Shown: positions 1-64,000 of the stretch, one piece after another
Layout: each line of letters begins with the position of its first letter
How positions within the stretch are numbered: position 1 is the stretch's first letter
Assembly (NCBI GenBank): GCA_023665365.1
Contig: JAMPEA010000002.1
Location: 5,051-69,050, forward strand
DNA length: 64,000 nucleotides
Direction: 5' to 3'
Source of the DNA: Bacillota bacterium
GTDB lineage: Bacteria > Bacillota > Clostridia > Christensenellales > CAG-917
The notes under the pieces: generated by a model
The model's database searches: none
Seen by the model: the letters and a program-made list of their open reading frames with translations, nothing else
What the model was told of the DNA's origin: nothing
Program-made: the position numbers and the translations under genes

Positions 1-32
1 CGATATAGTTAGGTGTGTTTAAGGAGGTATAT

Positions 33-299
33 ATGGCTAAGGTATCCACCAATATCACTATCGACGCGGATGTAAAAAAGCAAGCGCAAGCTCTGTTTGC
101 GGATTTGGGTATGGATTTGTCCACCGCTATCAACGTATACTTGAAGAAAGCCGTTGCGGAGCAGGGTATCCCGTTTGAGGTTACGCGCGAAGTGCCTAAC
201 AGAGTTACGGCAAGAGCTATTGCCGACGCGGAAAAATCAAAAGACGTGTACGGACCTTTTGACAGTGTGGACGAACTTATGGAGGCATTAAATGCTTAA
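33..299 (+). CDS. dinJ: RelB/DinJ-family type II antitoxin
   Basis: ATG 33 with GGAGG at 23-27. RHH-type N-terminus 'STNITIDADVKKQAQALFADLGMDLSTAINVYLKK'. 8-nt overlap with the downstream toxin gene. Confidence 0.85.
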   Translation: MAKVSTNITIDADVKKQAQALFADLGMDLSTAINVYLKKAVAEQGIPFEVTREVPNRVTARAIADAEKSKDVYGPFDSVDELMEALNA

Positions 300-573
300 A
301 ATCGAATATCAAGGTCAGTTCAAAAAGGATTTTAAGTTGGCAGTCAAAAGGGGTTGCGACATTGCCGAGTTGCAAAAGGTGATAACGTTGCTTGCAAACG
401 AACAGCCGTTGCCCGAAAGATACCGCGACCACGCTTTGATGAATACGAAAGATTATAAAGACGTGCGGGAATGTCATATACAACCCGATTGGCTATTGAT
501 ATATAAAGTAGTCGATGAAAATCTAATCCTAAAACTTATAAGGACAGGCACACATTCCGATTTATTTAAATAA
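292..573 (+). CDS. yafQ: YafQ-family type II toxin (mRNA interferase)
   Basis: 93 aa, collinear with E. coli YafQ ('YRDHAL', 'HIQPDWLLIYKV', 'RTGTHSDLF'). Start overlaps the antitoxin stop. Confidence 0.85.
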   Translation: MLKIEYQGQFKKDFKLAVKRGCDIAELQKVITLLANEQPLPERYRDHALMNTKDYKDVRECHIQPDWLLIYKVVDENLILKLIRTGTHSDLFK

Positions 574-670
574 TCGACGCGTTTTGCAATGAAAATCGGG
601 ATAACTTTATTGTAACGCCCATATAGAATAATGGGTTAGGGTGATATGAGGAGTTTTCGGGCAAGGGGAC

Positions 671-1267
671 TTATAGCGTTACTCCGAAATAGTCCAACAA
701 TCCGTAGCACAGTACGCCCAGCGCCGCGGACAAAATCACAATCAAAATGGGCTTCATCTTTTTGCCCTTTATCTTTATAAACGACACGGGCAGTATCACC
801 GCAAATAAGCCGATGCCTACGTAGTCCACGCTTACCGCGCCTACGTTATATATGCTCGTTATGCCGAAAAGCATCGTCAGCAAAAGCGTGATGAATACCG
901 ACGTCAAGAGCCCCGTAACCGTGGAGCGCACGCCTACGAACACTTCGCTCACGGCTTTGCGCTTCATAAAATTTGAAAGCAGTTTGGCGACAATCGTGAT
1001 GATTATCACCGAGGGCAAAACCACGCCGAGCGTAGCGCAAATCGCGCCGAATATGTCCGCGGTTTCTATGCCGGTATACGTCGCTATGTTGACGGCAAAG
1101 GGTCCCGGAGTGCTTTCGGATATGGCGATAAAGTCGATGAGCGACTCCTGCGCGAGCCAGCCTTTATCCACGACGTTCGTCATAATCATGGGTATCATCG
1201 CCTGTCCGCCGCCTATCGTAAACAGCCCGATTTTGAAGAACGTCCAAAAGAGGTCGAGGTAAATCAT
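671..1267 (-). CDS. chrA: chromate transporter (CHR family), second half of a split pair
   Basis: Polytopic 198 aa with 'FKIGLFTIGGGQAMIPMI'. 4-nt overlap with the upstream paralogue. Confidence 0.8.
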   Translation of the reverse strand: MIYLDLFWTFFKIGLFTIGGGQAMIPMIMTNVVDKGWLAQESLIDFIAISESTPGPFAVNIATYTGIETADIFGAICATLGVVLPSVIIITIVAKLLSNFMKRKAVSEVFVGVRSTVTGLLTSVFITLLLTMLFGITSIYNVGAVSVDYVGIGLFAVILPVSFIKIKGKKMKPILIVILSAALGVLCYGLLDYFGVTL

Positions 1268-2013
1268 ACGCCTTCGCCTCCTTTTTTTGCAGCGGCGTTT
1301 TCGTCGGCGGACTTGATTTTGACTACGCTTCTATCCACTGCTTTTTGCGAGACGTACTCGCCGTCATCGACGGGCTTGCCCACGCGCTCGTTGTAGTATT
1401 CGGGCGTGCCGACCGTGTGACAGCGGCGGTTTGCGATATACGTCCTAACGGCGACCGCGACAGAGCAGACGAGTATCGTGCCCAGTATCACGTAAATAAC
1501 GTCTACCTTGAAAAAGAATACGATGACGAAAGATATAAGCATAATCGCAAACGAGAACAGCGTCTTTTTCATATCCTTGAAAAACGACAGCACGGCTTTT
1601 GCGATGAGCGCCAATACGCCTATGCGAATGCCTTTAAAGAGAAATCCAACCCACTTGTTGTCCTTGACGAGATTTAAAATATACGATAGCGCGACGATGA
1701 TGATAAAAGAGGGCAAAACCACGCCGAGCGTGGCGCATATGCCGCCGAATACGCCGAGCCGCTTAGTGCCGATAAAAGTAGCCGTGTTTACGGCGATAGG
1801 TCCCGGAGTGCTTTCGGCGATTGCGAATATGTCGCCGAGTTCGTTTTTCGTAATCCATTTATGCTTGTCTACGACTTCCGCCTCGATAAGCGTAAGCATC
1901 GCGTATCCGCCCCCGAACGAAAATAAGCCTATCTTGAAAAACGCCAAAAACATGGAGAAAAGTTCTTTTATTATATGCTTCGCCGAGCGTTTTTCTTCAA
2001 ATCTTTTTCGCAT
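1264..2013 (-). CDS. chrA: chromate transporter (CHR family), first half of a split pair
   Basis: 'FKIGLFSFGGGYAMLTLI' CHR motif. Carries an extra hydrophilic ~55-aa C-terminal tail. Confidence 0.8.
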   Translation of the reverse strand: MRKRFEEKRSAKHIIKELFSMFLAFFKIGLFSFGGGYAMLTLIEAEVVDKHKWITKNELGDIFAIAESTPGPIAVNTATFIGTKRLGVFGGICATLGVVLPSFIIIVALSYILNLVKDNKWVGFLFKGIRIGVLALIAKAVLSFFKDMKKTLFSFAIMLISFVIVFFFKVDVIYVILGTILVCSVAVAVRTYIANRRCHTVGTPEYYNERVGKPVDDGEYVSQKAVDRSVVKIKSADENAAAKKGGEGV

Positions 2014-2096
2014 AGGGTTTTGACCGAATATACCTTTTAGATATATATTATATCACTATAAACCCTATTTGCAACCGTTTCCCGCGCAATTTGCGA

Positions 2097-3527
2097 TTAT
2101 ATGGGCGCGGCGTCGTTTATCCAGTCGTAAACTACGTTCGCCACGTCTAAGCCGACAGCTTTAAACGCGGATATAAGCGAATCCGCCGTAGCTATGCCGT
2201 AGGCGTTGTCCTTGCAGTAGCGACGCATAGCCGCCTCGAATTTGCTGTCGCCCGCAAGAGTGCGCAGAGTTTCAAAGAGGAGCGCACCTTTGAAATAGGT
2301 CACTGCGACGTATTCGCCGTCGGTGAGATAGGAGGACAGAGGTCGATTCATGCTCCCGTCGAAACCAACGTCGTCCTTGTGTGCGCAGAATGTCGCGTAA
2401 GCGCTTTTTATGCTCGCCATTTCCTCTATAAATTTTATTCGCTCATCGGTAAGATAGCTGTAATAATACGTGCAAAATTCGGTGAGTCCCTCGTCGAGCC
2501 AGGCGGAGTTGATTTGGTCGTTGCCGACGAGATTATACCACCACTGATGCGCGGTTTCGTGGGTCACGGTGTCGAGATAATCGTCGCGGGATTTTAGGAT
2601 GGAAACTGTCGCAAACGAGCCGTATTCCATTCCGCCCGCGTCGCTTAGATTGCTTTGCACGACTGTATACGAGGGATAAGGATAGTCGCCGAACGCCTTT
2701 GAAAAAACGCTCAACGCGGACGTTATCCTATCGAGCGTAAGGGCGGGATAGGGGTCCTCGACGTAAAAATAACGCACTGCGACCGAGCCGTCCCCGATTG
2801 CGATTTGGGTTGAGACCTCGTTGAGTTTGCCCACCGTCATTGCGAAGTCGCGGATATACTCCGCCTCTATTTCCACGGTCTTTTTTTCATTTTCGTCAAG
2901 GGAGGCGGGGTGCGTCTCGACGATTTGACCCGAACACGCCACGTCAAAATCCTTATCCAGCGTAAGGTTTACGTAAAAGGAGGATATATCGTGATAAAAC
3001 GGGTCGCCGAAAGCGTTGTAGCAATCCTCTCGATAGCCGTCCTCATACCTTGCGACGACGGGATAAAAACAGGCGAGATTATATGTATTTTTTTTGGTGA
3101 TGCCGAGCCTCGTATCCGATTTGGGAAGTTTTACGTTATATTCGAAACGTATGTTTAAACTCTGCCCCTTGCGCGCAGAATAGTCGAGTTTCAAGAGCGT
3201 GTTGTCATCGCCGTAAATTTCGCAATCGACGTTTTTTCTGTTGATTTGAGCGGATAAAACCTCTATTGCGTCCTCTTTAAAGGCGTTGGCATATACGTTA
3301 AATACTATGCCGTCTACGTTTGCGGGCGAGGTGTAAAGGACTTCTTGACTTACGTTGAGCACGTCGCCGTCAAGGTCGATGGTAAGCTCGTAGCAAGGCG
3401 AGTTCGCAAGCGGATTATCAGAGCGCTTGTTGCAGGAAAAAAGCAATATGCAACCCGCAAGCAACGCGAGCGCAGCAAGCAAAACGGCAAGAGAGCGTTT
3501 TAAAAGTTTCATAGATTTTTTTGACAT
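2097..3527 (-). CDS. M1-type zinc metallopeptidase lipoprotein
   Basis: Lipobox-like 'LLAGCILLFSC'. HEXXH 'HETAH' plus 'WLDEGLTEF' gluzincin signature. Confidence 0.75.
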   Translation of the reverse strand: MSKKSMKLLKRSLAVLLAALALLAGCILLFSCNKRSDNPLANSPCYELTIDLDGDVLNVSQEVLYTSPANVDGIVFNVYANAFKEDAIEVLSAQINRKNVDCEIYGDDNTLLKLDYSARKGQSLNIRFEYNVKLPKSDTRLGITKKNTYNLACFYPVVARYEDGYREDCYNAFGDPFYHDISSFYVNLTLDKDFDVACSGQIVETHPASLDENEKKTVEIEAEYIRDFAMTVGKLNEVSTQIAIGDGSVAVRYFYVEDPYPALTLDRITSALSVFSKAFGDYPYPSYTVVQSNLSDAGGMEYGSFATVSILKSRDDYLDTVTHETAHQWWYNLVGNDQINSAWLDEGLTEFCTYYYSYLTDERIKFIEEMASIKSAYATFCAHKDDVGFDGSMNRPLSSYLTDGEYVAVTYFKGALLFETLRTLAGDSKFEAAMRRYCKDNAYGIATADSLISAFKAVGLDVANVVYDWINDAAPI

Positions 3528-3564
3528 AATAATTTCGTTTTGCGCCTGTCTCGGTGGTATAATA

Positions 3565-4521
3565 TCAGTTTTGATTTTGCGGCTTCACGCTGTTTAGGGT
3601 AAGCTCCACGAGCTTGCCCGCCTTTCTCGCTTTATTCACGACAGTATCGGTGACTACGCTGTTTTTCCTTGCGATGAGTTCGCCCGTGTACGTGGTCAAA
3701 TCTGCGCCGAGCGTCCTGCCGAGCAAAAATTCGTAGTCGCAGATGACACGGGTAGGCGTGCGCGCATCCTCGTCGTAGGAATATGCGCTCGAACCGTCAA
3801 GCAGCATTTCAAACGCTCCGTTCGATAGCACGGGTTCTTTTTTGGACAGAGTGTGTATCTTCGTCACGGACGGCGAGGCGGCTTTGGGCGAAGCGGTTTC
3901 TTTTGAGGGTACGGATTTCTCGGCAGGCAAAGAGGGCGTTTGTTCGGTCGGCACAGTCAGCGTTGCGGGTACAGACGGAATTTGCGGATTCCCCGCAAGT
4001 ATGGATTTTTCGATTTCGAGGACTTTTTTCGTGTCGTTTAAAACGTATACGGGATAGTCTTGGTCGGGTCTGGGGATACTTACCTTTCGCGCTCTGCTTT
4101 TGGACGCGCCCTTTTGGATTATCACGTTGCCGATAGAAAGCACCGAGGCAGGCGTGAACTCGTTAGTCGCGGTTTGCAGTTTGGATACCTTTCCGTTTGA
4201 GAAGATAAAAATATCCGTTATCTTGCCCTTGTCCGCGCCGCTCGGAGTGTAGACGGGCATATCCATAAGCTCGCCGTGCAAGGTGGATATATCTACGTCG
4301 AGAGGGGATATAAATTTTACGTCGTCGGCGATGACGACGGCATCGAGTATGCTTTGTGCCTCTGCAAATTCAAGCAGATATTTTGCGGATTGAGTGTCTA
4401 TGCAAAAATACGCGGCGGTTTTTAAATATTCATCAAAATATACGTCGGTCACTTTGCCGATTATGCAAGACGTCGATATATTCAAAACGGATTTTCCTAT
4501 CAAAGCGGATAACTGTGACAT
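3565..4521 (-). CDS. PRC-barrel-like domain protein, function unknown
   Basis: RBS GGGAGGTG. N-terminal 'LIGKSVLNISTSCIIGKVTDVYFD' and a Pro/Ser-rich linker. Confidence 0.45.
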   Translation of the reverse strand: MSQLSALIGKSVLNISTSCIIGKVTDVYFDEYLKTAAYFCIDTQSAKYLLEFAEAQSILDAVVIADDVKFISPLDVDISTLHGELMDMPVYTPSGADKGKITDIFIFSNGKVSKLQTATNEFTPASVLSIGNVIIQKGASKSRARKVSIPRPDQDYPVYVLNDTKKVLEIEKSILAGNPQIPSVPATLTVPTEQTPSLPAEKSVPSKETASPKAASPSVTKIHTLSKKEPVLSNGAFEMLLDGSSAYSYDEDARTPTRVICDYEFLLGRTLGADLTTYTGELIARKNSVVTDTVVNKARKAGKLVELTLNSVKPQNQN

Positions 4522-4803
4522 AATTCACCTCCCAAAACTTTATGCCGCACGCATTGCGCTTATGACGGGGCGCAATCTTTAAAACGCGCACTTTATCTTG
4601 CAAAATGTGTCGAAAATCGGCGGTTTTTGCGTTTGAGTCATATTTCGCCGCCCAAATACGTACGTTTAAAGCGGTAGCACGAAATGACATAAAATCGCCA
4701 CTTATACACAGAGTTATCCACATTTTTGTCCGATTATGTGGATAACTTTGCTGATAACTATGCATTTTTATGCCGTCGTGCATATGGACAACAAAGTTAC
4801 AAT

Positions 4804-5523
4804 ATGCATAAATTTTCCTTTTGCGCGATTAGAATATTCAAGGTCGTTGCGACGGCGTTATCCGCCGTGTTTATCGTGTTTGCGCTGTCGTCGCCCCTTA
4901 TCGCCGCGTCGGCGATGAAAGGGGACAACCGCAAAGTCGTCGTGGTGGACGCGGGTCACGGAGGTTCGGACGGCGGCGTAATCGGCAAGCGCACGGGGGT
5001 CAAGGAGAGCGATTTGAATTTGAAAGTCGCAAAGCTGCTCGGCGAGTATCTGATAGCCGGCGGATATAAGGTGGTGTACACAAGGCAGAACGACACTATG
5101 CACACCCATCCTAACGTGCGCGACAACAAAAAAAGAGCGGATATGTTTAAGCGCGGCGACATTATAAATTCCGCAAAGCCCGACGCGATGATTAGCATAC
5201 ATATGAATTTCTACTCATCTTCGACGCGCAGGGGAGCGCAGGTGTTTTTCGACAGACGCAGCGAGGATGGGCGCGAGTTTGCAAACGTTATGCAGGACGT
5301 TATAAACGCCGAGCTTAACAGTGCGGGCGGCGGACGCAGTTATACTGCGCTCAGCGCGGAAAAATATTTGCTGTCGTGCAGTCCCTATCCGAGCATAATC
5401 GTCGAGTGCGGCTTTTTGAGCAATCCGTTTGACGAGGCAAACCTCGTTGACAAAACCTATCAGGCAAAGCTCGCCTACACGCTTTTCGTCGGCATAGACG
5501 CTTTTTTAAATAGCGTCGGATAA
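4804..5523 (+). CDS. cwlD: N-acetylmuramoyl-L-alanine amidase (Amidase_3), CwlD-like
   Basis: 'VVVVDAGHGGSDGG' and 'SIHMN', with an N-terminal TM. Size and architecture resemble CwlD. Start placed at the internal ATG 4804 and is uncertain. Confidence 0.65.
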   Translation: MHKFSFCAIRIFKVVATALSAVFIVFALSSPLIAASAMKGDNRKVVVVDAGHGGSDGGVIGKRTGVKESDLNLKVAKLLGEYLIAGGYKVVYTRQNDTMHTHPNVRDNKKRADMFKRGDIINSAKPDAMISIHMNFYSSSTRRGAQVFFDRRSEDGREFANVMQDVINAELNSAGGGRSYTALSAEKYLLSCSPYPSIIVECGFLSNPFDEANLVDKTYQAKLAYTLFVGIDAFLNSVG

Positions 5524-5683
5524 AAATTTAAAATATTGCGCGGTTTTCATTCGGTTTTAATTTTCAAACGTTATATAAATATTATAAAAAAGTATTAAGT
5601 AATAATAAAACATTTCAAAGCGTGTTGATTTGTTGAGTGAAATAGTTTATAATTTTCACAAATAAAAAGTACGCAGGGCGGCT

Positions 5684-6397
5684 ATGGCACAAAAGCTACA
5701 CGAAGGACACAGAGATCGTATGAGAGACCGCATAGAAGATTCAGGCATCGAGGACTTGCACGAGCACGAAGTTCTCGAATATTTGCTTTATTGTTGCGTC
5801 CCGAGGAAGGATACCAACGAGCTCGCGCACAGGTTGCTCGACGAGTTCGGCTCGCTGTGCGACGTGATGAACGCCAATCCTACGCATCTTGAAAAGGTAT
5901 CGGGGATGACGAGGAATGCAAGTTTGTTTTTGTCGTCGTTGCCCGAGATTTTCCGCGAGTACGTCGTATCGGCGAAGCACAAGAAACACAAGGTAGTTCT
6001 CGATTCTCCCGCAAAGACGATAGAGTATATGGGCGGCTTGTTTACGGGTTTGGACGAGGAGAGAGTTTACGCCGTCGCGCTCGACGTAAATCGCCGCGTG
6101 ATAGGCGAAAAGAAATGGACGAGCGGCAAGAGAGCGCAGGTTGACGTAACGCCCCAGCAGATATTGGATTTTGCAACCAGAACGAAAGCGATAAGCGTGT
6201 TGATTGCGCACAATCATCCGAGCGGCGGCATCACACCGTCTTATGCCGACATAGACCTCACGGAAAGGATTTGGAGTTTGCTCGAACTGACGGGATACAA
6301 GTTGGATGATCATATGATTTTCAACGACGCGGGCGAGCACTTTTCGTTTTGGCAGAGCGGCAAATTCAAAGAGTTTAAGGGCGAACCTAATTTATAG
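5684..6397 (+). CDS. radC: RadC-like JAB domain protein
   Basis: JAB/MPN motif 'AHNHPSGG' and 'DIDLT'; N-terminal HhH-like region. Confidence 0.85.
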   Translation: MAQKLHEGHRDRMRDRIEDSGIEDLHEHEVLEYLLYCCVPRKDTNELAHRLLDEFGSLCDVMNANPTHLEKVSGMTRNASLFLSSLPEIFREYVVSAKHKKHKVVLDSPAKTIEYMGGLFTGLDEERVYAVALDVNRRVIGEKKWTSGKRAQVDVTPQQILDFATRTKAISVLIAHNHPSGGITPSYADIDLTERIWSLLELTGYKLDDHMIFNDAGEHFSFWQSGKFKEFKGEPNL

Positions 6398-6421
6398 AGA
6401 TTTTATTTGAGGATTGACCAT

Positions 6422-7870
6422 ATGAGTAAGACAGTAAGAACAAGATTTGCACCGTCTCCGACGGGATTTATGCACATAGGCAACCTGCGCACGGGCTTAT
6501 ACGCGTATTTGTTTGCAAAGCATAACGGCGGCGATTTTATTTTGCGCATAGAGGATACCGACCAAGAGCGCAAGGTGGAGGGCGCTGTCGATATGATATA
6601 CCGCACGCTCGAAACGGCGGGAATAACCTACGACGAGGGTCCCGACAAGGACGCGGGTTACGGTCCTTACGTGCAGACCGAGAGAATGGGGCTTTATAAG
6701 GAGTATGCAAAGAAGCTCGTGGAGCTTGGCGGAGCGTACTACTGCTTTTGCGACAAGGAGAGGCTTGAAAGCCTCAAAGACGAAAACGGCGTACACACCT
6801 ACGACAAGCATTGCCGCAATCTGAGCAAAGAGGAGGTCGAGCGCAGACTGCGCGCGGGCGAGCCGTACGTAATCCGTCAAAAAGTGCCGGAGGACGTAGT
6901 GTCGGAGTACGATGACATGGTTTTCGGCAAAATCAGCGTAAGCTCGGCGGATATTGAGGACGGAATTCTTTTGAAATCCGACGGACTGCCCACTTACAAT
7001 TTTGCAAACGTCGTTGACGACCACCTTATGCAAATCACGCACGTGATACGCGGCACGGAGTATTTGAGTTCCACGCCAAAGTACAACCTCATCTACGACG
7101 CGTTCGGCTGGGAAAGACCCAAGTATATGCACCTGCCGCCGATTATGAAAGACGCTACGCGCAAGCTGTCCAAGCGCTTTGGAGACGCAAACTTTGAGGA
7201 TTTTATCTCGAAAGGCTATCTGCCGGAGGCTATCGTCAACTATATCGCACTGCTCGGCTGGTGCCCTAAGGACAACCGCGAGAAGATGACGATAGACGAG
7301 ATGATTGCGGCTTTCGACGTGGACGGAATTTCGCATAGCAGTTCCATATTCGACGAGGCGAAGATGCGCTGGCTCAACGGCGAGTATTTAAAGGCTATGA
7401 GCGAGGACGAGTTCTGCGCCGTCGCGCTGCCCTGGATAGAAAAGGGCATAGGGGATAATAATTACGACAAAAAAGAGATTGCAAGGCTTATGCAGACGAG
7501 AGTGGATATTTTGAGCGAAATCCCCGACAAGATTGCGTTTTTGTCGAAGTTCGGCGCGCACGACCTCGCCATGTACGAGCATAAGAAAATGAAAGTAGAT
7601 AAAGCCGTTGCGCTCGGCGCAATAGAGGCGGCGCAGGAGATTTTATCCGCCGTCGAGGATTGGAGCGAGTCGTCTATAAAGCAGGCAATCGCAGACGGCG
7701 CGGAGGCAAAGGGCATGAAGAGCGGGCAGATTATGTTCAGCATGCGCGTCGCGCTCACGGGCGAGGCAGTGACTCCGGGCGGCGCAATCGAGATGGCGGT
7801 CGTGCTCGGAAAGCAGGAGAGTTTAAATCGCCTCGAATTTTCAAAAAAGCTCCTGAAAGACGCGCAGTGA
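6422..7870 (+). CDS. gltX: glutamate--tRNA ligase
   Basis: 'PSPTGFMHIGNLR' (HIGH) and 'KLSKR' (KMSKS). ATG 6422 with a GAGGA RBS. Confidence 0.95.
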   Translation: MSKTVRTRFAPSPTGFMHIGNLRTGLYAYLFAKHNGGDFILRIEDTDQERKVEGAVDMIYRTLETAGITYDEGPDKDAGYGPYVQTERMGLYKEYAKKLVELGGAYYCFCDKERLESLKDENGVHTYDKHCRNLSKEEVERRLRAGEPYVIRQKVPEDVVSEYDDMVFGKISVSSADIEDGILLKSDGLPTYNFANVVDDHLMQITHVIRGTEYLSSTPKYNLIYDAFGWERPKYMHLPPIMKDATRKLSKRFGDANFEDFISKGYLPEAIVNYIALLGWCPKDNREKMTIDEMIAAFDVDGISHSSSIFDEAKMRWLNGEYLKAMSEDEFCAVALPWIEKGIGDNNYDKKEIARLMQTRVDILSEIPDKIAFLSKFGAHDLAMYEHKKMKVDKAVALGAIEAAQEILSAVEDWSESSIKQAIADGAEAKGMKSGQIMFSMRVALTGEAVTPGGAIEMAVVLGKQESLNRLEFSKKLLKDAQ

Positions 7871-7906
7871 CGCAAACTAATCGTTTGAAGTAAAAATAGG
7901 TTTGAA

Positions 7907-9784
7907 ATGAAAAAACTCGTATCAAAAAAATATCTGCTCATAGGCGTGCTCGTCCTCGTTATGGCGATGACGTGCCTATATTCCGCGGGGACGGCGCAGG
8001 CTTTGAGCTACGACGGCGTGGACATATCCGCGCTTTGGTACTACGGCGACGGCGGGCTTAAAATCGACAGCGCAAAATCCGTCGTGGACGGGTGGGATAA
8101 GAGCAAGCTGACAAAAAAGGTCGTTGCGGTTATCGATACGGGCATAGACTACAATCACGAGGTGTTTGACGGCGTGCTGTACACGGACGGCGACGGCAAT
8201 CCCGTGGGCTACGACGCGCGCACGGGTCGGGAGATTTCGCTTGCCGATATGAAGGACGACTCCTCCGACAAGCACGGCAACGCAATCGCGGGCGTTATTG
8301 CGATAATGATAAAGGAACTGGGGCTTGAAGATTATATCAAAATCTATCCTATAAAAGCCAACAAGACTGAGGATGACAAGCAAAACAGCTTTGACATTGC
8401 CCCCGTCATCGCGGCTATAAACAGAGCTAAGGAGATTGGCGCGGACGCGATAAATATGTCGCTCGGCGCGACGTATAAGGACAGTAACGGCACTGTAAGC
8501 GACTGGGCGACGGACAGCGACTTGAAATACGCGTTGGAAAACGCAAGTTCGGACGTTTTCATCGTCGCGGCGGCGGGGAACAACGGCAAGAGTTCGGATG
8601 CGAGCGACGATAACAAGTTTTATCCTGCCGTTCACGACGGAGTGTTCGGCGTGATGGCATACGGCAAAAACGGGCTTTACAGCAAGTCCAACTACGGCTC
8701 GGATTATGGCATAGCGGCGCCGGGAGAGGACATCTATACGGCAAAGTACGCCGAGGGTCAGCTTTACGACAACGACAAGGACGGCACTTCGCTTGCGTCT
8801 GCGACCGTCGCGTTTGCGGGAGCGTTATTGAAGCTCCGCTACGAGCAGGACGGCAAAGCCGCGCCGAATGGCAACGGGATTTCGAGGATAATGAAAAATC
8901 TCGCGGGTGCGACGGTGAAAAAGAACGGCAGAGATATAAAGTGCCTCGATTTTAATACGATTGTCACGCAAAACTTCGACGAGACGGAATTCATCTACGA
9001 CCCGCCGACGGGCATAGCGCTTTCGCACAACGGGACGTACGGCAAGAACGACGGCGAAAACGACTATACTTCCACAATCTATATGCGCGCAAACGCGGTG
9101 TCGGCGATTACGTTCCTCGCAAAGGTGAACCCCTACGGCGAGACAGACCCCGATTTGGATTTGGCAGTACAGTGGGTGCTGATAAGAGAGGACGAGACGG
9201 AGCAGACGCTCGGCAACGGATTGAAACTCGACTACACGCCTACGCTTATCGACGAAACCGTCACGGTCGCCGCGCGGCTTGAATACGGAGATAATACTTT
9301 CGAGCAGAAGCAAGCCGTCTATCTCAGTCCCGTTGCGTTTATGATAGGCGAAGTGCGCGTGACATATGCCAAAAACGCGGCGGACGACGTGGACAGCGCA
9401 CCGCCGAGCGGCGTAGTTTACACGGGTGAAACAACTCTCTTTTCGCTTACGGGCATAGAGTATATCGGCAACAAGAACAAGGGCAAAATACAGTGGTACG
9501 TTGACGGAACGCTCGCGGGCGAGGGCGCGACGTTTGAGTACAACCCCAAAAAGCTCGGCACGCACCGCATAAGCGCGAGGTTTGACGGCAGTCCCGTCCC
9601 GAGGGAGTTTATAGCAAACGTCAAGCCGTTTATCGCGCGACCGCTCGATTTGGCGATGCTGATAATAGGCTTAGGCATTTTGATAGCGGTGACAGTCGTA
9701 GCAAGCGTGATTTGCGTAAAGCGCAGACGCGTCAAAATTGCAACCGACAAAAAGACCGATATTGACGAAGCCGATGCAGAATAA
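7907..9784 (+). CDS. S8 (subtilisin-like) serine peptidase, membrane anchored
   Basis: Signal peptide. Triad motifs 'VIDTGID', 'HGNAIAG', 'GTSLASA'. C-terminal TM plus basic stop-transfer. Confidence 0.85.
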   Translation: MKKLVSKKYLLIGVLVLVMAMTCLYSAGTAQALSYDGVDISALWYYGDGGLKIDSAKSVVDGWDKSKLTKKVVAVIDTGIDYNHEVFDGVLYTDGDGNPVGYDARTGREISLADMKDDSSDKHGNAIAGVIAIMIKELGLEDYIKIYPIKANKTEDDKQNSFDIAPVIAAINRAKEIGADAINMSLGATYKDSNGTVSDWATDSDLKYALENASSDVFIVAAAGNNGKSSDASDDNKFYPAVHDGVFGVMAYGKNGLYSKSNYGSDYGIAAPGEDIYTAKYAEGQLYDNDKDGTSLASATVAFAGALLKLRYEQDGKAAPNGNGISRIMKNLAGATVKKNGRDIKCLDFNTIVTQNFDETEFIYDPPTGIALSHNGTYGKNDGENDYTSTIYMRANAVSAITFLAKVNPYGETDPDLDLAVQWVLIREDETEQTLGNGLKLDYTPTLIDETVTVAARLEYGDNTFEQKQAVYLSPVAFMIGEVRVTYAKNAADDVDSAPPSGVVYTGETTLFSLTGIEYIGNKNKGKIQWYVDGTLAGEGATFEYNPKKLGTHRISARFDGSPVPREFIANVKPFIARPLDLAMLIIGLGILIAVTVVASVICVKRRRVKIATDKKTDIDEADAE

Positions 9785-9805
9785 TTAAAACGTAACATAA
9801 AAAAA

Positions 9806-9832
9806 GACTCTCCTATTCGGAGAGCCTTTTTT
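9806..9832. terminator. bidirectional hairpin terminator between convergent genes
   Basis: Stem ctctcc/ggagag (9808-9813 / 9819-9824), flanked by an A-run and a T-run. Confidence 0.6.
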
Positions 9833-9844
9833 ATTTATTTTGGG

Positions 9845-12800
9845 TTAGTACAAAGGCGAGCCTTCGGCAATAATTTCAAACGTATAGTCTGTATCGTTTA
9901 CGTCGATATAGTATTTCCAATATTCCTCGTCGTTCTCGTTGGTGGCGACAAATATCAAGCAGTCGTCCTCCTCGGAGAAGTAATAATATCCCTTGCGCGT
10001 ACGCGGTAGACCGTCGTCCTCGTAGAAGAAGTTGTAGGTCGCACTGCCGTAGCCGTCGAGCGTGAGCCTCGTATCGCGGTGTTCTCCGCTTTCGAGGACC
10101 ATATCTCCCGTGAGCGGATGGGTGCTGTATCCGTCGTACTCTCTGTATACGCCGTAGCCGCCCGCGGTTGACAGCTTAAAGCGGAAGCCTTCGCCGCTTG
10201 TGGGGTTGAACGTGTAATTTTTATCGTCCTTGCTGTAAGTGCCCTCGCCGATGGTTTGATAGGTCACGCTATCCTCGTCGTATGCCTGTATTGTCACCGT
10301 GCCATCAGCGTCGATAATCATTCTCTTATACGCGCTTATCGTGCCCGCTTGATAGGGGTAGTAGATGCCGATATTTTCCGACGCGGTTGAAAAGCTGTGG
10401 TTTTCCCTATTGAGCACGAAAGTTTTCTTGTTGTTGTCGTATACGAACGTCACCGCGTTGTAGTTTTTGCCGAACACCGTGCAGAGGGGGATTTCCGAGA
10501 AGTCGTCTCTATATATCGCTCTGCCGTAGCCCGTGAGAATGAGGGTATAGCCGTCGCTGTTTGTAAACTCGCCCGCCCAATTCGCGTCATATTCGATGAA
10601 AACTTGATAGTTGTTGAAAGTGTCCAGCACGAATTTAATCGTTGACGTATCGTCAAACGTGAGGGTGTAGACGTCCGCGTCTATTTTGTTGTCGTAAGAC
10701 TTGACGTAAGTTGTCTCTTTGTCGAGTTTAACGTCGCCGTCGTCATAGGAGTAGCACGCCGTGCCGTCTCCGCCGAGAATGAGCTTGGTTATGTCTGTGG
10801 CAAGGTCGAAGTCAAGCAGATATTGGAAGTAAACGCCCGCCTCGTTATTTTTGACGACAAAGTTGTCGCCGTCTATTTTGAACGTGTAGACGACGTTCGA
10901 GTCGGTGTATGCGTCGTAGTAGAGGAGGGTGACGATTTCCCATTCCTTTGCAAACTCGCCCTCGATGACAAAGTTGTCGCTGTCGCGGAAGGTGGCGTTA
11001 AAGCCGTAGCCGTCGAGGATAAGCGTAGCGCCGTCCGCCGCAGTGTACGTGCCCGCAAAGGCTTCGTCGTAAACCACGTATAGCCTTCTCCAATCCTCAG
11101 AATAGGCGTTGCCGAAATTGATTTGACGGATTGCAATTTTTATAGTGCTGCCACTAAAAATTATCTCAAACTCATCTTCGTTTTCGGTCTTATGATATAT
11201 GCCGCTCTTTTGTATGGCGAATTTATCGCTTGCGGGGTTGTAAACGTAAACGTCTGCGCGGTTTTCGCCGTTGAGGTAGATATAAGTCGTCGCGTCAAAG
11301 CCGTCGGCGTAGGAGTAGAGGTCGTACGTGCCGACTTCGTTGCCGATTTGCCTATAAGTGATGGTCGCGCCGCTGTCGTCAAAGCGGAAGAAGCGTTGAT
11401 TGTAGTTTTCGTCAGTGATGAGCAACAGGTCTTGATACATCTGCATCTCGCCGATGAACGTGCCGCCGCTGTCGTTGTGCGTGGCGTTGCCGTAGCCGTC
11501 GAGGACGATTGTCGAAGCTCCGTTCTCTGCCGACCAAGTGCCTGCCAGACTCTCGTCGTAGATTATGAACGCGCCGTAGACGTCGATGCCCGAGGTGATA
11601 GACGTAAGTTTAAAGTTGAACGTGTCCTTGAAAATGTCGTCCAGGGTAGCGCCGCCTATAAGCGAGACGAATTCGTATTTGATTTCGCCGCTTTCAAGCA
11701 CCTCGTACGTTCCGTTTGCGAGTTCTTGGGCAGTAGCGCCGCTGTTGGCGTAGACGGTAGCGCCGCCGCTGCCGTCAAGCAAAATGAGATAATCGCCGAT
11801 AGCGGGGGTTTTAATGTCGTACTGATAATAGACTCCTATCTCGTTGCCGACCGCCATAAAAGCGTGGATAGTATCAACTAAAACGTACGTCTTGACCTCT
11901 TTCGTAGATTCGTCGATAAAGTTGACGAATTCATCCGAAAAGCCCGATATACTTGTTTTTTCGCAGATGCCATAGACGGATTTATCGTTTGCGTCGGTGT
12001 AGGTCGCATAGCCGTAGCCGTCTACCGCAAGGGTTTCGCCGTCGGGGCTTGTGTACGTGCCGTAGACGGTTTTGTCAAAGATAGTAAACGCGTTGTAGAC
12101 GACGGGTCTCGCGCCCGTATCGGCGGATTGCCTTACGCGCTTTGCGAGCCTTACTTTGCAATCGCCGAACAAACCGAATGTGTAGTCAACGACCACTTTA
12201 AGGTCGTATTCCTCGGTGGCGGGGTTATACGTCTTGTACGTCCCCAAAGCCCAATCGGTCTCGTAATAGTCGCCGTAAATGCGGAAAGTATTGTCGCTGT
12301 TGAGATACAGACAACGCTCCATATTAAATGTGTCGTTTGAGGGATAGTAGAGCACGTATGCGTCCTTATCGAAGCCATACTCGTATACGTCGAATTGCGC
12401 GTTCGCTCCGTCGAGCACGGCGCAGAGGCTCGTTTCGTTATAGTCGAAGTCTACGTAAGTCCCGTCCAAGGAAAGCTCGGATTTTAAAACGACACCTTCA
12501 TAATCAATATAGGCATACTCGCCGTCGATAAAGATATAGTTTTCCTCGCCGACCTGTTGCAACTTTAATACATAGTCGTCGGGGATTGTGATAATCGGCT
12601 CGCCGTTAGACTCGTATCTCGCATAATAAGTTCTGTTTTCGGCGGGCATAATTTCCGGAAGAGATACGCTTTCGCCCTCGTCATTCAAAAACCAGCCGAC
12701 AAAGTTCATTCCGTCCTTTTGCGGCGCGGTGGGCGGCGTAATAGTCTTGCCCGCTTCGCTCACGATGGACGGAATGCTTTCGCCCTCCACCACGAACGAT

Positions 12801-12904
12801 AGAGTGTAAGTTTTAGGGTCGTTGTTGCACGCCGTCGCAAATACGGCGACGCACACTGTAAGGAGTATTGCCAACAAAATAAGTCCGATTCTGTTTCTTT
12901 TCAT
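9845..12904 (-). CDS. large repetitive surface lipoprotein (Listeria-Bacteroides repeat N-terminus)
   Basis: RBS GGAGG and lipobox 'VFATACN'. InlB-B-repeat-like 'YTLSFVVEG...MNFVGWFLN...TYYARY'. Then at least 5 copies of a 'YD(E/A)xxAG(T/E)(Y/W/F)..DGxTLxLDGYGxA' module. Confidence 0.8.
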   Translation of the reverse strand: MKRNRIGLILLAILLTVCVAVFATACNNDPKTYTLSFVVEGESIPSIVSEAGKTITPPTAPQKDGMNFVGWFLNDEGESVSLPEIMPAENRTYYARYESNGEPIITIPDDYVLKLQQVGEENYIFIDGEYAYIDYEGVVLKSELSLDGTYVDFDYNETSLCAVLDGANAQFDVYEYGFDKDAYVLYYPSNDTFNMERCLYLNSDNTFRIYGDYYETDWALGTYKTYNPATEEYDLKVVVDYTFGLFGDCKVRLAKRVRQSADTGARPVVYNAFTIFDKTVYGTYTSPDGETLAVDGYGYATYTDANDKSVYGICEKTSISGFSDEFVNFIDESTKEVKTYVLVDTIHAFMAVGNEIGVYYQYDIKTPAIGDYLILLDGSGGATVYANSGATAQELANGTYEVLESGEIKYEFVSLIGGATLDDIFKDTFNFKLTSITSGIDVYGAFIIYDESLAGTWSAENGASTIVLDGYGNATHNDSGGTFIGEMQMYQDLLLITDENYNQRFFRFDDSGATITYRQIGNEVGTYDLYSYADGFDATTYIYLNGENRADVYVYNPASDKFAIQKSGIYHKTENEDEFEIIFSGSTIKIAIRQINFGNAYSEDWRRLYVVYDEAFAGTYTAADGATLILDGYGFNATFRDSDNFVIEGEFAKEWEIVTLLYYDAYTDSNVVYTFKIDGDNFVVKNNEAGVYFQYLLDFDLATDITKLILGGDGTACYSYDDGDVKLDKETTYVKSYDNKIDADVYTLTFDDTSTIKFVLDTFNNYQVFIEYDANWAGEFTNSDGYTLILTGYGRAIYRDDFSEIPLCTVFGKNYNAVTFVYDNNKKTFVLNRENHSFSTASENIGIYYPYQAGTISAYKRMIIDADGTVTIQAYDEDSVTYQTIGEGTYSKDDKNYTFNPTSGEGFRFKLSTAGGYGVYREYDGYSTHPLTGDMVLESGEHRDTRLTLDGYGSATYNFFYEDDGLPRTRKGYYYFSEEDDCLIFVATNENDEEYWKYYIDVNDTDYTFEIIAEGSPLY

Positions 12905-13125
12905 ATTGCCTCCGCGTTCAGTCGAACGGTTTTATCGTGTTTTTGCCGTTTTTATTGATTGCTAAATATACATAGTATACTTATATTTATAAGTTAATGA
13001 CAATATTATCATAGGATTTCCGTTTTGTAAAACGAATATTTATAAATTTCGACTGTTAAATTTTGGTTAAATCCCTCAAAAATCCGACAGTGTTAAAAAC
13101 TCGGCGGCTTGGCAATAATTCGCTT

Positions 13126-13359
13126 ATGAGAGAAATCGGACAAAATCTTGACAACGCCAAAAGGCAGGTGAAAAGCCTGCTCAATATCCCCGTGCTCGTC
13201 AAAGTCAACAGCGGACGCGGCAAAAGTACGCTCTTAAAAGGCGAGGTGACTGCGGTGTTCCCCGCGGTGTTTTCCATACGCCTCGACACGGGCGAACTTA
13301 AAACGTTTTCCTACGCGGACGTGCATACGCGCACGGTCGTTCTGCGTATTCAAAGCTGA
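13126..13359 (+). CDS. veg: Veg-family small protein
   Basis: 77 aa, collinear with B. subtilis Veg ('VKVNSGRGKS..GEVTAVFPAVFSIRLD...FSYADVHTRTVVL'). No clear SD, so the start is uncertain. Confidence 0.75.
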   Translation: MREIGQNLDNAKRQVKSLLNIPVLVKVNSGRGKSTLLKGEVTAVFPAVFSIRLDTGELKTFSYADVHTRTVVLRIQS

Positions 13360-13424
13360 TTAGCGCCTGCAAATTTAAAGCGACGTGTCATAATCTCGAC
13401 GCTCCTCGCATACTGTTAAGCGAT

Positions 13425-14927
13425 ATGGAGGAGTGTATGTTTGATTTTGATAAATTCAGTGTGAGCAAATTTTACGTTGCGCCGTCGGTGGAGAGAGTGG
13501 TCGAGTTTTCTCCTCCCGGAATCGATATGCAAAATATCGCAAAAGTGCTTTCTCTTGCGGTCGAGGCGAAGTGCAATTCGCAGGACGTGTACGACGGCTA
13601 CGCCCAAATCGGCGGCAGAACCAACTTCCGCCTTTGCTATCTCGACAGAGAAGGCACGCCGCGCACAGCCGACTATAACGCGGATTTCACAGTGCGCGTG
13701 GACGGCGAGTTTACGGCGGACGACATAGTCACCTGCACGATAAAAGTGGTCGAATCCGACATACAGGCAACCGATACGCTTTTGCTTTCGGCGGTGCTCG
13801 AAGTCTCGGTCTGCGCGCAGCGCAGAGAGGAAATCGAAGCGCTTGTCGGCGCCGAGCAGTGCTACAAGACGACGAGAAAAATTTATTTGCCGTCCTTTAT
13901 CGCGTCCAAGACGGCTTCCTCGCCCTTCGAGGACGAGCAGGAAGTCGGCGGCGAGATAAGCTCCGTGCTCGGGCTAAACGTAAATTGCGCGGTCAAGCGC
14001 GCAGAAGCCATCGACGGCGGCGCTGTCGTCGGCGCGAGCGTATTTGCGCTTGTCACCTACGTCGAGGGCGGCACGATTAAACAGCGCGAGTTTAAAATGG
14101 ACGTCGAGGAGGAACTTAATCTCGACGGCGTTCAGACGGGCGACAGCATATGTGTGCACGCAAGCGTAAAGTCCTCAAAAATCATACTTCAAGGTGTGAC
14201 CGACGACAACGTCATAAAGGTCGAGGGCGAGCTTCAATTTAAAATCCAAGCGTTTAGATGCTCCGAAATCGACGTTATCGACGATATGTTTACTCTTACT
14301 AACGAGGTTAGCGTCACAAGAGAAAGCAAGGATTACGTCTGCTTCGACGGATGCGGATTTTTTAGCGAAAACGTGTCGGGCACAGCCATACTCGGCGACA
14401 ACCGCGCTCCCGTCATCGAGGTCAACGCGCTTCCGTATGCGAGATGCTACACCTCCAAGGCTTACGTCGACGAGGACGGCAAACTCGCGGTCGAGGGCAT
14501 CGTCAATACGGACGTGGTTTACACTGACGAAAACGGCTATAATTCGGTCAGGACGGAAATCCCGTTCTCCCTCTCGATTGCAAGCGTCCAGCCCTTTTCA
14601 AAGACGGTCAAGGTCTGCTGTTCGGTCGAGGGCATAAGCGCGAGGGTCAGGCGCGAAAGAGAAATCGATATCGACGTTCGCCTCGGCGTAGAGGTGTGCG
14701 GATATAGCTCGGTGACGGCGGATTATATCTCGGCGGTCGAGGTCGGCGAGGAAAAGCCTCAAAACAAATCCGCGCTCTCGCTGTATATCGCAAACGACGG
14801 CGACGAAATCCTCGACCTGTGCAAGGCGCTCACCGCTATGCCCGAGCAGATTATCGCGCAAAATCCCGCGTTGCAGTTCCCGCTCAAAGAGGGCGACCGC
14901 GTGCTGTATTTCAGACAGATGCTCTAA
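13425..14927 (+). CDS. DUF3794-like protein with C-terminal LysM-like domain (SipL-like architecture)
   Basis: Repeated beta-rich modules. C-terminus 'YIANDGDEILDLCKALTAMPEQIIAQNPALQFPLKEGDRVLYF' fits a LysM pattern. Alternative start at ATG 13437. Confidence 0.5.
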   Translation: MEECMFDFDKFSVSKFYVAPSVERVVEFSPPGIDMQNIAKVLSLAVEAKCNSQDVYDGYAQIGGRTNFRLCYLDREGTPRTADYNADFTVRVDGEFTADDIVTCTIKVVESDIQATDTLLLSAVLEVSVCAQRREEIEALVGAEQCYKTTRKIYLPSFIASKTASSPFEDEQEVGGEISSVLGLNVNCAVKRAEAIDGGAVVGASVFALVTYVEGGTIKQREFKMDVEEELNLDGVQTGDSICVHASVKSSKIILQGVTDDNVIKVEGELQFKIQAFRCSEIDVIDDMFTLTNEVSVTRESKDYVCFDGCGFFSENVSGTAILGDNRAPVIEVNALPYARCYTSKAYVDEDGKLAVEGIVNTDVVYTDENGYNSVRTEIPFSLSIASVQPFSKTVKVCCSVEGISARVRREREIDIDVRLGVEVCGYSSVTADYISAVEVGEEKPQNKSALSLYIANDGDEILDLCKALTAMPEQIIAQNPALQFPLKEGDRVLYFRQML

Positions 14928-14950
14928 GCTCGTTTTCAAAATCGAAAAAA

Positions 14951-14983
14951 TAAGCCTCTTTCCGTCGAAAGAGGCTTATTTTA
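14951..14983 (+). terminator. rho-independent terminator
   Basis: 12-bp stem taagcctctttc/gaaagaggctta followed by TTTT. Confidence 0.8.
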
Positions 14984-15094
14984 AGTATTCAAATTGCGGC
15001 AGTAAAATTGACAAAGTTCCAAAAAGGTATGTATAATAGATTTTAAAGTATTTATACATACTATTTTTATAAATATCTTACTCACGGAGAACAT

Positions 15095-17785
15095 ATGAAA
15101 ATCAAAAGTAAGTTATCCATAATTTTTGTACTCTGCCTCGCGTTGTTGCTTGCGGTGTCGCTCGTCGCGTGCAACGACAATAACGGCGACGGAAAAGACG
15201 ACGGTTTAAACAAATATGAGACATCCACTTACACCGTCACTTTCAACACGGACAGCAAGGATATGACGAGCATCTCTACTCCTACTATCCCCAACGTCAA
15301 GTCCGGCTCGAAAATATCCGAGCCGACCGACGCGGACGGAAAAAAAATCGTGCCTTATAAGAGGGGTTACGTCTTTAAGTTCTGGGCGAAAAGCAACGGC
15401 GACGAATTCGATTTTAAAAACGACACGATAACCGAAAACACCACCTTAAAGGCTACGTACGAACCTATCGTTTACTATCACTCTGTAAACCTCGCGGAAA
15501 AATACGTCTACGATAGGACCGAGGTCGTTGACGAAACCGAAACGGATATTTACGAAAAGGTCGAGCGCGATGCGAGCGACGCAGTGACGCTTGCGGACGA
15601 GGAGCTTGACAAAACCACCACGCATTTGAAATCGACTTACGCGTCTACAAATTCAAGCCTGCCGTGCCCCACAAGCGATACGCAGGACAACAAATTCTGT
15701 TTTTGGTACTACGTCAACAAGGACGGCAAACCCATTCAGTTTTCCAAGTGGGCGGGTGAGAATGATACGACCGTCAACGAGCTTATCTCCTATTCTATCG
15801 TGTCGGACGACGCGAACGACATCACGAAAGGACTCGTGCTATATCCTATGTTCACAAACGACTTGCCCAAGGTCACCGTCATATATCAAGATGTCGACGG
15901 GTCGGAATTGTTCGACAGCGAGGATTATAGATTTGGGCAGAACGTAGCAAAAGAAACCTCAACCGGTCCAATACCCGACAAGGACGATTATAAGTTTGTC
16001 GAGTGGTACTACGAGCTTGAAAAAACCTCAAACGGCACGACTACCGTCGAGAATACCGCGTTCGTATTCGACGACGGAAAGGACAATACAAAGCCCACCT
16101 CTCCCATCGACGCGGCGGGCGCGGAAAACAACTTCAAGCCCGTCGAGCTTGTGCTCAAAGCCAAGTGGATAAGGGAAATCACTATTACTAATGCGGCGAG
16201 TTTCAACTTGTTTTACGACGAACTGAAAGGGCTGACCGCGATTGCGGCTCCCACCGACGAGGAGCAGGCTAAGCTCGATGAAATCCTCAATGCAAATATC
16301 CTTATCAACGGGACGATAAATTTGGGCACGGATACCTACGAACCGCTGTTTGACAAGGCGCACTCGTTCAAGGGCACGATAGACGGCTTGACCAAAACTG
16401 GCGAAACTACCTCTGAAAACGCAGTGCTCACGGGCGGAAAATTCGGCGACGCGACGAGCGCGTCGGTGTTCGGATACAACGAGGGCACTATTCAAAACGT
16501 AGATTTTAAAAATATAGAGCTCGAAATCAAAGATGCAACGGCGGCAACAGTCTACTTGGGCGTTATCGCCACCGACAATACGGGCACGATTGAGAACTGT
16601 AACGTAGATAATGCGTTCTCGCTTTCGGATTTACATTCGGTCGTGTTCGGCGGAATAACCGCAACCAACCACGGTACAACCAAAAACGGCATAATCAGAC
16701 ATTGCAATGTCGATATAGACAATTTTTCGGCAAATTGCAAGGCGTTGACGTTCGGCGGCATTGCGGGCGAGAGCAATGTGTCGGCAAGCATCGTCAACTG
16801 CAATGTCAATATCAATATATCGGATGCGAACTGCGTGGACGACAAAAATTCGAAAAACGGCAAATCCGCTTTGATTGTCGGCGGACTCGTCGGCTTCAAT
16901 TCGAGCGCGATAAGGCTTTGCAAGGTCACGCTTACGCTTAAAAACGCAACCAGCCTCACGGAGTTTGTGTTCGGCGGCGCTACGGGCGTAAATAACGGCA
17001 GTATCCGCACGACCTATGCCGTCGTCGAGCTGGGCGAAGAGGCTGTTCCGGTCAAGGCGCGAGGAGCGTTGGTCGAGTCCGAAACGAGCATAGGCGGGCT
17101 TATCGGCAGAAACGGCGGCTACGTCCTCAACTGCTACGCGTCGGCAAACCTCTACGTCGAAATTTCCGACGAGCCCGCAAACGGAAGCAATCTGTACGTC
17201 GGCGGACTTGTAGGAAGCAATTACAGCGGCTTGACCGACAACAACGAAACCGTCACCGAATCGGGCATCTGCGCAATAAATTACTGCTATACGACGGGCG
17301 AAATCGTTGTCAAAGTGAGCGACAGCATAAAATCCGTCAACGCGCACGTCGGCGGCATTGCGGGCAGAAACTCCCATAAAAAAGTCGCCTCTCTCTTCTC
17401 CGCCGTCAAGATAAACGTGACGAACGACGGCAACAACTACCTCGGACATATCTTTGGCAAAATGGTCAACGACGTCAAAACAAACGGCAAGATTTTCTAT
17501 GACGGCGAAAGCGTCGTAAAGCTCACCAAAGGCGGCATAACCCATGATATTACGGGCACGGGCGAGGGCGCTGAGGAATTCGTCGCCTTTACAAACATAG
17601 GCGAGGGCACCGCCGCGGCAAACTTCAAAAAGGCGGAATGGGTGACGGGCACCGAGGACGTTTCAGCTCCGCTCGGCTTCAACGGCAAAATATGGGAAGT
17701 CAACGCGGACTCCTATCCGAGCTTCATTTCAAGCATTTACGCCGACGGCGCGACTACGACTACCGACACTTCGAGCAAAGATTAA
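15095..17785 (+). CDS. surface lipoprotein with Listeria-Bacteroides repeats and GLUG-motif region
   Basis: Lipobox 'SLVACN'. Repeats 'YTVTFNTDS..GYVFKFWA' and 'YKFVEWYY'. C-terminal half has many 'GG(I/L)(A/V/I)G(R/S/F)N' GLUG-type motifs. Confidence 0.8.
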   Translation: MKIKSKLSIIFVLCLALLLAVSLVACNDNNGDGKDDGLNKYETSTYTVTFNTDSKDMTSISTPTIPNVKSGSKISEPTDADGKKIVPYKRGYVFKFWAKSNGDEFDFKNDTITENTTLKATYEPIVYYHSVNLAEKYVYDRTEVVDETETDIYEKVERDASDAVTLADEELDKTTTHLKSTYASTNSSLPCPTSDTQDNKFCFWYYVNKDGKPIQFSKWAGENDTTVNELISYSIVSDDANDITKGLVLYPMFTNDLPKVTVIYQDVDGSELFDSEDYRFGQNVAKETSTGPIPDKDDYKFVEWYYELEKTSNGTTTVENTAFVFDDGKDNTKPTSPIDAAGAENNFKPVELVLKAKWIREITITNAASFNLFYDELKGLTAIAAPTDEEQAKLDEILNANILINGTINLGTDTYEPLFDKAHSFKGTIDGLTKTGETTSENAVLTGGKFGDATSASVFGYNEGTIQNVDFKNIELEIKDATAATVYLGVIATDNTGTIENCNVDNAFSLSDLHSVVFGGITATNHGTTKNGIIRHCNVDIDNFSANCKALTFGGIAGESNVSASIVNCNVNINISDANCVDDKNSKNGKSALIVGGLVGFNSSAIRLCKVTLTLKNATSLTEFVFGGATGVNNGSIRTTYAVVELGEEAVPVKARGALVESETSIGGLIGRNGGYVLNCYASANLYVEISDEPANGSNLYVGGLVGSNYSGLTDNNETVTESGICAINYCYTTGEIVVKVSDSIKSVNAHVGGIAGRNSHKKVASLFSAVKINVTNDGNNYLGHIFGKMVNDVKTNGKIFYDGESVVKLTKGGITHDITGTGEGAEEFVAFTNIGEGTAAANFKKAEWVTGTEDVSAPLGFNGKIWEVNADSYPSFISSIYADGATTTTDTSSKD

Positions 17786-17814
17786 AAGCGCCTAACGCAT
17801 AAACTCTATCATAA

Positions 17815-17851
17815 AAGCCTCGCGGCGTAGTTTGCGAGGCTTTGCTTTTTT
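17815..17851 (+). terminator. rho-independent terminator
   Basis: Stem aagcctcgc/gcgaggctt followed by a T-run. Confidence 0.7.
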
Positions 17852-18015
17852 CAACCGTCGAGTTTGCTGTCTATCAAGCTCAAAAGCACCCTCTTTCCGT
17901 TTTTAAGGTTGATATAAAACATATATCCCATTTCTTTGTCTACGTACTGCACGCTGTCCACGTCGTCGATTTCGGTCGCCACAAGTTCGCCGATTGTGAT
18001 AAGCAGGTCTTCCAT
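17851..18015 (-). CDS. small acidic hypothetical protein (54 aa)
   Basis: ATG 18015 preceded by GGAGG. No recognisable family. Confidence 0.4.
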   Translation of the reverse strand: MEDLLITIGELVATEIDDVDSVQYVDKEMGYMFYINLKNGKRVLLSLIDSKLDG

Positions 18016-18319
18016 AATATATACCTCCGAAGATTTTTCTTTTTGTGACATATTTAGTTTAAGATTTTTAAAAAGCATAAGTCAACGATAGCCGAGTTTT
18101 AATTTCAACGATTTTTGACTTATTTTGTCGATATATGTCTATTGAAACGCGCAATGCGACAAAACAACGTTTAATTTGACATAGTTCCCGATAATAATCG
18201 CCGTTTCGCCGTCGAAACGCCGATTTGCAAGTAATCTTGTGTTTTCTTCGTCGGATTTTTTGAAATTAAAAGAGTGCGCCCGTTTGGTTCATAGAATTAA
18301 CCGTCTAAAATATTATAAA

Positions 18320-18363
18320 TTAGGCAATGCCTAAATGTCAAGCAAAAATTAGGCATTGCCTAA
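18320..18363. promoter_or_regulatory. two copies of a 15-bp palindrome (candidate XRE operators)
   Basis: TTAGGCAaTGCCTAA (18320-18334) and TTAGGCAtTGCCTAA (18349-18363), 29 bp centre to centre, just upstream of the XRE gene RBS. Confidence 0.6.
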
Positions 18364-18385
18364 AAAATATTAAAGAGGTGAAATT

Positions 18386-18622
18386 ATGATAGTTCTCAAT
18401 CAAATTAGGTCGAATTTGCAAAACGCAATCAAGCAAAGCGGCTTGCAACAAAAGGAAATCAGCGAAAAAATCGGCATCAGCCAAGCGACGATTTCGCAAT
18501 ATATGTCGGGCAGGGCTATGCCCGCGCTTGATACGTTCGCGCGGCTTTGCGTAGCTCTCGACCTTGACGCAAACGAGATTTTGCAAATCACAAGCGAGAA
18601 TAAGCATATTCATAAAAAGTGA
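18386..18622 (+). CDS. XRE-family HTH transcriptional regulator
   Basis: HTH_3 'LQQKEISEKIGISQATISQYMSGRAMPALDTFARLCVAL'. RBS AGAGGTG. Confidence 0.85.
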   Translation: MIVLNQIRSNLQNAIKQSGLQQKEISEKIGISQATISQYMSGRAMPALDTFARLCVALDLDANEILQITSENKHIHKK

Positions 18623-18633
18623 TTTGACGGTTT

Positions 18634-18670
18634 AAAAAAAGAGCGTCGCAGTTTTGCAACGCTCTTTTTT
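18634..18670. terminator. bidirectional terminator between XRE gene and PFOR gene
   Basis: Hairpin gagcgt..acgctc flanked by A7 and T6 runs. Confidence 0.6.
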
Positions 18671-18691
18671 GACCCTTATTTGAGTTTTTGA

Positions 18692-22255
<3,564 letters not shown>

Positions 22256-22467
22256 TTACGCGCGTACGTGTACGCACATTTATAGATATTATAATTGTTA
22301 ATTTTTTATAAGTCAATATAAAAACGCGCTATTTGCCGATAGCCGTTTGAAAATATCAATAGATATAGTCCGCTTAACAGTTTCTATATTATATAGGACG
22401 GCGGCGAATTTTCGGGAGACCTGCGAAAACTTTTGCCAATCCGACCGCGGCGTAGTATAATGTGCAT

Positions 22468-23010
22468 ATGGATAAAAATTTGAATTTGACTGAAATCGAA
22501 AAAACTGCGCACGTCCTATACGAGGGGTGGATAATTTCCTTGCGCGTAGACGACGTGACGCTCCCCGACGGCAGGGACGCAAAGCGCGAGTACGTCTCGC
22601 ATAGGGGCGGGGCGGCGGTGCTCGCCGTTGACGACGAGGAGTACGTCTACCTCGTGCGCCAATTCAGATACCCCTATCGAGAGGAGCTTGTCGAAATCCC
22701 TGCGGGCAAGCTCGAAGAGGGCGAGGAGGCGATATACACCGCTCGGCGCGAACTCGACGAGGAAATCGGAATGACCGCCGAGGAAATCCTCCCGTTCGGC
22801 GTGATATATCCGACCCCCGGATACACCGACGAGCACCTGCATATCTTTTTGGCAAAGGGCTTGAAGAAAACCCATATGCACCTCGACGACGGCGAGTTTT
22901 TGAGGGTGGAAAGAGTGCCGTATAAAACTGTCCTCTCGCAGGTTTTGAGCGGTGAAATTAAGGATGGGAAGACTTGCTATGCAATTCTTAAATACGCCTT
23001 GCATAAATAA
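22468..23010 (+). CDS. NUDIX hydrolase (ADP-ribose pyrophosphatase-like)
   Basis: Nudix box 'GKLEEGEEAIYTARRELDEEIG'. TATAAT at 22456-22461 lies 6 nt before ATG 22468 with no SD, so the mRNA may be leaderless. Confidence 0.8.
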   Translation: MDKNLNLTEIEKTAHVLYEGWIISLRVDDVTLPDGRDAKREYVSHRGGAAVLAVDDEEYVYLVRQFRYPYREELVEIPAGKLEEGEEAIYTARRELDEEIGMTAEEILPFGVIYPTPGYTDEHLHIFLAKGLKKTHMHLDDGEFLRVERVPYKTVLSQVLSGEIKDGKTCYAILKYALHK

Positions 23011-23219
23011 GCACGCTATTTGATGTGTGATTTTATTTAAGAAAAATTCGGCATAATAGAAAATATAAAAGCCCTCCCATTGAGGGGAGGGTGTCACGCA
23101 GTGACGGGTGAGGTGTAACCACATTATTAAGGGGGTAAGGGCTGGCGATAAAATTAGCGCAAGTGGCACAACAACGATAGGGTCTATCGTTGTTAAAGCC
23201 ACAGCTTAATTTTATCTTG

Positions 23220-23284
23220 CTACCGCGCAAAACATTTTTGCTAAGATTTTTTCAAAATATTACGCAAAAATCTTTTGCTTGGTG
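23220..23284. repeat. ~65-nt intergenic repeat (copy A) with two GCAAAA-N3-TTTTGC mini-hairpins
   Basis: First 26 nt and last 26 nt are identical to 30093-30157 ('ctaccgcgcaaaacatttttgctaag' ... 'attacgcaaaaatcttttgcttggtg'). Confidence 0.8.
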
Positions 23285-23454
23285 TGCCTATACCCCCTTA
23301 TGAACCCCCTTACCCGAAAACTCCTCAAAACCCCCTTGCCCCCTTATTCTTTAAGGGGAGGGAGTGGAATATTTCATTATCATATATTAACAACCGCGCA
23401 ATAGCGCGGTTTTATCTATACATTTTAAGCACTTTAAGTGGCGATTTTGAAATT

Positions 23455-25389
23455 TTATATATTTTTTACTTTTTTCTTCTTGCCGAACGTCGAGTTCCTC
23501 ATTGCGTTGAGTATCGCTATCACCGCTACGCCTACGTCGCCGAGTACGGCTATCCACATATTTGTGATGCCAAGCGCGCTGAGTATGAGTATCGCGACTT
23601 TCACCAAAATCGAAAACAGAATATTTTGATAGGCTATGCCCATTGTCTTTTTTGCAATGCGTTTTGCAAGCGGAAGTCCGCGCAGGTCGTCTTTCATCAG
23701 CACTACGTCGGATGCCTCTATCGCCGCGTCGCTTCCGACTCCGCCCATCGCTATGCCTATGTCTGAGCGCATAAGCACGGGCGCGTCGTTGATGCCGTCG
23801 CCGATGAAGCACACAACTTCGCCTTTCTTTTTGTCCGCAAGCAATTTTTCGACTTCGGCAACCTTGTCTTGCGGGAGCAGCGACGATTTGTATTCCGATA
23901 CGCCTGCCGCCTTTGCCACCTCGCTTGCAACCGCGCCGTTGTCGCCTGTCAGCATTACGGTACGTGCGCCCATTGCGTTTAAATCCGCAATCACGTCGGC
24001 GGTCTCGTCTTTGAGCTCGTCGGCGATGAGGATATAGCCCGCAAATTCGCCGTCCTTTGCGACGTATACTGCTGTGCCAGCTTTCTCGTTTGCAACGTAG
24101 GATATGCCGTGTTCGCTCATCAGCTTTTCGTTGCCGCAGAGTACGGTCGTCGTTCCGTTTGTCGCAATCACGCCTTTGCCGCTTACGTCTGTTAGGGTGT
24201 AATCCGCTTCGACGGCTTTGCCGTAGGCGGATATTATGGATTTTGCTATCGGGTGGGATGAGCCTTGCTCCGCGACGGCGGCGAGGCGCAAAATCTCCTC
24301 TTTGCGCTCGGCGGGGTAGACCTCCGTCACCGCGAAATTGCCCTTTGTGAGAGTGCCCGTCTTGTCGAATACGAATACGTTGGCTTTTGCAAGCTGTTCG
24401 ATATAGTTAGAACCCTTTATCAATATATGGCGCTTGGAGCTTGCGCCTATCCCCGCGAAGAATGACAGCGGAATGGATATGACGAGCGCGCAGGGGCAGG
24501 ATACGACTAAGAAGCTCAAAGCGCGATACGTCCAAATCAGCCAGTCGCCTGTGACCGCACTCGGAATGATGAGCAGGGCAAGCGCGAGAAATACGACCGT
24601 CGGGGTGTAGTATCTTGCAAACTTGGTGATAAAAGTTTCCGTTTTGGATTTTTTGTCCGATGCATTTTCCACGAGGTCGAGAATTTTGGATACGGTGCTA
24701 TCGTAAAACTCCTTTTCCACGCGCACCTCGATTTGCGCGGTTAGATTTACGAAACCGCTCAAAACTTGGTCGCCCTCGCGGATTTCGCGGGGAAGGGATT
24801 CGCCCGTGAGCGCCTTAGTATCGAGCGAGGTCGCGCCATTGATGCAAACGCCGTCGAGAGGGATTTTTTCACCTGGGTTGATAAGTATGATTTCGCCGAT
24901 TTTGACTTCGCTCGGGTCTATCGTTTCGACCTTTCCGTCGCGCAGTACGTTGGCGCTGTCGGGGCGAATGTCCATAAGTGATGAGATGGACTTTCTCGAT
25001 TTTGCCGTGGCGTATCTTTGGAAAAATTCGCCAACTTGATAGAACAGCAAAACCGCGCACGCCTCGTCGAAGCCCTCCGTAGATTGCCCGAGAACTCCGC
25101 GCGTTATGCCCAACGCGAACGCTCCGAGCGTCGCGATGACCATAAGGAAGTTTTCGTCGAAAACCTGTCCGTGACAGATATTGCGCGCGGCTCTGAAAAG
25201 CACGTCGTAGCCGATGACGGCGTATATCGCAAGATACAAAAACAAGGGGAGCAAAAAGCCGAGTTTGCCGCCTACACGCGCGGCGAGGTCAAGGCTTTTG
25301 TCAATCGCAATCAGCACGATAAACGCGGCGAGAGATACGATTATGCGAATTAGAATTTTTTGTTCTTTTTTACTTAAAGACAGTTTCAT
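23455..25389 (-). CDS. heavy-metal translocating P1B-type ATPase (Cd/Zn/Co-type CPC)
   Basis: 'TGES', 'SCPCALV', 'DKTGTLT', 'GDGINDAP'. No fused N-terminal HMA domain. Confidence 0.9.
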   Translation of the reverse strand: MKLSLSKKEQKILIRIIVSLAAFIVLIAIDKSLDLAARVGGKLGFLLPLFLYLAIYAVIGYDVLFRAARNICHGQVFDENFLMVIATLGAFALGITRGVLGQSTEGFDEACAVLLFYQVGEFFQRYATAKSRKSISSLMDIRPDSANVLRDGKVETIDPSEVKIGEIILINPGEKIPLDGVCINGATSLDTKALTGESLPREIREGDQVLSGFVNLTAQIEVRVEKEFYDSTVSKILDLVENASDKKSKTETFITKFARYYTPTVVFLALALLIIPSAVTGDWLIWTYRALSFLVVSCPCALVISIPLSFFAGIGASSKRHILIKGSNYIEQLAKANVFVFDKTGTLTKGNFAVTEVYPAERKEEILRLAAVAEQGSSHPIAKSIISAYGKAVEADYTLTDVSGKGVIATNGTTTVLCGNEKLMSEHGISYVANEKAGTAVYVAKDGEFAGYILIADELKDETADVIADLNAMGARTVMLTGDNGAVASEVAKAAGVSEYKSSLLPQDKVAEVEKLLADKKKGEVVCFIGDGINDAPVLMRSDIGIAMGGVGSDAAIEASDVVLMKDDLRGLPLAKRIAKKTMGIAYQNILFSILVKVAILILSALGITNMWIAVLGDVGVAVIAILNAMRNSTFGKKKKVKNI

Positions 25390-25444
25390 AGTATTATTTT
25401 GTAGTGAAAAAGTGTCGTTTTGCGCATTTTGCGATAAATGTTTA

Positions 25445-25663
25445 TCAGTGGACTATTATGCAGTCGGGCTCGATTTTTTTGCAGATTTTGATTGCCTCGT
25501 TCAAAACGTCGTCAAAGCGGTCGTCGTCCGCCTCGATTGTCAGCTTTTGCGACATAAAACTAACCGTCGCGCTTTTTACGCCGTCAATCTTGTTGATGCC
25601 GCGCTCCATCTTTGCGGCGCAGTTTGCGCAGTCCAAATCTTTGAGTCTGAAAACTTTTTTCAT
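25445..25663 (-). CDS. heavy-metal-associated (HMA) domain metallochaperone
   Basis: 72 aa with 'LDCANCAAKMERGINKIDGV' CxxC motif. RBS AAGGAG. Confidence 0.8.
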   Translation of the reverse strand: MKKVFRLKDLDCANCAAKMERGINKIDGVKSATVSFMSQKLTIEADDDRFDDVLNEAIKICKKIEPDCIIVH

Positions 25664-25681
25664 AGCTTACTCCTTTGCTAC

Positions 25682-25723
25682 ATTATATGCTTGATTATTT
25701 ATTTACTTGAACAATCATTCAAG
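25682..25723 (-). promoter_or_regulatory. promoter with overlapping palindromic operator for the HMA/ATPase unit
   Basis: Minus-strand -10 TATAAT (25682-25687). Palindrome CTTGAAcaatcaTTCAAG (25706-25723) covers the -35 region. Confidence 0.55.
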
Positions 25724-25731
25724 TATTTGTG

Positions 25732-25757
25732 TTTTAAAAAAGAGTTACAACTCTTTT
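25732..25757 (-). terminator. terminator-like hairpin ending the arsR transcript
   Basis: Stem aagagtt/aactctt with a T-run on the minus strand. Confidence 0.45.
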
Positions 25758-26026
25758 ATGTGTAGAGGTGAAAGGTTTTTAATCCTCTCGTTCTTGTAAA
25801 TTCGCAAAAGTGGCAATTCACTTGCCGCTTTTGCAACCTATTAGCAAAATTTGAGGCTCTGCTCAAATTTTGCGTGACGATTGCGCTCACAGCAAAACTC
25901 GCAAATTTGTTTTATGATAATACTTTTATGTTACTCGCCAAATTTGCGATTTTGCGTACCGCAGTGCCTAAACTCAAAACGTTTCGTTTTGGGTTTAGAC
26001 GCGAGGTGTGACATTCGGCGCAATAC

Positions 26027-26359
26027 TTATTCCTCGTTTATATGCGTGATGCCGCTCTCTATGATTTGCACGACATGGTTGTCGTCAAGGCAGTATTTCA
26101 CCTCTTTGCCCAGCTTGCTCGCCTTGACCAGCTTCGCCGCGCGTAAAACCCTAAGTTGATGCGACACCGCCGATACGCTCATGCCTACAATCTCGGCGAT
26201 TTCGTTTACAAACAAATCTCTCACCGCAAGACAGCTCATAATCTTTGCGCGCGTCGGGTCGCCGAACACCTTGAAGAACTCGGCAACCGCGGTTATAGTC
26301 CCGTCGTCGGGGAGCTTGTTGCGCACGTATTCTACGGTCTGTTTCTCGTCCATGGACAT
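26027..26359 (-). CDS. ArsR/SmtB-family metalloregulator
   Basis: 'FKVFGDPTRAKIMSCL' and wHTH 'VNEIAEIVGMSVSAVSHQLRVLRAAKLV'. RBS GAGGTG. Confidence 0.88.
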   Translation of the reverse strand: MSMDEKQTVEYVRNKLPDDGTITAVAEFFKVFGDPTRAKIMSCLAVRDLFVNEIAEIVGMSVSAVSHQLRVLRAAKLVKASKLGKEVKYCLDDNHVVQIIESGITHINEE

Positions 26360-26367
26360 TCACCTCA

Positions 26368-26425
26368 TTTGAACAGTTGAAAGATTGTTCAAATATAGTA
26401 TACGTATCGGCGGCGTACTTGTCAA
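26368..26425 (-). promoter_or_regulatory. sigmaA-type promoter plus TTTGAACA-N10-TGTTCAAA operator for arsR
   Basis: Minus strand TTGACA (26420-26425), 17-nt spacer, TATACT (26397-26402). Inverted repeat at 26368-26393 between the -10 and the RBS. Confidence 0.65.
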
Positions 26426-26509
26426 CGGTTTTTTTAAATTTGTCGAACTTTTGCAAATCTTAGGCTATAAAATAAAGTAATTTTATAGATAAAAACTTAT
26501 CTATATTAG

Positions 26510-26539
26510 TTGCGGATTGCATTTTTTTAATGCTATAAT
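26510..26539 (+). promoter_or_regulatory. promoter of the decarboxylase operon (extended -10)
   Basis: TTGCGG (26510-26515), 18-nt spacer, TGcTATAAT (26531-26539). Confidence 0.5.
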
Positions 26540-26567
26540 GCAACCGAATATTTTGTGGAGGGCAAAA

Positions 26568-27971
26568 ATGGAAACAATTCACAAGACCCAAAAGGTTCAG
26601 TTTACCGAGACGGTTTTGCGCGATGCCAACCAATCGCTGATTGCGACGCGCTTGCCGTATTCTAAGTTTGCCGACATTCTCCCCGTGATGGACAAGGCGG
26701 GATATTATTCCGTCGAGTGCTGGGGCGGAGCGGTGTTCGACGTATGTTTGAGATTTTTGGACGAGGACCCTTGGCAGAGACTGCGCAACATGCGCAAGGC
26801 TATGCCCAATTCCAAGCTCCAAATGCTGCTCAGAGGGCAAAATTTGCTCGGATATAAACACTATCCCGATGAAATCGTCAAGATGTTTGTCGAAAAATCC
26901 GTCGAGAACGGGATTGACGTAATTCGTATTTTCGACGCGCTCAACGACCTGCGCAATATCGAGACGGCTACAAAGACCGCCATCAAGTGCGGCGCTACGG
27001 TGTCGGGCACGCTCAGCTACACGCAGAGCCCCGTGCACACTCTCGAAGCCTTTGCTAAGCAGGCTAAGGAAATGGAAAATATGGGAGTCTCCACCGTCTG
27101 CGTCAAGGATATGGCGGGCGTTATGACTCCGCAGGAGGCATACGAGCTCATCGGCGCAATCAAGAGCGAAGTCAAAGTGCCGGTCGTACTGCATACGCAC
27201 TGCACGACGGGCATGGCGTTTATGACCTACCTTAAAGCAATCGAGGCGGGCGTTGACGTTATCGATACGGCTACGTCCTGCTTCTCGGGCGGCACGAGCC
27301 AACCCGCAACCGAGACGCTCAACTACGCGCTAAAACAGCTCGGCTACGAGACGGGGCTCGACGACGCGGTGCTTAAAGAGGTCAACGATTTCTTCAAGCC
27401 CATTCGTGACGCATACATAAAGGACGGCACGCTTAATCCCAAGATGATGGCGACCGACACCGACGCGCTCAACTACAAAGTGCCGGGCGGCATGCTTTCC
27501 AACCTCGTGTCGCAACTCAAAGCGCAAAACGCTATGGATAAATTCGAAGAAGTGCTCATCGAGACGCCCAAGGTCAGAGCGGACCTCGGCTATCCGCCTC
27601 TCGTCACGCCTATGAGCCAAATGGTCGGCGTACAGGCGACCAACAACGTGCTTTCGGGCGAGAGATACAAAAACATTTCCAAAGAGGTCAAGGCGTACTG
27701 CCGCGGCGAATACGGCACGTCTCCCGCGCCCATCAATCCCGAGGTCAGCAAGAAGGCGCTCGGCGACGAGCAGCCCATCGAGGGCAGATACGCCGATACG
27801 CTCGAACCCGTATTCGACAAGACTAAAAAGGAACTCGAAGGCATCGCCAAAAACGACGAGGACGTGCTTTCCTATATCCTCTTCCCGCAGGTCACTGAGA
27901 AGTATTTCGACGCTCGCAAAGCCAAGGAAGAGAAAATCGTCAAATACACAATCGAGCCTGTCGAGGAGTGA
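26568..27971 (+). CDS. oxaloacetate decarboxylase alpha / 5S-type carboxyltransferase subunit, lacking a biotinyl domain
   Basis: 467 aa with 'FTETVLRDANQSL' and 'VLHTHCTTGMA' (HMGL-like/PycB-like). RBS GGAGGG. Confidence 0.85.
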   Translation: METIHKTQKVQFTETVLRDANQSLIATRLPYSKFADILPVMDKAGYYSVECWGGAVFDVCLRFLDEDPWQRLRNMRKAMPNSKLQMLLRGQNLLGYKHYPDEIVKMFVEKSVENGIDVIRIFDALNDLRNIETATKTAIKCGATVSGTLSYTQSPVHTLEAFAKQAKEMENMGVSTVCVKDMAGVMTPQEAYELIGAIKSEVKVPVVLHTHCTTGMAFMTYLKAIEAGVDVIDTATSCFSGGTSQPATETLNYALKQLGYETGLDDAVLKEVNDFFKPIRDAYIKDGTLNPKMMATDTDALNYKVPGGMLSNLVSQLKAQNAMDKFEEVLIETPKVRADLGYPPLVTPMSQMVGVQATNNVLSGERYKNISKEVKAYCRGEYGTSPAPINPEVSKKALGDEQPIEGRYADTLEPVFDKTKKELEGIAKNDEDVLSYILFPQVTEKYFDARKAKEEKIVKYTIEPVEE

Positions 27972-27979
27972 GGTGACGT

Positions 27980-28435
27980 ATGAATTTTATGCTTTTAAGC
28001 GCCGTTCTCGATAAGGACGAGCATATAAAAGTCGTTGACGCGCTCCTGCTTGCGGTTATAGGCATTGCGATAGTCTTTGTCGTGCTCATCGTGCTTATGC
28101 TTGTAGTCACCTGCTTGGGCAAGGCGTTCGACGGCAGCGAGAAGCTCAAAGCCGAGCACCCCGAGTGGGGCGAAAAGATAAACGCGTTCAAGTCGAAGTT
28201 GATGTTTTGGAAGAAAGGCGATAAAAATGCAAACGTCGGCGCGAGCGGAGACTCTCAGCAGAGCAAAAGCAACGAAGTTGCCGAAGTGGCAGTCGGCACT
28301 TGCGGCGAGCTTAAACTCATCAACACGGACGAGCGCGACGCGGCTATGATTATGGCTATCGTTGCAGACAGCACGGGCACGCCGCTCAACGAATTGCGTT
28401 TCAAATCCATAAAGAAAGCGGAGGATAATGAATAA
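27980..28435 (+). CDS. OadG-like gamma subunit of Na+-translocating decarboxylase
   Basis: Single N-terminal TM 'LLLAVIGIAIVFVVLIVLMLVV'; position in the operon. Confidence 0.65.
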   Translation: MNFMLLSAVLDKDEHIKVVDALLLAVIGIAIVFVVLIVLMLVVTCLGKAFDGSEKLKAEHPEWGEKINAFKSKLMFWKKGDKNANVGASGDSQQSKSNEVAEVAVGTCGELKLINTDERDAAMIMAIVADSTGTPLNELRFKSIKKAEDNE

Positions 28436-28833
28436 TGATATATAAGGTCACTTTAAACGGAAAAATATACGAAGTAGAGGTTGAAAAGGGCGAGGCGGTC
28501 GTCAAGTCGGAATACGAGGCAATGCTTCCGCAAGCCGCTCCCGTCGCACCCGCAGTCGCGGCTTCTGCGCCTGTTGCTCCCCAAGCAACCGCCGCACCCG
28601 CTCCCGCGGGCGCAGTAAGCGCCGCCGCAATCACCGCGCCTATGCCCGGCAATATCAACGCCGTCAAGGTCACGAGCGGTCAAGCGGTTAAAGAGGGCGA
28701 CGTACTCATCATTTTGGAAGCTATGAAGATGGAAAACGAAATCACCGCGCCCAAGGCGGGCAAAGTCGGTCAGATTTTCGTGCATAAGGGCGCAACGGTC
28801 GAGACGGGCGCGCCTCTCGTTGAGGTTCTTTAA
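28435..28833 (+). CDS. biotin carboxyl carrier (biotinyl/lipoyl) protein
   Basis: 'ILEAMKMENEI' biotinylation motif, Ala/Pro linker, TAATG overlap with the upstream gene. Confidence 0.9.
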   Translation: MIYKVTLNGKIYEVEVEKGEAVVKSEYEAMLPQAAPVAPAVAASAPVAPQATAAPAPAGAVSAAAITAPMPGNINAVKVTSGQAVKEGDVLIILEAMKMENEITAPKAGKVGQIFVHKGATVETGAPLVEVL

Positions 28834-28844
28834 GGAGTTCGGAT

Positions 28845-30023
28845 ATGAATGTAGGAGAAATTCTTAAAAATCTTGGCGAAAGCACAGGCTTCGCGCAGTT
28901 CGGAGGAGCGGGCTGGAAGTCGATTATAATGATTATAATCGGTCTGTTTTTCCTGTGGCTCGCTATCAAAAAGAAGTTTGAGCCGCTGTTGCTTGTGGGT
29001 ATCGCGTTCGGCATTATACTTACAAACCTCCCAGGCGGCGGACTTTATCACTCGGATTTCTGGAATAGCACGTCCATTGATTACGGAAAGGTTTTGAAAG
29101 AGGGCGGATTGCTCGATATACTCTACATAGGCGTTAAGACCGGCGTATATCCCTGCTTGATTTTCATCGGCGTCGGCGCTATGACGGACTTCGGTCCTAT
29201 GCTGTCGCGTCCAAGCTCGATGGTGCTCGGGGCGGCGGCGCAGGGCGGCATATATCTCGTGCTTATCCTCGCGGTTGCGACCGGTATGTTCAGCGGCGGC
29301 GAAGCGGCTTCGATTTCGATTATCGCGGGCGCGGACGGACCTACGGCTATCTTCCTTACAAAGACGCTTGCTCCTAAACTGCTCGCGCCTATCGCGGTCG
29401 CGGCGTACTCGTATATGGCGCTCATTCCGCTTTTGCAACCTCCGTTTATGAAACTGCTCACCACAAAGAAAGAGCGTATGACCGTCATGACGACCACCCG
29501 CAAGGTCAGCAAAAAGGAAAAAATCATCTTCCCGATTTTGGTTACGATTATCGTATCTCTGCTTTTGCCGTCAGTTGCGCCTCTGCTCGGCTGCCTTATG
29601 TTTGGCAACCTGCTCAAAGAGTGCGGCGTAACCGAAAGGCTTTCCGACACCGCGCAAAACGCGCTTATGAATATCGTCACGCTGTTCCTCGGCATCTCGG
29701 TCGGCGCAACTGCAATCGGCGCGACGTTCCTCCAAGTGGAGACGCTACTCATCATCGTGCTCGGGCTTTTGGGCTTCGTTCTTGCGACGGTCTGCGGCTT
29801 GCTCATCGGCAAACTGCTTTACGTCATCTCCAAGGGCAAAATCAATCCGCTCATCGGGTCTGCGGGCGTATCCGCCGTGCCTATGGCGGCGCGCGTATCC
29901 AACACGGTCGGCTTGCAGTATAACAAGGGCAACTACCTTCTTATGCACGCGATGGGTCCGAACGTGGCGGGAGTGATTGGGTCGGCGGTGGCGGCGGGCT
30001 TCCTCCTTGCCGTCTTTGGCTAA
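28845..30023 (+). CDS. Na+-translocating decarboxylase beta subunit (OadB/GcdB/MmdB family)
   Basis: 392-aa polytopic protein with 'ADGPTAIF' and 'GSAGVSAVPMAARV'. RBS AAGGAG. Confidence 0.88.
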   Translation: MNVGEILKNLGESTGFAQFGGAGWKSIIMIIIGLFFLWLAIKKKFEPLLLVGIAFGIILTNLPGGGLYHSDFWNSTSIDYGKVLKEGGLLDILYIGVKTGVYPCLIFIGVGAMTDFGPMLSRPSSMVLGAAAQGGIYLVLILAVATGMFSGGEAASISIIAGADGPTAIFLTKTLAPKLLAPIAVAAYSYMALIPLLQPPFMKLLTTKKERMTVMTTTRKVSKKEKIIFPILVTIIVSLLLPSVAPLLGCLMFGNLLKECGVTERLSDTAQNALMNIVTLFLGISVGATAIGATFLQVETLLIIVLGLLGFVLATVCGLLIGKLLYVISKGKINPLIGSAGVSAVPMAARVSNTVGLQYNKGNYLLMHAMGPNVAGVIGSAVAAGFLLAVFG

Positions 30024-30041
30024 AATTTTACAAATATTGAA

Positions 30042-30077
30042 CGCGCCCTCATATTTGAGGGTGCGTTTCTTTTTTTG
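30042..30077 (+). terminator. rho-independent terminator of the decarboxylase operon
   Basis: Stem cgcgccctca/tgagggtgcg followed by T-rich 'tttcttttttt'. Confidence 0.75.
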
Positions 30078-30388
30078 TAAAATTTTAGCCAACTACCGCG
30101 CAAAACATTTTTGCTAAGGTTTCTTTGAAACATTACGCAAAAATCTTTTGCTTGGTGATTAACCCCACAAAATGGAATTTTGTGGGGACCCCGAGGGACG
30201 ATTTTTTACTCGTCACGTACGACTTGTACGTTGGGCGAGATAAAAAATCGCCTCTTTCGCGTCCTGCATCTAAATTACAAGGTTTTATCGCTGCTAAAAT
30301 TTTGTTGGAACCTCATCTAAATGACGAGCTTTTACTATTTTTAAACATTTTGTAAAATTTTAGCCAACTACCGCGCAAAACATTTTTG
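30073..30388. repeat. perfect 41-nt direct repeats bracketing a 234-bp hairpin-rich segment (includes repeat copy B)
   Basis: 'ttttgtaaaattttagccaactaccgcgcaaaacatttttg' occurs at 30073-30113 and 30348-30388. Internal 10-bp hairpin ccccacaaaa/ttttgtgggg (30163-30187) and a long imperfect hairpin at 30199-30251. Confidence 0.85.
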
Positions 30389-30518
30389 ATTGTCAATGTT
30401 TGATGGAGAACTTTGGAGCTTTTTAATGGGGAACTTTGGAGTAATCGGCTTGATTGGATAATTGAAACTTTCGGCTAATTTAATATTCAATATTATTATA
30501 GCCGATAAAAGATAAATG

Positions 30519-30728
30519 TCAATCTTGGCAAAGAATATAATTTGTATCTACGTCCAAAATTTTGCAGAGGTTGGCGAGAGTGTCGAGTGCGGGCATTTTT
30601 ACGCCACGAACGTAGCAAGAAATTTGTTGCGACCTAATGCCCAACCGTCTTGCTATTTCACTTTGACTTAACCCGCTTTGATTTATAGACTCCGCCAATC
30701 TCTTTTGTATGTTGTCGAGTGTAATCAT
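30519..30728 (-). CDS. XRE-family HTH regulator (cI-like position)
   Basis: 'LSQSEIARRLGIRSQQISCYVRGVKMPALDTLANLCKIL'. RBS AGAGGT. Confidence 0.85.
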   Translation of the reverse strand: MITLDNIQKRLAESINQSGLSQSEIARRLGIRSQQISCYVRGVKMPALDTLANLCKILDVDTNYILCQD

Positions 30729-30759
30729 ATATGACCTCTTATATTATTTTTGAATATTG

Positions 30760-30834
30760 TACACCCAATAGGTGCAATTTTCTTGACTTCTACCCAACGG
30801 GTGTAGTATTATCAAACTACACCTAATGGGTGAA
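30760..30834. promoter_or_regulatory. three TACACC-N5-GGTGNA operator-like sites in a divergent promoter region
   Basis: Sites at 30760-30776 (TACACCcaataGGTGCA), 30789-30805 (degenerate left half, GGTGTA right half) and 30818-30834 (TACACCtaatgGGTGAA). TTGACT at 30783-30788. Confidence 0.6.
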
Positions 30835-30853
30835 AATGCTTTGGGAGTATATT

Positions 30854-31072
30854 ATGAAAAAGCAAAATCAGCAGACGATTTTTTGTAAAGAGGATTTTAA
30901 ATGGCATTATATTTCGTTTTATCTTGACAGCTTATTAGGGTCTGTTCCGATTGACGATGAGGAGTTTCTTAAACTTTTTAAGGCAGTGCAAGACTACGTC
31001 GAAAAAAAGGTGTTTACAAAAATAGCGGGCGACCCTGTGGATATGTACGTCATCATTGAAAGAAAAGTATAA
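30854..31072 (+). CDS. small hypothetical protein (72 aa, cro-like position)
   Basis: ATG 30854 with a GGGAG RBS. No recognisable family. Confidence 0.45.
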   Translation: MKKQNQQTIFCKEDFKWHYISFYLDSLLGSVPIDDEEFLKLFKAVQDYVEKKVFTKIAGDPVDMYVIIERKV

Positions 31073-31201
31073 TTTGCGCTGGAAAATTTTATTTTAATTT
31101 TATTGCAAATGGGTATTTACAATATACGTTATAAAGGTATAAAATATATAAGCAATATATTCGCGCGCTACGCGTACGCGCGTAGGTATGGGAGAAAGAT
31201 T

Positions 31202-34200
31202 ATGAGCAAAAAAATGATGAAGAAAAGCACAATTACGGCGGGCGTTGTTCTGTTTGCCGCTGTGCTTTGTTTTACGTTGGTGTTTAGCCTCTCGTTTAAA
31301 ATTTTTGAGGGGGGGGGGGGGCATTGCTGCCGCTGAAAAATTGACTGCGTCAATCAAATCGGGCAATAATACCATAGGTTTCGAGGACGGTCGCATTGAT
31401 TGTATAGTTGGCGAGCATGGCGAGCTGACTGCCGATTTGTTTACTTTTTCAAATTCTGCTGACAAATACGAATGGACTTTGACGGAAAATTTTGAAAACG
31501 GAATTGCCACACAGTACAATCATCAAATTTATACAAAACACAACGCGAATGATGATCTCTTAATTCAAGAAGTCAATGATTCGAGTTTTATTTTTAAGTT
31601 TGGAATTAATGCATGGGGCGAACAACTTCTGGGGAATGATAGCGCCGACAAAAACTGGTTTTCAATGGCAACCAACTATAAAATTGATGATTTTTTGAAA
31701 AACTTTATAGATGATACTAATTATAAAGTTAAGGTAGACGCTTCCGCGACAATATCCTCCGATGATACGACACAAGAAATCTATTTCGGCATTGCAGCTA
31801 CAAGCGAGCCATATTCGGGGCAAAATGCCTACGATAAAATGTATGGTCAGAATTGTAAGAGCCAGAGCAATGGTATTTTATGTGACAAAAATTACGTAAC
31901 GACTGATAGAGAATTTAACACCATAGACGGATGTAGCAATAGAGGAAGCGGTTGCAAAAATTGTCCCGGTTATGAATTGACGTTGACGGACGATAACGAG
32001 TACATTGCAATTATGGCTGGCTCGTGGTTTAAATATTTAAAAAACGCGGACGAGCGTACAATTACCATCAGCAAACTTGCATTGAATTTCACTGTGACCT
32101 ACGTCGGAGAGGGGGACTACAACACCGCGGCGAACTCCGTGGGGCTTAGCTACAAGTCGGCGACGGGTAGCTTTGACAACAGCATAGACAATCTCTATGC
32201 AACCTTGATTGCCGACGCGCAGTGGGCGACCGACGAGGCAAAACTTATGCTCAACGTAGAAAACCTCAACGCGTTTGGCAACTCCGTCGTCTTTCAAGAC
32301 GCAGAAGATAAGGAATATTTGCTTACATTTTACAAGGACGGCAAGCTCGCGCTTTATACAGCCGACGGCAAGGCGGGCGAGATAAGCTCCGCTTCGGATA
32401 AGATAACGGCAAATATCAAGACGGAGCTTGACGAGACGGAGATTTATATATCCTACTCGGTCGCTGACGGCAACGGCGTTATTACGATTGAGTTTGAAGG
32501 CTACGACAGCGTAGCAAACTGCTATCCGACCGTTGCTTGGCGTACGGATTTTACGCTCACCGAGCATCCGTATACTAGCCTTGACAGCGTAGACGGCGGG
32601 ACTTCCACTGACACGGCAAATATCTTTATCGACCGCAACGACCCCGACGCTCCCGTGTTTAGCGGCAATAAGCTCGTGCAAAATAGCGACTACACGCTTG
32701 CCGCAAACAGGCAGTGGTTGACGAGCTACAACGGGTTTGCGCCTACGCTCGCATTTGACGACTTCCTTGCAAACGACGATTACAACGGCGGATACACACT
32801 GTACACCGCGGTCAAGCATTTCAATTCCGCTTCGGCTTTCGCGGCTTTTAAAAACACTAACAGCATCGAGAGCGGATATAAAAATATAAACAACAGCAAC
32901 TACAATGCGACTTACAGCCTCGACGCGTTCGCCACTCCCTCTTTCGGTTCGACGGTCGCTATCGACCTGCTGTCCGGCAAGGGCGCGGGCTTGCGCCTCA
33001 TCTACGTTTGGGTCGTGGACCAAGCGGGCAGGGCTTCGCAGTTGAACTCCTACTACGTGCTTGCAGACGCTACAAATTACAGCGTGTCGGCAAGTATTGA
33101 CAGTGCGTCCACAGGCACGGTCTCGGCAAGCGGCACAAGCGTGAAGCGCGGGGAGTCTGTAACGTTTACAATTACGCTCCAAAGCGGCTACGTTCCATAT
33201 CGCTTTAAAAACGGAAGTGCCGACTTGCTCGTCAACGACACCGCTAATCAAGCCCTCGTAAAGGCGGACGCCGATAATGATTTAGTTTCGGTCGCGCACA
33301 CCGACGACAGTGATACCTATGTCGTCACGTACACGTTCGAGGACGACTCGATTGACGAGCTTTCTACAACTGCGTTTAGTTTCACTGCCTCCGCAAGGAA
33401 GAAGGTCGTCATCGCAAGTCTCAATACAAGCTATACGACGACCTACGGCATCGCGGTCGATTTGAATGATAACCTCACTGTCAACGACGACACGGCAAAA
33501 AGCCTCTTTGCATTCACCTATTACAACGAAAACGGCAATACGCTTTTTGGGGACGGCACGTCCGCGCCCGTGGACGCGGGCTCGTATAGCGCGGCAGTCT
33601 CTTTCCCGAGCGACAACGCCTCGTACGTGCTATCGTCGTCGCTAAGCGACAGAATTTCTATCACAGTCAACAAAATCAGCGTGACGATTACGCCAAACGC
33701 AACGCAAAGCTACTACGGCGACGAGATTTTGCTCGGCTACACCCAAACGGGCTTCCGCGCAATAGACGGCGAGACGCTGTCCGTGTCTCTCAAACTCAGC
33801 GGAGTGGGTAGCGGATTTGTAAGCGTCGGCTCGTATAATATCGTCAACGACGGCGAGCTTGTCGTCAAAAAGGGCGCGCAAAATAGCCAAAACTACGACG
33901 TGAAGTTGAACGCAACTCCCGTCAAGCACACTGTAAACAAGCGCAACGTCGCACTCAACGTAACAAGCGGGCAATACTCCGTGGTTGAGTATGGAATCTC
34001 GCCCAATCCCAATGGCGTAAATATCCAATACACCCTCGCAACCGCGGATAACGAGCTTTCAACCTATATCGCTAACGTCGTCAACGGGAAGCTCAAACTG
34101 ACCTACGTGCAGGACACCGACGAGGGCATAAATACGAAACTCTATTCGCGCAAATACGTCTACGACATAACCCTTGAAAACGCAGACGATGACAACGTAA

Positions 34201-35039
34201 ATATCACCATCGGCGATGATGCGCAGTATATCATCTACGTCGGGGCAAATCCCAATCCTACTCCCGACCCAGACCCAGACCCCGAGCCTGAACCCGAATC
34301 TGTCGTCGTCGAGACGGAAAATGCGTCCGTCACCGTCGAGAACGGAAATTCCGTCAACCGACTCGAAATCGAGGAAGTCACGGACGGCAACGGCACTCAT
34401 AGCGAGCTTTGGAATTCAATCAGCGCGAGCATTGCCGATATCGACGACAAAGCCGAGGTGACTTTGATTGTAAAGCTCAATCTCTATCTCGACGATACGC
34501 CTGTCGCAGACCTTAACGGCAATATATCCGTCAGTATTAAAATCCCCGAGGCGCTTGGCGACTTGCAGGACGTTACGATTTACGTCGAAAACTCAAACGG
34601 CGATTTGCAATGCCTCTCGGATTATACTATTTCGTCCGGCAGATTGGAATATGCAGGCGACTGCCTCGGCGCGCTCGTATTCGCCAAAGACAGCGACGAC
34701 AACTCGGGCGACGATAACCCGACAAATCCCGAAAACCCCGAAAATCCTACAAACCCCGACGACCCCGACGATAATACGGGCGATAACAACGGCGATAATA
34801 ACGAAAACCCCGATAATACCGGCGACGACAACACGGGAGATAACACGGGCGACGACAATATCGGCGATAACGGCGGCAATACGGGAAGCAACGTCGGAGA
34901 CAATACGGGAGACGTTGAAAATGCGCCCAATGGCTTAAAGACTTGGCAGATTGCCGTCATAGCCGTCGCATGCGCGGTTGTTGCAATCGGCGCGGCTGTC
35001 GTGACCGTTGTCCTTATCCGTAAGTCCAAAAAGAAATAA
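31202..35039 (+). CDS. large membrane-anchored surface protein (adhesin-like), interrupted by a frameshift at a G13 tract
   Basis: Signal/anchor 'MSKKMMKKSTITAGVVLFAAVLCFTLVFSL' (frame of 31202) stops at 31334-31336. The 1264-aa ORF continues in the next frame from the G tract. MBG-like 'VTITPNATQSYYGDE', 'PNPTPDPDPDPEPEPE' and (N/D)-P/T-G low-complexity stalk, C-terminal TM plus 'RKSKKK'. Confidence 0.75.
31309..31321 (+). repeat. homopolymeric G13 tract (candidate slipped-strand phase-variation switch)
   Basis: 13 consecutive G between the signal peptide and the mature protein. G12 or G15 would fuse the two frames. Confidence 0.9.
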
Positions 35040-35245
35040 GTCAGCAGCGATTTAATCTTATCGTAAAGCCCGTTCCTATGCCGCATATGCAACGCTCTCG
35101 GCGGTCGGAACGGGCTTTTGCATATCTTTTATATGCAACGCTGTTTTGCGTATCGAGAACTATATAATAATCGCGCTAAGCGTGAAAAGATTTGACTATA
35201 TTTTGCATATTATACTATAATTAGCTTGTTTAATCGGTAGGGTGT

Positions 35246-36217
35246 ATGCAAACAAAACGTACGTTATTCGGAAATACAATGCTCCTTTTATGCGCCTTGG
35301 TTTGGGGGTTCGCATTTGCTTTCCAACGCTCGTCGGCGTCCGTCATCAACCCTATCGCATATAACGGATTGCGCTTTATTTTGGCGAGCGGCGTAGTTTT
35401 CGTATTTTTGGTTGTCTACGAGATTATCGGCAAAAAGAAGGGCGTAAAGATTACGCCTTGGAACACGAGTACGTTTCTCGGCGGAGCAATCTGCGGGCTG
35501 TCGCTGTTTCTTGCAAGCAACCTGCAACAGTACGGAATGATTTACACTACCGCGGGCAGGGCGAGCTTTATCACCGCGCTTTATATCGTGCTCGTGCCCG
35601 TGTTCGGACTGCTCGCAAGGAAGAAGATAGGCGTATTCAGCAGATTTGCCATTCCCGTTGCAATAGCGGGATTTTGGCTTATGTGTTCGAGCGGCGACGA
35701 GGGCGTAGGCATAGGCGATTTGCTGGGGCTTGCAAGCACCGCGTTCTTTGCCTTGCAGATACTCTTTATCGATGTGTTCGGCAAGGATTCCGACCCTATA
35801 AAACTCACGCTTGTGCAGTTTCTCGTCTGCTCGCTCATCAGCATATGCGGCATGGGCGTGGTGGGCTTCCCGAGCGCCGAGACAATATCGAACAGCATTG
35901 TATCTCTGCTTTACGTCGGCGTATGCTCGGCGGGCATAGGCTACACCTTGCAGACGGCGGGGCAGAAGTACACCGAGCCGTCCGTCGCCGCGTTGATAAT
36001 GAGCCTCGAATCCGTCGTAGGCATTATCGGCGGAGTTTTAATCCTACACGAGGTACACTCCGCTATGGAGCTGTCCGGTTGCGTGCTGGTGTTTGTGGCG
36101 GTGTTCCTCGCGCAGTTTACGCTCCCGCAAAAGTTTTTGCAATTTGACAAGCGGCAGTTTGCAATAACCGCCGAAATAGCACAAAACGACGGTTTAATTG
36201 CCAAAATCCGCAGATAA
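35246..36217 (+). CDS. DMT/EamA-family transporter
   Basis: ~10 TM segments and a duplicated EamA-like organisation. Confidence 0.75.
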   Translation: MQTKRTLFGNTMLLLCALVWGFAFAFQRSSASVINPIAYNGLRFILASGVVFVFLVVYEIIGKKKGVKITPWNTSTFLGGAICGLSLFLASNLQQYGMIYTTAGRASFITALYIVLVPVFGLLARKKIGVFSRFAIPVAIAGFWLMCSSGDEGVGIGDLLGLASTAFFALQILFIDVFGKDSDPIKLTLVQFLVCSLISICGMGVVGFPSAETISNSIVSLLYVGVCSAGIGYTLQTAGQKYTEPSVAALIMSLESVVGIIGGVLILHEVHSAMELSGCVLVFVAVFLAQFTLPQKFLQFDKRQFAITAEIAQNDGLIAKIRR

Positions 36218-36231
36218 AATAGCGTTTCGGC

Positions 36232-36400
36232 GACTTCGGCAACTTCGTTGCTATGTAACTTTTTAATCCTCTATCAAACTTATAGACGACTTGGGCAACT
36301 TCGTTGTTATGTAACTGTTTTAGTATTCTATCAAACTCAGTGACTTGGGCAACTTCGGCAACTTCGTTGCTTCGGAACTGTTTTAGTCCCATATCTAATG
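36232..36400 (+). repeat. three tandem ~54-58-nt direct repeats
   Basis: Units start at 36232, 36288 and 36342. Shared core 'gactt(c/g)ggcaacttcgttg(c/t)tatgtaact.ttt.a.t..tctatcaaact'. Confidence 0.85.
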
Positions 36401-36517
36401 TAAAGTGGCTTTGATAAGTAGCCTCGTTGCGTCGAAAGCGCGCGGCAAAATTGCATATTGTATTTTCTTTCGTTTTGTAATATAATCATAATATTAAAGG
36501 TATCACGGAGGGGATAT

Positions 36518-37648
36518 ATGGCAGATCAATCTAAAAAAACTTACGTCGGCTGGCAGGAGCTCAAAGAAAAACGCAATCAAATTGAGTATACGCGTCCTAC
36601 GCAACTGCTCGACAGCGACGGAAACGTGCAGGTGCGCGGCGGATGGGCAAGGCACAACGTGTTTGAGTACGACCGCACTTTCGCACGCCCTCAGTGGAGA
36701 GGCAAGGAGTGGGATTTTTATCAACTGTGCGACGGCAAGTATATGGTGCAAATCTCCATTGCCAATATCTCGATAGGCGGATACGCCTCGGCAAATCTCG
36801 TTGACGTCAGCGGCGAGGAGCAAAAGCTCATCACCAGCATGGCTATTTGGCTCGGCGGAAAAAACAAGGTCATTCTCCCTACAAACGGAGACTGCCCCAA
36901 TATCGTCGAGTACAAAAAGGGCAAGTATCTCTTCCGCGCTACGACGCTCAAAAACTCGCGTACTATCGAATTCGTTGGTCCGACGGGTTCTAAAAAGGAT
37001 AGCAAGACTGTCGAAGCCAAGTTCACGATGGACTTGTTCGACGACCACCAAAATATCACAATCGTCACTCCGTTCAAGAAAAAGGGCGAATATCTGCCCA
37101 AACGCTTCTTTATGACAATGAAGCAAAACTGTATGCCCTGCGAGGGCACGTTTAAGTGCGGCGACGAGACGTTTACTTTCGACAAGAAAAATACCTTCTG
37201 CGTACTCGACTGGGGCAGAGGCGTATGGCCCTATAAAAACGTCTGGTACTGGGGCAACGGCGCAAAGTATATTCAAGACGAGGAGGGCAACGACCATATC
37301 TTCGGCTTTGAAATCACTTGGGGCATCGGCGACGAGAGCAACGCTACCGAGACTTGCCTTTTCTTAGACGGCGTGGCGCACAAAATCGGCTCGGTTGACG
37401 TGGAGGTTTTCCCCAAGCCCGATAAGTTTATGCAGCCTTGGCACTTTATTTCCGAGGACGGCAGATTCGATATGACGATGACTCCCTCCTTTGACCACCA
37501 CACGGATATGAACGTCGCAAATATCGTGCGCATGCATACGCACCAAGTTCACGGACTTTGGAACGGACACGTAATCCTCGACGACGGCACAAAGCTCGAA
37601 ATCAAGGATATGTACGCATTCTGCGAATACGTGGAAAACAAGTGGTAA
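36518..37648 (+). CDS. DUF2804-like protein
   Basis: 376 aa from ATG 36518 (RBS GGAGGGG). 'EWDFYQL' and the overall pattern resemble the DUF2804 family; this is from memory only. Confidence 0.45.
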   Translation: MADQSKKTYVGWQELKEKRNQIEYTRPTQLLDSDGNVQVRGGWARHNVFEYDRTFARPQWRGKEWDFYQLCDGKYMVQISIANISIGGYASANLVDVSGEEQKLITSMAIWLGGKNKVILPTNGDCPNIVEYKKGKYLFRATTLKNSRTIEFVGPTGSKKDSKTVEAKFTMDLFDDHQNITIVTPFKKKGEYLPKRFFMTMKQNCMPCEGTFKCGDETFTFDKKNTFCVLDWGRGVWPYKNVWYWGNGAKYIQDEEGNDHIFGFEITWGIGDESNATETCLFLDGVAHKIGSVDVEVFPKPDKFMQPWHFISEDGRFDMTMTPSFDHHTDMNVANIVRMHTHQVHGLWNGHVILDDGTKLEIKDMYAFCEYVENKW

Positions 37649-37671
37649 ATACACAATTTGACGTTTATAGT

Positions 37672-37702
37672 CAGAAAAACGCGGTTTAAACGCGTTTTTC
37701 TG
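37672..37702. terminator. bidirectional terminator
   Basis: Perfect 12-bp stem cagaaaaacgcg/cgcgtttttctg between convergent genes. Confidence 0.8.
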
Positions 37703-37720
37703 TTATATATGGTTTTTATT

Positions 37721-39031
37721 CTATTTTGCGGAGCTTTGTGCTTTTAACGTGTTGAGGTTGGCTTCGAGGCGTTTGATGAGGGAATATACGTAGTCTATGT
37801 CTATCTTCCACTCCTCATATTTGGACTTTATCGTCGATACGCTCAACGTCTTTCTGAACCCGTCCTCCATATAGATGCACTGCTCGCTTAGGGCAATCAT
37901 GTACTCCTGTTCGAGCTTGTTTGCGAAGAAGGTGTTCAGCGGATACTTTGCGCTAAACGTCATATGCAGGCTCTTTCGCTCGTTCACGGACAAGTCGAGG
38001 TATTCGAGAAATTTCTCGCGGTTGTCGAAGTGGTTGTGATATAGGTGCGCGGTGTCGTTGTATATGTATGCGCGTATCAAGTGGAAAAGACATTTGTTGT
38101 GTTGCAAGGTTTTTTCAAGCTCGTCCGTGAGTTTCAGAGTATTTTCAAAGCACTCCAACGCCTTTTCGCGGCAGGGCTTTTTCATATCATCGTCGATGCC
38201 GTCGTTTTTGAGGAACAGAGTGCAGGCAAGCCCGTATACGTCGTAGCAGAGTATCTTTTCGATTTTTTTGATATTGCTATCGGCGTTTTGCAGTCTCTGC
38301 AAAAACTGCTCGAAAACCGTCGTGAAGTTGAAAAACGCCGACGTGGACAGCGGCTTGGACATATTGTAGCTGTCCAAAAACACGTCGATATACGCCTTTG
38401 CAAACTGTATCACAAAGTTGAACTCGGTCGAGCCCGTTATGTTGTTGAGCTGAGCGCGCAGATACTTGTTGTCGTTGTAGTAGTACGCCGCAAGGCAACC
38501 CATAATCACGTATTCTTCGAGCTCGCGCTCGGACACTCCCGCCACTTTGTCCGAAAACTTATGGCGCAGGGTAGTCCATTCGTTGATGATTGTAAAAAAG
38601 TCGTCGCGGAGCTCCTTATTGGACGCTTTCAAATATTTTTCGCAAATCTCCGCCGCGAGTTTTCTGTCGCTATTTTCGCAGGTTCTGTCGCGTTTGAGCT
38701 CCGTCGCCCAAGCGCCGAGCAGGTCGCTTGGCAAGTCGCGCGAGGATTTGTCAATCATAAATATCTGTATGTCTCGGCTTCGGATGCTGTTGTTTGCAAG
38801 GATATATCCCCACTCGAAAAGCAGGTTGGGGCTTATTTGTCCGTTGTAGTCCTCAACCAAGAGTATCGCACTGTTGCACTGATTTATTTGGTCGATAACT
38901 TGCGCGCCGACAAAGACGTCGGTTGGCGAACCTCCGCCTATAATCACGTTATTTTCATCGCTTTGCAACAGGTTTTTTACTTCGTATGCAAGCGACTGAT
39001 TGCCGCCCCAGCCGATAAAAATGTTGTTCAT
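37721..39031 (-). CDS. TIR-like (Cap12/Pycsar-TIR-type) N-terminal domain fused to a ~300-aa helical domain
   Basis: N-terminal ~125 aa carry 'NIFIGWGGNQ', 'AILLVEDYNGQISPNLLFEWGYILA' and 'DLPSDLLGAWATEL', matching PF10137-type TIR-like proteins. The rest is helix-rich with no recognised motif. The SD GAGGAG overlaps the upstream stop. Confidence 0.6.
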   Translation of the reverse strand: MNNIFIGWGGNQSLAYEVKNLLQSDENNVIIGGGSPTDVFVGAQVIDQINQCNSAILLVEDYNGQISPNLLFEWGYILANNSIRSRDIQIFMIDKSSRDLPSDLLGAWATELKRDRTCENSDRKLAAEICEKYLKASNKELRDDFFTIINEWTTLRHKFSDKVAGVSERELEEYVIMGCLAAYYYNDNKYLRAQLNNITGSTEFNFVIQFAKAYIDVFLDSYNMSKPLSTSAFFNFTTVFEQFLQRLQNADSNIKKIEKILCYDVYGLACTLFLKNDGIDDDMKKPCREKALECFENTLKLTDELEKTLQHNKCLFHLIRAYIYNDTAHLYHNHFDNREKFLEYLDLSVNERKSLHMTFSAKYPLNTFFANKLEQEYMIALSEQCIYMEDGFRKTLSVSTIKSKYEEWKIDIDYVYSLIKRLEANLNTLKAQSSAK

Positions 39032-39041
39032 AATCTACTCC

Positions 39042-39503
39042 TCAATACGGGGTTTTATCTGCGAGCGCATTGTACTTTTCAAATAGCGCGAGACATTCGG
39101 CTCGGTCGATGCACTCGGCGTAGTTTTTCAAATTTTCTCTTCCGCCGAGCAGGGTATCGAATTTCTTGTCGCGGAAGCCGATAAGACTGTTGTCGTCGAG
39201 AGTGCAGCCGTAGTAGACTTTTTCGATATTCGCCCACATACACGCCGTCAGACACATAGGACACGGCTCGCCCGTGGTGTATATCACGCACCCAGACAGG
39301 TCGAAAGTGCCCAGATTTTTGCTCGCGTCGCGGATTGCCTGTATTTCGCCGTGGCAGGTGGCGTCGTTGTTGGCGACAACTTGGTTGTGACCTTTTCCTA
39401 CGACCTTGCCGTCTTTTACGATAACGCTTCCGAAAGGTCCGCCCTCTTTGGACAGTATGCCCGTCATCGCCTCGTCTATTGCCAGTTTCATAAACTCGTT
39501 CAT
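39042..39503 (-). CDS. CDA-fold zinc deaminase, guanine deaminase (GuaD)-like
   Basis: 'CHGEIQAIRDA' (HxE) and 'GEPCPMCLTAC' (PCxxC). Collinear with B. subtilis GuaD, including the C-terminal 'GFRDKKF'. Confidence 0.75.
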   Translation of the reverse strand: MNEFMKLAIDEAMTGILSKEGGPFGSVIVKDGKVVGKGHNQVVANNDATCHGEIQAIRDASKNLGTFDLSGCVIYTTGEPCPMCLTACMWANIEKVYYGCTLDDNSLIGFRDKKFDTLLGGRENLKNYAECIDRAECLALFEKYNALADKTPY

Positions 39504-39688
39504 CGTTTCACCGTATAATAATTATAGCTTATTAGAGTTTATTATATTTTCGTTGCGCTGTCAATAACGGACGAAATTTTAAATGCGCCAAACCTGTGCA
39601 TTTTTGGCAGATTACGGCGAGGCGCAAACGGCGCGGTTTAACATACTCGGCGTTTTGGGCATATTATGGGATTATCGCAGGAGGTACT

Positions 39689-40963
39689 ATGAATCCATTT
39701 AACGAAAAACCGATTTCATTGTTTGAAGCATTTGAAAATTGGAAGCAACTCTATCCCATCGCCTACAATAAGTATGAGGTCGACCCTTACACCAAGACGC
39801 GCATAATACTTATGAACGGCACGGAGTTCGAGGCGAATTGGTTTTCGCATCAGTTCTCGCGGCACGTGAGCGATACCGATTTAAGGCGGGAGCTTGCGCT
39901 TACGCGCGCCCTCGAAAAGCAGCAGCAAATCAAAATATCTCTGTTGAAGCCTTGCAACGAAAGTCCGCTCGAACATACTATCGCGTACGAACAGCTCGCG
40001 GTAGATCTCACCGCCGAGCTCGCGCGCAGAGAGAGCGACTGCTACGTCAAAAAAGCGCTCGATTTCGCCTTGCTCGAAGACTTCGACCATCTTTACAGAT
40101 ACTCGGATTTACTACATATGACACAGGGCGTTCTCGCCGAAAGGCTCGTCGGCAGATATACCGAGATTATGCCCGGCCGTCCGACTATCTCGCACCACCG
40201 CTATCCCAAGGACAACGTGCGCAGGTGTATCAACTCCAAATACTCCGACAAGCAGACCGTGCTTTCAGCTATGACTATCACCGCCGCCGAACAGCAGACT
40301 ATGAACTACTATATGAACGTCACAAACCTCGCAACCGACGAAATGTCGCGCAGACTCTATCAGGAAATCGCCCTCGTCGAGGAGGAGCACGTCACGCAGT
40401 ACGAGGACCTCATGGACGCGGATTCGACTTGGTTTGAAATGCTCCTTTGGCACGAGTACAACGAGTGCTACCTCTATTGGTCGTGTATGGTCACCGAAAC
40501 GGATAAGTATATCAAATCGCTTTGGGAGCAGAACCTCGCCATCGAAATCGCCCATCTGCATAAGGCGGCTCAGCTCCTCGAAAAGTACGAGCACAAGCAC
40601 TGGCAGGAGGTCATCGGAGACGGCGAATTCCCTGCGCCTATCTCCTTGCACGAAAATATCGACTACGTGCGCGACGTGTTGAAAAATACCGTCCAGTTTA
40701 CCTCCGTCAGGGAGGACTACGAAAACGTGGACGCGCTCCCGCCCGACGCGGATTTCTTCAAGTATCAAAACAAAATAAATCCCACGCCCGATATAGAACC
40801 CGCGCACTTGGTTATCGACGCGCATATCAGACGCTATGGCATGGACTATCGCTACGAAACCGCGCCCAATCCCGTCGAGCAGTTGCGCAACAGACGCGTG
40901 GACAACACCGACGTCGGCAGAGTCCCCGGCGCCGCGTCCAGCACAGACTTCAAATGCAATTAA
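39689..40963 (+). CDS. ferritin-like (di-iron four-helix-bundle type) domain protein
   Basis: ATG 39689 with an AGGAGG RBS. ExxH motifs 'VEEEH' and 'EIAHLH'. Helical. Family not firmly recognised. Confidence 0.4.
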   Translation: MNPFNEKPISLFEAFENWKQLYPIAYNKYEVDPYTKTRIILMNGTEFEANWFSHQFSRHVSDTDLRRELALTRALEKQQQIKISLLKPCNESPLEHTIAYEQLAVDLTAELARRESDCYVKKALDFALLEDFDHLYRYSDLLHMTQGVLAERLVGRYTEIMPGRPTISHHRYPKDNVRRCINSKYSDKQTVLSAMTITAAEQQTMNYYMNVTNLATDEMSRRLYQEIALVEEEHVTQYEDLMDADSTWFEMLLWHEYNECYLYWSCMVTETDKYIKSLWEQNLAIEIAHLHKAAQLLEKYEHKHWQEVIGDGEFPAPISLHENIDYVRDVLKNTVQFTSVREDYENVDALPPDADFFKYQNKINPTPDIEPAHLVIDAHIRRYGMDYRYETAPNPVEQLRNRRVDNTDVGRVPGAASSTDFKCN

Positions 40964-40972
40964 CCGTCCGCT

Positions 40973-41011
40973 CCGATACCCGTCGCCCCGACGGGTATCG
41001 GCTTTGTTTTT
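40973..41011 (+). terminator. rho-independent terminator
   Basis: 12-bp stem ccgatacccgtc/gacgggtatcgg followed by 'ctttgttttt'. Confidence 0.8.
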
Positions 41012-41181
41012 ACAAATACAAGAGCAGCGTTTTTTAGACTACTATTTTCGAGATGTACTTTTGTAATAACATAATTACATACTAATCATTAAAATGAGTG
41101 ATAAAATACTTTTAAACATTAGTAATGGAGTTATGAATGAAGTAGATTAAGTTAAAATAAATAAAATGTTAAATATTCTGC

Positions 41182-41234
41182 TTGACAGTAATCTAATTAT
41201 TATTTAATATTTATTTGATAACAAAAATGTTATC
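41182..41234 (+). promoter_or_regulatory. TAC operon promoter and palindromic operator
   Basis: TTGACA (41182-41187), 17-nt spacer, TAATAT (41205-41210). GATAAC-N6-GTTATC at 41217-41234. Confidence 0.65.
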
Positions 41235-41255
41235 TAAATTTTAAAAGGAGGATGA

Positions 41256-41603
41256 ATGTCTATGTATGATATTGAATTTTATCAGACATCTAACGGTAAA
41301 ATACCTGCAATAGAGTATTTAAAAGAATTAGATAGGACAGGCTGTCGAAAAGAAAAAGATAAAATTGAAACATACATAAACATGTTGGCTAACATCGGTG
41401 ATAAATTATTGATAAATAAAAATGTAGCAAAGCATTTGGAAAACGGCATTTATGAATTAAGACCGGGGCGATATCGAGTTTTATATGCAAAGTTGAATCC
41501 CGATAAATACGTTATTTTGCATATACATTTAAAAAGAGATAAAAAAGAACAAAATAATGAAATAAAAAAAGCTTACAAAGAATATAAGAAAATTGTAACA
41601 TAG
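41256..41603 (+). CDS. RelE/HigB-superfamily toxin (phage Gp49-like)
   Basis: 'IEFYQTSNGKIPAIEYL', 'IYELRPGRYRVLYAKL' and 'VILHIHLKRDKK'. RBS AAGGAGG. ATG 41262 is an alternative start. Confidence 0.75.
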   Translation: MSMYDIEFYQTSNGKIPAIEYLKELDRTGCRKEKDKIETYINMLANIGDKLLINKNVAKHLENGIYELRPGRYRVLYAKLNPDKYVILHIHLKRDKKEQNNEIKKAYKEYKKIVT

Positions 41604-41643
41604 CATTGTTTATAGGGGTTAAAATAATAGGAGGAGCAATACT

Positions 41644-42045
41644 ATGGCGGGTAACATAATGAATTGGCAAGATTATAAAAACAAACAAAAGCAAATAAGT
41701 GAACAAGAAAAGTTAAGAATTGAAACCGGCGAAGATATAGCAAGGATTATTACAGACATTATAGAATATAGAAATGATAACGGTATAAGCCAACGAGATA
41801 TTGCCGAAAAAACGGGATTAAAACAACCTGCAATAGCGAGAATGGAAAAGCTTGATACAATGCCCAGATTGGATACCATATCTCTAATCGCCAATGCAAT
41901 AGGCTATAAATTAGAACTTGTGGAAAAAGAGAAAGCACAAGAAAGCGTTACTATTGATATAGGTCACGATTGCTATAATTGTATGTGTTATAAAATTACT
42001 GCAAGTCTTTTTAATAATAAAAAGGAGATTTACTGTTATGATTAA
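41644..42045 (+). CDS. HigA-like XRE antitoxin with C-terminal extension (candidate chaperone-addiction segment)
   Basis: HTH 'ISQRDIAEKTGLKQPAIARMEK', then a ~40-aa Cys/aromatic-rich tail 'IDIGHDCYNCMCYKITASLFNNKKEIYCYD'. RBS GGAGGAG. Confidence 0.75.
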   Translation: MAGNIMNWQDYKNKQKQISEQEKLRIETGEDIARIITDIIEYRNDNGISQRDIAEKTGLKQPAIARMEKLDTMPRLDTISLIANAIGYKLELVEKEKAQESVTIDIGHDCYNCMCYKITASLFNNKKEIYCYD

Positions 42046-42424
42046 TATAAAAGAAATGGAGATACATAATGCATCCTTTAAAGTCAATCATATAGAAGGA
42101 GAGTCATTTAATATACCTGCACAATTCGGGCGATCGATAGATCATATAAACGATGGCAGATATTTATTAACTTTAACTATTAACGTCAAAAATGAAAAAG
42201 ATAAACCGTTTCCTTTTGATTTGGAATGTGCCATAAATGCATATTTTGAGTGCGATAATAACGAAACAGAAGATGAAGCGAAGAAATATATAGCCGAAGA
42301 GGGAACGGCAATCGTTTTTCCTTATCTAAGATCCTACATATCGACTCTAACATCGGCATCTATGATACCTCCATTAGTTTTACCGATAATTGATTTGGCA
42401 AAAATATTTGATGATAAATTATAA
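42038..42424 (+). CDS. SecB-like chaperone
   Basis: Collinear with E. coli SecB: 'YLLTLTINVKN', 'FDLECAINAYFEC' and 'AIVFPYLRSYISTLTSASMIPPLVLPIIDLAKIF' (compare '[33 protein letters not shown]'). 8-nt overlap with the antitoxin gene. Confidence 0.75.
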   Translation: MINIKEMEIHNASFKVNHIEGESFNIPAQFGRSIDHINDGRYLLTLTINVKNEKDKPFPFDLECAINAYFECDNNETEDEAKKYIAEEGTAIVFPYLRSYISTLTSASMIPPLVLPIIDLAKIFDDKL

Positions 42425-42445
42425 AAATAAATAATAAGATTTTTT

Positions 42446-42469
42446 AGGATACCGAAAGGTATCCTTTTT
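42446..42469 (+). terminator. rho-independent terminator of the TAC operon
   Basis: Stem aggatacc/ggtatcct, GAAA loop, T5. Confidence 0.8.
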
Positions 42470-43166
42470 CTTTGTCAAATTCAGCGCGTTCGAGGGCGAT
42501 AAGCGCACGACGGAGCAGGCAAGGGCTTATCAAGAGTGGCAGACGATAAACCGTCGCGCCATAGACGAACAAAGTCGCTGGAACGAGATGACGGCGGTGC
42601 TTGGCAAAGACATTCCATATGCGGATATTGGAGCTTTGCGTCGGGCGTTGCGCTCGGATAAAGACAGCTTCGCATATAAAAAAAGTCATTACGCCGTGCG
42701 TGATTATCGCCAATATGAGCGTTGGAAACGTATACTCGGCAAAGATAATATGCCTAAAAACCTTGCGGATTTCCAAGACTTGAAGTATAATAACAGTAAG
42801 CAATTTGAAATGTTGAATGATTACAAGTTCAGCATTGAAAACGGACGTATGTCACCGTTAGTCAAGTTTAATGATTATACTCATATGAAGCAACGAATAG
42901 AAAATGAGATAATAGGACATAGGACAGTAAACGGTGTGGAAATCAAGTCACAGAGCAAGCATTTCATTGAGCGTGTGTTTGGTTCGGTAGAGCAACGGCG
43001 TTCGGGTGTCAAACTTGAAGATATAAAGGATTGCTTGACAAATGGCGAGATTAAAAAGATTGGTCAATCAGATGAGGGAGAAAGTGCAACATTTATATTA
43101 GAAGGCATTTGCAAAGTATCGTTTAATATGACGACAGGAAATTTGATACAGACCAGTCCCGATTAA
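42470..43166 (+). pseudogene. 5'-truncated MuF/SPP1-gp7-type polymorphic toxin gene (C-terminal toxin domain retained)
   Basis: The frame is open with no start back to 42438. 'YRQYERWKRILGKDNMPKNLADFQDLKYNN' is typical of phage head-morphogenesis (MuF) C-terminal regions. The last ~85 aa, 'SKHFIERVFG..RRSGVKLEDIKDCLTNGEI', is DUF4258-like. An internal ATG 42588 could still give a 192-aa product. Confidence 0.55.
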
Positions 43167-43175
43167 GGAGTTGAT

Positions 43176-43379
43176 ATGATAATTACAGATGAACAAAAAC
43201 AAACGATAAAAAAAATAATGCCAGATATCGATGATTGGTTAAAAAAAGGATATCGTGATTTTATAGATGAATTCTACGAATTGATACTGACTACATTTAA
43301 AAACGATGAGCCTATCGATATTTCATATGAACTGGAACGAGTATATGATGAAATAGTTTATCAAAATAAAAAGAAATGA
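43176..43379 (+). CDS. small acidic protein, putative cognate immunity protein
   Basis: 67 aa, RBS AAGGAG, 9 nt after the toxin stop, followed by a hairpin at 43381-43405. Confidence 0.5.
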   Translation: MIITDEQKQTIKKIMPDIDDWLKKGYRDFIDEFYELILTTFKNDEPIDISYELERVYDEIVYQNKKK

Positions 43380-43568
43380 AAGCACTCTGAAAAGGGTGCT
43401 TTTAAAATGCTAAATCAAGGCAGTCAAACGGCTGTCTTTTTTTATAAACCAAAACCGTCGTGTGGAGACATTTAAACCCACAAAAAATTTACGACCGTCA
43501 CGTCATATAAACTGTCGCCGCCGTGGAAGACACCACCTATAAAAACAAGAGCGGAAAGGAGCAAACTT

Positions 43569-43694
43569 ATGGAATTTTTGAAGCAACACATTTCCACAGA
43601 ACTGTATCAGCAGTTGGAAGAAGCACTCAAAGGCAACGACAAGGTCAAGCTCGGCAATCTCGCCGATACAGATAATATTTGTAGATTGAGTTAA
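43569..43694 (+). pseudogene. 5' fragment of a phage scaffolding protein gene
   Basis: RBS AAAGGAG. 'MEFLKQHISTELYQQLEEALKGNDKVKLGNLAD' resembles Firmicute phage scaffold N-termini, then stops after 41 aa. Confidence 0.45.
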
Positions 43695-43782
43695 GACGTG
43701 TTATAATTGCGTTGTTTGAAATATCGGCGACCGAACGGCGTAGGCGTTACGTTCGGTGCGGGTTGTCGGCAAGCGGAGAAAT

Positions 43783-46191
43783 ATGAAAAAATTCGCAAGG
43801 TATACTTTATCGCTATTGATGATTATTGCCGTCGTAACATTATGCGCGACGGTGTTTGCGGGTTGCAACCGTTACGATTGCGACTTGGAGATAGATTACT
43901 CAAATTCGCAGGGTGAGATTATGCACGGAGCGACGGGTTTTTTGTACGGATTGGCAGAGCCCGACGTTCCGTCGGGACAGTTGCTCGGCACGCTGTATCC
44001 GCAGATTGCGGCGGTCAAAGCTCCCGACGGCTTACAGCATCCGATGGGGGACGTTTTACAGGTCGGCGCAACGTTTATCGAAAACGGAGGCGGGCGTTTG
44101 TTCGTCTATATGCAGGACATTTATCCCGATTGGTACTACGTTTATAAAGGGATAGACGATTATCTTGCCAAAATTGACGAGATGATGCCTAAGTTGATTT
44201 CGTATGAATATGCCGACAAAATTATACTTTGTCCGTTCAACGAAAACGACAACGGAGAGTGGTACGGCAATTTCAATATAACCGCCAATCGAAAGAAGTT
44301 TTTTGACGATTGGAAATCCATTTACGGCAAGATAAAATCGTATGACTCGCACGCCTCGATAGCGGGTCCGGGATTTATAAATTACAATCGAATTTATATT
44401 ACGGATTTTTTAAATTTTTGTCTTAAAAACGACTGTATGCCCGACGTAATGGTCTGGCATGAGCTGGGCGGAAACTCCTATCGTGATTTTGAAAAGAATT
44501 TCGACGATTATCGCAGGCTCGAACGCAAGTTAGGCATATCCGCGCTTGAAATCTGCATAAGCGAATACGGCGAAATGTCCTCAAACGGATTGCCGGGCGA
44601 AACGGTGCAGTATATCTCCATGTTTGAAAAGGCGAAAGTCAACGCGTGTACTGCATATTGGCGGCTTGCAAACAATCTATCCGAGCTGGCGGCGGACAAT
44701 AATACGCCTACGTCGGCGTGGTGGGTATATCACTGGTATGGGCAAATGTGCGGAGATACGTATCTTTGCGACGTGAAAAGCAAGACGGATATGCGCGCGG
44801 TTTCGTCTTACGATGCGAGTAAGAACAAAATAGAAATTTTGATAGGCGACGGCGGCGGGGCGGAAAATATCAGATTGAAAAACCTAAACTCTATTCCGAC
44901 GTTTAAGAATTCCGATGATTTGTGCGTAGATATAGAATACGTGGATTTTGCGGGCTTGGGCGGAGAGTGTCTGTCGCCGTCTAAGCTATCACGCGAAAAA
45001 GTTAAGTGTTCGGAGGAGATAAGCATAAAGATTAGAGACACGAGCAAATATCGCGCATACAAAATCACCGTCACGGACGCGCAGGGCGATTTGCGCGAAA
45101 TCGAGAGTGATTTTACAAATAGATACGAGGCGGAAGCGGCAAACGTGTCGGGAAATTCAAATAATAAAAAAGTCATAAAAAATCCGACTTACGCCGCGTC
45201 CGGCAAGTTGGTGAAGGGCATTTCAAACGACGCAAAACTCAACTTTAATATCGAAGTCCCAAGCGACGGCAAATACCTTATAAAGATATGCTACGCAAAC
45301 GGATTTAGCTTGGACGGCAGTCCCGACAGCCGCGCCAATATAGAGGGTCATATCGAGATAGACGGCGCGTCTCAAAGCGTGCTATATGAAAATACTCTCT
45401 CTGACGTTACGTCCGCGATGAAGTGCGTCGAGGCGGATTTGAAGCAAGGCAGACATGCGATTTCGCTTTTCGGCGATGAAAATATAGCGTACGATTTTAT
45501 CGACGTTACGCTTATAGGGGATTACGGAAAGCCCTACGTTTTCAAGCAGGACGGAAAAGCCGTCTCAATATACGACGGAAACGCGAATACTCTTATGTTT
45601 GTCGTGCCGTCGTCGGGTTACTACAACTTGACCTTGGATTGCGAAAGCGAAGTTTATTTTCACGAAACGTATCTCGGAGTATTGCGGTCGTGCCTTATTT
45701 ATATGGAAAAGGGCATAAATTTCGTCCATCTCGACGGAGAGCGTTCGGGGACGATAACCGCCGCGTCGCAAAGCGTAAGCCTCGTTACGGACGTAGCATT
45801 TTCATATCGAGAGGTCTTTGCGAGCAACGGCAGATTTGTGAGCGGAAGCGATAACTTCGTCGAATTTAAAATAAACGTCGCCGACGGCGGTTTATACGCG
45901 CTAAACCTCGATTATGCGTCCAATCAGCAAATCGGCGAGCATGCTTACAACGTTCAGCAGGTTGAACGATATGCCGTCTTGGAAATAAACGGCGTCAAAC
46001 AAACGATATATTTCAGAAGCACGTACAGCTGGGAAACGTATCTTGTTAAAACCGTTTACGTCAATTTGGCGGCGGGAGAAAACACCGTCAAACTCTACAA
46101 CGACGGCTCGTACGCTTGGAACGGGAACACTCCCTATATGCCTGTTTTCGATTGCGAAAAGATAAGCTATGCAAAAGCTCGACTCGTATAA
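43783..46191 (+). CDS. glycoside hydrolase lipoprotein (clan GH-A-like catalytic domain + CBM6/35-like modules)
   Basis: Lipobox 'VFAGCN'. Candidate acid/base 'PFNENDNGEW' and nucleophile 'ISEYGE'. 'RYEAEAANVSGN' is a CBM-type start. Family not assigned. Confidence 0.55.
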   Translation: MKKFARYTLSLLMIIAVVTLCATVFAGCNRYDCDLEIDYSNSQGEIMHGATGFLYGLAEPDVPSGQLLGTLYPQIAAVKAPDGLQHPMGDVLQVGATFIENGGGRLFVYMQDIYPDWYYVYKGIDDYLAKIDEMMPKLISYEYADKIILCPFNENDNGEWYGNFNITANRKKFFDDWKSIYGKIKSYDSHASIAGPGFINYNRIYITDFLNFCLKNDCMPDVMVWHELGGNSYRDFEKNFDDYRRLERKLGISALEICISEYGEMSSNGLPGETVQYISMFEKAKVNACTAYWRLANNLSELAADNNTPTSAWWVYHWYGQMCGDTYLCDVKSKTDMRAVSSYDASKNKIEILIGDGGGAENIRLKNLNSIPTFKNSDDLCVDIEYVDFAGLGGECLSPSKLSREKVKCSEEISIKIRDTSKYRAYKITVTDAQGDLREIESDFTNRYEAEAANVSGNSNNKKVIKNPTYAASGKLVKGISNDAKLNFNIEVPSDGKYLIKICYANGFSLDGSPDSRANIEGHIEIDGASQSVLYENTLSDVTSAMKCVEADLKQGRHAISLFGDENIAYDFIDVTLIGDYGKPYVFKQDGKAVSIYDGNANTLMFVVPSSGYYNLTLDCESEVYFHETYLGVLRSCLIYMEKGINFVHLDGERSGTITAASQSVSLVTDVAFSYREVFASNGRFVSGSDNFVEFKINVADGGLYALNLDYASNQQIGEHAYNVQQVERYAVLEINGVKQTIYFRSTYSWETYLVKTVYVNLAAGENTVKLYNDGSYAWNGNTPYMPVFDCEKISYAKARLV

Positions 46192-46231
46192 ACATACGCA
46201 GAAGCAACCCGTTTGATTTTGTCGCTATCAC

Positions 46232-46260
46232 TTGACAAGACGTACCTGCCGTGTTAGTAT
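46232..46260 (+). promoter_or_regulatory. sigmaA-type promoter for tRNA-Ser
   Basis: TTGACA (46232-46237), 17-nt spacer, TAGTAT (46255-46260). Confidence 0.55.
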
Positions 46261-46312
46261 ATACAAGTCGCACGGCGCAGTCGGCGCAAACAAGTTTATA
46301 AAAGCTCGGCAC

Positions 46313-46404
46313 GGAGAAATACCCAAGAGGCCGAAGGGGCTCCCCTGCTAAGGGAGTAGTACGCGAGAAGCGTAGCGAGGGTTCAAATCCCTCTTTCTCC
46401 GCCA
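46313..46404 (+). tRNA. tRNA-Ser(GCU): tRNA-Ser (anticodon GCU)
   Basis: Acceptor GGAGAAA/TTTCTCC, anticodon stem CTCCC/GGGAG with loop CTGCTAA, long variable arm, T-loop GGTTCAAATCC, encoded CCA. Confidence 0.9.
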
Positions 46405-46413
46405 TTAGGGGAT

Positions 46414-46453
46414 AGTACGAACACACGGCAAAGTGAGTTCGTACTTTTCTTTG
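46414..46453 (+). terminator. terminator after the tRNA
   Basis: Stem agtacgaac/gttcgtact followed by 'tttctttg'. Confidence 0.5.
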
Positions 46454-46702
46454 TGGAGCGGCGGAAGAAAATAAGTATTTTGCAATAAGCGCGTGAAGTA
46501 TGAAAATGTAAAATATGGAAGCAAGTTTCAAAACTATATCGGGTTTTATGGCGATTATTCCGACAAGGCTAAGTAACTCGCGGATAACTTTTGCGTTAAA
46601 ATCCGCGTCAAACGCTCCTCGTTGATATTGACATAGCTATAAATAGATGTTAAAATTAAGCGTATACTATACGAAAGTACGCTCGATAACGGTCTCAACC
46701 AA

Positions 46703-47530
46703 ATGGACATTAACACTAAAATCAAAATCAAAAGCAAGGCGAACGCTCTTCAATTTAGAAAATCGGTCGTGGTATTGGGTTCGATGGTGAAGAAAAACAT
46801 CAAGAATCAGTACCGTCGTTCCGTTTTAGGTATATTTTGGACGGTGCTCAATCCGCTTTTGAATATGCTTGTTATGTGGTTTGTGTTCGACAAGATTTTC
46901 GGCAGGTCGTCGTCGGAGCTGTTTTATCCCGTTTACATTCTATCGGGCACGATAACTTTCAACTTTATGCGTTCGGCGACGGTGTCGTCCTTGCCGTGTA
47001 TGGTCAACAATTACGATTTGCTCACGAAAACGCGCGTGCCATATTCCGTTTTTCCGCTATCGCAGAATATGTCGTCGGTGGTCAATCTCGGCTTCTCGGT
47101 CATCGCGCTTATCATTTTGATGCTTGCGTGTATTCCGCAGGGCGTGAAGTTTTATCCGACTATGCTGATGCTTGTCGTGCCGTGGCTTCCGTCGATATTT
47201 CTCTTTTCGCTCGGATTGTCGCTGGCGCTTTGCTCGATTTACGTTAGGTTCAGAGATATAAAGCATTTCTACGAGGTGTTCCTTACGCTGTGGATGTACG
47301 CAACCCCGATTTTCTATACGCTCGACAGCTTGAAACTCGGGTCAACCGCAGGCAAAATATTGAGGCTCAATCCTATGTACTATTACGTCGGCTACGTGCG
47401 CGACCTGCTTATGGGCATAGTGCCGTCTTGGCAGACTCATCTGATATGCTACGGGGTCGGCATCGCGGTGTTTATAATAGGAGCGATTATTTTCAGACTG
47501 TCAAGGAAAAAGTTTATACTGTATATATGA
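46703..47530 (+). CDS. ABC-2 type polysaccharide/teichoic-acid export permease
   Basis: '[21 protein letters not shown]' and 6 TM segments. ATGA overlap with the ATPase gene. Confidence 0.85.
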
Positions 47531-48477
47531 TGAAAAAACAAAAGGAAAACAACGCGCCAAAGCGCATAATCCTCTCCGACACGGTGGGCAAGCAGTACTC
47601 CGACATCGATACGATGACGGGTTTCGGCGAGGATATAAATTTGTTTGACAAAGACGAGAATATCCTTGTAGATGTGCGCGGCATAGGCATGAAATACCGC
47701 ATGCCGTCCGAAAAAATCGACAGTTTGAAAGAGTATTTTATAAAGCTCGTGCAGGGCAAGGTGCATTATAAGACTTTCGAGGCATTGAAAAATATAAACT
47801 TGCAGGTGCGTAGGGGCGAAAGCCTTGCGCTTATAGGCAGAAACGGCGCGGGGAAATCCACGTTGCTTAGGATAATCGCAGGCATAATCGAACCTACCGA
47901 CGGCTACGTGCGCACGCGCGGGAATATGGTGCCGCTTTTAAAGCTCGGCGCAGGGTTCGACTATAACGCCACGGGCAAGGAAAACGTGTTTTTAAACGGC
48001 GCGATGCTCGGCTTTTCGCATAAAGAGATGCAAAAAAAGTATGACAGCATAGTAGAGTTTTCAGAACTTGGCGAGTTTATGAACGTGCCATTAAAAAACT
48101 ATTCGCAAGGCATGATGTCAAAGCTCGGATTTTCAATCGCGGTTGACGTAAATCCCGATTTGCTTTTGATTGACGAGATTTTGAGCGTCGGCGACGCGGT
48201 TTTCCAAAAGAAGTGCGCAAAGAAAATCGACGAGCTTCGCGCAAACGGCACTACGTTTATCGTCGTTTCGCACAGCTTAGGACAGATAAACCGCCTGTGT
48301 CAGACCGCCGTATATCTCAAAGACGGCGTAATATCCGACTATGGCACGGTGGCGGAAATCAGCGCGAAGTACACTAAGGACTGCGCCGCGGCGGAAAGAG
48401 AATTGGCTGAAAGACAAGCCGAAAAAGAAAGAGCTTTACAGGAGAAGGCGCAGGCGGAGCTTGACGCGAAAGAATGA
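47527..48477 (+). CDS. ABC transporter ATP-binding protein (TagH/Wzt-like)
   Basis: Walker A 'GRNGAGKST', signature 'YSQGMMSKL', Walker B 'LLLIDE'. The longer ORF from 47290 overlaps the permease and was rejected. Confidence 0.88.
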
Positions 48478-49247
48478 GTAAAAAAATCTTAGTGGCGGCA
48501 CATAAGGCGTACGACGTGCCGAAATCGAAAATATATCTGCCAATACAGGTCGGCGCTTTTTGCAAGGACGGTATTGGCTTTATTCGTGACGACGAGGGGG
48601 ATAATATCTCGTCTTTAAACGCCAACTTCTGCGAGCTTACGGGCGCGTACTGGGCGTGGAAAAACCTCGACGCGGATTATATAGGGCTGGTGCACTATCG
48701 CAGATATTTCGCGGGAAAGGAGCGCTTTAACGTAAACGGAAAGACAAAAAAAATCCTCTCCGAGCGCGAGCTTGACGCGCTGCTTAAAAAGACGGACGTT
48801 ATACTCCCTAAAAAGAGGCATTATTATATAGAGTCGCTGTACTCGCACTACGCGCACACTCTGTACGTCGAGCCTCTTGACGAGACGGGCGCGATTATCA
48901 AGGAATTTTATCCGAAATATTACGCGGAGTTTGAAAGGTTCAAAACGCGCAGGAGCGCGCATATATTCAATATGTTCGTGATGAAAAGAGAGATTTTTTG
49001 CGGCTATTGCGAGTGGCTGTTCGATATACTTTTCAAGCTGAAAGACAGGGTGGATTTAAGCGAATACAGCGCGTTTCACGCAAGGCTGTTCGGGCGCATA
49101 AGCGAGTTGCTTTTGGACGTTTATATCAACGTGAATGGGATAAAATTCAAAGAAGTCAAGCCCGTCTATATCGAGGGTGTAAACTGGTTTCAAAAAGGCG
49201 TGAAATTTTTAAAAGCCAAATTTAAAAATCGAAAGTACGAAAAGTAA
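48474..49247 (+). CDS. DUF4422-type glycosyltransferase-like protein
   Basis: '[12 protein letters not shown]', '[16 protein letters not shown]' and '[10 protein letters not shown]'. Confidence 0.7.
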
Positions 49248-49259
49248 AATCAGTTCTTA

Positions 49260-50174
49260 TCAGTTTGAGTAGCGATAATCGTATTCCCGTCCGCTCTTTG
49301 CCATTTTTGCGACTTGGCGTTGCGAAATGACGTGGATGGGATTTTTAAGTCTTATCGGCGCGACGTCGAAAATCCCGTTCATCGTGACTTTTTCGCCGTC
49401 CGAGCAAAAATCGGTTTCCTGACGCAAAACGACGTTTAAGTGCTCGAATTTGTCAAAGAACATTTTTTTCGAGCGATACGGTTTTTTAAAGCCTATGAAA
49501 AACGCTCTGAAAAGAGGGAAGAACAATTCGATTTTTCCGAGCAGACCGCGGTGCTTTGGCGTTTTTATCGTCAGCAGATGCAGAAGTCCGTCGTCGAATT
49601 TATACATTTTGTTGAATTTAAGCCCGAAGCACTTGGGAGAGTCTATCGCCATAATCAGCGCGTACTTGCCGTCGTTTTCGTCGCCGTCCGCCGTGAGCTT
49701 TGCGTCTATGTCGTAAAGTTTATACTGGCTTACGACCTTTGAGATATATGCGAATATTTTAAACTTCTTCTTACTGCTCGATTTGACTATGTATCCCAAA
49801 GGGGTGAATATGCCGCAGGCGAATACGTAGGAAAACAGTTTGTCGTCCGCCTGTCCCGCGTCGCGGAGGATATACTGCTCCTCCTTGGAGTTGCCGGTTG
49901 CAAGCTCGTTGAGCGTCCCCGACGGACAGTATATGATTTCCGCTCCGCACATGGTTTGGCAGTTGAGTATGCCGTTCAGCGTGCCGTCTCCGCCGCAGAG
50001 GACTATCCTGTCGTACTCGGAAAAATCCGTCAAGACCGTCTGTTGTTTTATCGTGAAAGTGTAGACGTCAAAACCGTTGCCGAACACCTTTTTGAGAGAT
50101 TCGGCATCTATATTGCGGCTGTTTCCGGACAGCTCGTTTACGATGATTATGCATTTTTTCTTGATGACGTCCAT
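49260..50174 (-). CDS. diacylglycerol/lipid kinase family protein (YegS/DagK-like)
   Basis: 'CIIIVNELSGN' and 'IVLCGGDGTLNGILN'. The ORF-track start at 50225 is TTG; ATG 50174 is preferred. Confidence 0.75.
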   Translation of the reverse strand: MDVIKKKCIIIVNELSGNSRNIDAESLKKVFGNGFDVYTFTIKQQTVLTDFSEYDRIVLCGGDGTLNGILNCQTMCGAEIIYCPSGTLNELATGNSKEEQYILRDAGQADDKLFSYVFACGIFTPLGYIVKSSSKKKFKIFAYISKVVSQYKLYDIDAKLTADGDENDGKYALIMAIDSPKCFGLKFNKMYKFDDGLLHLLTIKTPKHRGLLGKIELFFPLFRAFFIGFKKPYRSKKMFFDKFEHLNVVLRQETDFCSDGEKVTMNGIFDVAPIRLKNPIHVISQRQVAKMAKSGREYDYRYSN

Positions 50175-50362
50175 AACTGCATAATACAAAATTTTACGTT
50201 TAAAAGCAACAGGATTATTCGACAATTTATGACAAATCGAGGTTTTTGCGCAAATTTTGCGTTTTTATAGGCAAACTATGTGAATTGTCAAGGTTTTTTT
50301 TAGAATTTTTGCAAGATAGTTTTAAATTTAACTGTATTGTAATGTTTAAATTTTTGCAGAGA

Positions 50363-50394
50363 CTCGTGCAGGACGAAATTTCGTCCTGCACGAG
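50363..50394. terminator. perfect 32-nt palindrome (bidirectional terminator-like)
   Basis: ctcgtgcaggacgaaa/tttcgtcctgcacgag, downstream of the IS30 transposase stop. Confidence 0.5.
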
Positions 50395-50439
50395 CATATA
50401 GTATATAAAATTCGCATATTGACTTAAAGCAGAAAAAGC

Positions 50440-51600
50440 AAGCAAAAGTTACTTGTAGTTAAAATTTAATAATTTAGCTGATAGGTTTTATAAATACGAG
50501 CAGTGCAATTTAAACAATTCGTTTGAGGTGGCAAAATCAAGCACCTGTCTGGGATAGTTATTAACCCAATCTTCAACCGCCTGTATTTCCTCTTTCGTAA
50601 ACTTCGCAAGGTCTACACCTTTTGGGAGCAAACGGCGAATTTCACGATTAAGTCGTTCATTTGTTCCGCGTTCATAGCTCGAATAAGGATGACAATAATA
50701 CATAATTGTTCGTTTACCTCGATATATAGAACGTTCAAGCCCGATGCAATCGGAAAACTCTGTACCGTTATCAACAGTAATACTACGAAAGACCTGCCTA
50801 AACATTTTACCATAACGACGTTCAAGAATATTTAAACAGCGAATAACACTTTCGGTTTTTTTATTGGGCATCTGCATTATAATTTCCTTACGAGTAAGGC
50901 GTTCGGAAAGAACGAGCAGGGTAGTTTTTGATGCCCCTACGACGCAATCCATTTCCCAGTGACCAAAGCTATCTCGCGCATTTATATCATTTGGGCGATT
51001 TTCAATGCTAATACCTTTCGGTGCGCTTTTTGCTATCGTTGTACGCTTGTGCTTTTTCGGTCGAGATTTAAGCGGCAAGTCTTGCAAATCTATATTGTAA
51101 AATAAGCCCATTTCAATATAACGATAGAGTGTAGTTTTACTTATTTGAGTTTGAAATGGCAATCCTTTACGCTTAATCTCACCGAGAACAGCACACGGCG
51201 ATAGCTTATCTACGAGAACGCGCTTTTCGACATAACGAACAAACTCATAATCATTGCCGATTTTGAGAGGTGCGCCTTTTGAATGTGAATTCATATCACA
51301 TAAATCCTGTGCTTTATTTGGACTATATCGTGTCTCATATTTCCACGTTTGCCCGTCTAAATGCTGATATGAGCCACGTTTCAACTCATTATAAACGGTG
51401 GCAAGACAGACGCCTAATTTTTCGGCGATTTCCTTTTTAGACAATTTAGCACGCAAATATGCTTCTAATTGCAAACGCTGAGTATACGTCAAATTTTTAG
51501 TTCCGCGTTTTTTCATTTTTTCTATCCCCTCGTACAGCAATCGGGGGATAAGTAACGGACGGCAACGCGCTAAACCGCTTTTGCTCGTCCGTTTTACTTA
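50440..51600 (-). mobile_element. IS30-family insertion sequence (ends not resolved)
   Basis: Defined by the transposase ORF. I could not identify convincing terminal inverted repeats, so the boundaries are approximate. Confidence 0.5.
50488..51516 (-). CDS. IS30-family transposase
   Basis: N-terminal HTH 'SKKEIAEKLGVCLATVYNELKR'. DDE region 'HWEMDCV', 'TVDNGTEF' and 'PYSSYERGTNERLNREIRR'. RBS GAGGGGA. Confidence 0.9.
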   Translation of the reverse strand: MKKRGTKNLTYTQRLQLEAYLRAKLSKKEIAEKLGVCLATVYNELKRGSYQHLDGQTWKYETRYSPNKAQDLCDMNSHSKGAPLKIGNDYEFVRYVEKRVLVDKLSPCAVLGEIKRKGLPFQTQISKTTLYRYIEMGLFYNIDLQDLPLKSRPKKHKRTTIAKSAPKGISIENRPNDINARDSFGHWEMDCVVGASKTTLLVLSERLTRKEIIMQMPNKKTESVIRCLNILERRYGKMFRQVFRSITVDNGTEFSDCIGLERSIYRGKRTIMYYCHPYSSYERGTNERLNREIRRLLPKGVDLAKFTKEEIQAVEDWVNNYPRQVLDFATSNELFKLHCSYL

Positions 51601-51683
51601 TAACCCGACTTGCCCCTACTCCTTGACTGATTTCAAACATTGTGTCTGTGACAAAAGGCAAAAAAGAAAAGGAGGTTAATCTT

Positions 51684-51758
51684 GTGAAACTACTAACAAT
51701 CCTGCAAATTCTCTTAGTAGTCCTACAAATCATTAAAGAAATAGATAGGAAAGATTAA
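51684..51758 (+). CDS. 24-aa hydrophobic peptide (type I toxin-like), speculative
   Basis: GGAGG (51671-51675) lies 8 nt before GTG 51684. Peptide 'MKLLTILQILLVVLQIIKEIDRKD': a TM helix plus a charged tail. Confidence 0.3.
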   Translation: MKLLTILQILLVVLQIIKEIDRKD

Positions 51759-52188
51759 CCCCTTTTCTATCGAGGAGTGTAGCACAACGATTGAAGTCTG
51801 TCAAGTTCGCCCGCTGTGCCAGCCCCTAACCACGAGAGGATTTTTTTAAGTGCTTTGCACTTTGGCTATTTCTTCCGCGCTTGCTCCGCAAGCGAATAAA
51901 CAGAGTAGTAGTCTTGGACGTTTCCCTGCTCGAAAAAAAGTCAAGGGTCGTAAAAATAATTTAAAAACTTTTGCCGTTAGCATTGTAAGTTGTAGGCGTC
52001 AAAACTTTTTAAATTTTTTTTATTCTTCGCTTTGCTCGTCCCTTGACTTTTTTCTCACGGACGGTGCACTTGGCAATCTTGGCAGGCAAGAGGTGCAAGC
52101 CACCTTGCACCTCTACCTTAATTATGAGATGAGGATTAAATCGAAAAATTCGTCGCCCCCATTGACGACCAAGGGGAAAGGGTAACAT

Positions 52189-53199
52189 ATGAACAACTAC
52201 TATCAATCCAACAGCGAAACTCGCAACAAAATTCTTTGTCGCTTCTCAATGTTTGACGGCGCGGGTCTTGACTTGACCTCTGCACGTTCCTTTGACGACG
52301 CGCTCGATATGGCGGGTTTGGACTACACCGCAGAGAAAGCACCCATCTTTCTTGAAAATGGCAAGAAGATTGAAAACAACTTCGCTGTCGTAAAATCCGA
52401 CAATCCCGAGCACGTACTCGGTGTAGTAGGCAATCAGTATCAGGCAGTGAGCAACCGCGATGCGTTTGCGATTGCCGAAGAGATTGTCAACGAGGGTTAT
52501 GCCTCTTATGAGGTCGGTGGACCCTCGATGAAATCGAAGAACGCGCTCGATTATGCAAAGAGCTTCCTTGTCCTACGCGGGGACGACTTCAATGTAGGTG
52601 ACGACGTTTTCAATTCGTTTGTCGTTTTCAACAACAGTTTCGACGGCTCGACTGGCGTACAATTTCGAGTTATCTGTCAGCGCGTCGTTTGTATGAACGG
52701 AATGGTTCGTTATCTCGGTGGTATTAAAAATCAGATACGCATTAACGTACAACACACACGCACCGCTAACGAGCGTATTGAGAAAGCGAACAAAATCCTT
52801 ATGCAACGCCAAAACGACATTGAAAGCATAAAGAGAGAGGCGCAAGCATTTACGGCGCAACACTTCACCCGCAAAGAGTTCGAAAAAGAAATTATCCCGC
52901 TTATACTGCGTGAAAAGAAGATGGTCGAGAATGAAAAGGAACGCGAACGCGGATACGAGCGCGTAGACCAAGTTGTATGCCAACTACTGCAAGCGTACAA
53001 CGCCGATGACGTGCAAAATTACGCGGATAGTGCTTATCGCACAATCCTTGCAATTTCAGACTACGAGAGCCACAGCGCACCGCTCCGCGAGACAGGCAAC
53101 GGACAAATATATATGAACAGGATTGTCAAAGGAATGGCACTTACAACTGCCGTTGCTCAATATATCGCAAGCACACGCGGCATAGCAATTAAAGCATAA
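52189..53199 (+). CDS. DUF932 (phage/plasmid-like) protein
   Basis: 'FDDALDMAGLDYTAEKAPIF', 'LGVVGNQYQAVSNRDAF' and 'NSFDGSTGVQF'. Confidence 0.75.
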   Translation: MNNYYQSNSETRNKILCRFSMFDGAGLDLTSARSFDDALDMAGLDYTAEKAPIFLENGKKIENNFAVVKSDNPEHVLGVVGNQYQAVSNRDAFAIAEEIVNEGYASYEVGGPSMKSKNALDYAKSFLVLRGDDFNVGDDVFNSFVVFNNSFDGSTGVQFRVICQRVVCMNGMVRYLGGIKNQIRINVQHTRTANERIEKANKILMQRQNDIESIKREAQAFTAQHFTRKEFEKEIIPLILREKKMVENEKERERGYERVDQVVCQLLQAYNADDVQNYADSAYRTILAISDYESHSAPLRETGNGQIYMNRIVKGMALTTAVAQYIASTRGIAIKA

Positions 53200-53250
53200 C
53201 TGAAATATAAACCGAGGCGGGGCGGTTAATCCCCGCCAAAGGAGAAACTT

Positions 53251-53568
53251 ATGTTATCAATCGAATATATCACAATAGCAAGCCACAAAGCAAATGCAAT
53301 AGACAAAAGAGCAATTTCCGAATTGAAATGGCGAATACTTTCGGACATTGAACTATATCACTTAACCGAAGATTATGGAATAACAAAAGACAGTGCCTGC
53401 GACGAAAGCAACTATATCATAGTTGAAATAGAAGGTTATGAAAATATCGCCTATATCGATTGTGACAATGATTGTATTTACGAAGTAGTACAGCCAATCA
53501 ATAGAGCCGAAAACAAACTATATCCAATGCAGAGAGTTGAAATTAAGCCTATCTATAAGAGGCTTTGA
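53251..53568 (+). CDS. hypothetical acidic protein (105 aa)
   Basis: RBS AAAGGAG. No recognised family. Confidence 0.45.
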   Translation: MLSIEYITIASHKANAIDKRAISELKWRILSDIELYHLTEDYGITKDSACDESNYIIVEIEGYENIAYIDCDNDCIYEVVQPINRAENKLYPMQRVEIKPIYKRL

Positions 53569-53620
53569 TAATTTAACTAACCGACCGCAGGCGGTATATC
53601 CTGCGGAAAGGATGAATGCG

Positions 53621-54184
53621 ATGAACAAAGCGGTAATGATTAGTATTCAACCGAAATGGTGCGAACTTATAACAATCGAAAAAAAGCTGATAGAGGTACG
53701 CAAAACTCGCCCGTCCATAGAAACGCCGTTTAAGTGCTATATCTATGAAACAAAAAGTAGGACGAAATATTGGTCGCAACCTATGCCTATTCCGTATACA
53801 GAGGGCAGAGGAAAGGTTATCGGCGAGTTTATCTGCGATAGGATTGACGAGTATAACACGTCGTGGTTGGACGGAGAAGATAGATTAGAGCATACTACTT
53901 ATCTTGACGATGAGGAAATTATGGACTATATGAACGGGTATCTTGATAAAAAGTTTTACGGCTGGCATATATCCGACCTTAAAATCTACGACACGCCGAA
54001 AGAGTTGGGGGAGTTTGAAAGAGAGTGTTTCGAGGATTTTTATAAAGGTATTGGTTCAAAAGTCTGCCATAAGTGCGACCAATATCTGATGACTACAATG
54101 TATGAGCCGTGTGATTGTAAAAATGGCGGATATAAACCGCTTACCCGTCCACCGCAATCGTGGCAATTTGTTGAGGAGGTGTGA
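53621..54184 (+). CDS. ASCH-like domain protein
   Basis: 'MISIQPKWCELITIEKKLIEVRKTRP' is an ASCH-type N-terminus. ATG 53612 is an alternative start. Confidence 0.55.
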   Translation: MNKAVMISIQPKWCELITIEKKLIEVRKTRPSIETPFKCYIYETKSRTKYWSQPMPIPYTEGRGKVIGEFICDRIDEYNTSWLDGEDRLEHTTYLDDEEIMDYMNGYLDKKFYGWHISDLKIYDTPKELGEFERECFEDFYKGIGSKVCHKCDQYLMTTMYEPCDCKNGGYKPLTRPPQSWQFVEEV

Positions 54185-54185
54185 T

Positions 54186-54584
54186 ATGGAAAGATTGACA
54201 GAAAGCAGTTTAGATAGCGGTTTTATCGATGACGATTTGATTTTAAGGCAAGCATATAACCGCCTTGCCGAGTTAGAGGACAAGATAGAGAACGGCACGC
54301 TTGTAGAAGTGCCTTGCAAAATAGGTGACATTGTGTATCAAGTATGTAATGCTTGTGGTTTATGGGATATAGAAGAGTGGCGAATAACAAGTACACAAAT
54401 GACTGACGGAAAACTAACGCTAATAAATGTAGAAAGTGATATACCGTTCGTGATAAAAGTGCGCAAATCATTTGAATACCCGCTCGGACAAAATTTATTT
54501 TTCACTCGTAAGAAAGCGGAAAAGAGATTGGAGGAATTGAAAAATGAAAGAAATAATAAGGTTGACGAGCTTACACAGCATTGA
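54186..54584 (+). CDS. hypothetical phage-type protein (132 aa)
   Basis: RBS GAGGAGG. Starts 1 nt after the upstream stop. Confidence 0.5.
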   Translation: MERLTESSLDSGFIDDDLILRQAYNRLAELEDKIENGTLVEVPCKIGDIVYQVCNACGLWDIEEWRITSTQMTDGKLTLINVESDIPFVIKVRKSFEYPLGQNLFFTRKKAEKRLEELKNERNNKVDELTQH

Positions 54585-54775
54585 GAGTTGCAGAGACAAA
54601 CACAGAGGATGGCGAATAGCCGTCCTCTGTGTTTGCGAGCGTTTACCCAATGCCAAGCCCTTTATGCCGTAAACGCTATGGAGCACGCACATATAAATTT
54701 TTGCCGAATACTTGCACACCCGCGCGAATTATGTTAAACTTTATCCAATTTATAGATATTTCAAGGGGTTATACT

Positions 54776-55480
54776 ATGGCTGAAAATGAATTGATTTGCC
54801 CGATTTGTGGCGAACCTACATTCAAAATGTACGGAAATTATAGAAAAGACGGACTTTGTGCAGAACACGGCAGACAAGCCAAAGCAAAAGAGATTGTACA
54901 ATGTCCCGATTGTGGTAAATGGCACAAAGCCGATGAAAGTTGTGCATGCAAAAACACAGTGCTGCCAGAACTGCCCGAAAACGCAGAAAACGAACTGAAT
55001 TGCATAATTTGCGGAAAGCCATCCAATGGAAAACATTTTTGCTACAACTGTTGGTCAAAATATAAAGACAAATCGATTGACATAAGAATAACAAACTGCA
55101 ACTCAACACAAATACTTGATGAATACGGCACAAGAAGAAAAAAAGCAAAGGACGGAAGGTTTGTTCGCAGTCTATCAGAAAAAATCATCATCGATTATTT
55201 TTTCGATAATTTTATAAGAGTTGTATATGAAAAAACTATACCTTATGTGAACGAGAAAGGGGAAGATAAAGAACTGCATCCAGATTTTTATCTAACAGAT
55301 TACGATTTATATATTGAGTTTAATGGATTAACTGATAAAGCATATTTAAGAAAAAAAGAATATGCAAATGCAATTTACAAGCAAAAAGGCTTAAAGGTCG
55401 AAATACTCGAAAGCGATGACACAGACGATATAGAAAAGACAATGCAACGATTACTCAGTAAATATAAAAAAAACAATTAA
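54776..55480 (+). CDS. zinc-ribbon protein with C-terminal PD-(D/E)xK-like nuclease domain
   Basis: Three CxxC pairs ('CPICG', 'CPDCG', 'CIICG..CYNC'). C-terminus 'RSLSEKIIIDYF...LHPDFYLTDYDLYIEFNG' resembles Vsr/DUF2726-type nuclease cores. Confidence 0.5.
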   Translation: MAENELICPICGEPTFKMYGNYRKDGLCAEHGRQAKAKEIVQCPDCGKWHKADESCACKNTVLPELPENAENELNCIICGKPSNGKHFCYNCWSKYKDKSIDIRITNCNSTQILDEYGTRRKKAKDGRFVRSLSEKIIIDYFFDNFIRVVYEKTIPYVNEKGEDKELHPDFYLTDYDLYIEFNGLTDKAYLRKKEYANAIYKQKGLKVEILESDDTDDIEKTMQRLLSKYKKNN

Positions 55481-55483
55481 AAC

Positions 55484-55510
55484 AAGGGAGCTGTTTTGCT
55501 CCCTTATTTT
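55484..55510. terminator. bidirectional terminator between convergent modules
   Basis: Stem aagggagc/gctccctt followed by 'atttt'. Confidence 0.7.
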
Positions 55511-55511
55511 A

Positions 55512-55763
55512 TCACTTTTTCACTATAAAATTAACAGACCGACCGTTTTCACGCTTTACGCTCTCATAAACACGTTTCCGCTCATCTTTGGATAATATTC
55601 GACCACAGTGATTTTGAGCCCAAATAACACTCTTGTGATATCCTCTTCGGATATTAAATATCCTGCCTTTTTCGGGCGAAGTGGATAACCATTTTCTTTC
55701 GTTCATATCAGCCAAAGTACTATGTCTATTATTAGAAGCAATCACATTGTTTTTCTTTGCCAT
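55512..55763 (-). CDS. small basic hypothetical protein (83 aa)
   Basis: RBS AAAGGAA. Last gene of the minus-strand module. Confidence 0.5.
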   Translation of the reverse strand: MAKKNNVIASNNRHSTLADMNERKWLSTSPEKGRIFNIRRGYHKSVIWAQNHCGRILSKDERKRVYESVKRENGRSVNFIVKK

Positions 55764-55807
55764 AATATAAATTCCTTTTCCCTTATCCCTGGGAGCGAGG
55801 TAATGTT

Positions 55808-57949
55808 TTATTTTCTTTTATCGCTGTCCTTTATCTTCGCGAGGTCGTTGAAGAAATAACTATTTTCAGACAGCATTTCATCGAAGCTCGCTTTTTCAGT
55901 GGCGAACTCGGGTAGGTCATTAAGTCCAACAGGGGAGCGCATAGATTTTTCGGCGAACACCTCGCTGAAACAATCAGTAGAAAATCTGCGCGAGTATATC
56001 TTTTTAGACATAAGATAGTATTTTTTATCTTTGCGACCACCGTCCTGCGTTCCTTGTTCAACTTGCAAATTAACTTTCATATAACCGAACTGGTTGTATA
56101 TTCGCTTGTAATGATTTTGGATTGCAGTCATCACAGTTTTTATTAAGTGCATAGCTAAGGTATTGTCGCCTCTATAAAACCTGTATTTTGTATAGACGTT
56201 TTGGAACTTTCCAAAGAGCCACGTATACAACATTTCTTCCAAACCGAAGAAAGGCATTGCAAGCTCCATATCGGAGCAATCGTCTATATGTACGATTTCG
56301 CACAAATCACGCGCATCCGCGCCCCAACTTTCGGGACGCTGTTCGTCCGTCAAAATCTTAATAAAAGGGAAGTTGTCCACGGTTGCTTTATGACGCGCCA
56401 TTTTGAGTGAATAATTGAACAAGTCATTATTTTGGTTTGCGTCGTCGCAATTCTTTTTCTTGCCTTGATTTTCAAGATTGTTACCGCGTTCCTTTCCTAT
56501 TTCCGTGATAGATACGACACCGAACTCAAAACTATTAGAATAACGACCGTCCTCTACAAGCTGTTTTCCGAGGCGCAGACTATCAAAATCGAGAATATGC
56601 GCGTGGCGGCTGAAACTGTCTATCAATCTGCTATCTCGTTGAAAGAAATCGCTATTCCAAAGAGGGAAGTTGCCCACGTCGTCTATCAAAGCGTCTGTGC
56701 GAACGGAATAGTTGCTGACCATAAGCGAGCTTTCTATAACGTAGATGAAATATAACTGTGCATACGTTTTGACGACACTCCAAATATCTTCCTCAAAAAG
56801 TTTGTTGTCATAGAAAAGCCCATATTGTTCGTAATCATATCCAAACAGTTTTTCTTTACAGGGTTGCTTTGTCCAACGTGCTTGCTTTTTGTCCACAAAC
56901 CTTTTTACGGTCGCAAGATTATATACTTGATGATATTCAACCGCCGTCCTAAGTTCCATTTCAAGATTTATCCAAGGAAAATGCGGGAATTTCAAGTCGT
57001 TTTCAAGTATTTTTTCAAATGCCGTATCTCGAAATATAACCTCGCACGATAAGTCCATATCCGTGACAATGGTCGTCTTTTTCTTTCCCATAGTGCCGAC
57101 AAGCATAACCACAATACATAGCGATTTTATAAAACCGCAATTCATCGCTTCCATATGGCGGAGTAGGGAATAACCTATTTTTTTGCGCATATGGTCGAAT
57201 ATTATAAGCCCTATCAATACCCACGCTATAACAGGCAATCCGCCGAACATTAAAGATAAATCGAGGATTAACTTGTAAAGCTGAAACACAATATTAACTA
57301 CGTCGATACTAAATGCGAAGTAGATTATAAATGCAAATGTTTCCGCCATAATGGATAGTACATTCAGATTTACAAGCCATATAAAAAGCCACAATTTCCA
57401 CCATAAGCTATGATTGCGAACGAAAGATATATAATCAGACAACCATAAGCGGGCAGGATTATATACTTTCTTATATAACAGCTTATGTATTCGTAAAGGC
57501 TTAGTATCTTTGTCATAGTCATTGTTTTGACGATAAAATATATCTTTCATCAGCTGAAATATAAGTATCGAAACCATTACAACTATAAGCAACACGCCGA
57601 TACCAAAAACTATAATAGGCGCAAGAGACAATAAATAGCCTTTAAAATTACTCAAATCCGCAAATGCTTTCCAATACTCGACAAATGACAATTTAAATTC
57701 ATCGAAGCCGCTTATAATAGGGAAGTCCACGGTTGATACTTGCGTTACGGTAGGCGTTATATTATGCCTAATATCGAATAAGGTGCAAAAGCTGTATGCA
57801 ATCGACGTTCCCGCATCACGGATTGCCTCCACGATGCGGAACAGGGCAGGGCGATATACAAAAGCCGTTAGCAACATAAATATAACAGTTATCAAAATAC
57901 AGATATAATGACGATAGTCTATATTTTTTATTTTCGATATAAGTTTCAT
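55808..57949 (-). CDS. polytopic membrane protein with C-terminal P-loop NTPase (Zot/pI-like motifs)
   Basis: ~6 N-terminal TM segments. Walker A-like 'GTMGKKKTT', Walker B-like 'GVVSITEIG', and 'LKMARHKATVDNFPFIKILTDEQ' reminiscent of Zot 'HRH...itQ'. Start set at ATG 57949. Confidence 0.5.
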   Translation of the reverse strand: MKLISKIKNIDYRHYICILITVIFMLLTAFVYRPALFRIVEAIRDAGTSIAYSFCTLFDIRHNITPTVTQVSTVDFPIISGFDEFKLSFVEYWKAFADLSNFKGYLLSLAPIIVFGIGVLLIVVMVSILIFQLMKDIFYRQNNDYDKDTKPLRIHKLLYKKVYNPARLWLSDYISFVRNHSLWWKLWLFIWLVNLNVLSIMAETFAFIIYFAFSIDVVNIVFQLYKLILDLSLMFGGLPVIAWVLIGLIIFDHMRKKIGYSLLRHMEAMNCGFIKSLCIVVMLVGTMGKKKTTIVTDMDLSCEVIFRDTAFEKILENDLKFPHFPWINLEMELRTAVEYHQVYNLATVKRFVDKKQARWTKQPCKEKLFGYDYEQYGLFYDNKLFEEDIWSVVKTYAQLYFIYVIESSLMVSNYSVRTDALIDDVGNFPLWNSDFFQRDSRLIDSFSRHAHILDFDSLRLGKQLVEDGRYSNSFEFGVVSITEIGKERGNNLENQGKKKNCDDANQNNDLFNYSLKMARHKATVDNFPFIKILTDEQRPESWGADARDLCEIVHIDDCSDMELAMPFFGLEEMLYTWLFGKFQNVYTKYRFYRGDNTLAMHLIKTVMTAIQNHYKRIYNQFGYMKVNLQVEQGTQDGGRKDKKYYLMSKKIYSRRFSTDCFSEVFAEKSMRSPVGLNDLPEFATEKASFDEMLSENSYFFNDLAKIKDSDKRK

Positions 57950-58047
57950 TACGCTACCGCCTTTCCCGTATAAATGAGATAGCCTATTAAAAATGCGATT
58001 GCCAACAGAAATACGATTATGCATATACGCTTAAATGTTTTCATAGG

Positions 58048-58248
58048 TTAAATCTCCACATATCCTTTTGCTTGCAAATACTCCCGATTTTGTGCATTGT
58101 CTACGTACACGCCGCCGACGTTTGCAAAGCCGTATTTAGCACAAGCCGAACCGTAGGCAATATCCTTATTTTCGCCTTGAATTGTTGTAAATTTGTTATC
58201 ATTAAGAGTGCCGAACCCGAACACTATCAAATACTGTCGCTTAACCAT
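58048..58248 (-). CDS. small hypothetical protein (66 aa)
   Basis: ATG 58248 with an AAGGA RBS. The longer ORF to 58332 lacks an RBS. Confidence 0.4.
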   Translation of the reverse strand: MVKRQYLIVFGFGTLNDNKFTTIQGENKDIAYGSACAKYGFANVGGVYVDNAQNREYLQAKGYVEI

Positions 58249-58455
58249 TAAACACCGTCCTTTTTGAAAGTACACTTTCAATTTTCCCATTCTTTTACTG
58301 TTTTGCAAATTTTGTTTGACTTTTGTCTGCAATTTTTTTATACTGTCGATAGTGATAGTTGCTAAGCAATTTTGCGAGGTCTATCGGCAAGCACCGCTTC
58401 TTTCAGCGGTGGACGAGGCAACAATCCTCATCAACAGCGTCCCAATAAGTCGCTG

Positions 58456-58905
58456 TTATTTTTTACGCAAAATATTTTTGATTTTAATTTTGTCGTTTGT
58501 CGTCAAAGGTTTTGTGTCCTCGATATACTTATCCTCATAAATATTGCTACGGTCTATCCACGCACGCCTATCGCCGACTTGACGATTATGGTCGTTATCA
58601 AGAATAATTGCTTTTGTGGTGCGTCCAACTATTGGAGCAACAAACAACTTTCCGCTTTTATCCTCATCTATAACGGCGCATAAACGAGGTTTATGTATCT
58701 GATTGCCAAATACTTTATCGTCAGTGACTACAAGCCTCGGCTCGTTATATGTTCGTTCGTTAATAGAACTTAGTTCAGAAATACGAGTTTTGGCATATTT
58801 GCGTTGTGCTTCCGATAAACTCTTATCGCTGATGCGCGTTTTAAAGTAATTCAACTTCTCACGCACAGAGTAATACTTTTTCCCTGTCTTTCCGTGTATA
58901 AACAT
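58456..58905 (-). CDS. basic hypothetical protein (149 aa), possible PemK/SH3-like fold
   Basis: RBS AAGGAG overlaps the upstream stop. 'KPRLCAVIDEDKSGKLFVAPIVGRTT' is vaguely MazF/PemK-like. Confidence 0.4.
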   Translation of the reverse strand: MFIHGKTGKKYYSVREKLNYFKTRISDKSLSEAQRKYAKTRISELSSINERTYNEPRLVVTDDKVFGNQIHKPRLCAVIDEDKSGKLFVAPIVGRTTKAIILDNDHNRQVGDRRAWIDRSNIYEDKYIEDTKPLTTNDKIKIKNILRKK

Positions 58906-58910
58906 ACTTA

Positions 58911-60536
58911 CTACTCCTTTTTCTTTTTCGATTTAGTCTTTTTGCGTTTAAACGGGTCATCGTCAAGATTGTTCAAAGAATTTTGTTCTTTGGATTGCTT
59001 TTCTTTTCGCTGTTTATGTTTCGACCCAGTCGTTTCAAGCGCCGCGGCTTTCTCCTTTTTGCGCTTTTCGGATTTCTTTGCTTTTCGCTTCTTGACTGCC
59101 GATTTTATCCCTTTATAAATCCACCTAAACGGCGCAAGGATTATCTTCAAAAGAAACACTACAAAGTTGAGTGCGCCGGGGACAAAAGCAATAATCAGAA
59201 TTATCGCTATAACCGCAAGTACGATTGCAATAATTTTTCCCGCAGTTTTCCAAAACTGACTAAACTTTTTAACATTTTCGCTTGCCTCGACTTTAAAATC
59301 CCAGCCGTCGGGGTTGACAGGTTCTGTACTACCTGTTTGCTTATTATCAATAACGCCGAGATTGTAAGTAACGCCGTCCGTTTCAAATTTTAAGCGCAAA
59401 ATAGTAACTTCGCCGATAATAGTTGAATTATATTCGTGCCACCAATAGTAGGAACCATTTATAAGAGTTTCTCTACGTTGTTCCTCATATTTGGTATCCT
59501 TGAAACGCAATACCCATTTTGTTTTTTTAATAGCGTCCTCAGCGTCCGCAGTCAACTTTGTACCAGTGGATATATTTATAAGCGCACCGCTATAAATAGT
59601 GCCTGTCATACTTGATAGAAATTCATCGGGCGTTTGAATTCTACCCCAACTATATTTATGTGCAAAAAGTCCACCGCCGTTATAGTGTACAGTCGGGTCG
59701 TCTTTATTTAGGACAACGCTTTCACGTTTTACTTCTCCATACGTTTCGCTTCCTTGGTCATAGGTCGAACGCAAATAAGACTGCTCAACCCAAGAGACTT
59801 TTGCCTCAACCAACGTGTCGATAGGTCTATCCGTATCAAATGCTACAAAATGACTGTCGCACGCTTCTTCATGAAAAACATAACCGCTATCATAACGCAC
59901 ATAGCCTACAAATTTGCTTTCGGGTTTAATGACAATCGTATCTATATCAAGAACCGCACACGCAGGTTGTCCATTTATTGTGGAAAAGCGATATTCTTTA
60001 CTTATATTAAACGGCACTTCGTTTATTTTGTTATCGTGGTCTGACTGTTTATCTCCAAGACTTTCATCAAACTTACGATAAATAGACGTAACTCCGTAAT
60101 ATCTTGCACTAGCGGTGGATACGGTGATACCCTTAACGACGTATTTATAAAATACGCCCGATGAGTTTACATATTGTAATAAATAATTGCTTGGGTCAAT
60201 TTCATAATATGACGAAAGCGATATATTTATAGAGCTTGCTCGCAAGTCCTTATCCTGTCCGCTCGGCTGATAAACGTAAACGAAAAGCTCGTTACTTTCA
60301 CTTTCCGCAAGCTGTATAATGTCAAGTGTATAATCTTTCTTGACTTCGGGATATTTGCTTTCATCGAACGTGCTATCCTTGTGCAAGTCGTCAAGCACGT
60401 CGGAATAGACAGTATCAACTGCATAGCCGATACCGTCGTTTACCATAATTGCTTGCGCTAAGCCCGTTACAACGGCAACGGCTACGAGAACCGCCACAAG
60501 CAACGTGATTAAAACTCTGTTATATGTATTTTTCAT
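58911..60536 (-). CDS. type I membrane protein with large ectodomain and Lys-rich cytoplasmic tail
   Basis: Signal 'LITLLVAVLVAVAVVTGLAQA'. C-terminal TM pair 'IIAIVLAVIAIILIIAFV..VVFLLKIIL'. ~65-aa tail rich in K/R/E, 'KKRKAKKSEKRKKEK...KRKKTKSKKKKE'. Confidence 0.6.
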   Translation of the reverse strand: MKNTYNRVLITLLVAVLVAVAVVTGLAQAIMVNDGIGYAVDTVYSDVLDDLHKDSTFDESKYPEVKKDYTLDIIQLAESESNELFVYVYQPSGQDKDLRASSINISLSSYYEIDPSNYLLQYVNSSGVFYKYVVKGITVSTASARYYGVTSIYRKFDESLGDKQSDHDNKINEVPFNISKEYRFSTINGQPACAVLDIDTIVIKPESKFVGYVRYDSGYVFHEEACDSHFVAFDTDRPIDTLVEAKVSWVEQSYLRSTYDQGSETYGEVKRESVVLNKDDPTVHYNGGGLFAHKYSWGRIQTPDEFLSSMTGTIYSGALINISTGTKLTADAEDAIKKTKWVLRFKDTKYEEQRRETLINGSYYWWHEYNSTIIGEVTILRLKFETDGVTYNLGVIDNKQTGSTEPVNPDGWDFKVEASENVKKFSQFWKTAGKIIAIVLAVIAIILIIAFVPGALNFVVFLLKIILAPFRWIYKGIKSAVKKRKAKKSEKRKKEKAAALETTGSKHKQRKEKQSKEQNSLNNLDDDPFKRKKTKSKKKKE

Positions 60537-60543
60537 ACGCACC

Positions 60544-61122
60544 TCAAAAAACCGTGTTAGGCGGGTCTATCGTGATAAAATCTGCAAAACAAAACTTTAT
60601 ATGATATACCGTATTGCTCCCGTTTGACGTTATAACCGCGTCTAACGGATATATAGAAGCGTCCAGCTTTGACGGTAAAACAACCGTAGCATCGGGATAT
60701 ACGAGGCTCATAAGCTCGTCCATACTGTTCACGTTAATGCTAAGCGTGAAGCTGTCTTTTCCTTTATCCGTTACGAAATATTTTGTAAAATCGAGCTTAG
60801 ACTCGCTCCACAATTTCTTTTCGCCATTTACGGAATACTCGAAATCAACGTCACCGTTTGGACGAACCGACACGTCAAAAACTACGTCGCCTTGCAAAGA
60901 ACCGAAAGTATTTGACACGTCAAAACGATAATCGTTGTTCAGATTAAACTGCATTTCGTTATGCTCGCTTACTATGCGCTCCTCGCCGTAGTTCAGATAA
61001 AACATTTTGAAATCCTCGTTCAAGCCGTTTGTAAATCTGAAAATTATCACAAGACAAACCGCAACGATGACGAACACAAGGAGCAATCCGATAAATTTAA
61101 TTACACTTTTTGACTTTCGCAT
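60544..61122 (-). CDS. N-terminally anchored hypothetical protein (192 aa)
   Basis: TM 'FIGLLLVFVIVAVCLVIIF'. RBS GAGGTGA. Ends '...ITIDPPNTVF'. Confidence 0.55.
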   Translation of the reverse strand: MRKSKSVIKFIGLLLVFVIVAVCLVIIFRFTNGLNEDFKMFYLNYGEERIVSEHNEMQFNLNNDYRFDVSNTFGSLQGDVVFDVSVRPNGDVDFEYSVNGEKKLWSESKLDFTKYFVTDKGKDSFTLSINVNSMDELMSLVYPDATVVLPSKLDASIYPLDAVITSNGSNTVYHIKFCFADFITIDPPNTVF

Positions 61123-61175
61123 AAATCACCTCGTCGGCGGAGCGTCAAACAACACTCCGCCTAATCTTCGTTTGC

Positions 61176-62498
61176 TTAAAATACAACACTGTCGGGATTG
61201 ACCGTAACGCCAGTTGCGGGGTAGGTATAGTCAAACAAGAAATTTTGCACGTATTCCACAGTCTCGCCGTCTGCCGTATATTCAAATTTAATTGAGCAAT
61301 TATATTTGTCTGCTTCGTCTATCTCTGTTGATTTAGAGAACAAGTCCAATGCGCGGAAAAGATTATCGAAACCTTGCTTAATATGCGTGTATCTCACTCC
61401 TTGTTTTTTGTATTCTTCAAATTGCTCCGTATTCTCCCAATCAGCTATTCTAACCTCCGACAACATAGTTCCCCAAAACGCATAGAAACAAAGCGGATAA
61501 CCCCACACAGGGAAATAAATGTTAAGGACATTTTCCTCATTTACAACCACCAACTCATTCCAAACACCGTTTTCAGCATCAAACAAATCTTTGCCGTTAT
61601 AAAGACAACCAAAAGAATCTGACATATCGGAAACAATACTGTGACTGCTTGCTTTTAAATCCAACGATTGTTGAGCAAATTTCAAAAAGTTAGGGTTGAT
61701 GCGCATTGATACCTTGTATTCAGTAGGAACGTCAAAAGGGATTGTATAAACAGAAGAACCCACGAAATAAACACGTGTGCTACGCTCAATAAATGCTGCA
61801 TTATATTCATAACGCAAAGGACTCTCGGAAGCACAAGCTATTTTTGTTATACCATTTGAGTTAATATGTTCACCATTCTTCCCGACATAAAAAGAAATAG
61901 GACGAAAATAACCGCTTGGTGTCATAGAAAAACGAGCACAAGCTAAATTAAGTTTTTGCTTATAATCGACTGTACAGCCCGAATACAACTTATCATTACT
62001 GCGCAAAGTTGCAGTAACTTTAATTTGTTCGCCAAATGCTTGCAAGCATTCAATGTCAGCAGTCAATGCGCCGTCCGCTGTCGGAGCAAGCGAAACGTAA
62101 TCCGTCACGACCTTTCCCGTTGCCCACTCGCTGTCGGGATTGACAAACGATATTGCCCAATCCACAGGCTCATTACCGTAAAATCCGTTATAATTGACTT
62201 TCGCCGTTAAACGTCGCACGGCTCGATTTTCATCTTCCGCCATAGGGACTGCCAACGCCGTCAACGCAATGCCGTCGTCGCTGTTGTAGGGCGTTACGAT
62301 AAACGAGGAATCCGCGACTTCCTCTATCTCGTTGTCGGTGTTGTCAGAACTGTTAAACCATTCGGACGGCTTTTGTTTGCCTGTCCCGAATAGTTGTAGG
62401 GAAAGTCCTACGCAGAATACCGCAATCATCAAAATTGCGATAAACGCAATAGCCCACTTGATTTTGTCACTTTTTACGTGTTTGTTGAATTTGTTCAT
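61176..62498 (-). CDS. N-terminally anchored hypothetical protein (440 aa)
   Basis: TM 'WAIAFIAILMIAVFCVGLSLQLF'. RBS AGGAG. Ends '...VTVNPDSVVF', similar to the 192-aa neighbour. Confidence 0.55.
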   Translation of the reverse strand: MNKFNKHVKSDKIKWAIAFIAILMIAVFCVGLSLQLFGTGKQKPSEWFNSSDNTDNEIEEVADSSFIVTPYNSDDGIALTALAVPMAEDENRAVRRLTAKVNYNGFYGNEPVDWAISFVNPDSEWATGKVVTDYVSLAPTADGALTADIECLQAFGEQIKVTATLRSNDKLYSGCTVDYKQKLNLACARFSMTPSGYFRPISFYVGKNGEHINSNGITKIACASESPLRYEYNAAFIERSTRVYFVGSSVYTIPFDVPTEYKVSMRINPNFLKFAQQSLDLKASSHSIVSDMSDSFGCLYNGKDLFDAENGVWNELVVVNEENVLNIYFPVWGYPLCFYAFWGTMLSEVRIADWENTEQFEEYKKQGVRYTHIKQGFDNLFRALDLFSKSTEIDEADKYNCSIKFEYTADGETVEYVQNFLFDYTYPATGVTVNPDSVVF

Positions 62499-62565
62499 CT
62501 TTCAAACTCCTGTATTTTATTTGAAAGATTCCTTGTTACCAAACCCCTATATTTTTTGATACTTA

Positions 62566-63672
62566 TTATGCAAACGGCTCAGCGTCGTAAAAAACAGTTT
62601 TTGTTTCGCAAATTTTGCCGAATTCTTCTGCAAAATTTCGCCTGTCCTTTGGCTTTTTTTCGATAGTGCTAAGCTCATTTATAAACACATATGCTTCGCC
62701 GGTTGGTCGTCCATATTTATCAAGACCGTCAGAATAAACCTTGATTTCATCTTTACCGACTTCTACGTAGCAGGTGATACGTCGATAAAGTTGGTCTAAG
62801 TTATCGAATGACAACGAGCTTTTATATTTTAGATACCAATATGATAACGGGACGGAGCTTGTGATAATAATCATCTCGCCGTTAAAGACCTTATTGTTAA
62901 ACCGACTTTTTACACTGGATGAAGTATTATTATCAAGCATTTTCAGCAAATCTTCGAGCTCAAAGCTCGTGTCACGCAAGTCGTCTAATATTATCGCCTT
63001 TTGTCCCATATAGTCTTGAAACGGGTCATTGCTTGACGATGATATGCAATAATCATAACCAAGACCTTTGAGATATTTTTTTGCATAAAATGTTTTTCCC
63101 GCTCCGCCACGCCCGCATATAAACATAACGTCGATATGCCTATCCGAATTCAAAGCAAGCGTCTGACAATGCAATTCCCATAATTTTTTCAACTTATTAT
63201 AAGTTTTTGTTTTCTCATCTATCGGCAACGTATTAACATACTGTAACTGTTGAGCGTAGCTATAAGCAGTAAAATCACCGATAATCTTTGATTGCTCGAT
63301 TTCACTTGCGAAATCGAAATTTGATATAACTTTTTCACGAGGGTAGACGTGCTTATATTTTTGACTTTCGTTCTCGTGTGTTAAATACATTAAAACGTCA
63401 GCTCGTCTGCCACGTACTTTACTTATAAATTGCTCGCCCGTATATTCTTTGCCATCTTCGCTTACATAGCCCAACTTAAACCATTCAGCAACGAGTTTAC
63501 TGTCTACGCCAGTCCCAAAGTACAAGTAGATATGATAATGCGGACGAGTATCGTCCATATCGTGAATTATGTAAGCCCATTGCTTAATAGTCTTATACTG
63601 CATACATACTTGCTGTATATCGACTTTTAGCTTGTCTACGTCTTGGACGATTTCATATTGCCTCAAATGCAT
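62566..63672 (-). CDS. rolling-circle Rep: HUH endonuclease (pMV158/Rep_2-like) fused to an SF3-type P-loop helicase
   Basis: HUH 'PHYHIYLYF'. Tyr motif 'MYLTHENESQKYKHVY'. Walker A 'GRGGAGKT', Walker B 'AIILDDL', motif C 'MIIITSS'. Confidence 0.75.
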   Translation of the reverse strand: MHLRQYEIVQDVDKLKVDIQQVCMQYKTIKQWAYIIHDMDDTRPHYHIYLYFGTGVDSKLVAEWFKLGYVSEDGKEYTGEQFISKVRGRRADVLMYLTHENESQKYKHVYPREKVISNFDFASEIEQSKIIGDFTAYSYAQQLQYVNTLPIDEKTKTYNKLKKLWELHCQTLALNSDRHIDVMFICGRGGAGKTFYAKKYLKGLGYDYCISSSSNDPFQDYMGQKAIILDDLRDTSFELEDLLKMLDNNTSSSVKSRFNNKVFNGEMIIITSSVPLSYWYLKYKSSLSFDNLDQLYRRITCYVEVGKDEIKVYSDGLDKYGRPTGEAYVFINELSTIEKKPKDRRNFAEEFGKICETKTVFYDAEPFA

Positions 63673-63706
63673 TTTTAACCCCTTGCATTTATATTTGCTA
63701 CTTTTT

Positions 63707-63829
63707 TATACGTTTTACACGTTTTTTCTACCCGACTTGGACAAGCCCCAAGTCGGGCAAAATATTTCTACTGTTTTGTAACTTTTTTTACAAATTGATT
63801 TTAAAGATTTTATACGTTTTATACGTTTT
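63707..63829. promoter_or_regulatory. origin-like region: two iteron pairs flanking a 10-bp-stem hairpin
   Basis: 'tatacgttttaCacgtttt' (63707-63725) and 'tatacgttttaTacgtttt' (63811-63829). Hairpin cccgacttgg/ccaagtcggg (63731-63757). 'atttgctactt' is repeated at 63693 and 63842. Confidence 0.5.
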
Positions 63830-63891
63830 CCATATTTTTCAATTTGCTACTTACAAATGCTGTAAAATAGTCCGTAAGCATGAAAATAAAT

Positions 63892-63928
63892 AAGGCAATT
63901 TCAGCATTGTTAATGATGAAATTGCCTT
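63892..63928 (-). terminator. terminator after ssb
   Basis: 12-bp stem aaggcaatttca/tgaaattgcctt with a T-rich tail on the minus strand. Confidence 0.6.
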
Positions 63929-63943
63929 ATTTTACTTTGCTTC

Positions 63944-64000
63944 TTAGAAAGGCAAATCATCGTCAGATTCACTTTGCAATTTTCCTTTCTCGGGGAGTTC
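63944..64000 (-). CDS. ssb: single-stranded DNA-binding protein, C-terminal end only (partial at window edge)
   Basis: Minus-strand translation ends '...ELPEKGKLQSESDDDLPF*', the canonical SSB acidic tip. Confidence 0.7.
   Translation of the reverse strand, partial: ELPEKGKLQSESDDDLPF

Follow-up and report, generated by a model that had tools for sequence, protein, structure and literature searches.

A GuaD-type deaminase gene and a gene for a TIR-helical protein in a tight operon of a Christensenellales bacterium

Gene structure of the operon

The window (the whole stretch of 64,000 nucleotides that was analyzed) carries two adjacent genes on its minus strand, encoding a 153-residue deaminase and a 436-residue protein. 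The features of the locus, in the direction of transcription, are:

39536..39564, minus strand: promoter-like site TTGACA-17 nt-TAAACT, 5' of the deaminase start (consensus scan, 10 of 12 matches; a consensus match alone)
39042-39503, minus strand: GuaD-type CDA-fold zinc deaminase, 153 aa (PF00383, 2.8e-25; HGE, PCPMC, GFRD and a C-terminal Tyr)
39038..39043, minus strand: GAGGAG Shine-Dalgarno sequence of the 436-aa gene, from reading the sequence; overlaps the deaminase stop codon TGA at 39042-39044
37721-39031, minus strand: the 436-aa gene (open reading frame list and sequence)
38687..39031, minus strand: TIR domain, residues 1 to ~115 of the 436-aa protein (PF10137, Foldseek and residue mapping to 7un8)
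37724..38671, minus strand: all-helical C-terminal domain, residues 121-436 (AF2 model; motifs GCLAAYYY, YIYNDxAHLY and KLEQEYxIALSEQC)
37672..37702, no strand assigned: hairpin terminator with a 12-bp stem containing 6 GC pairs, an A-run before it and a T-run after it

On the minus strand the gene junction reads ...CCGTAT TGA GGAG TAGATT ATG, where the GAGGAG sequence is separated by 6 nt from the ATG of the 436-aa gene (39031) and the intergenic gap measures 10 nt. Both reading frames, the overlap of stop codon and Shine-Dalgarno sequence, and the short gap can be read directly, in agreement with the tight minus-strand operon described in an earlier note on this DNA, and the spacing suggests that the two genes are translationally coupled. 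The motifs quoted in that note (IFIGWGG, AILLVEDYNGQISPNLLFEWGY, LPSDLLGAW, CHGE and PCPMC) were all found, and a hairpin and a promoter-like site were located where it placed a bidirectional terminator and a divergent promoter region; the hairpin separates the 436-aa gene from a convergent DUF2804 gene. Both open reading frames are real genes rather than chance frames, since they have strong homologues: PF00383 for the deaminase, and PF10137 as well as 91 full-length relatives for the 436-aa protein.

Third-position GC content (GC3) is host-like in the two genes (0.67 and 0.64, against 0.60-0.68 in the flanking genes) and ~0.25 in a neighbouring toxin-antitoxin-chaperone module, which rules out that the pair is part of that neighbouring foreign island. 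The best reading is that the pair constitutes a chromosomal two-gene operon that has been resident for a long time.

Domains of the two proteins

The N-terminal region of the 436-aa protein matches PF10137 in Pfam (1.5e-7; 31.9 bits, where the gathering score is 24.7), the alignment running over residues 3-112 and spanning profile positions 1-117 of 119, and seven of ten distant members of the superfamily also pass the threshold. In Foldseek searches with the AF2 model, the top PDB fold matches are SfSTING (7un8, the best at 8e-4) and TIR-STING (9lmq), at E values of 8e-4 to 1e-3, and the top match in BFVD is a Cap12/Pycsar TIR protein (1.3e-4); secondary matches include nucleoside 2-deoxyribosyltransferase (NDT; RMSD 3.0 Å) and DNPH1 (TMt 0.70). 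These matches identify the N-terminal domain as a true TIR domain of the Cap12/PycTIR type, as the earlier note had proposed on the basis of motifs. To our knowledge, TIR domains of this class act solely as immune effectors that are turned on by dedicated second-messenger synthases, and we know of no characterized PF10137 protein with a metabolic role. Database entries name the 436-aa protein a "nucleotide-binding protein".

Profile alignment to 7un8 places Asn69, Glu73 and Asp103 on SfSTING Asn80, Glu84 and Asp110, respectively. The three residues are invariant in all 41 close family members and are conserved in 38 of 38, 38 of 38 and 36 of 38 distant members; the position of SfSTING Arg78 is occupied by Ser. 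Glu73 is the glutamate of the FEWGY motif to which the earlier note had drawn attention. As judged from the aligned residues, the active site is apparently intact, and the invariance of the glutamate together with two more active-site residues across ~80 diverse sequences argues for catalysis.

The remainder of the protein is all-helical and confidently modelled, with an AF2 pLDDT of 90 (90.4) for the full 436-aa protein and 89 for the helical domain alone. Neither sequence searches of this domain against Pfam, PADLOC, NCBIfam and the PDB nor Foldseek searches of the PDB, using the full model and the domain alone, gave a usable match (for the fold searches, none at E ≤ 1e-3), and the domain is as unassignable as first noted. 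The best fold match is to 14-3-3 (TM ~0.45, RMSD 8-9 Å), which is not significant. Assignments as a 14-3-3 or TPR domain were dropped on account of such insignificant fold matches, and STING, SAVED and cyclic-nucleotide-binding (cNMP) domains were ruled out by the Pfam and fold searches. The domain is restricted to ~68 clusters at 50% identity, nearly all with the same TIR-helical architecture, and its polar motifs are strongly conserved. It is a domain without a solved homologue that is specific to one small superfamily.

The best PDB sequence matches of the deaminase are B. subtilis guanine deaminase (1tiy/1wkq, 8e-30), plant guanosine deaminase (GSDA; 7dbf, 1.5e-25) and TadA (5e-19), in keeping with the GuaD type noted before. 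In common with the first two, it has the zinc ligands and catalytic Glu, as well as the GFxD Asp and a Tyr at the C terminus; in the alignment, Asp112 falls on the second of the two Asp residues in GFDD, the form of this motif in B. subtilis. In the B. subtilis GuaD structure, a swapped C-terminal segment is said to provide the specificity residues, namely the GFxD Asp and the terminal Tyr156; a literature search on the role of Tyr156 itself returned nothing. The deaminase motifs are common to 62 relatives, both paired with a TIR gene and unpaired, and all 62 of them end in Tyr. Since the aligned catalytic and specificity motifs are unchanged and the paired enzymes form no exclusive clade, nesting instead among unpaired ones in the deaminase tree, a specialized partner subfamily was ruled out; by these sequence criteria, the paired deaminases are ordinary GuaD-type enzymes.

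Distribution and gene neighbourhoods of the family

The TIR-helical family is rare and patchy, being found by a pattern scan in 16 of 185,579 species genomes, with members in anaerobes of the gut and the rumen; at least four proteins were matched when a profile of the distant members was used in a word-indexed homologue search. The flanks of family loci consist mostly of housekeeping genes. In 12 of 20 close-family loci the TIR gene adjoins a deaminase gene, which is the sole neighbour to recur across otherwise unrelated flanks. Eleven of these pairs are on the same strand with gaps of 10-24 bp (13 bp at locus L101) and one is divergent. The pair is kept at this spacing while TIR identity drops as low as 38% and nothing else of the synteny remains, and the pairing is present both in the basal clade and in the window's clade of the family tree, which are mirrored by clades of the deaminase.

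Seen from the deaminase, the association disappears: a TIR gene adjoins none of 77 related deaminase genes in metagenome loci, and at 51 of these loci the sequence extends at least 1.4 kb downstream. The flanks of paired and unpaired deaminase genes were compared for a clean indel marking the presence or absence of the TIR gene, but they share no usable synteny. The pairing is real but one-sided, so that the co-conservation that the earlier note proposed to test holds from the TIR side and fails from the deaminase side. The proposal of a dedicated two-gene system is not supported: co-occurrence is not reciprocal, the deaminase is an ordinary GuaD-type enzyme whose gene lacks the TIR neighbour at all 77 related metagenome loci, an outcome that the note itself had listed as a refutation, the paired copies are nested among unpaired ones, and partners are swapped across branches. 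Literature searches on deaminases together with PF10137, TIR or TIR-like domains, one of them also on anti-phage defence, yielded no description of the pairing, and partners of the deaminase, LOG or nucleoside hydrolase type go unmentioned in the main text of a published TIR survey.

Across the superfamily, the tight partners mostly degrade nucleotides, nucleosides or free purine bases. A LOG/TIGR00730 gene lies upstream of the TIR gene at two loci (L009 and L016) and downstream at L101, an IU-nucleoside hydrolase gene lies downstream in two distant branches (a fragment at L106 scores below the Pfam threshold), and a DHH phosphoesterase is the tight partner in Treponema primitia. The nucleotide-breakdown theme is not universal, because a CatA-like acetyltransferase is the partner in two distant loci and five or six family loci are without any nucleotide-enzyme partner.

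We also analyzed the genomic context for signs of a defence system. Defence or mobile-element genes occur within a few kb in ~5 of 20 family loci, comprising TIR_2-NACHT, TIR_2, WYL with helicase, integrase, and the toxin-antitoxin-chaperone module, and enrichment in defence islands is not clearly seen. PADLOC gave no match for the TIR protein, and the collections of viral contigs, phage genomes and plasmids that were searched contained no relatives of the pair. Together with the host-like GC3, these results do not sustain the description of the pair as a defence-like cassette. Pfam analysis of the window genes revealed no cyclase, CD-NTase or ThsA-like gene within ~12 kb, as had been remarked, and the gene calls at 12 related loci include no CD-NTase or pyrimidine cyclase. 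For Thoeris, there is no ThsA, SIR2 or SLOG-effector gene nearby and no PADLOC match; for Kongming, the families KomA, KomB (HAM1-like) and KomC (SIR2) are absent from the Pfam and PADLOC results. Variants of CBASS, Pycsar, Thoeris and Kongming were ruled out by the absence of these defining partner genes.

Possible roles of the TIR-helical protein

The closest relationship is to Cap12 (TIR-STING, SfSTING) of CBASS and PycTIR of Pycsar, whose TIR domains belong to the same Pfam family and give the best fold match, and with which the 436-aa protein has in common the catalytic Glu, the Asn that contacts the ribose and the Asp that acts in trans. The overall layout is also alike, with a TIR domain fused to a sensor-sized C-terminal domain in an operon with a nucleotide-modifying enzyme. 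However, the C-terminal domain here is unrelated and all-helical, being neither a STING nor a cyclic-nucleotide-binding domain; SfSTING Arg78 is replaced by Ser; the protein has no PADLOC match; and the place of a CD-NTase or pyrimidine cyclase is taken by an enzyme that is mostly encoded apart from any TIR gene, namely a housekeeping-type deaminase, LOG or a nucleoside hydrolase. Relative to GuaD and GSDA, the difference is that in a minority of lineages the deaminase gene is followed by a TIR-helical gene.

Two other defence systems resemble the pair in parts. In Kongming (adenosine deaminase KomA, KomB and the SIR2 NADase KomC), a base-modified nucleotide made by the deaminase activates the NADase, and here too a purine deaminase is co-encoded with a predicted NAD+-degrading effector. 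The likeness is one of logic alone: the present deaminase is a CDA-fold GuaD rather than an adenosine deaminase, the effector is TIR rather than SIR2, there is no KomB/HAM1 gene, and the deaminase is generic, whereas in Kongming it is a dedicated component. DSR2 combines an NADase and a helical-repeat sensor that recognizes a phage protein within a single polypeptide (PMC11850899), and the 436-aa protein likewise has a predicted NAD+-cleaving N-terminal domain and a long helical C-terminal region that may be a sensor. Unlike the 436-aa protein, DSR2 carries a SIR2 domain, is much larger and recognizes the phage tail tube protein, and no sequence or fold relationship between the helical domains was found.

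Outside defence, the TIR-fold metabolic N-glycosidases NDT, DNPH1 and MilB, as well as LOG, have a flavodoxin-like fold with the catalytic Glu on a helix equivalent to that in the 436-aa protein. These enzymes cleave the N-glycosidic bonds of nucleotides or nucleosides, which fits the nucleotide-catabolic neighbours of the TIR gene. The sequence motifs of the 436-aa protein nevertheless follow PF10137, with no Pfam match to the NDT, DNPH1, MilB or LOG families at E < 0.1, and the metabolic enzymes lack a 300-aa helical extension.

Based on these observations, we tentatively propose, as a reading that we favour while holding it with real reservation, that the 436-aa protein is a TIR N-glycosidase whose activity is regulated and linked to the breakdown of purine nucleotides. 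Gene 1 would be the lineage's ordinary GuaD-type guanine deaminase, converting guanine to xanthine, and gene 2 would encode an intact N-glycosidase of the Cap12/PycTIR class. Because the active site would be completed in trans by a partner subunit, by analogy with SfSTING, the TIR protein would be active only when self-associated, and the helical domain most likely controls this assembly or binds a ligand. The substrate may be NAD+ or a purine nucleotide. We infer a role within nucleotide breakdown because most tight partners degrade nucleotides, nucleosides or purine bases; the guanine deaminase would take the released or co-produced base on to xanthine, and the two-step route suggested in the earlier note, glycosidic cleavage followed by base deamination, would be plausible, in this presumed order. 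A point against this reading is that LOG and the nucleoside hydrolase, being N-glycosidases themselves, would act in parallel to the TIR glycosidase and not in sequence with it.

Some features of the family are also at odds with a place in nucleotide breakdown: the CatA-like partner and the loci with no partner break the theme, the 300-aa helical addition is unusual for a catabolic enzyme, the rarity and patchiness of the family, with defence-type neighbours at some loci, are those of accessory genes, and the characterized PF10137 proteins are, as far as we know, all immune effectors.

An alternative that we regard as unlikely is an effector in immunity or stress that is gated by purines: a free oxopurine base or a derivative would be sensed by the helical domain, and this would trigger TIR assembly, NAD+ depletion and cell arrest. 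Xanthine or hypoxanthine would be the shared product of GuaD, LOG and nucleoside hydrolase, and the signal would come from a housekeeping enzyme in a scheme otherwise like CBASS, Pycsar or Kongming. A TIR-sensor fusion beside a nucleotide-modifying enzyme is the layout of every characterized PF10137 protein, the conserved equivalent of the trans-acting Asp110 suggests assembly-dependent activation, the three main partner families all release free purine bases, Kongming provides a precedent, and patchy spread, transfer to Treponema and defence-type neighbours at some loci are in line with such a function. Against this, the deaminase is not dedicated, as shown by the 0 of 77 related loci with a TIR gene and the unaltered motifs of paired copies; composition is host-like, and the gene is vertically inherited at a stable position; a PADLOC match, clear defence-island enrichment and phage or plasmid copies are all wanting; and ligand binding is purely conjectural. 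The more specific version, a new kind of metabolite-gated effector whose helical domain reads an oxopurine base or derivative from the adjacent purine-catabolic enzyme and thereby switches on NAD+/nucleotide destruction by the TIR domain, we consider quite improbable. If true, housekeeping purine turnover (for example, a surge of nucleotides when a phage breaks down the nucleic acids of its host) would feed straight into a suicide or dormancy enzyme of the immune type, and no dedicated signal synthase would be needed; the use of housekeeping flux as an alarm would be a new signalling logic.

The one-sided association could also mean that the TIR protein is an independent single-gene effector, in defence or otherwise, that merely shares the guaD promoter and has no biochemical link to the deaminase, their adjacency being a relic of history or a convenience for expression. 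The loci that lack a nucleotide-enzyme partner are presumably functional, partners vary by branch and include the unrelated CatA-like enzyme, and DSR2 is a precedent for a lone protein that works with an NADase joined to a helical-repeat sensor (PMC11850899). Nevertheless, the persistence of 10-24 bp gaps at identities down to 38%, with other synteny gone, and the low likelihood that partners from such small gene families, LOG (on two occasions and on opposite sides), a nucleoside hydrolase and a DHH phosphoesterase, were recruited independently by chance leave us doubtful of this explanation. Even less probable, in our view, is a non-enzymatic regulator or scaffold, in which partner enzymes or other proteins dock on the helical domain and the TIR domain does no more than bind a nucleotide, the two domains together tuning purine salvage. 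The name given in the databases and the weak resemblance of the helical domain to 14-3-3 and TPR adaptors point in that direction, but the invariance of the catalytic Glu and its two companion residues argues for catalysis, and the 14-3-3 similarity is below significance.

If the protein is a metabolic enzyme, as in the breakdown role that we tentatively favour, the Cap12/PycTIR class would have a role beyond immunity. The TIR-helical/deaminase pair is a compact two-gene system that offers a handle on a new helical domain.

The two genes and the TIR domain

The two minus-strand ORFs of the cassette and their junction, read directly in the sequence, are arranged as the earlier note had claimed, and all peptide motifs quoted there are present:

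37672–37702, hairpin with a 12-bp stem and an A-run and a T-run on its flanks, between the 436-aa ORF and the convergent DUF2804 gene
37721–39031, minus strand, 436-aa ORF, ATG at 39031, directly after the deaminase
39038–39043, minus strand, GAGGAG Shine-Dalgarno, 6 nt 5' of the ATG of the 436-aa ORF
39042–39503, minus strand, deaminase ORF, 153 aa, TGA stop
39564..39536, promoter-like TTGACA-17-TAAACT, upstream of the deaminase

The final two bases of the deaminase TGA are the first two of the GAGGAG. Since both products have strong homologues, the ORFs are genes and not chance. The deaminase is GuaD-type, as proposed: it matches PF00383 (2.8e-25), and among solved structures it is closest to the guanine deaminase of B. 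subtilis (1tiy/1wkq, 8e-30), then to a plant guanosine deaminase (7dbf, 1.5e-25), with TadA behind. Its zinc/catalytic motifs C-HGE and PCPMC, its Asp matching by alignment the second one in GFDD of the B. subtilis enzyme, and its terminal Tyr recur in 62/62 deaminase relatives, TIR-paired or unpaired; the Asp and Tyr are presumably specificity residues, as in the B. subtilis structure.

Residues 3–112 of the 436-aa protein match PF10137, the TIR domain of the Cap12 and Pycsar effectors, at 31.9 bits against a Pfam gathering score of 24.7. The AlphaFold2 model, made from an alignment of 41 family sequences, has high confidence (pLDDT 90.4, pTM 0.75), with a five-stranded α/β domain (residues 1 to ~115) followed by an all-helical region (121–436). 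Its top PDB fold matches are the SfSTING/Cap12 TIR domain (7un8, 8e-4) and TIR-STING 9lmq, below which nucleoside 2-deoxyribosyltransferases and DNPH1 match more weakly; the top viral match is a Cap12/Pycsar TIR protein. By cryo-EM of SfSTING, N80 contacts the ribose and phosphodiester, E84 is catalytic, and D110, inserted from the dimer mate, completes the active site in trans (PMC9402430). The family profile aligns 'NLlfEwGY' with 'NVVFEFGL' and 'DLPSDLlG' with 'DLPTDLDG' of SfSTING, and, allowing for the PDB chain's +8 offset, N80/E84/D110 correspond to N69/E73/D103 of the family. Each is invariant in the close family (41/41), and distant members keep N69 in 38/38, E73 in 38/38 and D103 in 36/38; the SfSTING R78 position is Ser. 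The predicted TIR domain, including the Glu flagged earlier (E73, aligned to E84), is thus well supported by profile score, modelled fold and alignment. Since the equivalent of the trans-acting Asp is conserved, the protein may have to self-associate to be active.

A helical domain in a fixed two-domain architecture

The C-terminal domain had been described as unassignable, and it resists assignment here too: it has no match in Pfam, NCBIfam, PADLOC or PDB sequences, and when modelled alone, with confidence (pLDDT 89.4), none among PDB folds at E ≤ 1e-3. Assignment as a 14-3-3 or TPR domain was rejected, the best folds, which are 14-3-3 proteins (TM 0.42–0.46, RMSD 8–9 Å), having generic helical-repeat likeness only. 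The domain profile recovered just 68 clusters from 1.84 billion representative proteins searched, nearly all of 430–470 aa with the helical domain beginning at about residue 135–150. PF10137 lies at the N-terminus of 7 of the 10 distant members tested, and the close and distant groups are alignable over 429 columns (hhalign E 3.7e-91). The TIR and helical domains thus make up one rare superfamily of fixed architecture. In the helical part, the polar motifs AAYYY, YxYxN, SxxxRxxL and FExEYYxAL are strongly conserved and suggest a specific, putative binding site.

Pairing with the deaminase and other partners

A scan of species-representative genomes returned 16 loci, from Clostridia MAGs of gut and rumen and one Treponema, and look-ups added others; the genome and metagenome scans used exact peptide patterns, which makes the counts minimum values, and their sampling was uneven. 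In 11 of 20 distinct close-family loci a same-strand deaminase orthologue (60–74% identical) lies immediately upstream, with gaps of 10–24 bp in ten measured pairs and 13 bp in L101, the closest well-assembled relative; at one more locus the deaminase adjoins the TIR gene but is divergent. When all flanking ORFs were clustered (neighbours in loci L001–L016 being called by a crude longest-ORF method), the deaminase was the sole neighbour recurring across otherwise unrelated flanks. In neighbour-joining trees of these short proteins, the pairing occurs in the clade of the window and in the basal one but not in a middle clade, and the deaminase clades mirror this pattern, which points to a probably old pairing whose genes co-diversified.

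Seen from the TIR gene, then, co-conservation stands (12/20 loci), but seen from the deaminase it does not: no TIR-helical gene lies within 3 kb of a related deaminase in any of 77 metagenome loci, 51 of which extend 1.4 kb or more downstream. About 30 relatives among these loci are 58–69% identical, the same range as paired deaminases. The paired copies fall into two or three small clades within the unpaired ones, and their aligned catalytic and specificity motifs are unchanged. For these reasons the deaminase is the ordinary GuaD-type enzyme of its lineage rather than a dedicated component, and a dedicated two-gene system is not supported: the deaminase occurs in relatives without the TIR neighbour, an outcome that the earlier note had named as refuting.

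Where the deaminase is missing, and in branches of the family further off, other genes take the tight same-strand position. A canonical LOG (PF03641, TIGR00730) lies directly upstream of the TIR-helical gene at loci L009 and L016/L103, and directly downstream at L101/L102. The L101/L102 cluster runs deaminase, TIR-helical, LOG, LMW phosphatase, and its TIR-helical protein shares 64% identity with that of the window. In two of the distant members, L106 and L107/L108, the next gene encodes an inosine-uridine nucleoside hydrolase (PF01156), and its start overlaps the TIR-helical stop codon or sits 24 bp past it; these hydrolase genes are fragments ended by contig edges, above the Pfam gathering score at L107/L108 and below it at L106 (27.3 vs 34.2 bits). 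In Treponema primitia the next gene downstream encodes a DHH phosphoesterase. Exceptions are a CatA-like acetyltransferase upstream at two distant loci, an unknown 404-aa gene beside one member, two YbjN-like genes, and a TIR_2-NACHT gene; no partner gene was found at L006, L007, L008 or L011. Most independent recruitments are enzymes degrading nucleotides, nucleosides or purine bases, a theme that, on informal judgement, is unlikely to arise by chance in gene families so small.

Several loci have further features. The same-strand cluster of L101 (5526–8388) has an IS200-like Y1 transposase upstream, and a convergent ResIII/DEAD helicase and WYL-domain regulator after it (8434–11978). In the clade without the deaminase, the family gene adjoins other TIR genes: a 938-aa TIR_2-NACHT STAND protein 38 bp downstream at L105 (1395–4211), and a convergent GNAT-like, TIR_2, RyR cluster at the Treponema locus L011/L017 (9262–11537). 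At L019 (9308–10291) two tandem 160-aa paralogues, only weakly YbjN-like (PF10722, E 0.005), come right after the family gene, and they occur in one lineage on many contigs. The CatA-like (chloramphenicol acetyltransferase family) partner is tight upstream in one distant subclade (L109, 5334–5981; L110, 3–764) and clashes with the nucleotide-catabolism theme.

Genomic context and proposed role

The 436-aa protein has no PADLOC match, and none of its relatives occurs in the viral contigs, phage genomes or plasmids of the collections searched. Cyclase, CD-NTase and ThsA-like genes are absent within about 12 kb of the cassette, as already remarked, and its other neighbours in the window are housekeeping (oxaloacetate decarboxylase operon, P-type ATPase, EamA, DUF2804, ABC transporter). 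The GC3 of the TIR gene (0.67) and of the deaminase (0.64) is like that of surrounding host genes (0.60–0.68). Defence or mobile-element genes lie within a few kb at about 5 of 20 loci, assessed informally, which is not a clear defence-island enrichment; the family is rare, patchy and has moved into Treponema, in the manner of accessory genes.

A toxin-antitoxin-chaperone module of defence type lies 2.2 kb from the cassette (41256–42424, plus strand: Gp49/HigB-like toxin, PF05973; HTH_3 antitoxin; SecB-like chaperone, PF02556, matching PADLOC PD-T4-9_C at 3.2e-18), and its GC3 of ~0.25, against ~0.65 in host genes, identifies it as foreign DNA recently inserted. The divergent 424–455-aa ORF at 39596–40963 (plus strand; likely true start an ATG near 39689) shares the cassette's promoter region; Pfam and PADLOC give no match for it and NCBIfam only a weak ferritin-like (MbfA) one, and it is not kept beside the pair in other genomes. 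A 1264-aa ORF (31245–35039, plus strand), preceded by a low-GC stretch (30001–32000, 0.377), has no Pfam match and is probably a surface protein, given its P/D/N/G-rich low-complexity tail and terminal hydrophobic anchor. Window GC falls from ~0.50 over 1–38 kb to ~0.39 over 50–64 kb, and an IS30-like transposase (rve + HTH_38; 50488–51540, minus strand) and tRNA-Ser(GCT) (46313–46404, plus strand) lie near the transition.

The best-supported reading, which we hold tentatively, is that the 436-aa protein may be a regulated N-glycosidase of TIR type that has NAD+ or a purine nucleotide as its substrate and works in nucleotide breakdown, where the co-transcribed guanine deaminase of the window would take the purine base on to xanthine; substrate, activation mechanism and physiological role are what we infer. 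It is rather unlikely that the protein is instead an NADase effector gated by a purine metabolite, which would share its operon logic with CBASS, Pycsar and Kongming but draw its signal from a housekeeping enzyme. An independent, stand-alone effector, linked to guaD by a common promoter only and similar in architecture to DSR2 (PMC11850899), is improbable to the same degree, and a scaffold without catalysis is very improbable.

Literature searches turned up neither a PF10137 TIR protein carrying this helical domain nor any pairing of a TIR gene with guanine deaminase, LOG or nucleoside hydrolase, and a 2025 systematic survey of bacterial TIR systems leaves these partners unmentioned in its main text. 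What the cassette presents is a putative TIR enzyme of the Cap12/PycTIR class with a new C-terminal domain, in an unusual nucleotide-catabolic operon context.

Follow-up and report, generated by a model that had tools for sequence, protein, structure and literature searches.

The 64,000-nucleotide stretch of Bacillota DNA analysed here (the window) carries a ~14.06-kb element that runs from ~50282 to position 64000 and continues for 340 bp past the window end. Its outer end and gene calls were read from L012, a contig 99.97% identical to the window sequence that reaches past the window end. GC content falls from ~0.47 to ~0.39 near 50.2 kb of the window, and the borders of the element are host genes, DAGK in the window and Bac_transf on L012. 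An earlier note on this DNA had described nine co-directional, tightly packed minus-strand ORFs, which were found in place, with gaps of 1, 5, 3, 44, 53, 67, and 123 nt and one 1-nt overlap. These genes are real and form the central operon, but the true unit is larger than that note supposed, beginning at ~50282 and including a transposase gene and plus-strand genes (Table 1).

Table 1. Features of the element, in window coordinates except where L012 is named.
Feature	Position	Strand	Basis or remarks
Target-site duplication, right-hand copy (ACATAGTTTGCCTATAA)	50265..50281	.	sole perfect 17-bp direct repeat between both junction regions
Element right terminal sequence, ..AAAAATTCTAAAAAAAACCTTGACAATTC(A)	50282..50320	-	fits right-end consensus of at least 17 related elements
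Perfect hairpin (CTCGTGCAGGACGAAATTTCGTCCTGCACGAG), likely terminator	50363..50394	-	3' of transposase gene; sequence inspection
IS30-family DDE transposase, 350 aa	50488..51540	-	terminal gene, the element's integrase; Pfam HTH_38 + rve
DUF932 protein, 336 aa	52189..53199	+	PF06067 E 1e-25; phrog_1221 E 7e-34
Three small accessory ORFs	53251..54584	+	105 aa (53251-53568), 187 aa (53621-54184), 132 aa (54186-54584); gene calls on L012
Zn-ribbon + C-terminal PD-(D/E)xK nuclease-like protein, 234 aa	54776..55480	+	Pfam zinc ribbons
p83, small basic protein, pI 10.8	55512..55763	-	no family match
p713, ~6-TM N-terminal polytopic domain + C-terminal divergent P-loop ATPase	55808..57949	-	713/738 aa
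mini31, unannotated 31-aa single-TM peptide (MKTFKRICIIVFLLAIAFLIGYLIYTGKAVA)	57949..58044	-	translationally coupled to p713 (TAATG)
p94, small basic soluble protein, pI 9.7	58048..58332	-	80 aa if start = 58290
p149, basic protein (33 K+R, pI 9.8)	58456..58905	-	occupies place of relatives' very basic 117-119-aa proteins
p543, type I membrane protein	58911..60542	-	cleavable signal peptide (..LAQA/I), ~410-aa ectodomain, C-terminal TM, Lys-rich cytoplasmic tail
p192, N-terminally anchored, extracytoplasmic	60544..61122	-	one N-terminal TM
p440, N-terminally anchored, extracytoplasmic	61176..62498	-	one N-terminal TM
Rep368, rolling-circle initiator	62566..63672	-	RepB/pMV158-type HUH origin-binding nuclease (HYHIY; YLTH) + SF3 helicase (GRGGAGKT; IILDD)
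Putative replication origin	63673..63945	-	four AAAACGTATAAAA-type iterons (63704-63725, 63799-63838) flank hairpin 63726-63762
ssb83 terminator hairpin	63888-63932		
ssb83, final 18 codons in window	63946..64000	-	full protein 83 aa, end ..SESDDDLPF; first gene of element
Target-site duplication, other copy	L012 2993-3009		~340 bp past window end; perfect 17-bp direct repeat

The target duplication, 15–17 bp in the window element, shrinks to 15 bp in relatives. At least 17 related elements of 11–17 kb share conserved ends, with the right-end consensus ..AAAAATTCTA(T/A)AAAA(T)T(A/G)CTTGAC(T/A)TTTCA, and their 15-bp duplications are mutually unrelated; the right terminal sequence in the window holds an outward-facing -35 box, TTGACA, at 50286-50291. 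A 14,577-bp relative is present as identical copies at two chromosomal sites in different samples, each with its own 15-bp duplication. At four loci (L015, L048, L052, and L081) the right and left ends are joined with a 2-bp spacer between them, each junction creating TTGACT-17 nt-TA(C/T)A(A/C)T, and that of L015 lies in an unexpected sequence context. The copies in every contig examined were integrated or tandem, with no excised circle among them.

The integrase, which the earlier note had expected beyond the contig, lies inside the window. It matches phrog_4646 (‘transposase, integration and excision’, E 9e-114) and is 43–52% identical to the transposases of gut inoviruses and Faecalibacterium phage Lagaffe, and 28% identical to ORF3 of plectrovirus SpV1. 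Of 32 well-flanked relatives, 18 likewise end in an IS30-type transposase gene, and in the other 14 none was within reach. Enzymes of this type serve as phage integrases (PMC5883640), with which SpV1 ORF3 and phrog_4646 accord, and in IS30 itself both minicircles and tandem dimers contain IR-IR junctions that carry a promoter (PMC9333248). Integration by the transposase is largely established; it would proceed by copy-out/paste-in, producing the ~15-bp target duplication. Joining of the two ends with the 2-bp spacer, as a circle or tandem dimer, assembles a sigma-70-type promoter (TTGAC(A/T)-17-TAnnnT), probably functional, directed into the ssb83-rep-module operon. The element shares with IS30 insertion sequences an HTH and DDE (rve) transposase, tandem or circular forms in which a 2-bp spacer separates the abutting ends, and a junction promoter; unlike them, it bears a 13-kb cargo with a replicon of its own and duplicates ~15 bp of target as opposed to 2 bp, and the terminal inverted repeats of the two are only weakly similar.

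The HUH and SF3 helicase domains previously ascribed to Rep were borne out by matches to RNA_helicase (E 3.5e-8) and Rep_OBD and, for the family profile, to CRESS-virus Rep helicase structures in the PDB. Although Rep_OBD scores only weakly with the Rep of the window (5.7e-4), it matches 17 of 17 scanned sequences, namely the window Rep and 16 homologues, with a best value of 1.4e-11. Like pCRESS-type and CRESS-DNA-virus Reps and pMV158 RepB, Rep368 combines an HUH origin-binding nuclease with an SF3 helicase and has a hairpin and iteron origin (stem of 12–15 bp; origin-region DNA fold -21.9 kcal/mol, z = -5.7). It differs from them in residing within an integrating 14-kb element and in the SSB-tip-like D..LPF that ends many family members. 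Rep368 would initiate rolling-circle replication by nicking this origin, which lies immediately upstream of the rep gene. The adjacent gene, formerly taken for a partial ssb, is whole on L012 and encodes 83 aa; its product has no SSB Pfam match, is SSB-like only in its DDDLPF tip, and is not a canonical SSB. This protein, ssb83, would handle the displaced single strand or recruit host factors. Its homologues lie upstream of Rep in L060, L067, L068, L073, and L079, of which L060 is on NZ_CALPCH010000018.1 of Pumilibacter intestinalis CLA-AA-M10.

Always linked to a rolling-circle Rep is a conserved block, p440-p192-p543-basic protein-mini31-p713. Transmembrane and signal predictions agree with the N-terminal anchors earlier proposed for p440 and p192 and with the type I topology and Lys-rich tail of p543, and the small basic proteins (p149, p94, and p83) are likewise as described. 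In p440, ~190 conserved N-terminal residues precede a variable C-terminal part. Relatives often have duplicates of p440; among these paralogues, the one in L006 carries Flg_new surface repeats, and Ig-like motifs also occur. The 73-aa tail of p543 contains 24 K and 5 R, and homologues 27–50% identical were found in at least 25 loci, all with a basic tail; the family profile has no match in the PDB or Pfam. A PADLOC match of p543 is compositional, being confined to the TM and tail, and no other block protein matches PADLOC. The claim that no short single-TM coat gene is present overlooked mini31. Of 79 related loci, 70 encode a homologue with a GYF(I/V)(Y/F)T motif immediately 5' of the ATPase gene, and in L099 it was predicted as a gene of 30 aa. 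The claim holds insofar as mini31 was rejected as a pVIII-like coat: its basic residues are N-terminal, it has no DNA-binding C-terminus, and it is coupled to the ATPase gene.

As for p713, the polytopic and P-loop assignments were upheld and the Zot likeness was not, since hhalign against a gut-inovirus Zot profile gave a probability of 8% with only the 20-column P-loop aligned; there was no Zot Pfam match and no Zot N-terminal domain structure in the 50 fold matches listed. Its Walker A is GTMGKKKT (family consensus GxMGxGKTT), residues K316, E508, N515, and R563 (738-aa numbering) are invariant, and the ATPase motif residues do not vary in 125 sequences 34–58% identical to the window protein. 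Clustered at 90% and at 50% identity, the family yields at least 1948 and at least 1201 groups, respectively. An AF2 model of residues 295-738 (pLDDT 97, pTM 0.91) matched nothing in the PDB significantly (best E 0.13), the weak top fold matches being STIV2 B204 and HerA (E 0.14–0.5). A role as a DNA motor therefore rests on the domain architecture and these very weak matches.

The accessory genes are of several kinds. The DUF932 gene also lies beside the module in L003, L036, and L071, and the 187-aa protein matches phrog_3136 (E 6e-26) and the PADLOC candidate PDC-M11B. The longest ORF of the PD-(D/E)xK nuclease-like gene starts at 54629 (283 aa); its product matches PADLOC PDC-S69 (E 2e-14) and HEAT_CxxC_PD-DEXK (E 4e-9), and homologues recur in 24 of 79 loci. 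Fic, Abi_2, and CD-NTase genes are carried by L102.

The element belongs to a large, undescribed family in gut Christensenellales-type Clostridia, from which come most of the 333 species genomes (out of 185,579) with relatives; gene order is kept across 79 species genomes. A rolling-circle Rep is present in all 32 relatives with enough flanking DNA (24 PF23343 G2P-type, 9 HUH-SF3), a third type, Rep_1, occurs in L102-L105, and the three types are unrelated to one another. The Rep gene is upstream of the module in one type and downstream in another. As every one of the 32 has such a Rep, of differing type, the module is tied to rolling-circle replication and not to one Rep. Rep, integrase, and accessory genes differ between relatives, whereas the block occurs in all of them and is better conserved than anything else in the family, which argues for a core function rather than cargo. 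Aside from the compositional p543 match, its proteins are unmatched in Pfam, PHROGs, NCBIfam, PADLOC, and the PDB. Among 2.9 million IMG/VR contigs only two encode the ATPase, as does a single unverified ‘phage’ scaffold in GenBank; because virus callers rely on known marker genes, this scarcity is weak evidence against a virus.

The closest parallels are gut Firmicutes inoviruses with an IS30-type transposase, such as bajarodino virus 74 and 13 (PQ006121, PQ006184; Tubulavirales). These are likewise ~9–14 kb, with compact genes mostly in one direction, a rolling-circle HUH and SF3 Rep (helicase domain 26–27% identical to that of Rep368), and a terminal IS30-family transposase gene (43% identical), which in their case comes after Rep. 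Their circular genomes encode, in order, an ssDNA-binding-like protein, coat proteins, a 557-aa anchored protein, a 96-aa protein, Zot, Rep (Viral_Rep and SF3), and the transposase, with similar end motifs (CTTGCAATTCAG..TGTAAATTTATATTT) between the transposase and the next gene. In both, a large anchored protein, small genes, and then an ATPase occupy the same relative position. The block takes the place of the coat, adsorption, and Zot genes without being homologous to them. The bajarodino viruses have their own Zot (PF05707) and 53- and 69-aa pVIII-like coat genes, whereas the element has neither, and p440, p192, p543, mini31, and p713 have no detectable homology to bajarodino proteins. Since such inoviruses are already in GenBank, the element backbone is not unprecedented in Firmicutes, as had been thought; the statement holds for the membrane/ATPase module only.

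In Spiroplasma phage SpV1-R8A2B (Plectroviridae), which likewise has a small genome of the rolling-circle type, ORF3 encodes an IS30-family transposase and the 715-aa ORF1 product has the p543 topology of signal peptide and C-terminal TM. The host is of Firmicutes lineage but lacks a cell wall, and the phage has no homologue of p713, p440, p192, or p543. The likeness to pleolipoviruses (HRPV-1) and plasmaviruses (L2) raised previously holds for gene topology and not for homology: all have a type I spike-like protein, small membrane proteins, and an NTPase without capsid genes, and L2 envelope proteins resemble p543 in signal peptide, C-terminal TM, and basic tail, but HRPV-1 and L2 proteins share no sequence similarity with those of the element. 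In addition, HRPV-1 VP8 is a soluble 343-aa ATPase, unlike the TM fusion of the element, and the hosts are archaea or wall-less Mollicutes. Pleolipoviridae combine a conserved block with interchangeable replication modules and include temperate members (PMC12642806).

In profile and structure searches the module fell into no known family of phages, inoviruses, or ICEs, and the flanks delimit a self-contained 14-kb element between host genes. No capsid, portal, terminase, tail, VirB4, relaxase, or FtsK family was matched, in keeping with the earlier view of a novel compact, capsid-less, rolling-circle virus-like or minimal transfer element, and not a tailed prophage or Tn916-type ICE. With about even confidence, we regard the region as the core of a virus-like element that is temperate and tailless, replicates by rolling circle, and has a new module for export or morphogenesis. 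The block, to which we ascribe a likely role in transmission, would be the element's own machine, made up of the surface-exposed anchored p440, p192, and p543, the basic DNA-binding protein, mini31, and p713, whose polytopic domain fused to a divergent ASCE-type ATPase would move replicated DNA to or through the membrane. The DNA would exit with the anchored proteins, without lysis, as a membrane-derived particle (p543 being the spike, its Lys-rich tail contacting DNA) or an atypical filament. No pVIII-type coat, capsid, or lysis gene was found in the element, and we know of no precedent for a membrane-enveloped particle leaving a walled bacterium.

An unlikely reading, if the least so of three rivals, is a virion-less DNA-transfer element in which Rep acts like a relaxase, p713 as a coupling protein or TraB-type translocase, and p440, p192, and p543 in cell–cell contact, delivering single- or double-stranded DNA to a recipient. 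With an N-terminal TM domain and a C-terminal ASCE ATPase, p713 is built like FtsK/SpoIIIE/TraB and type IV coupling proteins, the only folds that it matches, very weakly, are FtsK-HerA-superfamily motors, and the surface repeats and Ig-like motifs of p440 paralogues would suit contact. The elements also carry genes for DUF932, SprT-like, and SSB-tail proteins, which we take to be typical of plasmid leading regions. However, no VirB4, VirB6, VirD4, FtsK_SpoIIIE, relaxase, or cell-wall hydrolase family occurs in any element, three unrelated Reps are swapped beside one module, unlike co-evolving relaxase/coupling-protein pairs, and genome layout, transposase, and ends match inoviruses. That resemblance might instead mark a highly diverged true inovirus, with p713 for pI/Zot, p543 as a pIII-type adsorption protein, and mini31 or another small protein as filament coat. 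Gene order does parallel Ff phage and gut inoviruses, p543 has the signal peptide and C-terminal anchor of pIII, mini31 resembles pVII/pIX in size, and the Rep and transposase types are common to inoviruses. We consider this less probable again, given the failed test of Zot homology, the N-terminal position of the basic residues of mini31, and the clear 53-/69-aa pVIII-like genes of true inoviruses from the same habitat, of which the elements have none; translational coupling to the ATPase gene also makes mini31 ill-suited as a protein needed in thousands of copies.

The least probable of the readings is a non-transmissible integrative replicon or large transposon, with the block as cargo that benefits the host or the element inside the cell (surface adhesion, exclusion, or defence), or a satellite using a helper's particle. 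It would fit the exclusively integrated or tandem copies, the lack of recognised structural proteins, and the defence-like accessory genes (the PD-(D/E)xK nuclease and those of L102). Against it stand the core-function signature of the block and the want of any but the compositional PADLOC match among its proteins. The identical relative at two sites in different samples, together with relatives across 333 species, argues for horizontal spread of the element.

The minus-strand genes at 55512-64000 of the window are tightly packed, with intergenic gaps of 1 to 123 nt, and belong to a mobile element of about 14 kb. Its membrane/ATPase module, hereafter the block, consists of six genes, which encode p440, p192, p543, a basic protein, the 31-aa peptide mini31 and the membrane ATPase p713 (proteins are named by their length in amino acids, and p738 is the same ATPase read from an earlier start). 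Hydropathy analysis confirmed the membrane topologies proposed in an earlier note on this DNA: p440 and p192 each possess a single N-terminal transmembrane (TM) segment, p543 a signal peptide, a C-terminal TM segment and a tail of 73 aa, of which 24 are Lys and 5 are Arg, and the large ATPase about six TM segments within its first 300 residues. The same note had reported no short single-TM coat gene. This stands to the extent that a scan of all ORFs of 25-110 aa for a pVIII-like coat (small, single-TM, with a basic C-terminus) returned only mini31, which is basic at its N-terminus and lacks a basic C-terminal segment, but the single-TM ORF itself had been overlooked; the control inoviruses L010 and L011 have clear coat genes of 53 and 69 aa. 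The mini31 gene has a GGAGA ribosome-binding site, its stop codon overlaps the ATG of the 713-aa form as TAATG, and it is translationally coupled to the ATPase gene. The 713-aa start is also picked in another public annotation, and mini31 homologues with the motif GYF(I/V)(Y/F)T are found in 70 of 79 related loci. What had been read as a partial ssb gene is a complete 83-aa ORF (ssb83) on contig L012 (GCA_023666095.1), which is 99.965% identical to window 52586-64000 and extends 3.3 kb further. The ssb83 protein lacks the OB-fold SSB domain (PF00436, ~100 aa), has no match in Pfam, NCBIfam or PHROG, and has only the DDDLPF tip of a canonical bacterial SSB.

Features of the element in the window, in transcription order of the minus-strand array, followed by features towards the right end of the element
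Feature	Position	Strand	Remarks
ssb83, last 18 codons	63946-64000	minus	first in transcription order; ends ..SESDDDLPF
Intergenic region, 273 bp	between ssb83 and Rep368		within minus-strand array
Rep368 (initiator)	62566-63672	minus
p440	61176-62498	minus
p192	60544-61122	minus
p543	58911-60542	minus
p149	58456-58905	minus
p94	58048-58332	minus
mini31	57949-58044	minus	31 aa, single TM, MKTFKRICIIVFLLAIAFLIGYLIYTGKAVA; unannotated
p738 (long form of p713)	55808-58024	minus	738-aa ORF
p83	55512-55763	minus	last in array
Zn-ribbon/PD-(D/E)xK protein	54776-55480	plus
IS30-family transposase	50488-51540		last gene of element; HTH_38 E 2.6e-6, rve E 6.9e-6 (Pfam); phrog_4646 E 9e-114
17-bp direct repeat	50265-50281 (second copy: L012 2993-3009)		ACATAGTTTGCCTATAA

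The limits of the element are marked by a fall in GC from ~0.47 to ~0.39 at 50.2 kb and by host genes on either side of the low-GC segment, namely a diacylglycerol-kinase-like gene ending at 50225 and, on L012, a sugar-transferase gene just past the end of the window. A single perfect 17-bp direct repeat lies at both junctions; by our estimate a match of this kind would be expected by chance at ~6e-6, and the distance between the two copies gives an element length of ~14,059 bp. The integrase, which the earlier note had expected to find by extending the contig, is already inside the window in the form of a transposase with the N-terminal HTH and DDE/rve catalytic domain of the IS30 family. Because the element ends with this transposase inside the flanking repeats, the plus-strand genes between it and p83 (DUF932, three small ORFs and the Zn-ribbon protein) belong to the element as well. 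The Zn-ribbon protein has a C-terminal PD-(D/E)xK nuclease-like domain (PADLOC PDC-S69, E 2e-14), and homologues of it, oriented one way or the other, lie between the ATPase and transposase genes of 24 of 79 related elements.

Mobility is evident from a relative that is 100% identical across 14,577 bp in contigs of different samples, where it occupies two unrelated chromosomal contexts and is flanked in each by its own duplicated target. A survey yielded 17 further elements of 11-17 kb, with duplications unrelated in sequence and with conserved ends (right, ..CTTGAC(T/A)TTTCA; left, (T/C)GTAAAGTTTTA(C/T)AAT). Since the repeats differ at every site, a site-specific att core was rejected in favour of a target duplication, the size of which is 15 bp once a chance identity of 1-2 nt is discounted. 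The duplication is thus ~15 bp in the window element and 19 relatives rather than the 2-3 bp of IS30-type transposition; classical IS30 duplicates 2 bp (PMC9333248). In four related loci (L052, a tandem pair on a 449-kb contig, L048, L081 and L015), a spacer of 2 bp is all that separates the right end from the left, and in all four a TTGACT -35 box in the right end stands exactly 17 nt from a -10 box (TACAAT or TATACT) in the left end; the left end of the window copy lies outside the window. IS30 itself is known to pass through intermediates of this sort, in which its ends meet in a minicircle or tandem dimer and a promoter is formed where they join (PMC9333248). In the present family such a promoter would be oriented into the left-end genes, which form the ssb83-rep-module operon, and is predicted to function. 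In L015 (PXZU01000942.1, 1-330), the sole metagenome match, the terminal 34 bp of the right end are joined through a TT spacer to the left end, and the sequence upstream of the right-end copy is the reverse complement of the first left-end gene, with no transposase there. Because this upstream context is inverted, L015 is not a simple circle, and the arrangement may have arisen by inversion from a reactive junction of two ends.

The proposal of an HUH-SF3 initiator was fully upheld. Rep368 contains an HUH nuclease with its catalytic Tyr motif (HYHIY, YLTH), followed by an SF3 helicase with Walker A and B motifs (GRGGAGKT, IILDD); all 17 sequences scanned, namely the window Rep plus 16 homologues, matched both Rep_OBD (best E 1.4e-11) and RNA_helicase, the SF3 helicase family, and the family profile matches solved CRESS-virus Rep helicases in PDB at E 2e-7. 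The region upstream of Rep368 has four AAAACGTATAAAA-type iterons around a 12-15-bp hairpin (single-strand fold z = -5.7). The C-terminus of many Rep368 homologues is D..LPF, a tip like the DDDLPF of ssb83 and like that of bacterial SSB; such tips may represent a shared host-factor docking motif. The window Rep (C-terminal end 62566-62580) ends in ..YDAEPFA.

Relatives of the large ATPase number at least 1948 at 90% clustering and form 1201 clusters at 50%; all are ~700-750 aa in length and lack any Pfam domain. With one genome scanned for each species, they were detected in 333 of 185,579 species, to judge by record titles mostly Christensenella/Christensenellaceae, gut 'Clostridia bacterium' MAGs, Candidatus Gallimonas, Caccovivens, Coproplasma, Scatosoma and Pelethenecus. 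A single cultured strain is represented, Pumilibacter intestinalis CLA-AA-M10, whose element (~15.5 kb, NZ_CALPCH010000018.1) is flanked by TTACAAAATTTTTCTCG. Across 79 species loci the gene order of the block is constant: p440-like (often in two copies), p192-like, p543-like, a very basic protein, a ~30-aa TM peptide and the TM-ATPase. The remainder of the element varies. Type B, to which the window element belongs (17 of 79 loci), has ssb83, the HUH-SF3 Rep, the block, reverse-strand accessory genes and the transposase, and Type A (about 46 of 79) has an SprT-like gene, a 147-aa protein, small genes, the block, a Rep of the filamentous-phage ORF2/G2P type (PF23343) located 3' of the block, and the transposase. 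A third Rep family, Rep_1 (pC194/pUB110-type), follows the block in L102-L105 (L102 6494-12629). A rolling-circle Rep was found in all 32 adequately flanked loci and an IS30-type transposase in 18 of them, with no IS30-type gene seen in the other 14. Since every flanked locus has a Rep, and the Reps are of differing families, the block is tied to rolling-circle replication generally and not to one initiator. In locus L102 the block and Rep_1 are followed by Fic, Abi_2, CD-NTase and HsdM genes, and the family therefore carries defence cargo. A related element without an IS30-type transposase (L001; MT835493.1, 8516-9940 and 23766-33267) sits between a tyrosine integrase and a Dnd-type island (PAPS_reduct/DndC-like, DUF4007 and cysteine desulfurase).

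Consistent with the earlier impression of novelty, profile and structure searches assigned none of the block proteins to a known module. Pfam, PHROGs, NCBIfam and PADLOC gave no match beyond compositional ones in the TM segment and tail of p543, the lack of a PADLOC match speaking against a defence system, and the family profiles of p713, p543 and p440 found nothing among PDB sequences. The ATPase family has a canonical Walker A consensus, GxMGxGKTT, and the invariant residues K316, E508 (after the strand VVSITE), N515 and R563. A model of full-length p738 was poor (pLDDT 63) and both fold searches with it were empty; residues 295-738, modelled with 125 diverse sequences, reached pLDDT 97 and pTM 0.91, and Foldseek against PDB found nothing below E 0.13. 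The top matches were the STIV2 packaging NTPase B204, HerA, a retron ATPase and AAA+ proteins, with B204 and HerA, the FtsK-HerA representatives, at a weak E of 0.14-0.5 and TM of 0.1-0.4, and with no sequence-profile match. The 'Zot-like P-loop domain' formerly ascribed to p713 was not borne out: hhalign against a 37-sequence gut-inovirus Zot profile gave a probability of 8% with only the P-loop aligned, Zot (PF05707) was matched in none of Pfam, PHROG and NCBIfam, and no Zot structure was among the 50 fold matches listed for the pLDDT-97 model. Judging from the libraries and papers searched, the block of six genes, the 15-bp duplication and the entire family appear to be undescribed.

The backbone, in contrast to the block, is of a known kind, namely a phage-like element that is temperate, replicates by rolling circle and integrates by means of an IS30-type enzyme. 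Transposases in small GenBank phage records are 43-52% identical to that of the window, and the transposase of Faecalibacterium phage Lagaffe, the integrase of which is an IS30-type enzyme (PMC5883640), is 47% identical to it. In the complete circular genomes of two inoviruses, bajarodino virus 74 and 13, the order is OB-like small gene, pVIII-like coat genes of 53 and 69 aa, an anchored protein of 557-577 aa, a membrane protein of 94-96 aa, Zot, a Rep (Viral_Rep plus SF3) and an IS30-type transposase, and between the transposase and the next gene these genomes contain motifs resembling the element ends. On the basis of transposase identity, gene order and these end-like motifs, the window element has its backbone and layout in common with real inoviruses of the same habitat, which carry coat, adsorption and Zot genes at the position where it carries the unrelated block. 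Roux et al. (2019; PMC6813254) had already noted inoviruses whose Rep includes an SF3 domain, as well as integration by transposases; their detection relied on pI-like ATPases, and the present elements lack these. A diverged true inovirus would agree with the rolling-circle Rep, the small compact genome and the signal-peptide plus C-terminal-anchor protein p543, the likeness of which to the inovirus adsorption protein is one of topology and not of homology; inoviruses (Tubulavirales), however, have Zot PF05707 and a pVIII-like coat, both missing from the window element, and we regard this explanation as unlikely. A plectrovirus link through the 715-aa ORF1 of SpV1 was rejected, ORF1 being an anchored ectodomain protein and not an ATPase, and the transposase is the only part of SpV1 with homology to the element. 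Nor was homology found to the pleolipovirus HRPV-1 or the plasmavirus L2. Against HRPV-1, hmmsearch with the p713 profiles and blastp with every element protein yielded E 0.003 at best, in a chance alignment of 15 residues, and homologues of the five core genes of the Pleolipoviridae (HRPV-1 genes 3, 4 and 8 and ORFs 6 and 7; PMC12642806) were not found in the element; the ORFs of L2, including the envelope protein, gave only short low-scoring matches (best E 0.001-0.006, 7-28 bits), none of them domain-wide.

Direct cell-to-cell transfer with no released entity would be in keeping with a block made up of membrane proteins and an ATPase, but searches of the window element and its relatives with Pfam, NCBIfam and PHROG found no VirB4/VirD4, FtsK-like translocase, relaxase or cell-wall hydrolase, and this route is considered improbable. 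A non-transmissible or satellite element is likewise given a small probability. Free forms did not come to light where the earlier note had suggested looking for circular contigs: ATPase-bearing contigs of 9-14 kb had no terminal overlap, several ending in host genes, and a junction-pattern scan of IMG/VR found nothing. The ATPase is carried by only two IMG/VR contigs and one unverified 57-kb GenBank scaffold, and a known phage or plasmid was rejected because megablast of the 8.5 kb found no match among 50,697 records of phages and 72,556 of plasmids. On the other side stand the identical copies at different sites in different samples. We place the chance of a particle-forming, virus-like element at roughly even; the released entity could be a membrane-derived particle or an atypical filament. 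The earlier note was largely right in what it observed, and its interpretation is supported in part.

A mechanism may be proposed for this putative virus-like element. What has been observed are its boundaries and target duplication, its conserved ends, the joining of ends in relatives, the domains of Rep, the repeats at the origin, and a block that is both conserved and linked. The transposase would generate a circle whose junction promoter switches on the operon, and Rep would then drive rolling-circle replication with help from the protein with the SSB-like tip. The block would export DNA without lysis, p713 acting as a membrane-embedded motor with mini31 as its partner, the basic proteins and the Lys-rich tail of p543 contacting DNA, and p440, p192 and p543 being displayed on the released entity. 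That the block is a new type of virion or DNA-export system is a tentative suggestion. Equally tentative is a fuller reading, by which the elements would be rolling-circle viruses that infect walled gut Firmicutes, have no capsid, do not lyse the cell and constitute a new lineage, the bacterial equivalent of the pleolipoviruses and plasmaviruses. In this reading, particles would consist of host membrane with p543, p440 and p192, DNA would be loaded or exported by a novel class of membrane-integrated ATPase (p713 and its 31-aa partner), and lysogeny would be achieved through the IS30-type transposase, with the circle junction turning on the replication and morphogenesis operon.

The Christensenellales are heritable, health-associated gut bacteria. 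The literature searched contained no description of such or a similar element in them, nor of the element family. Although the family is widespread (333 species genomes and ~1200 ATPase clusters at 50%), the phage and plasmid collections searched contain almost nothing of it, and it has no matching model in the protein-family libraries searched. Should the block be a machine for transmission, it would constitute a new exit route of small rolling-circle elements from a Gram-positive-type cell, together with a new membrane ATPase family, and inovirus backbones (Rep plus IS30-type integrase) would be able to swap a whole morphogenesis module. For the way in which the transposase works, the target duplication of 15 bp and the arrangement of the junction promoter are of interest, and the cultured host P. 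intestinalis CLA-AA-M10 makes the question directly testable.

Elsewhere in the window, a low-GC patch (0.377) at 30001-32000 overlaps the start of a 1264-aa ORF at 31245-35039 (plus) that has no Pfam match at E 1e-5. Within another low-GC patch, three adjacent genes at 41256-42424 (plus) for a Gp49/HigB-like toxin (PF05973), an HTH_3 antitoxin-like protein and a SecB-like chaperone form a predicted toxin-antitoxin-chaperone (TAC-like) arrangement. Adjoining this cluster, at 37721-39031 (minus), is a gene for a 436-aa protein with an N-terminal CAP12/Pycsar-type TIR domain, a possible defence gene.
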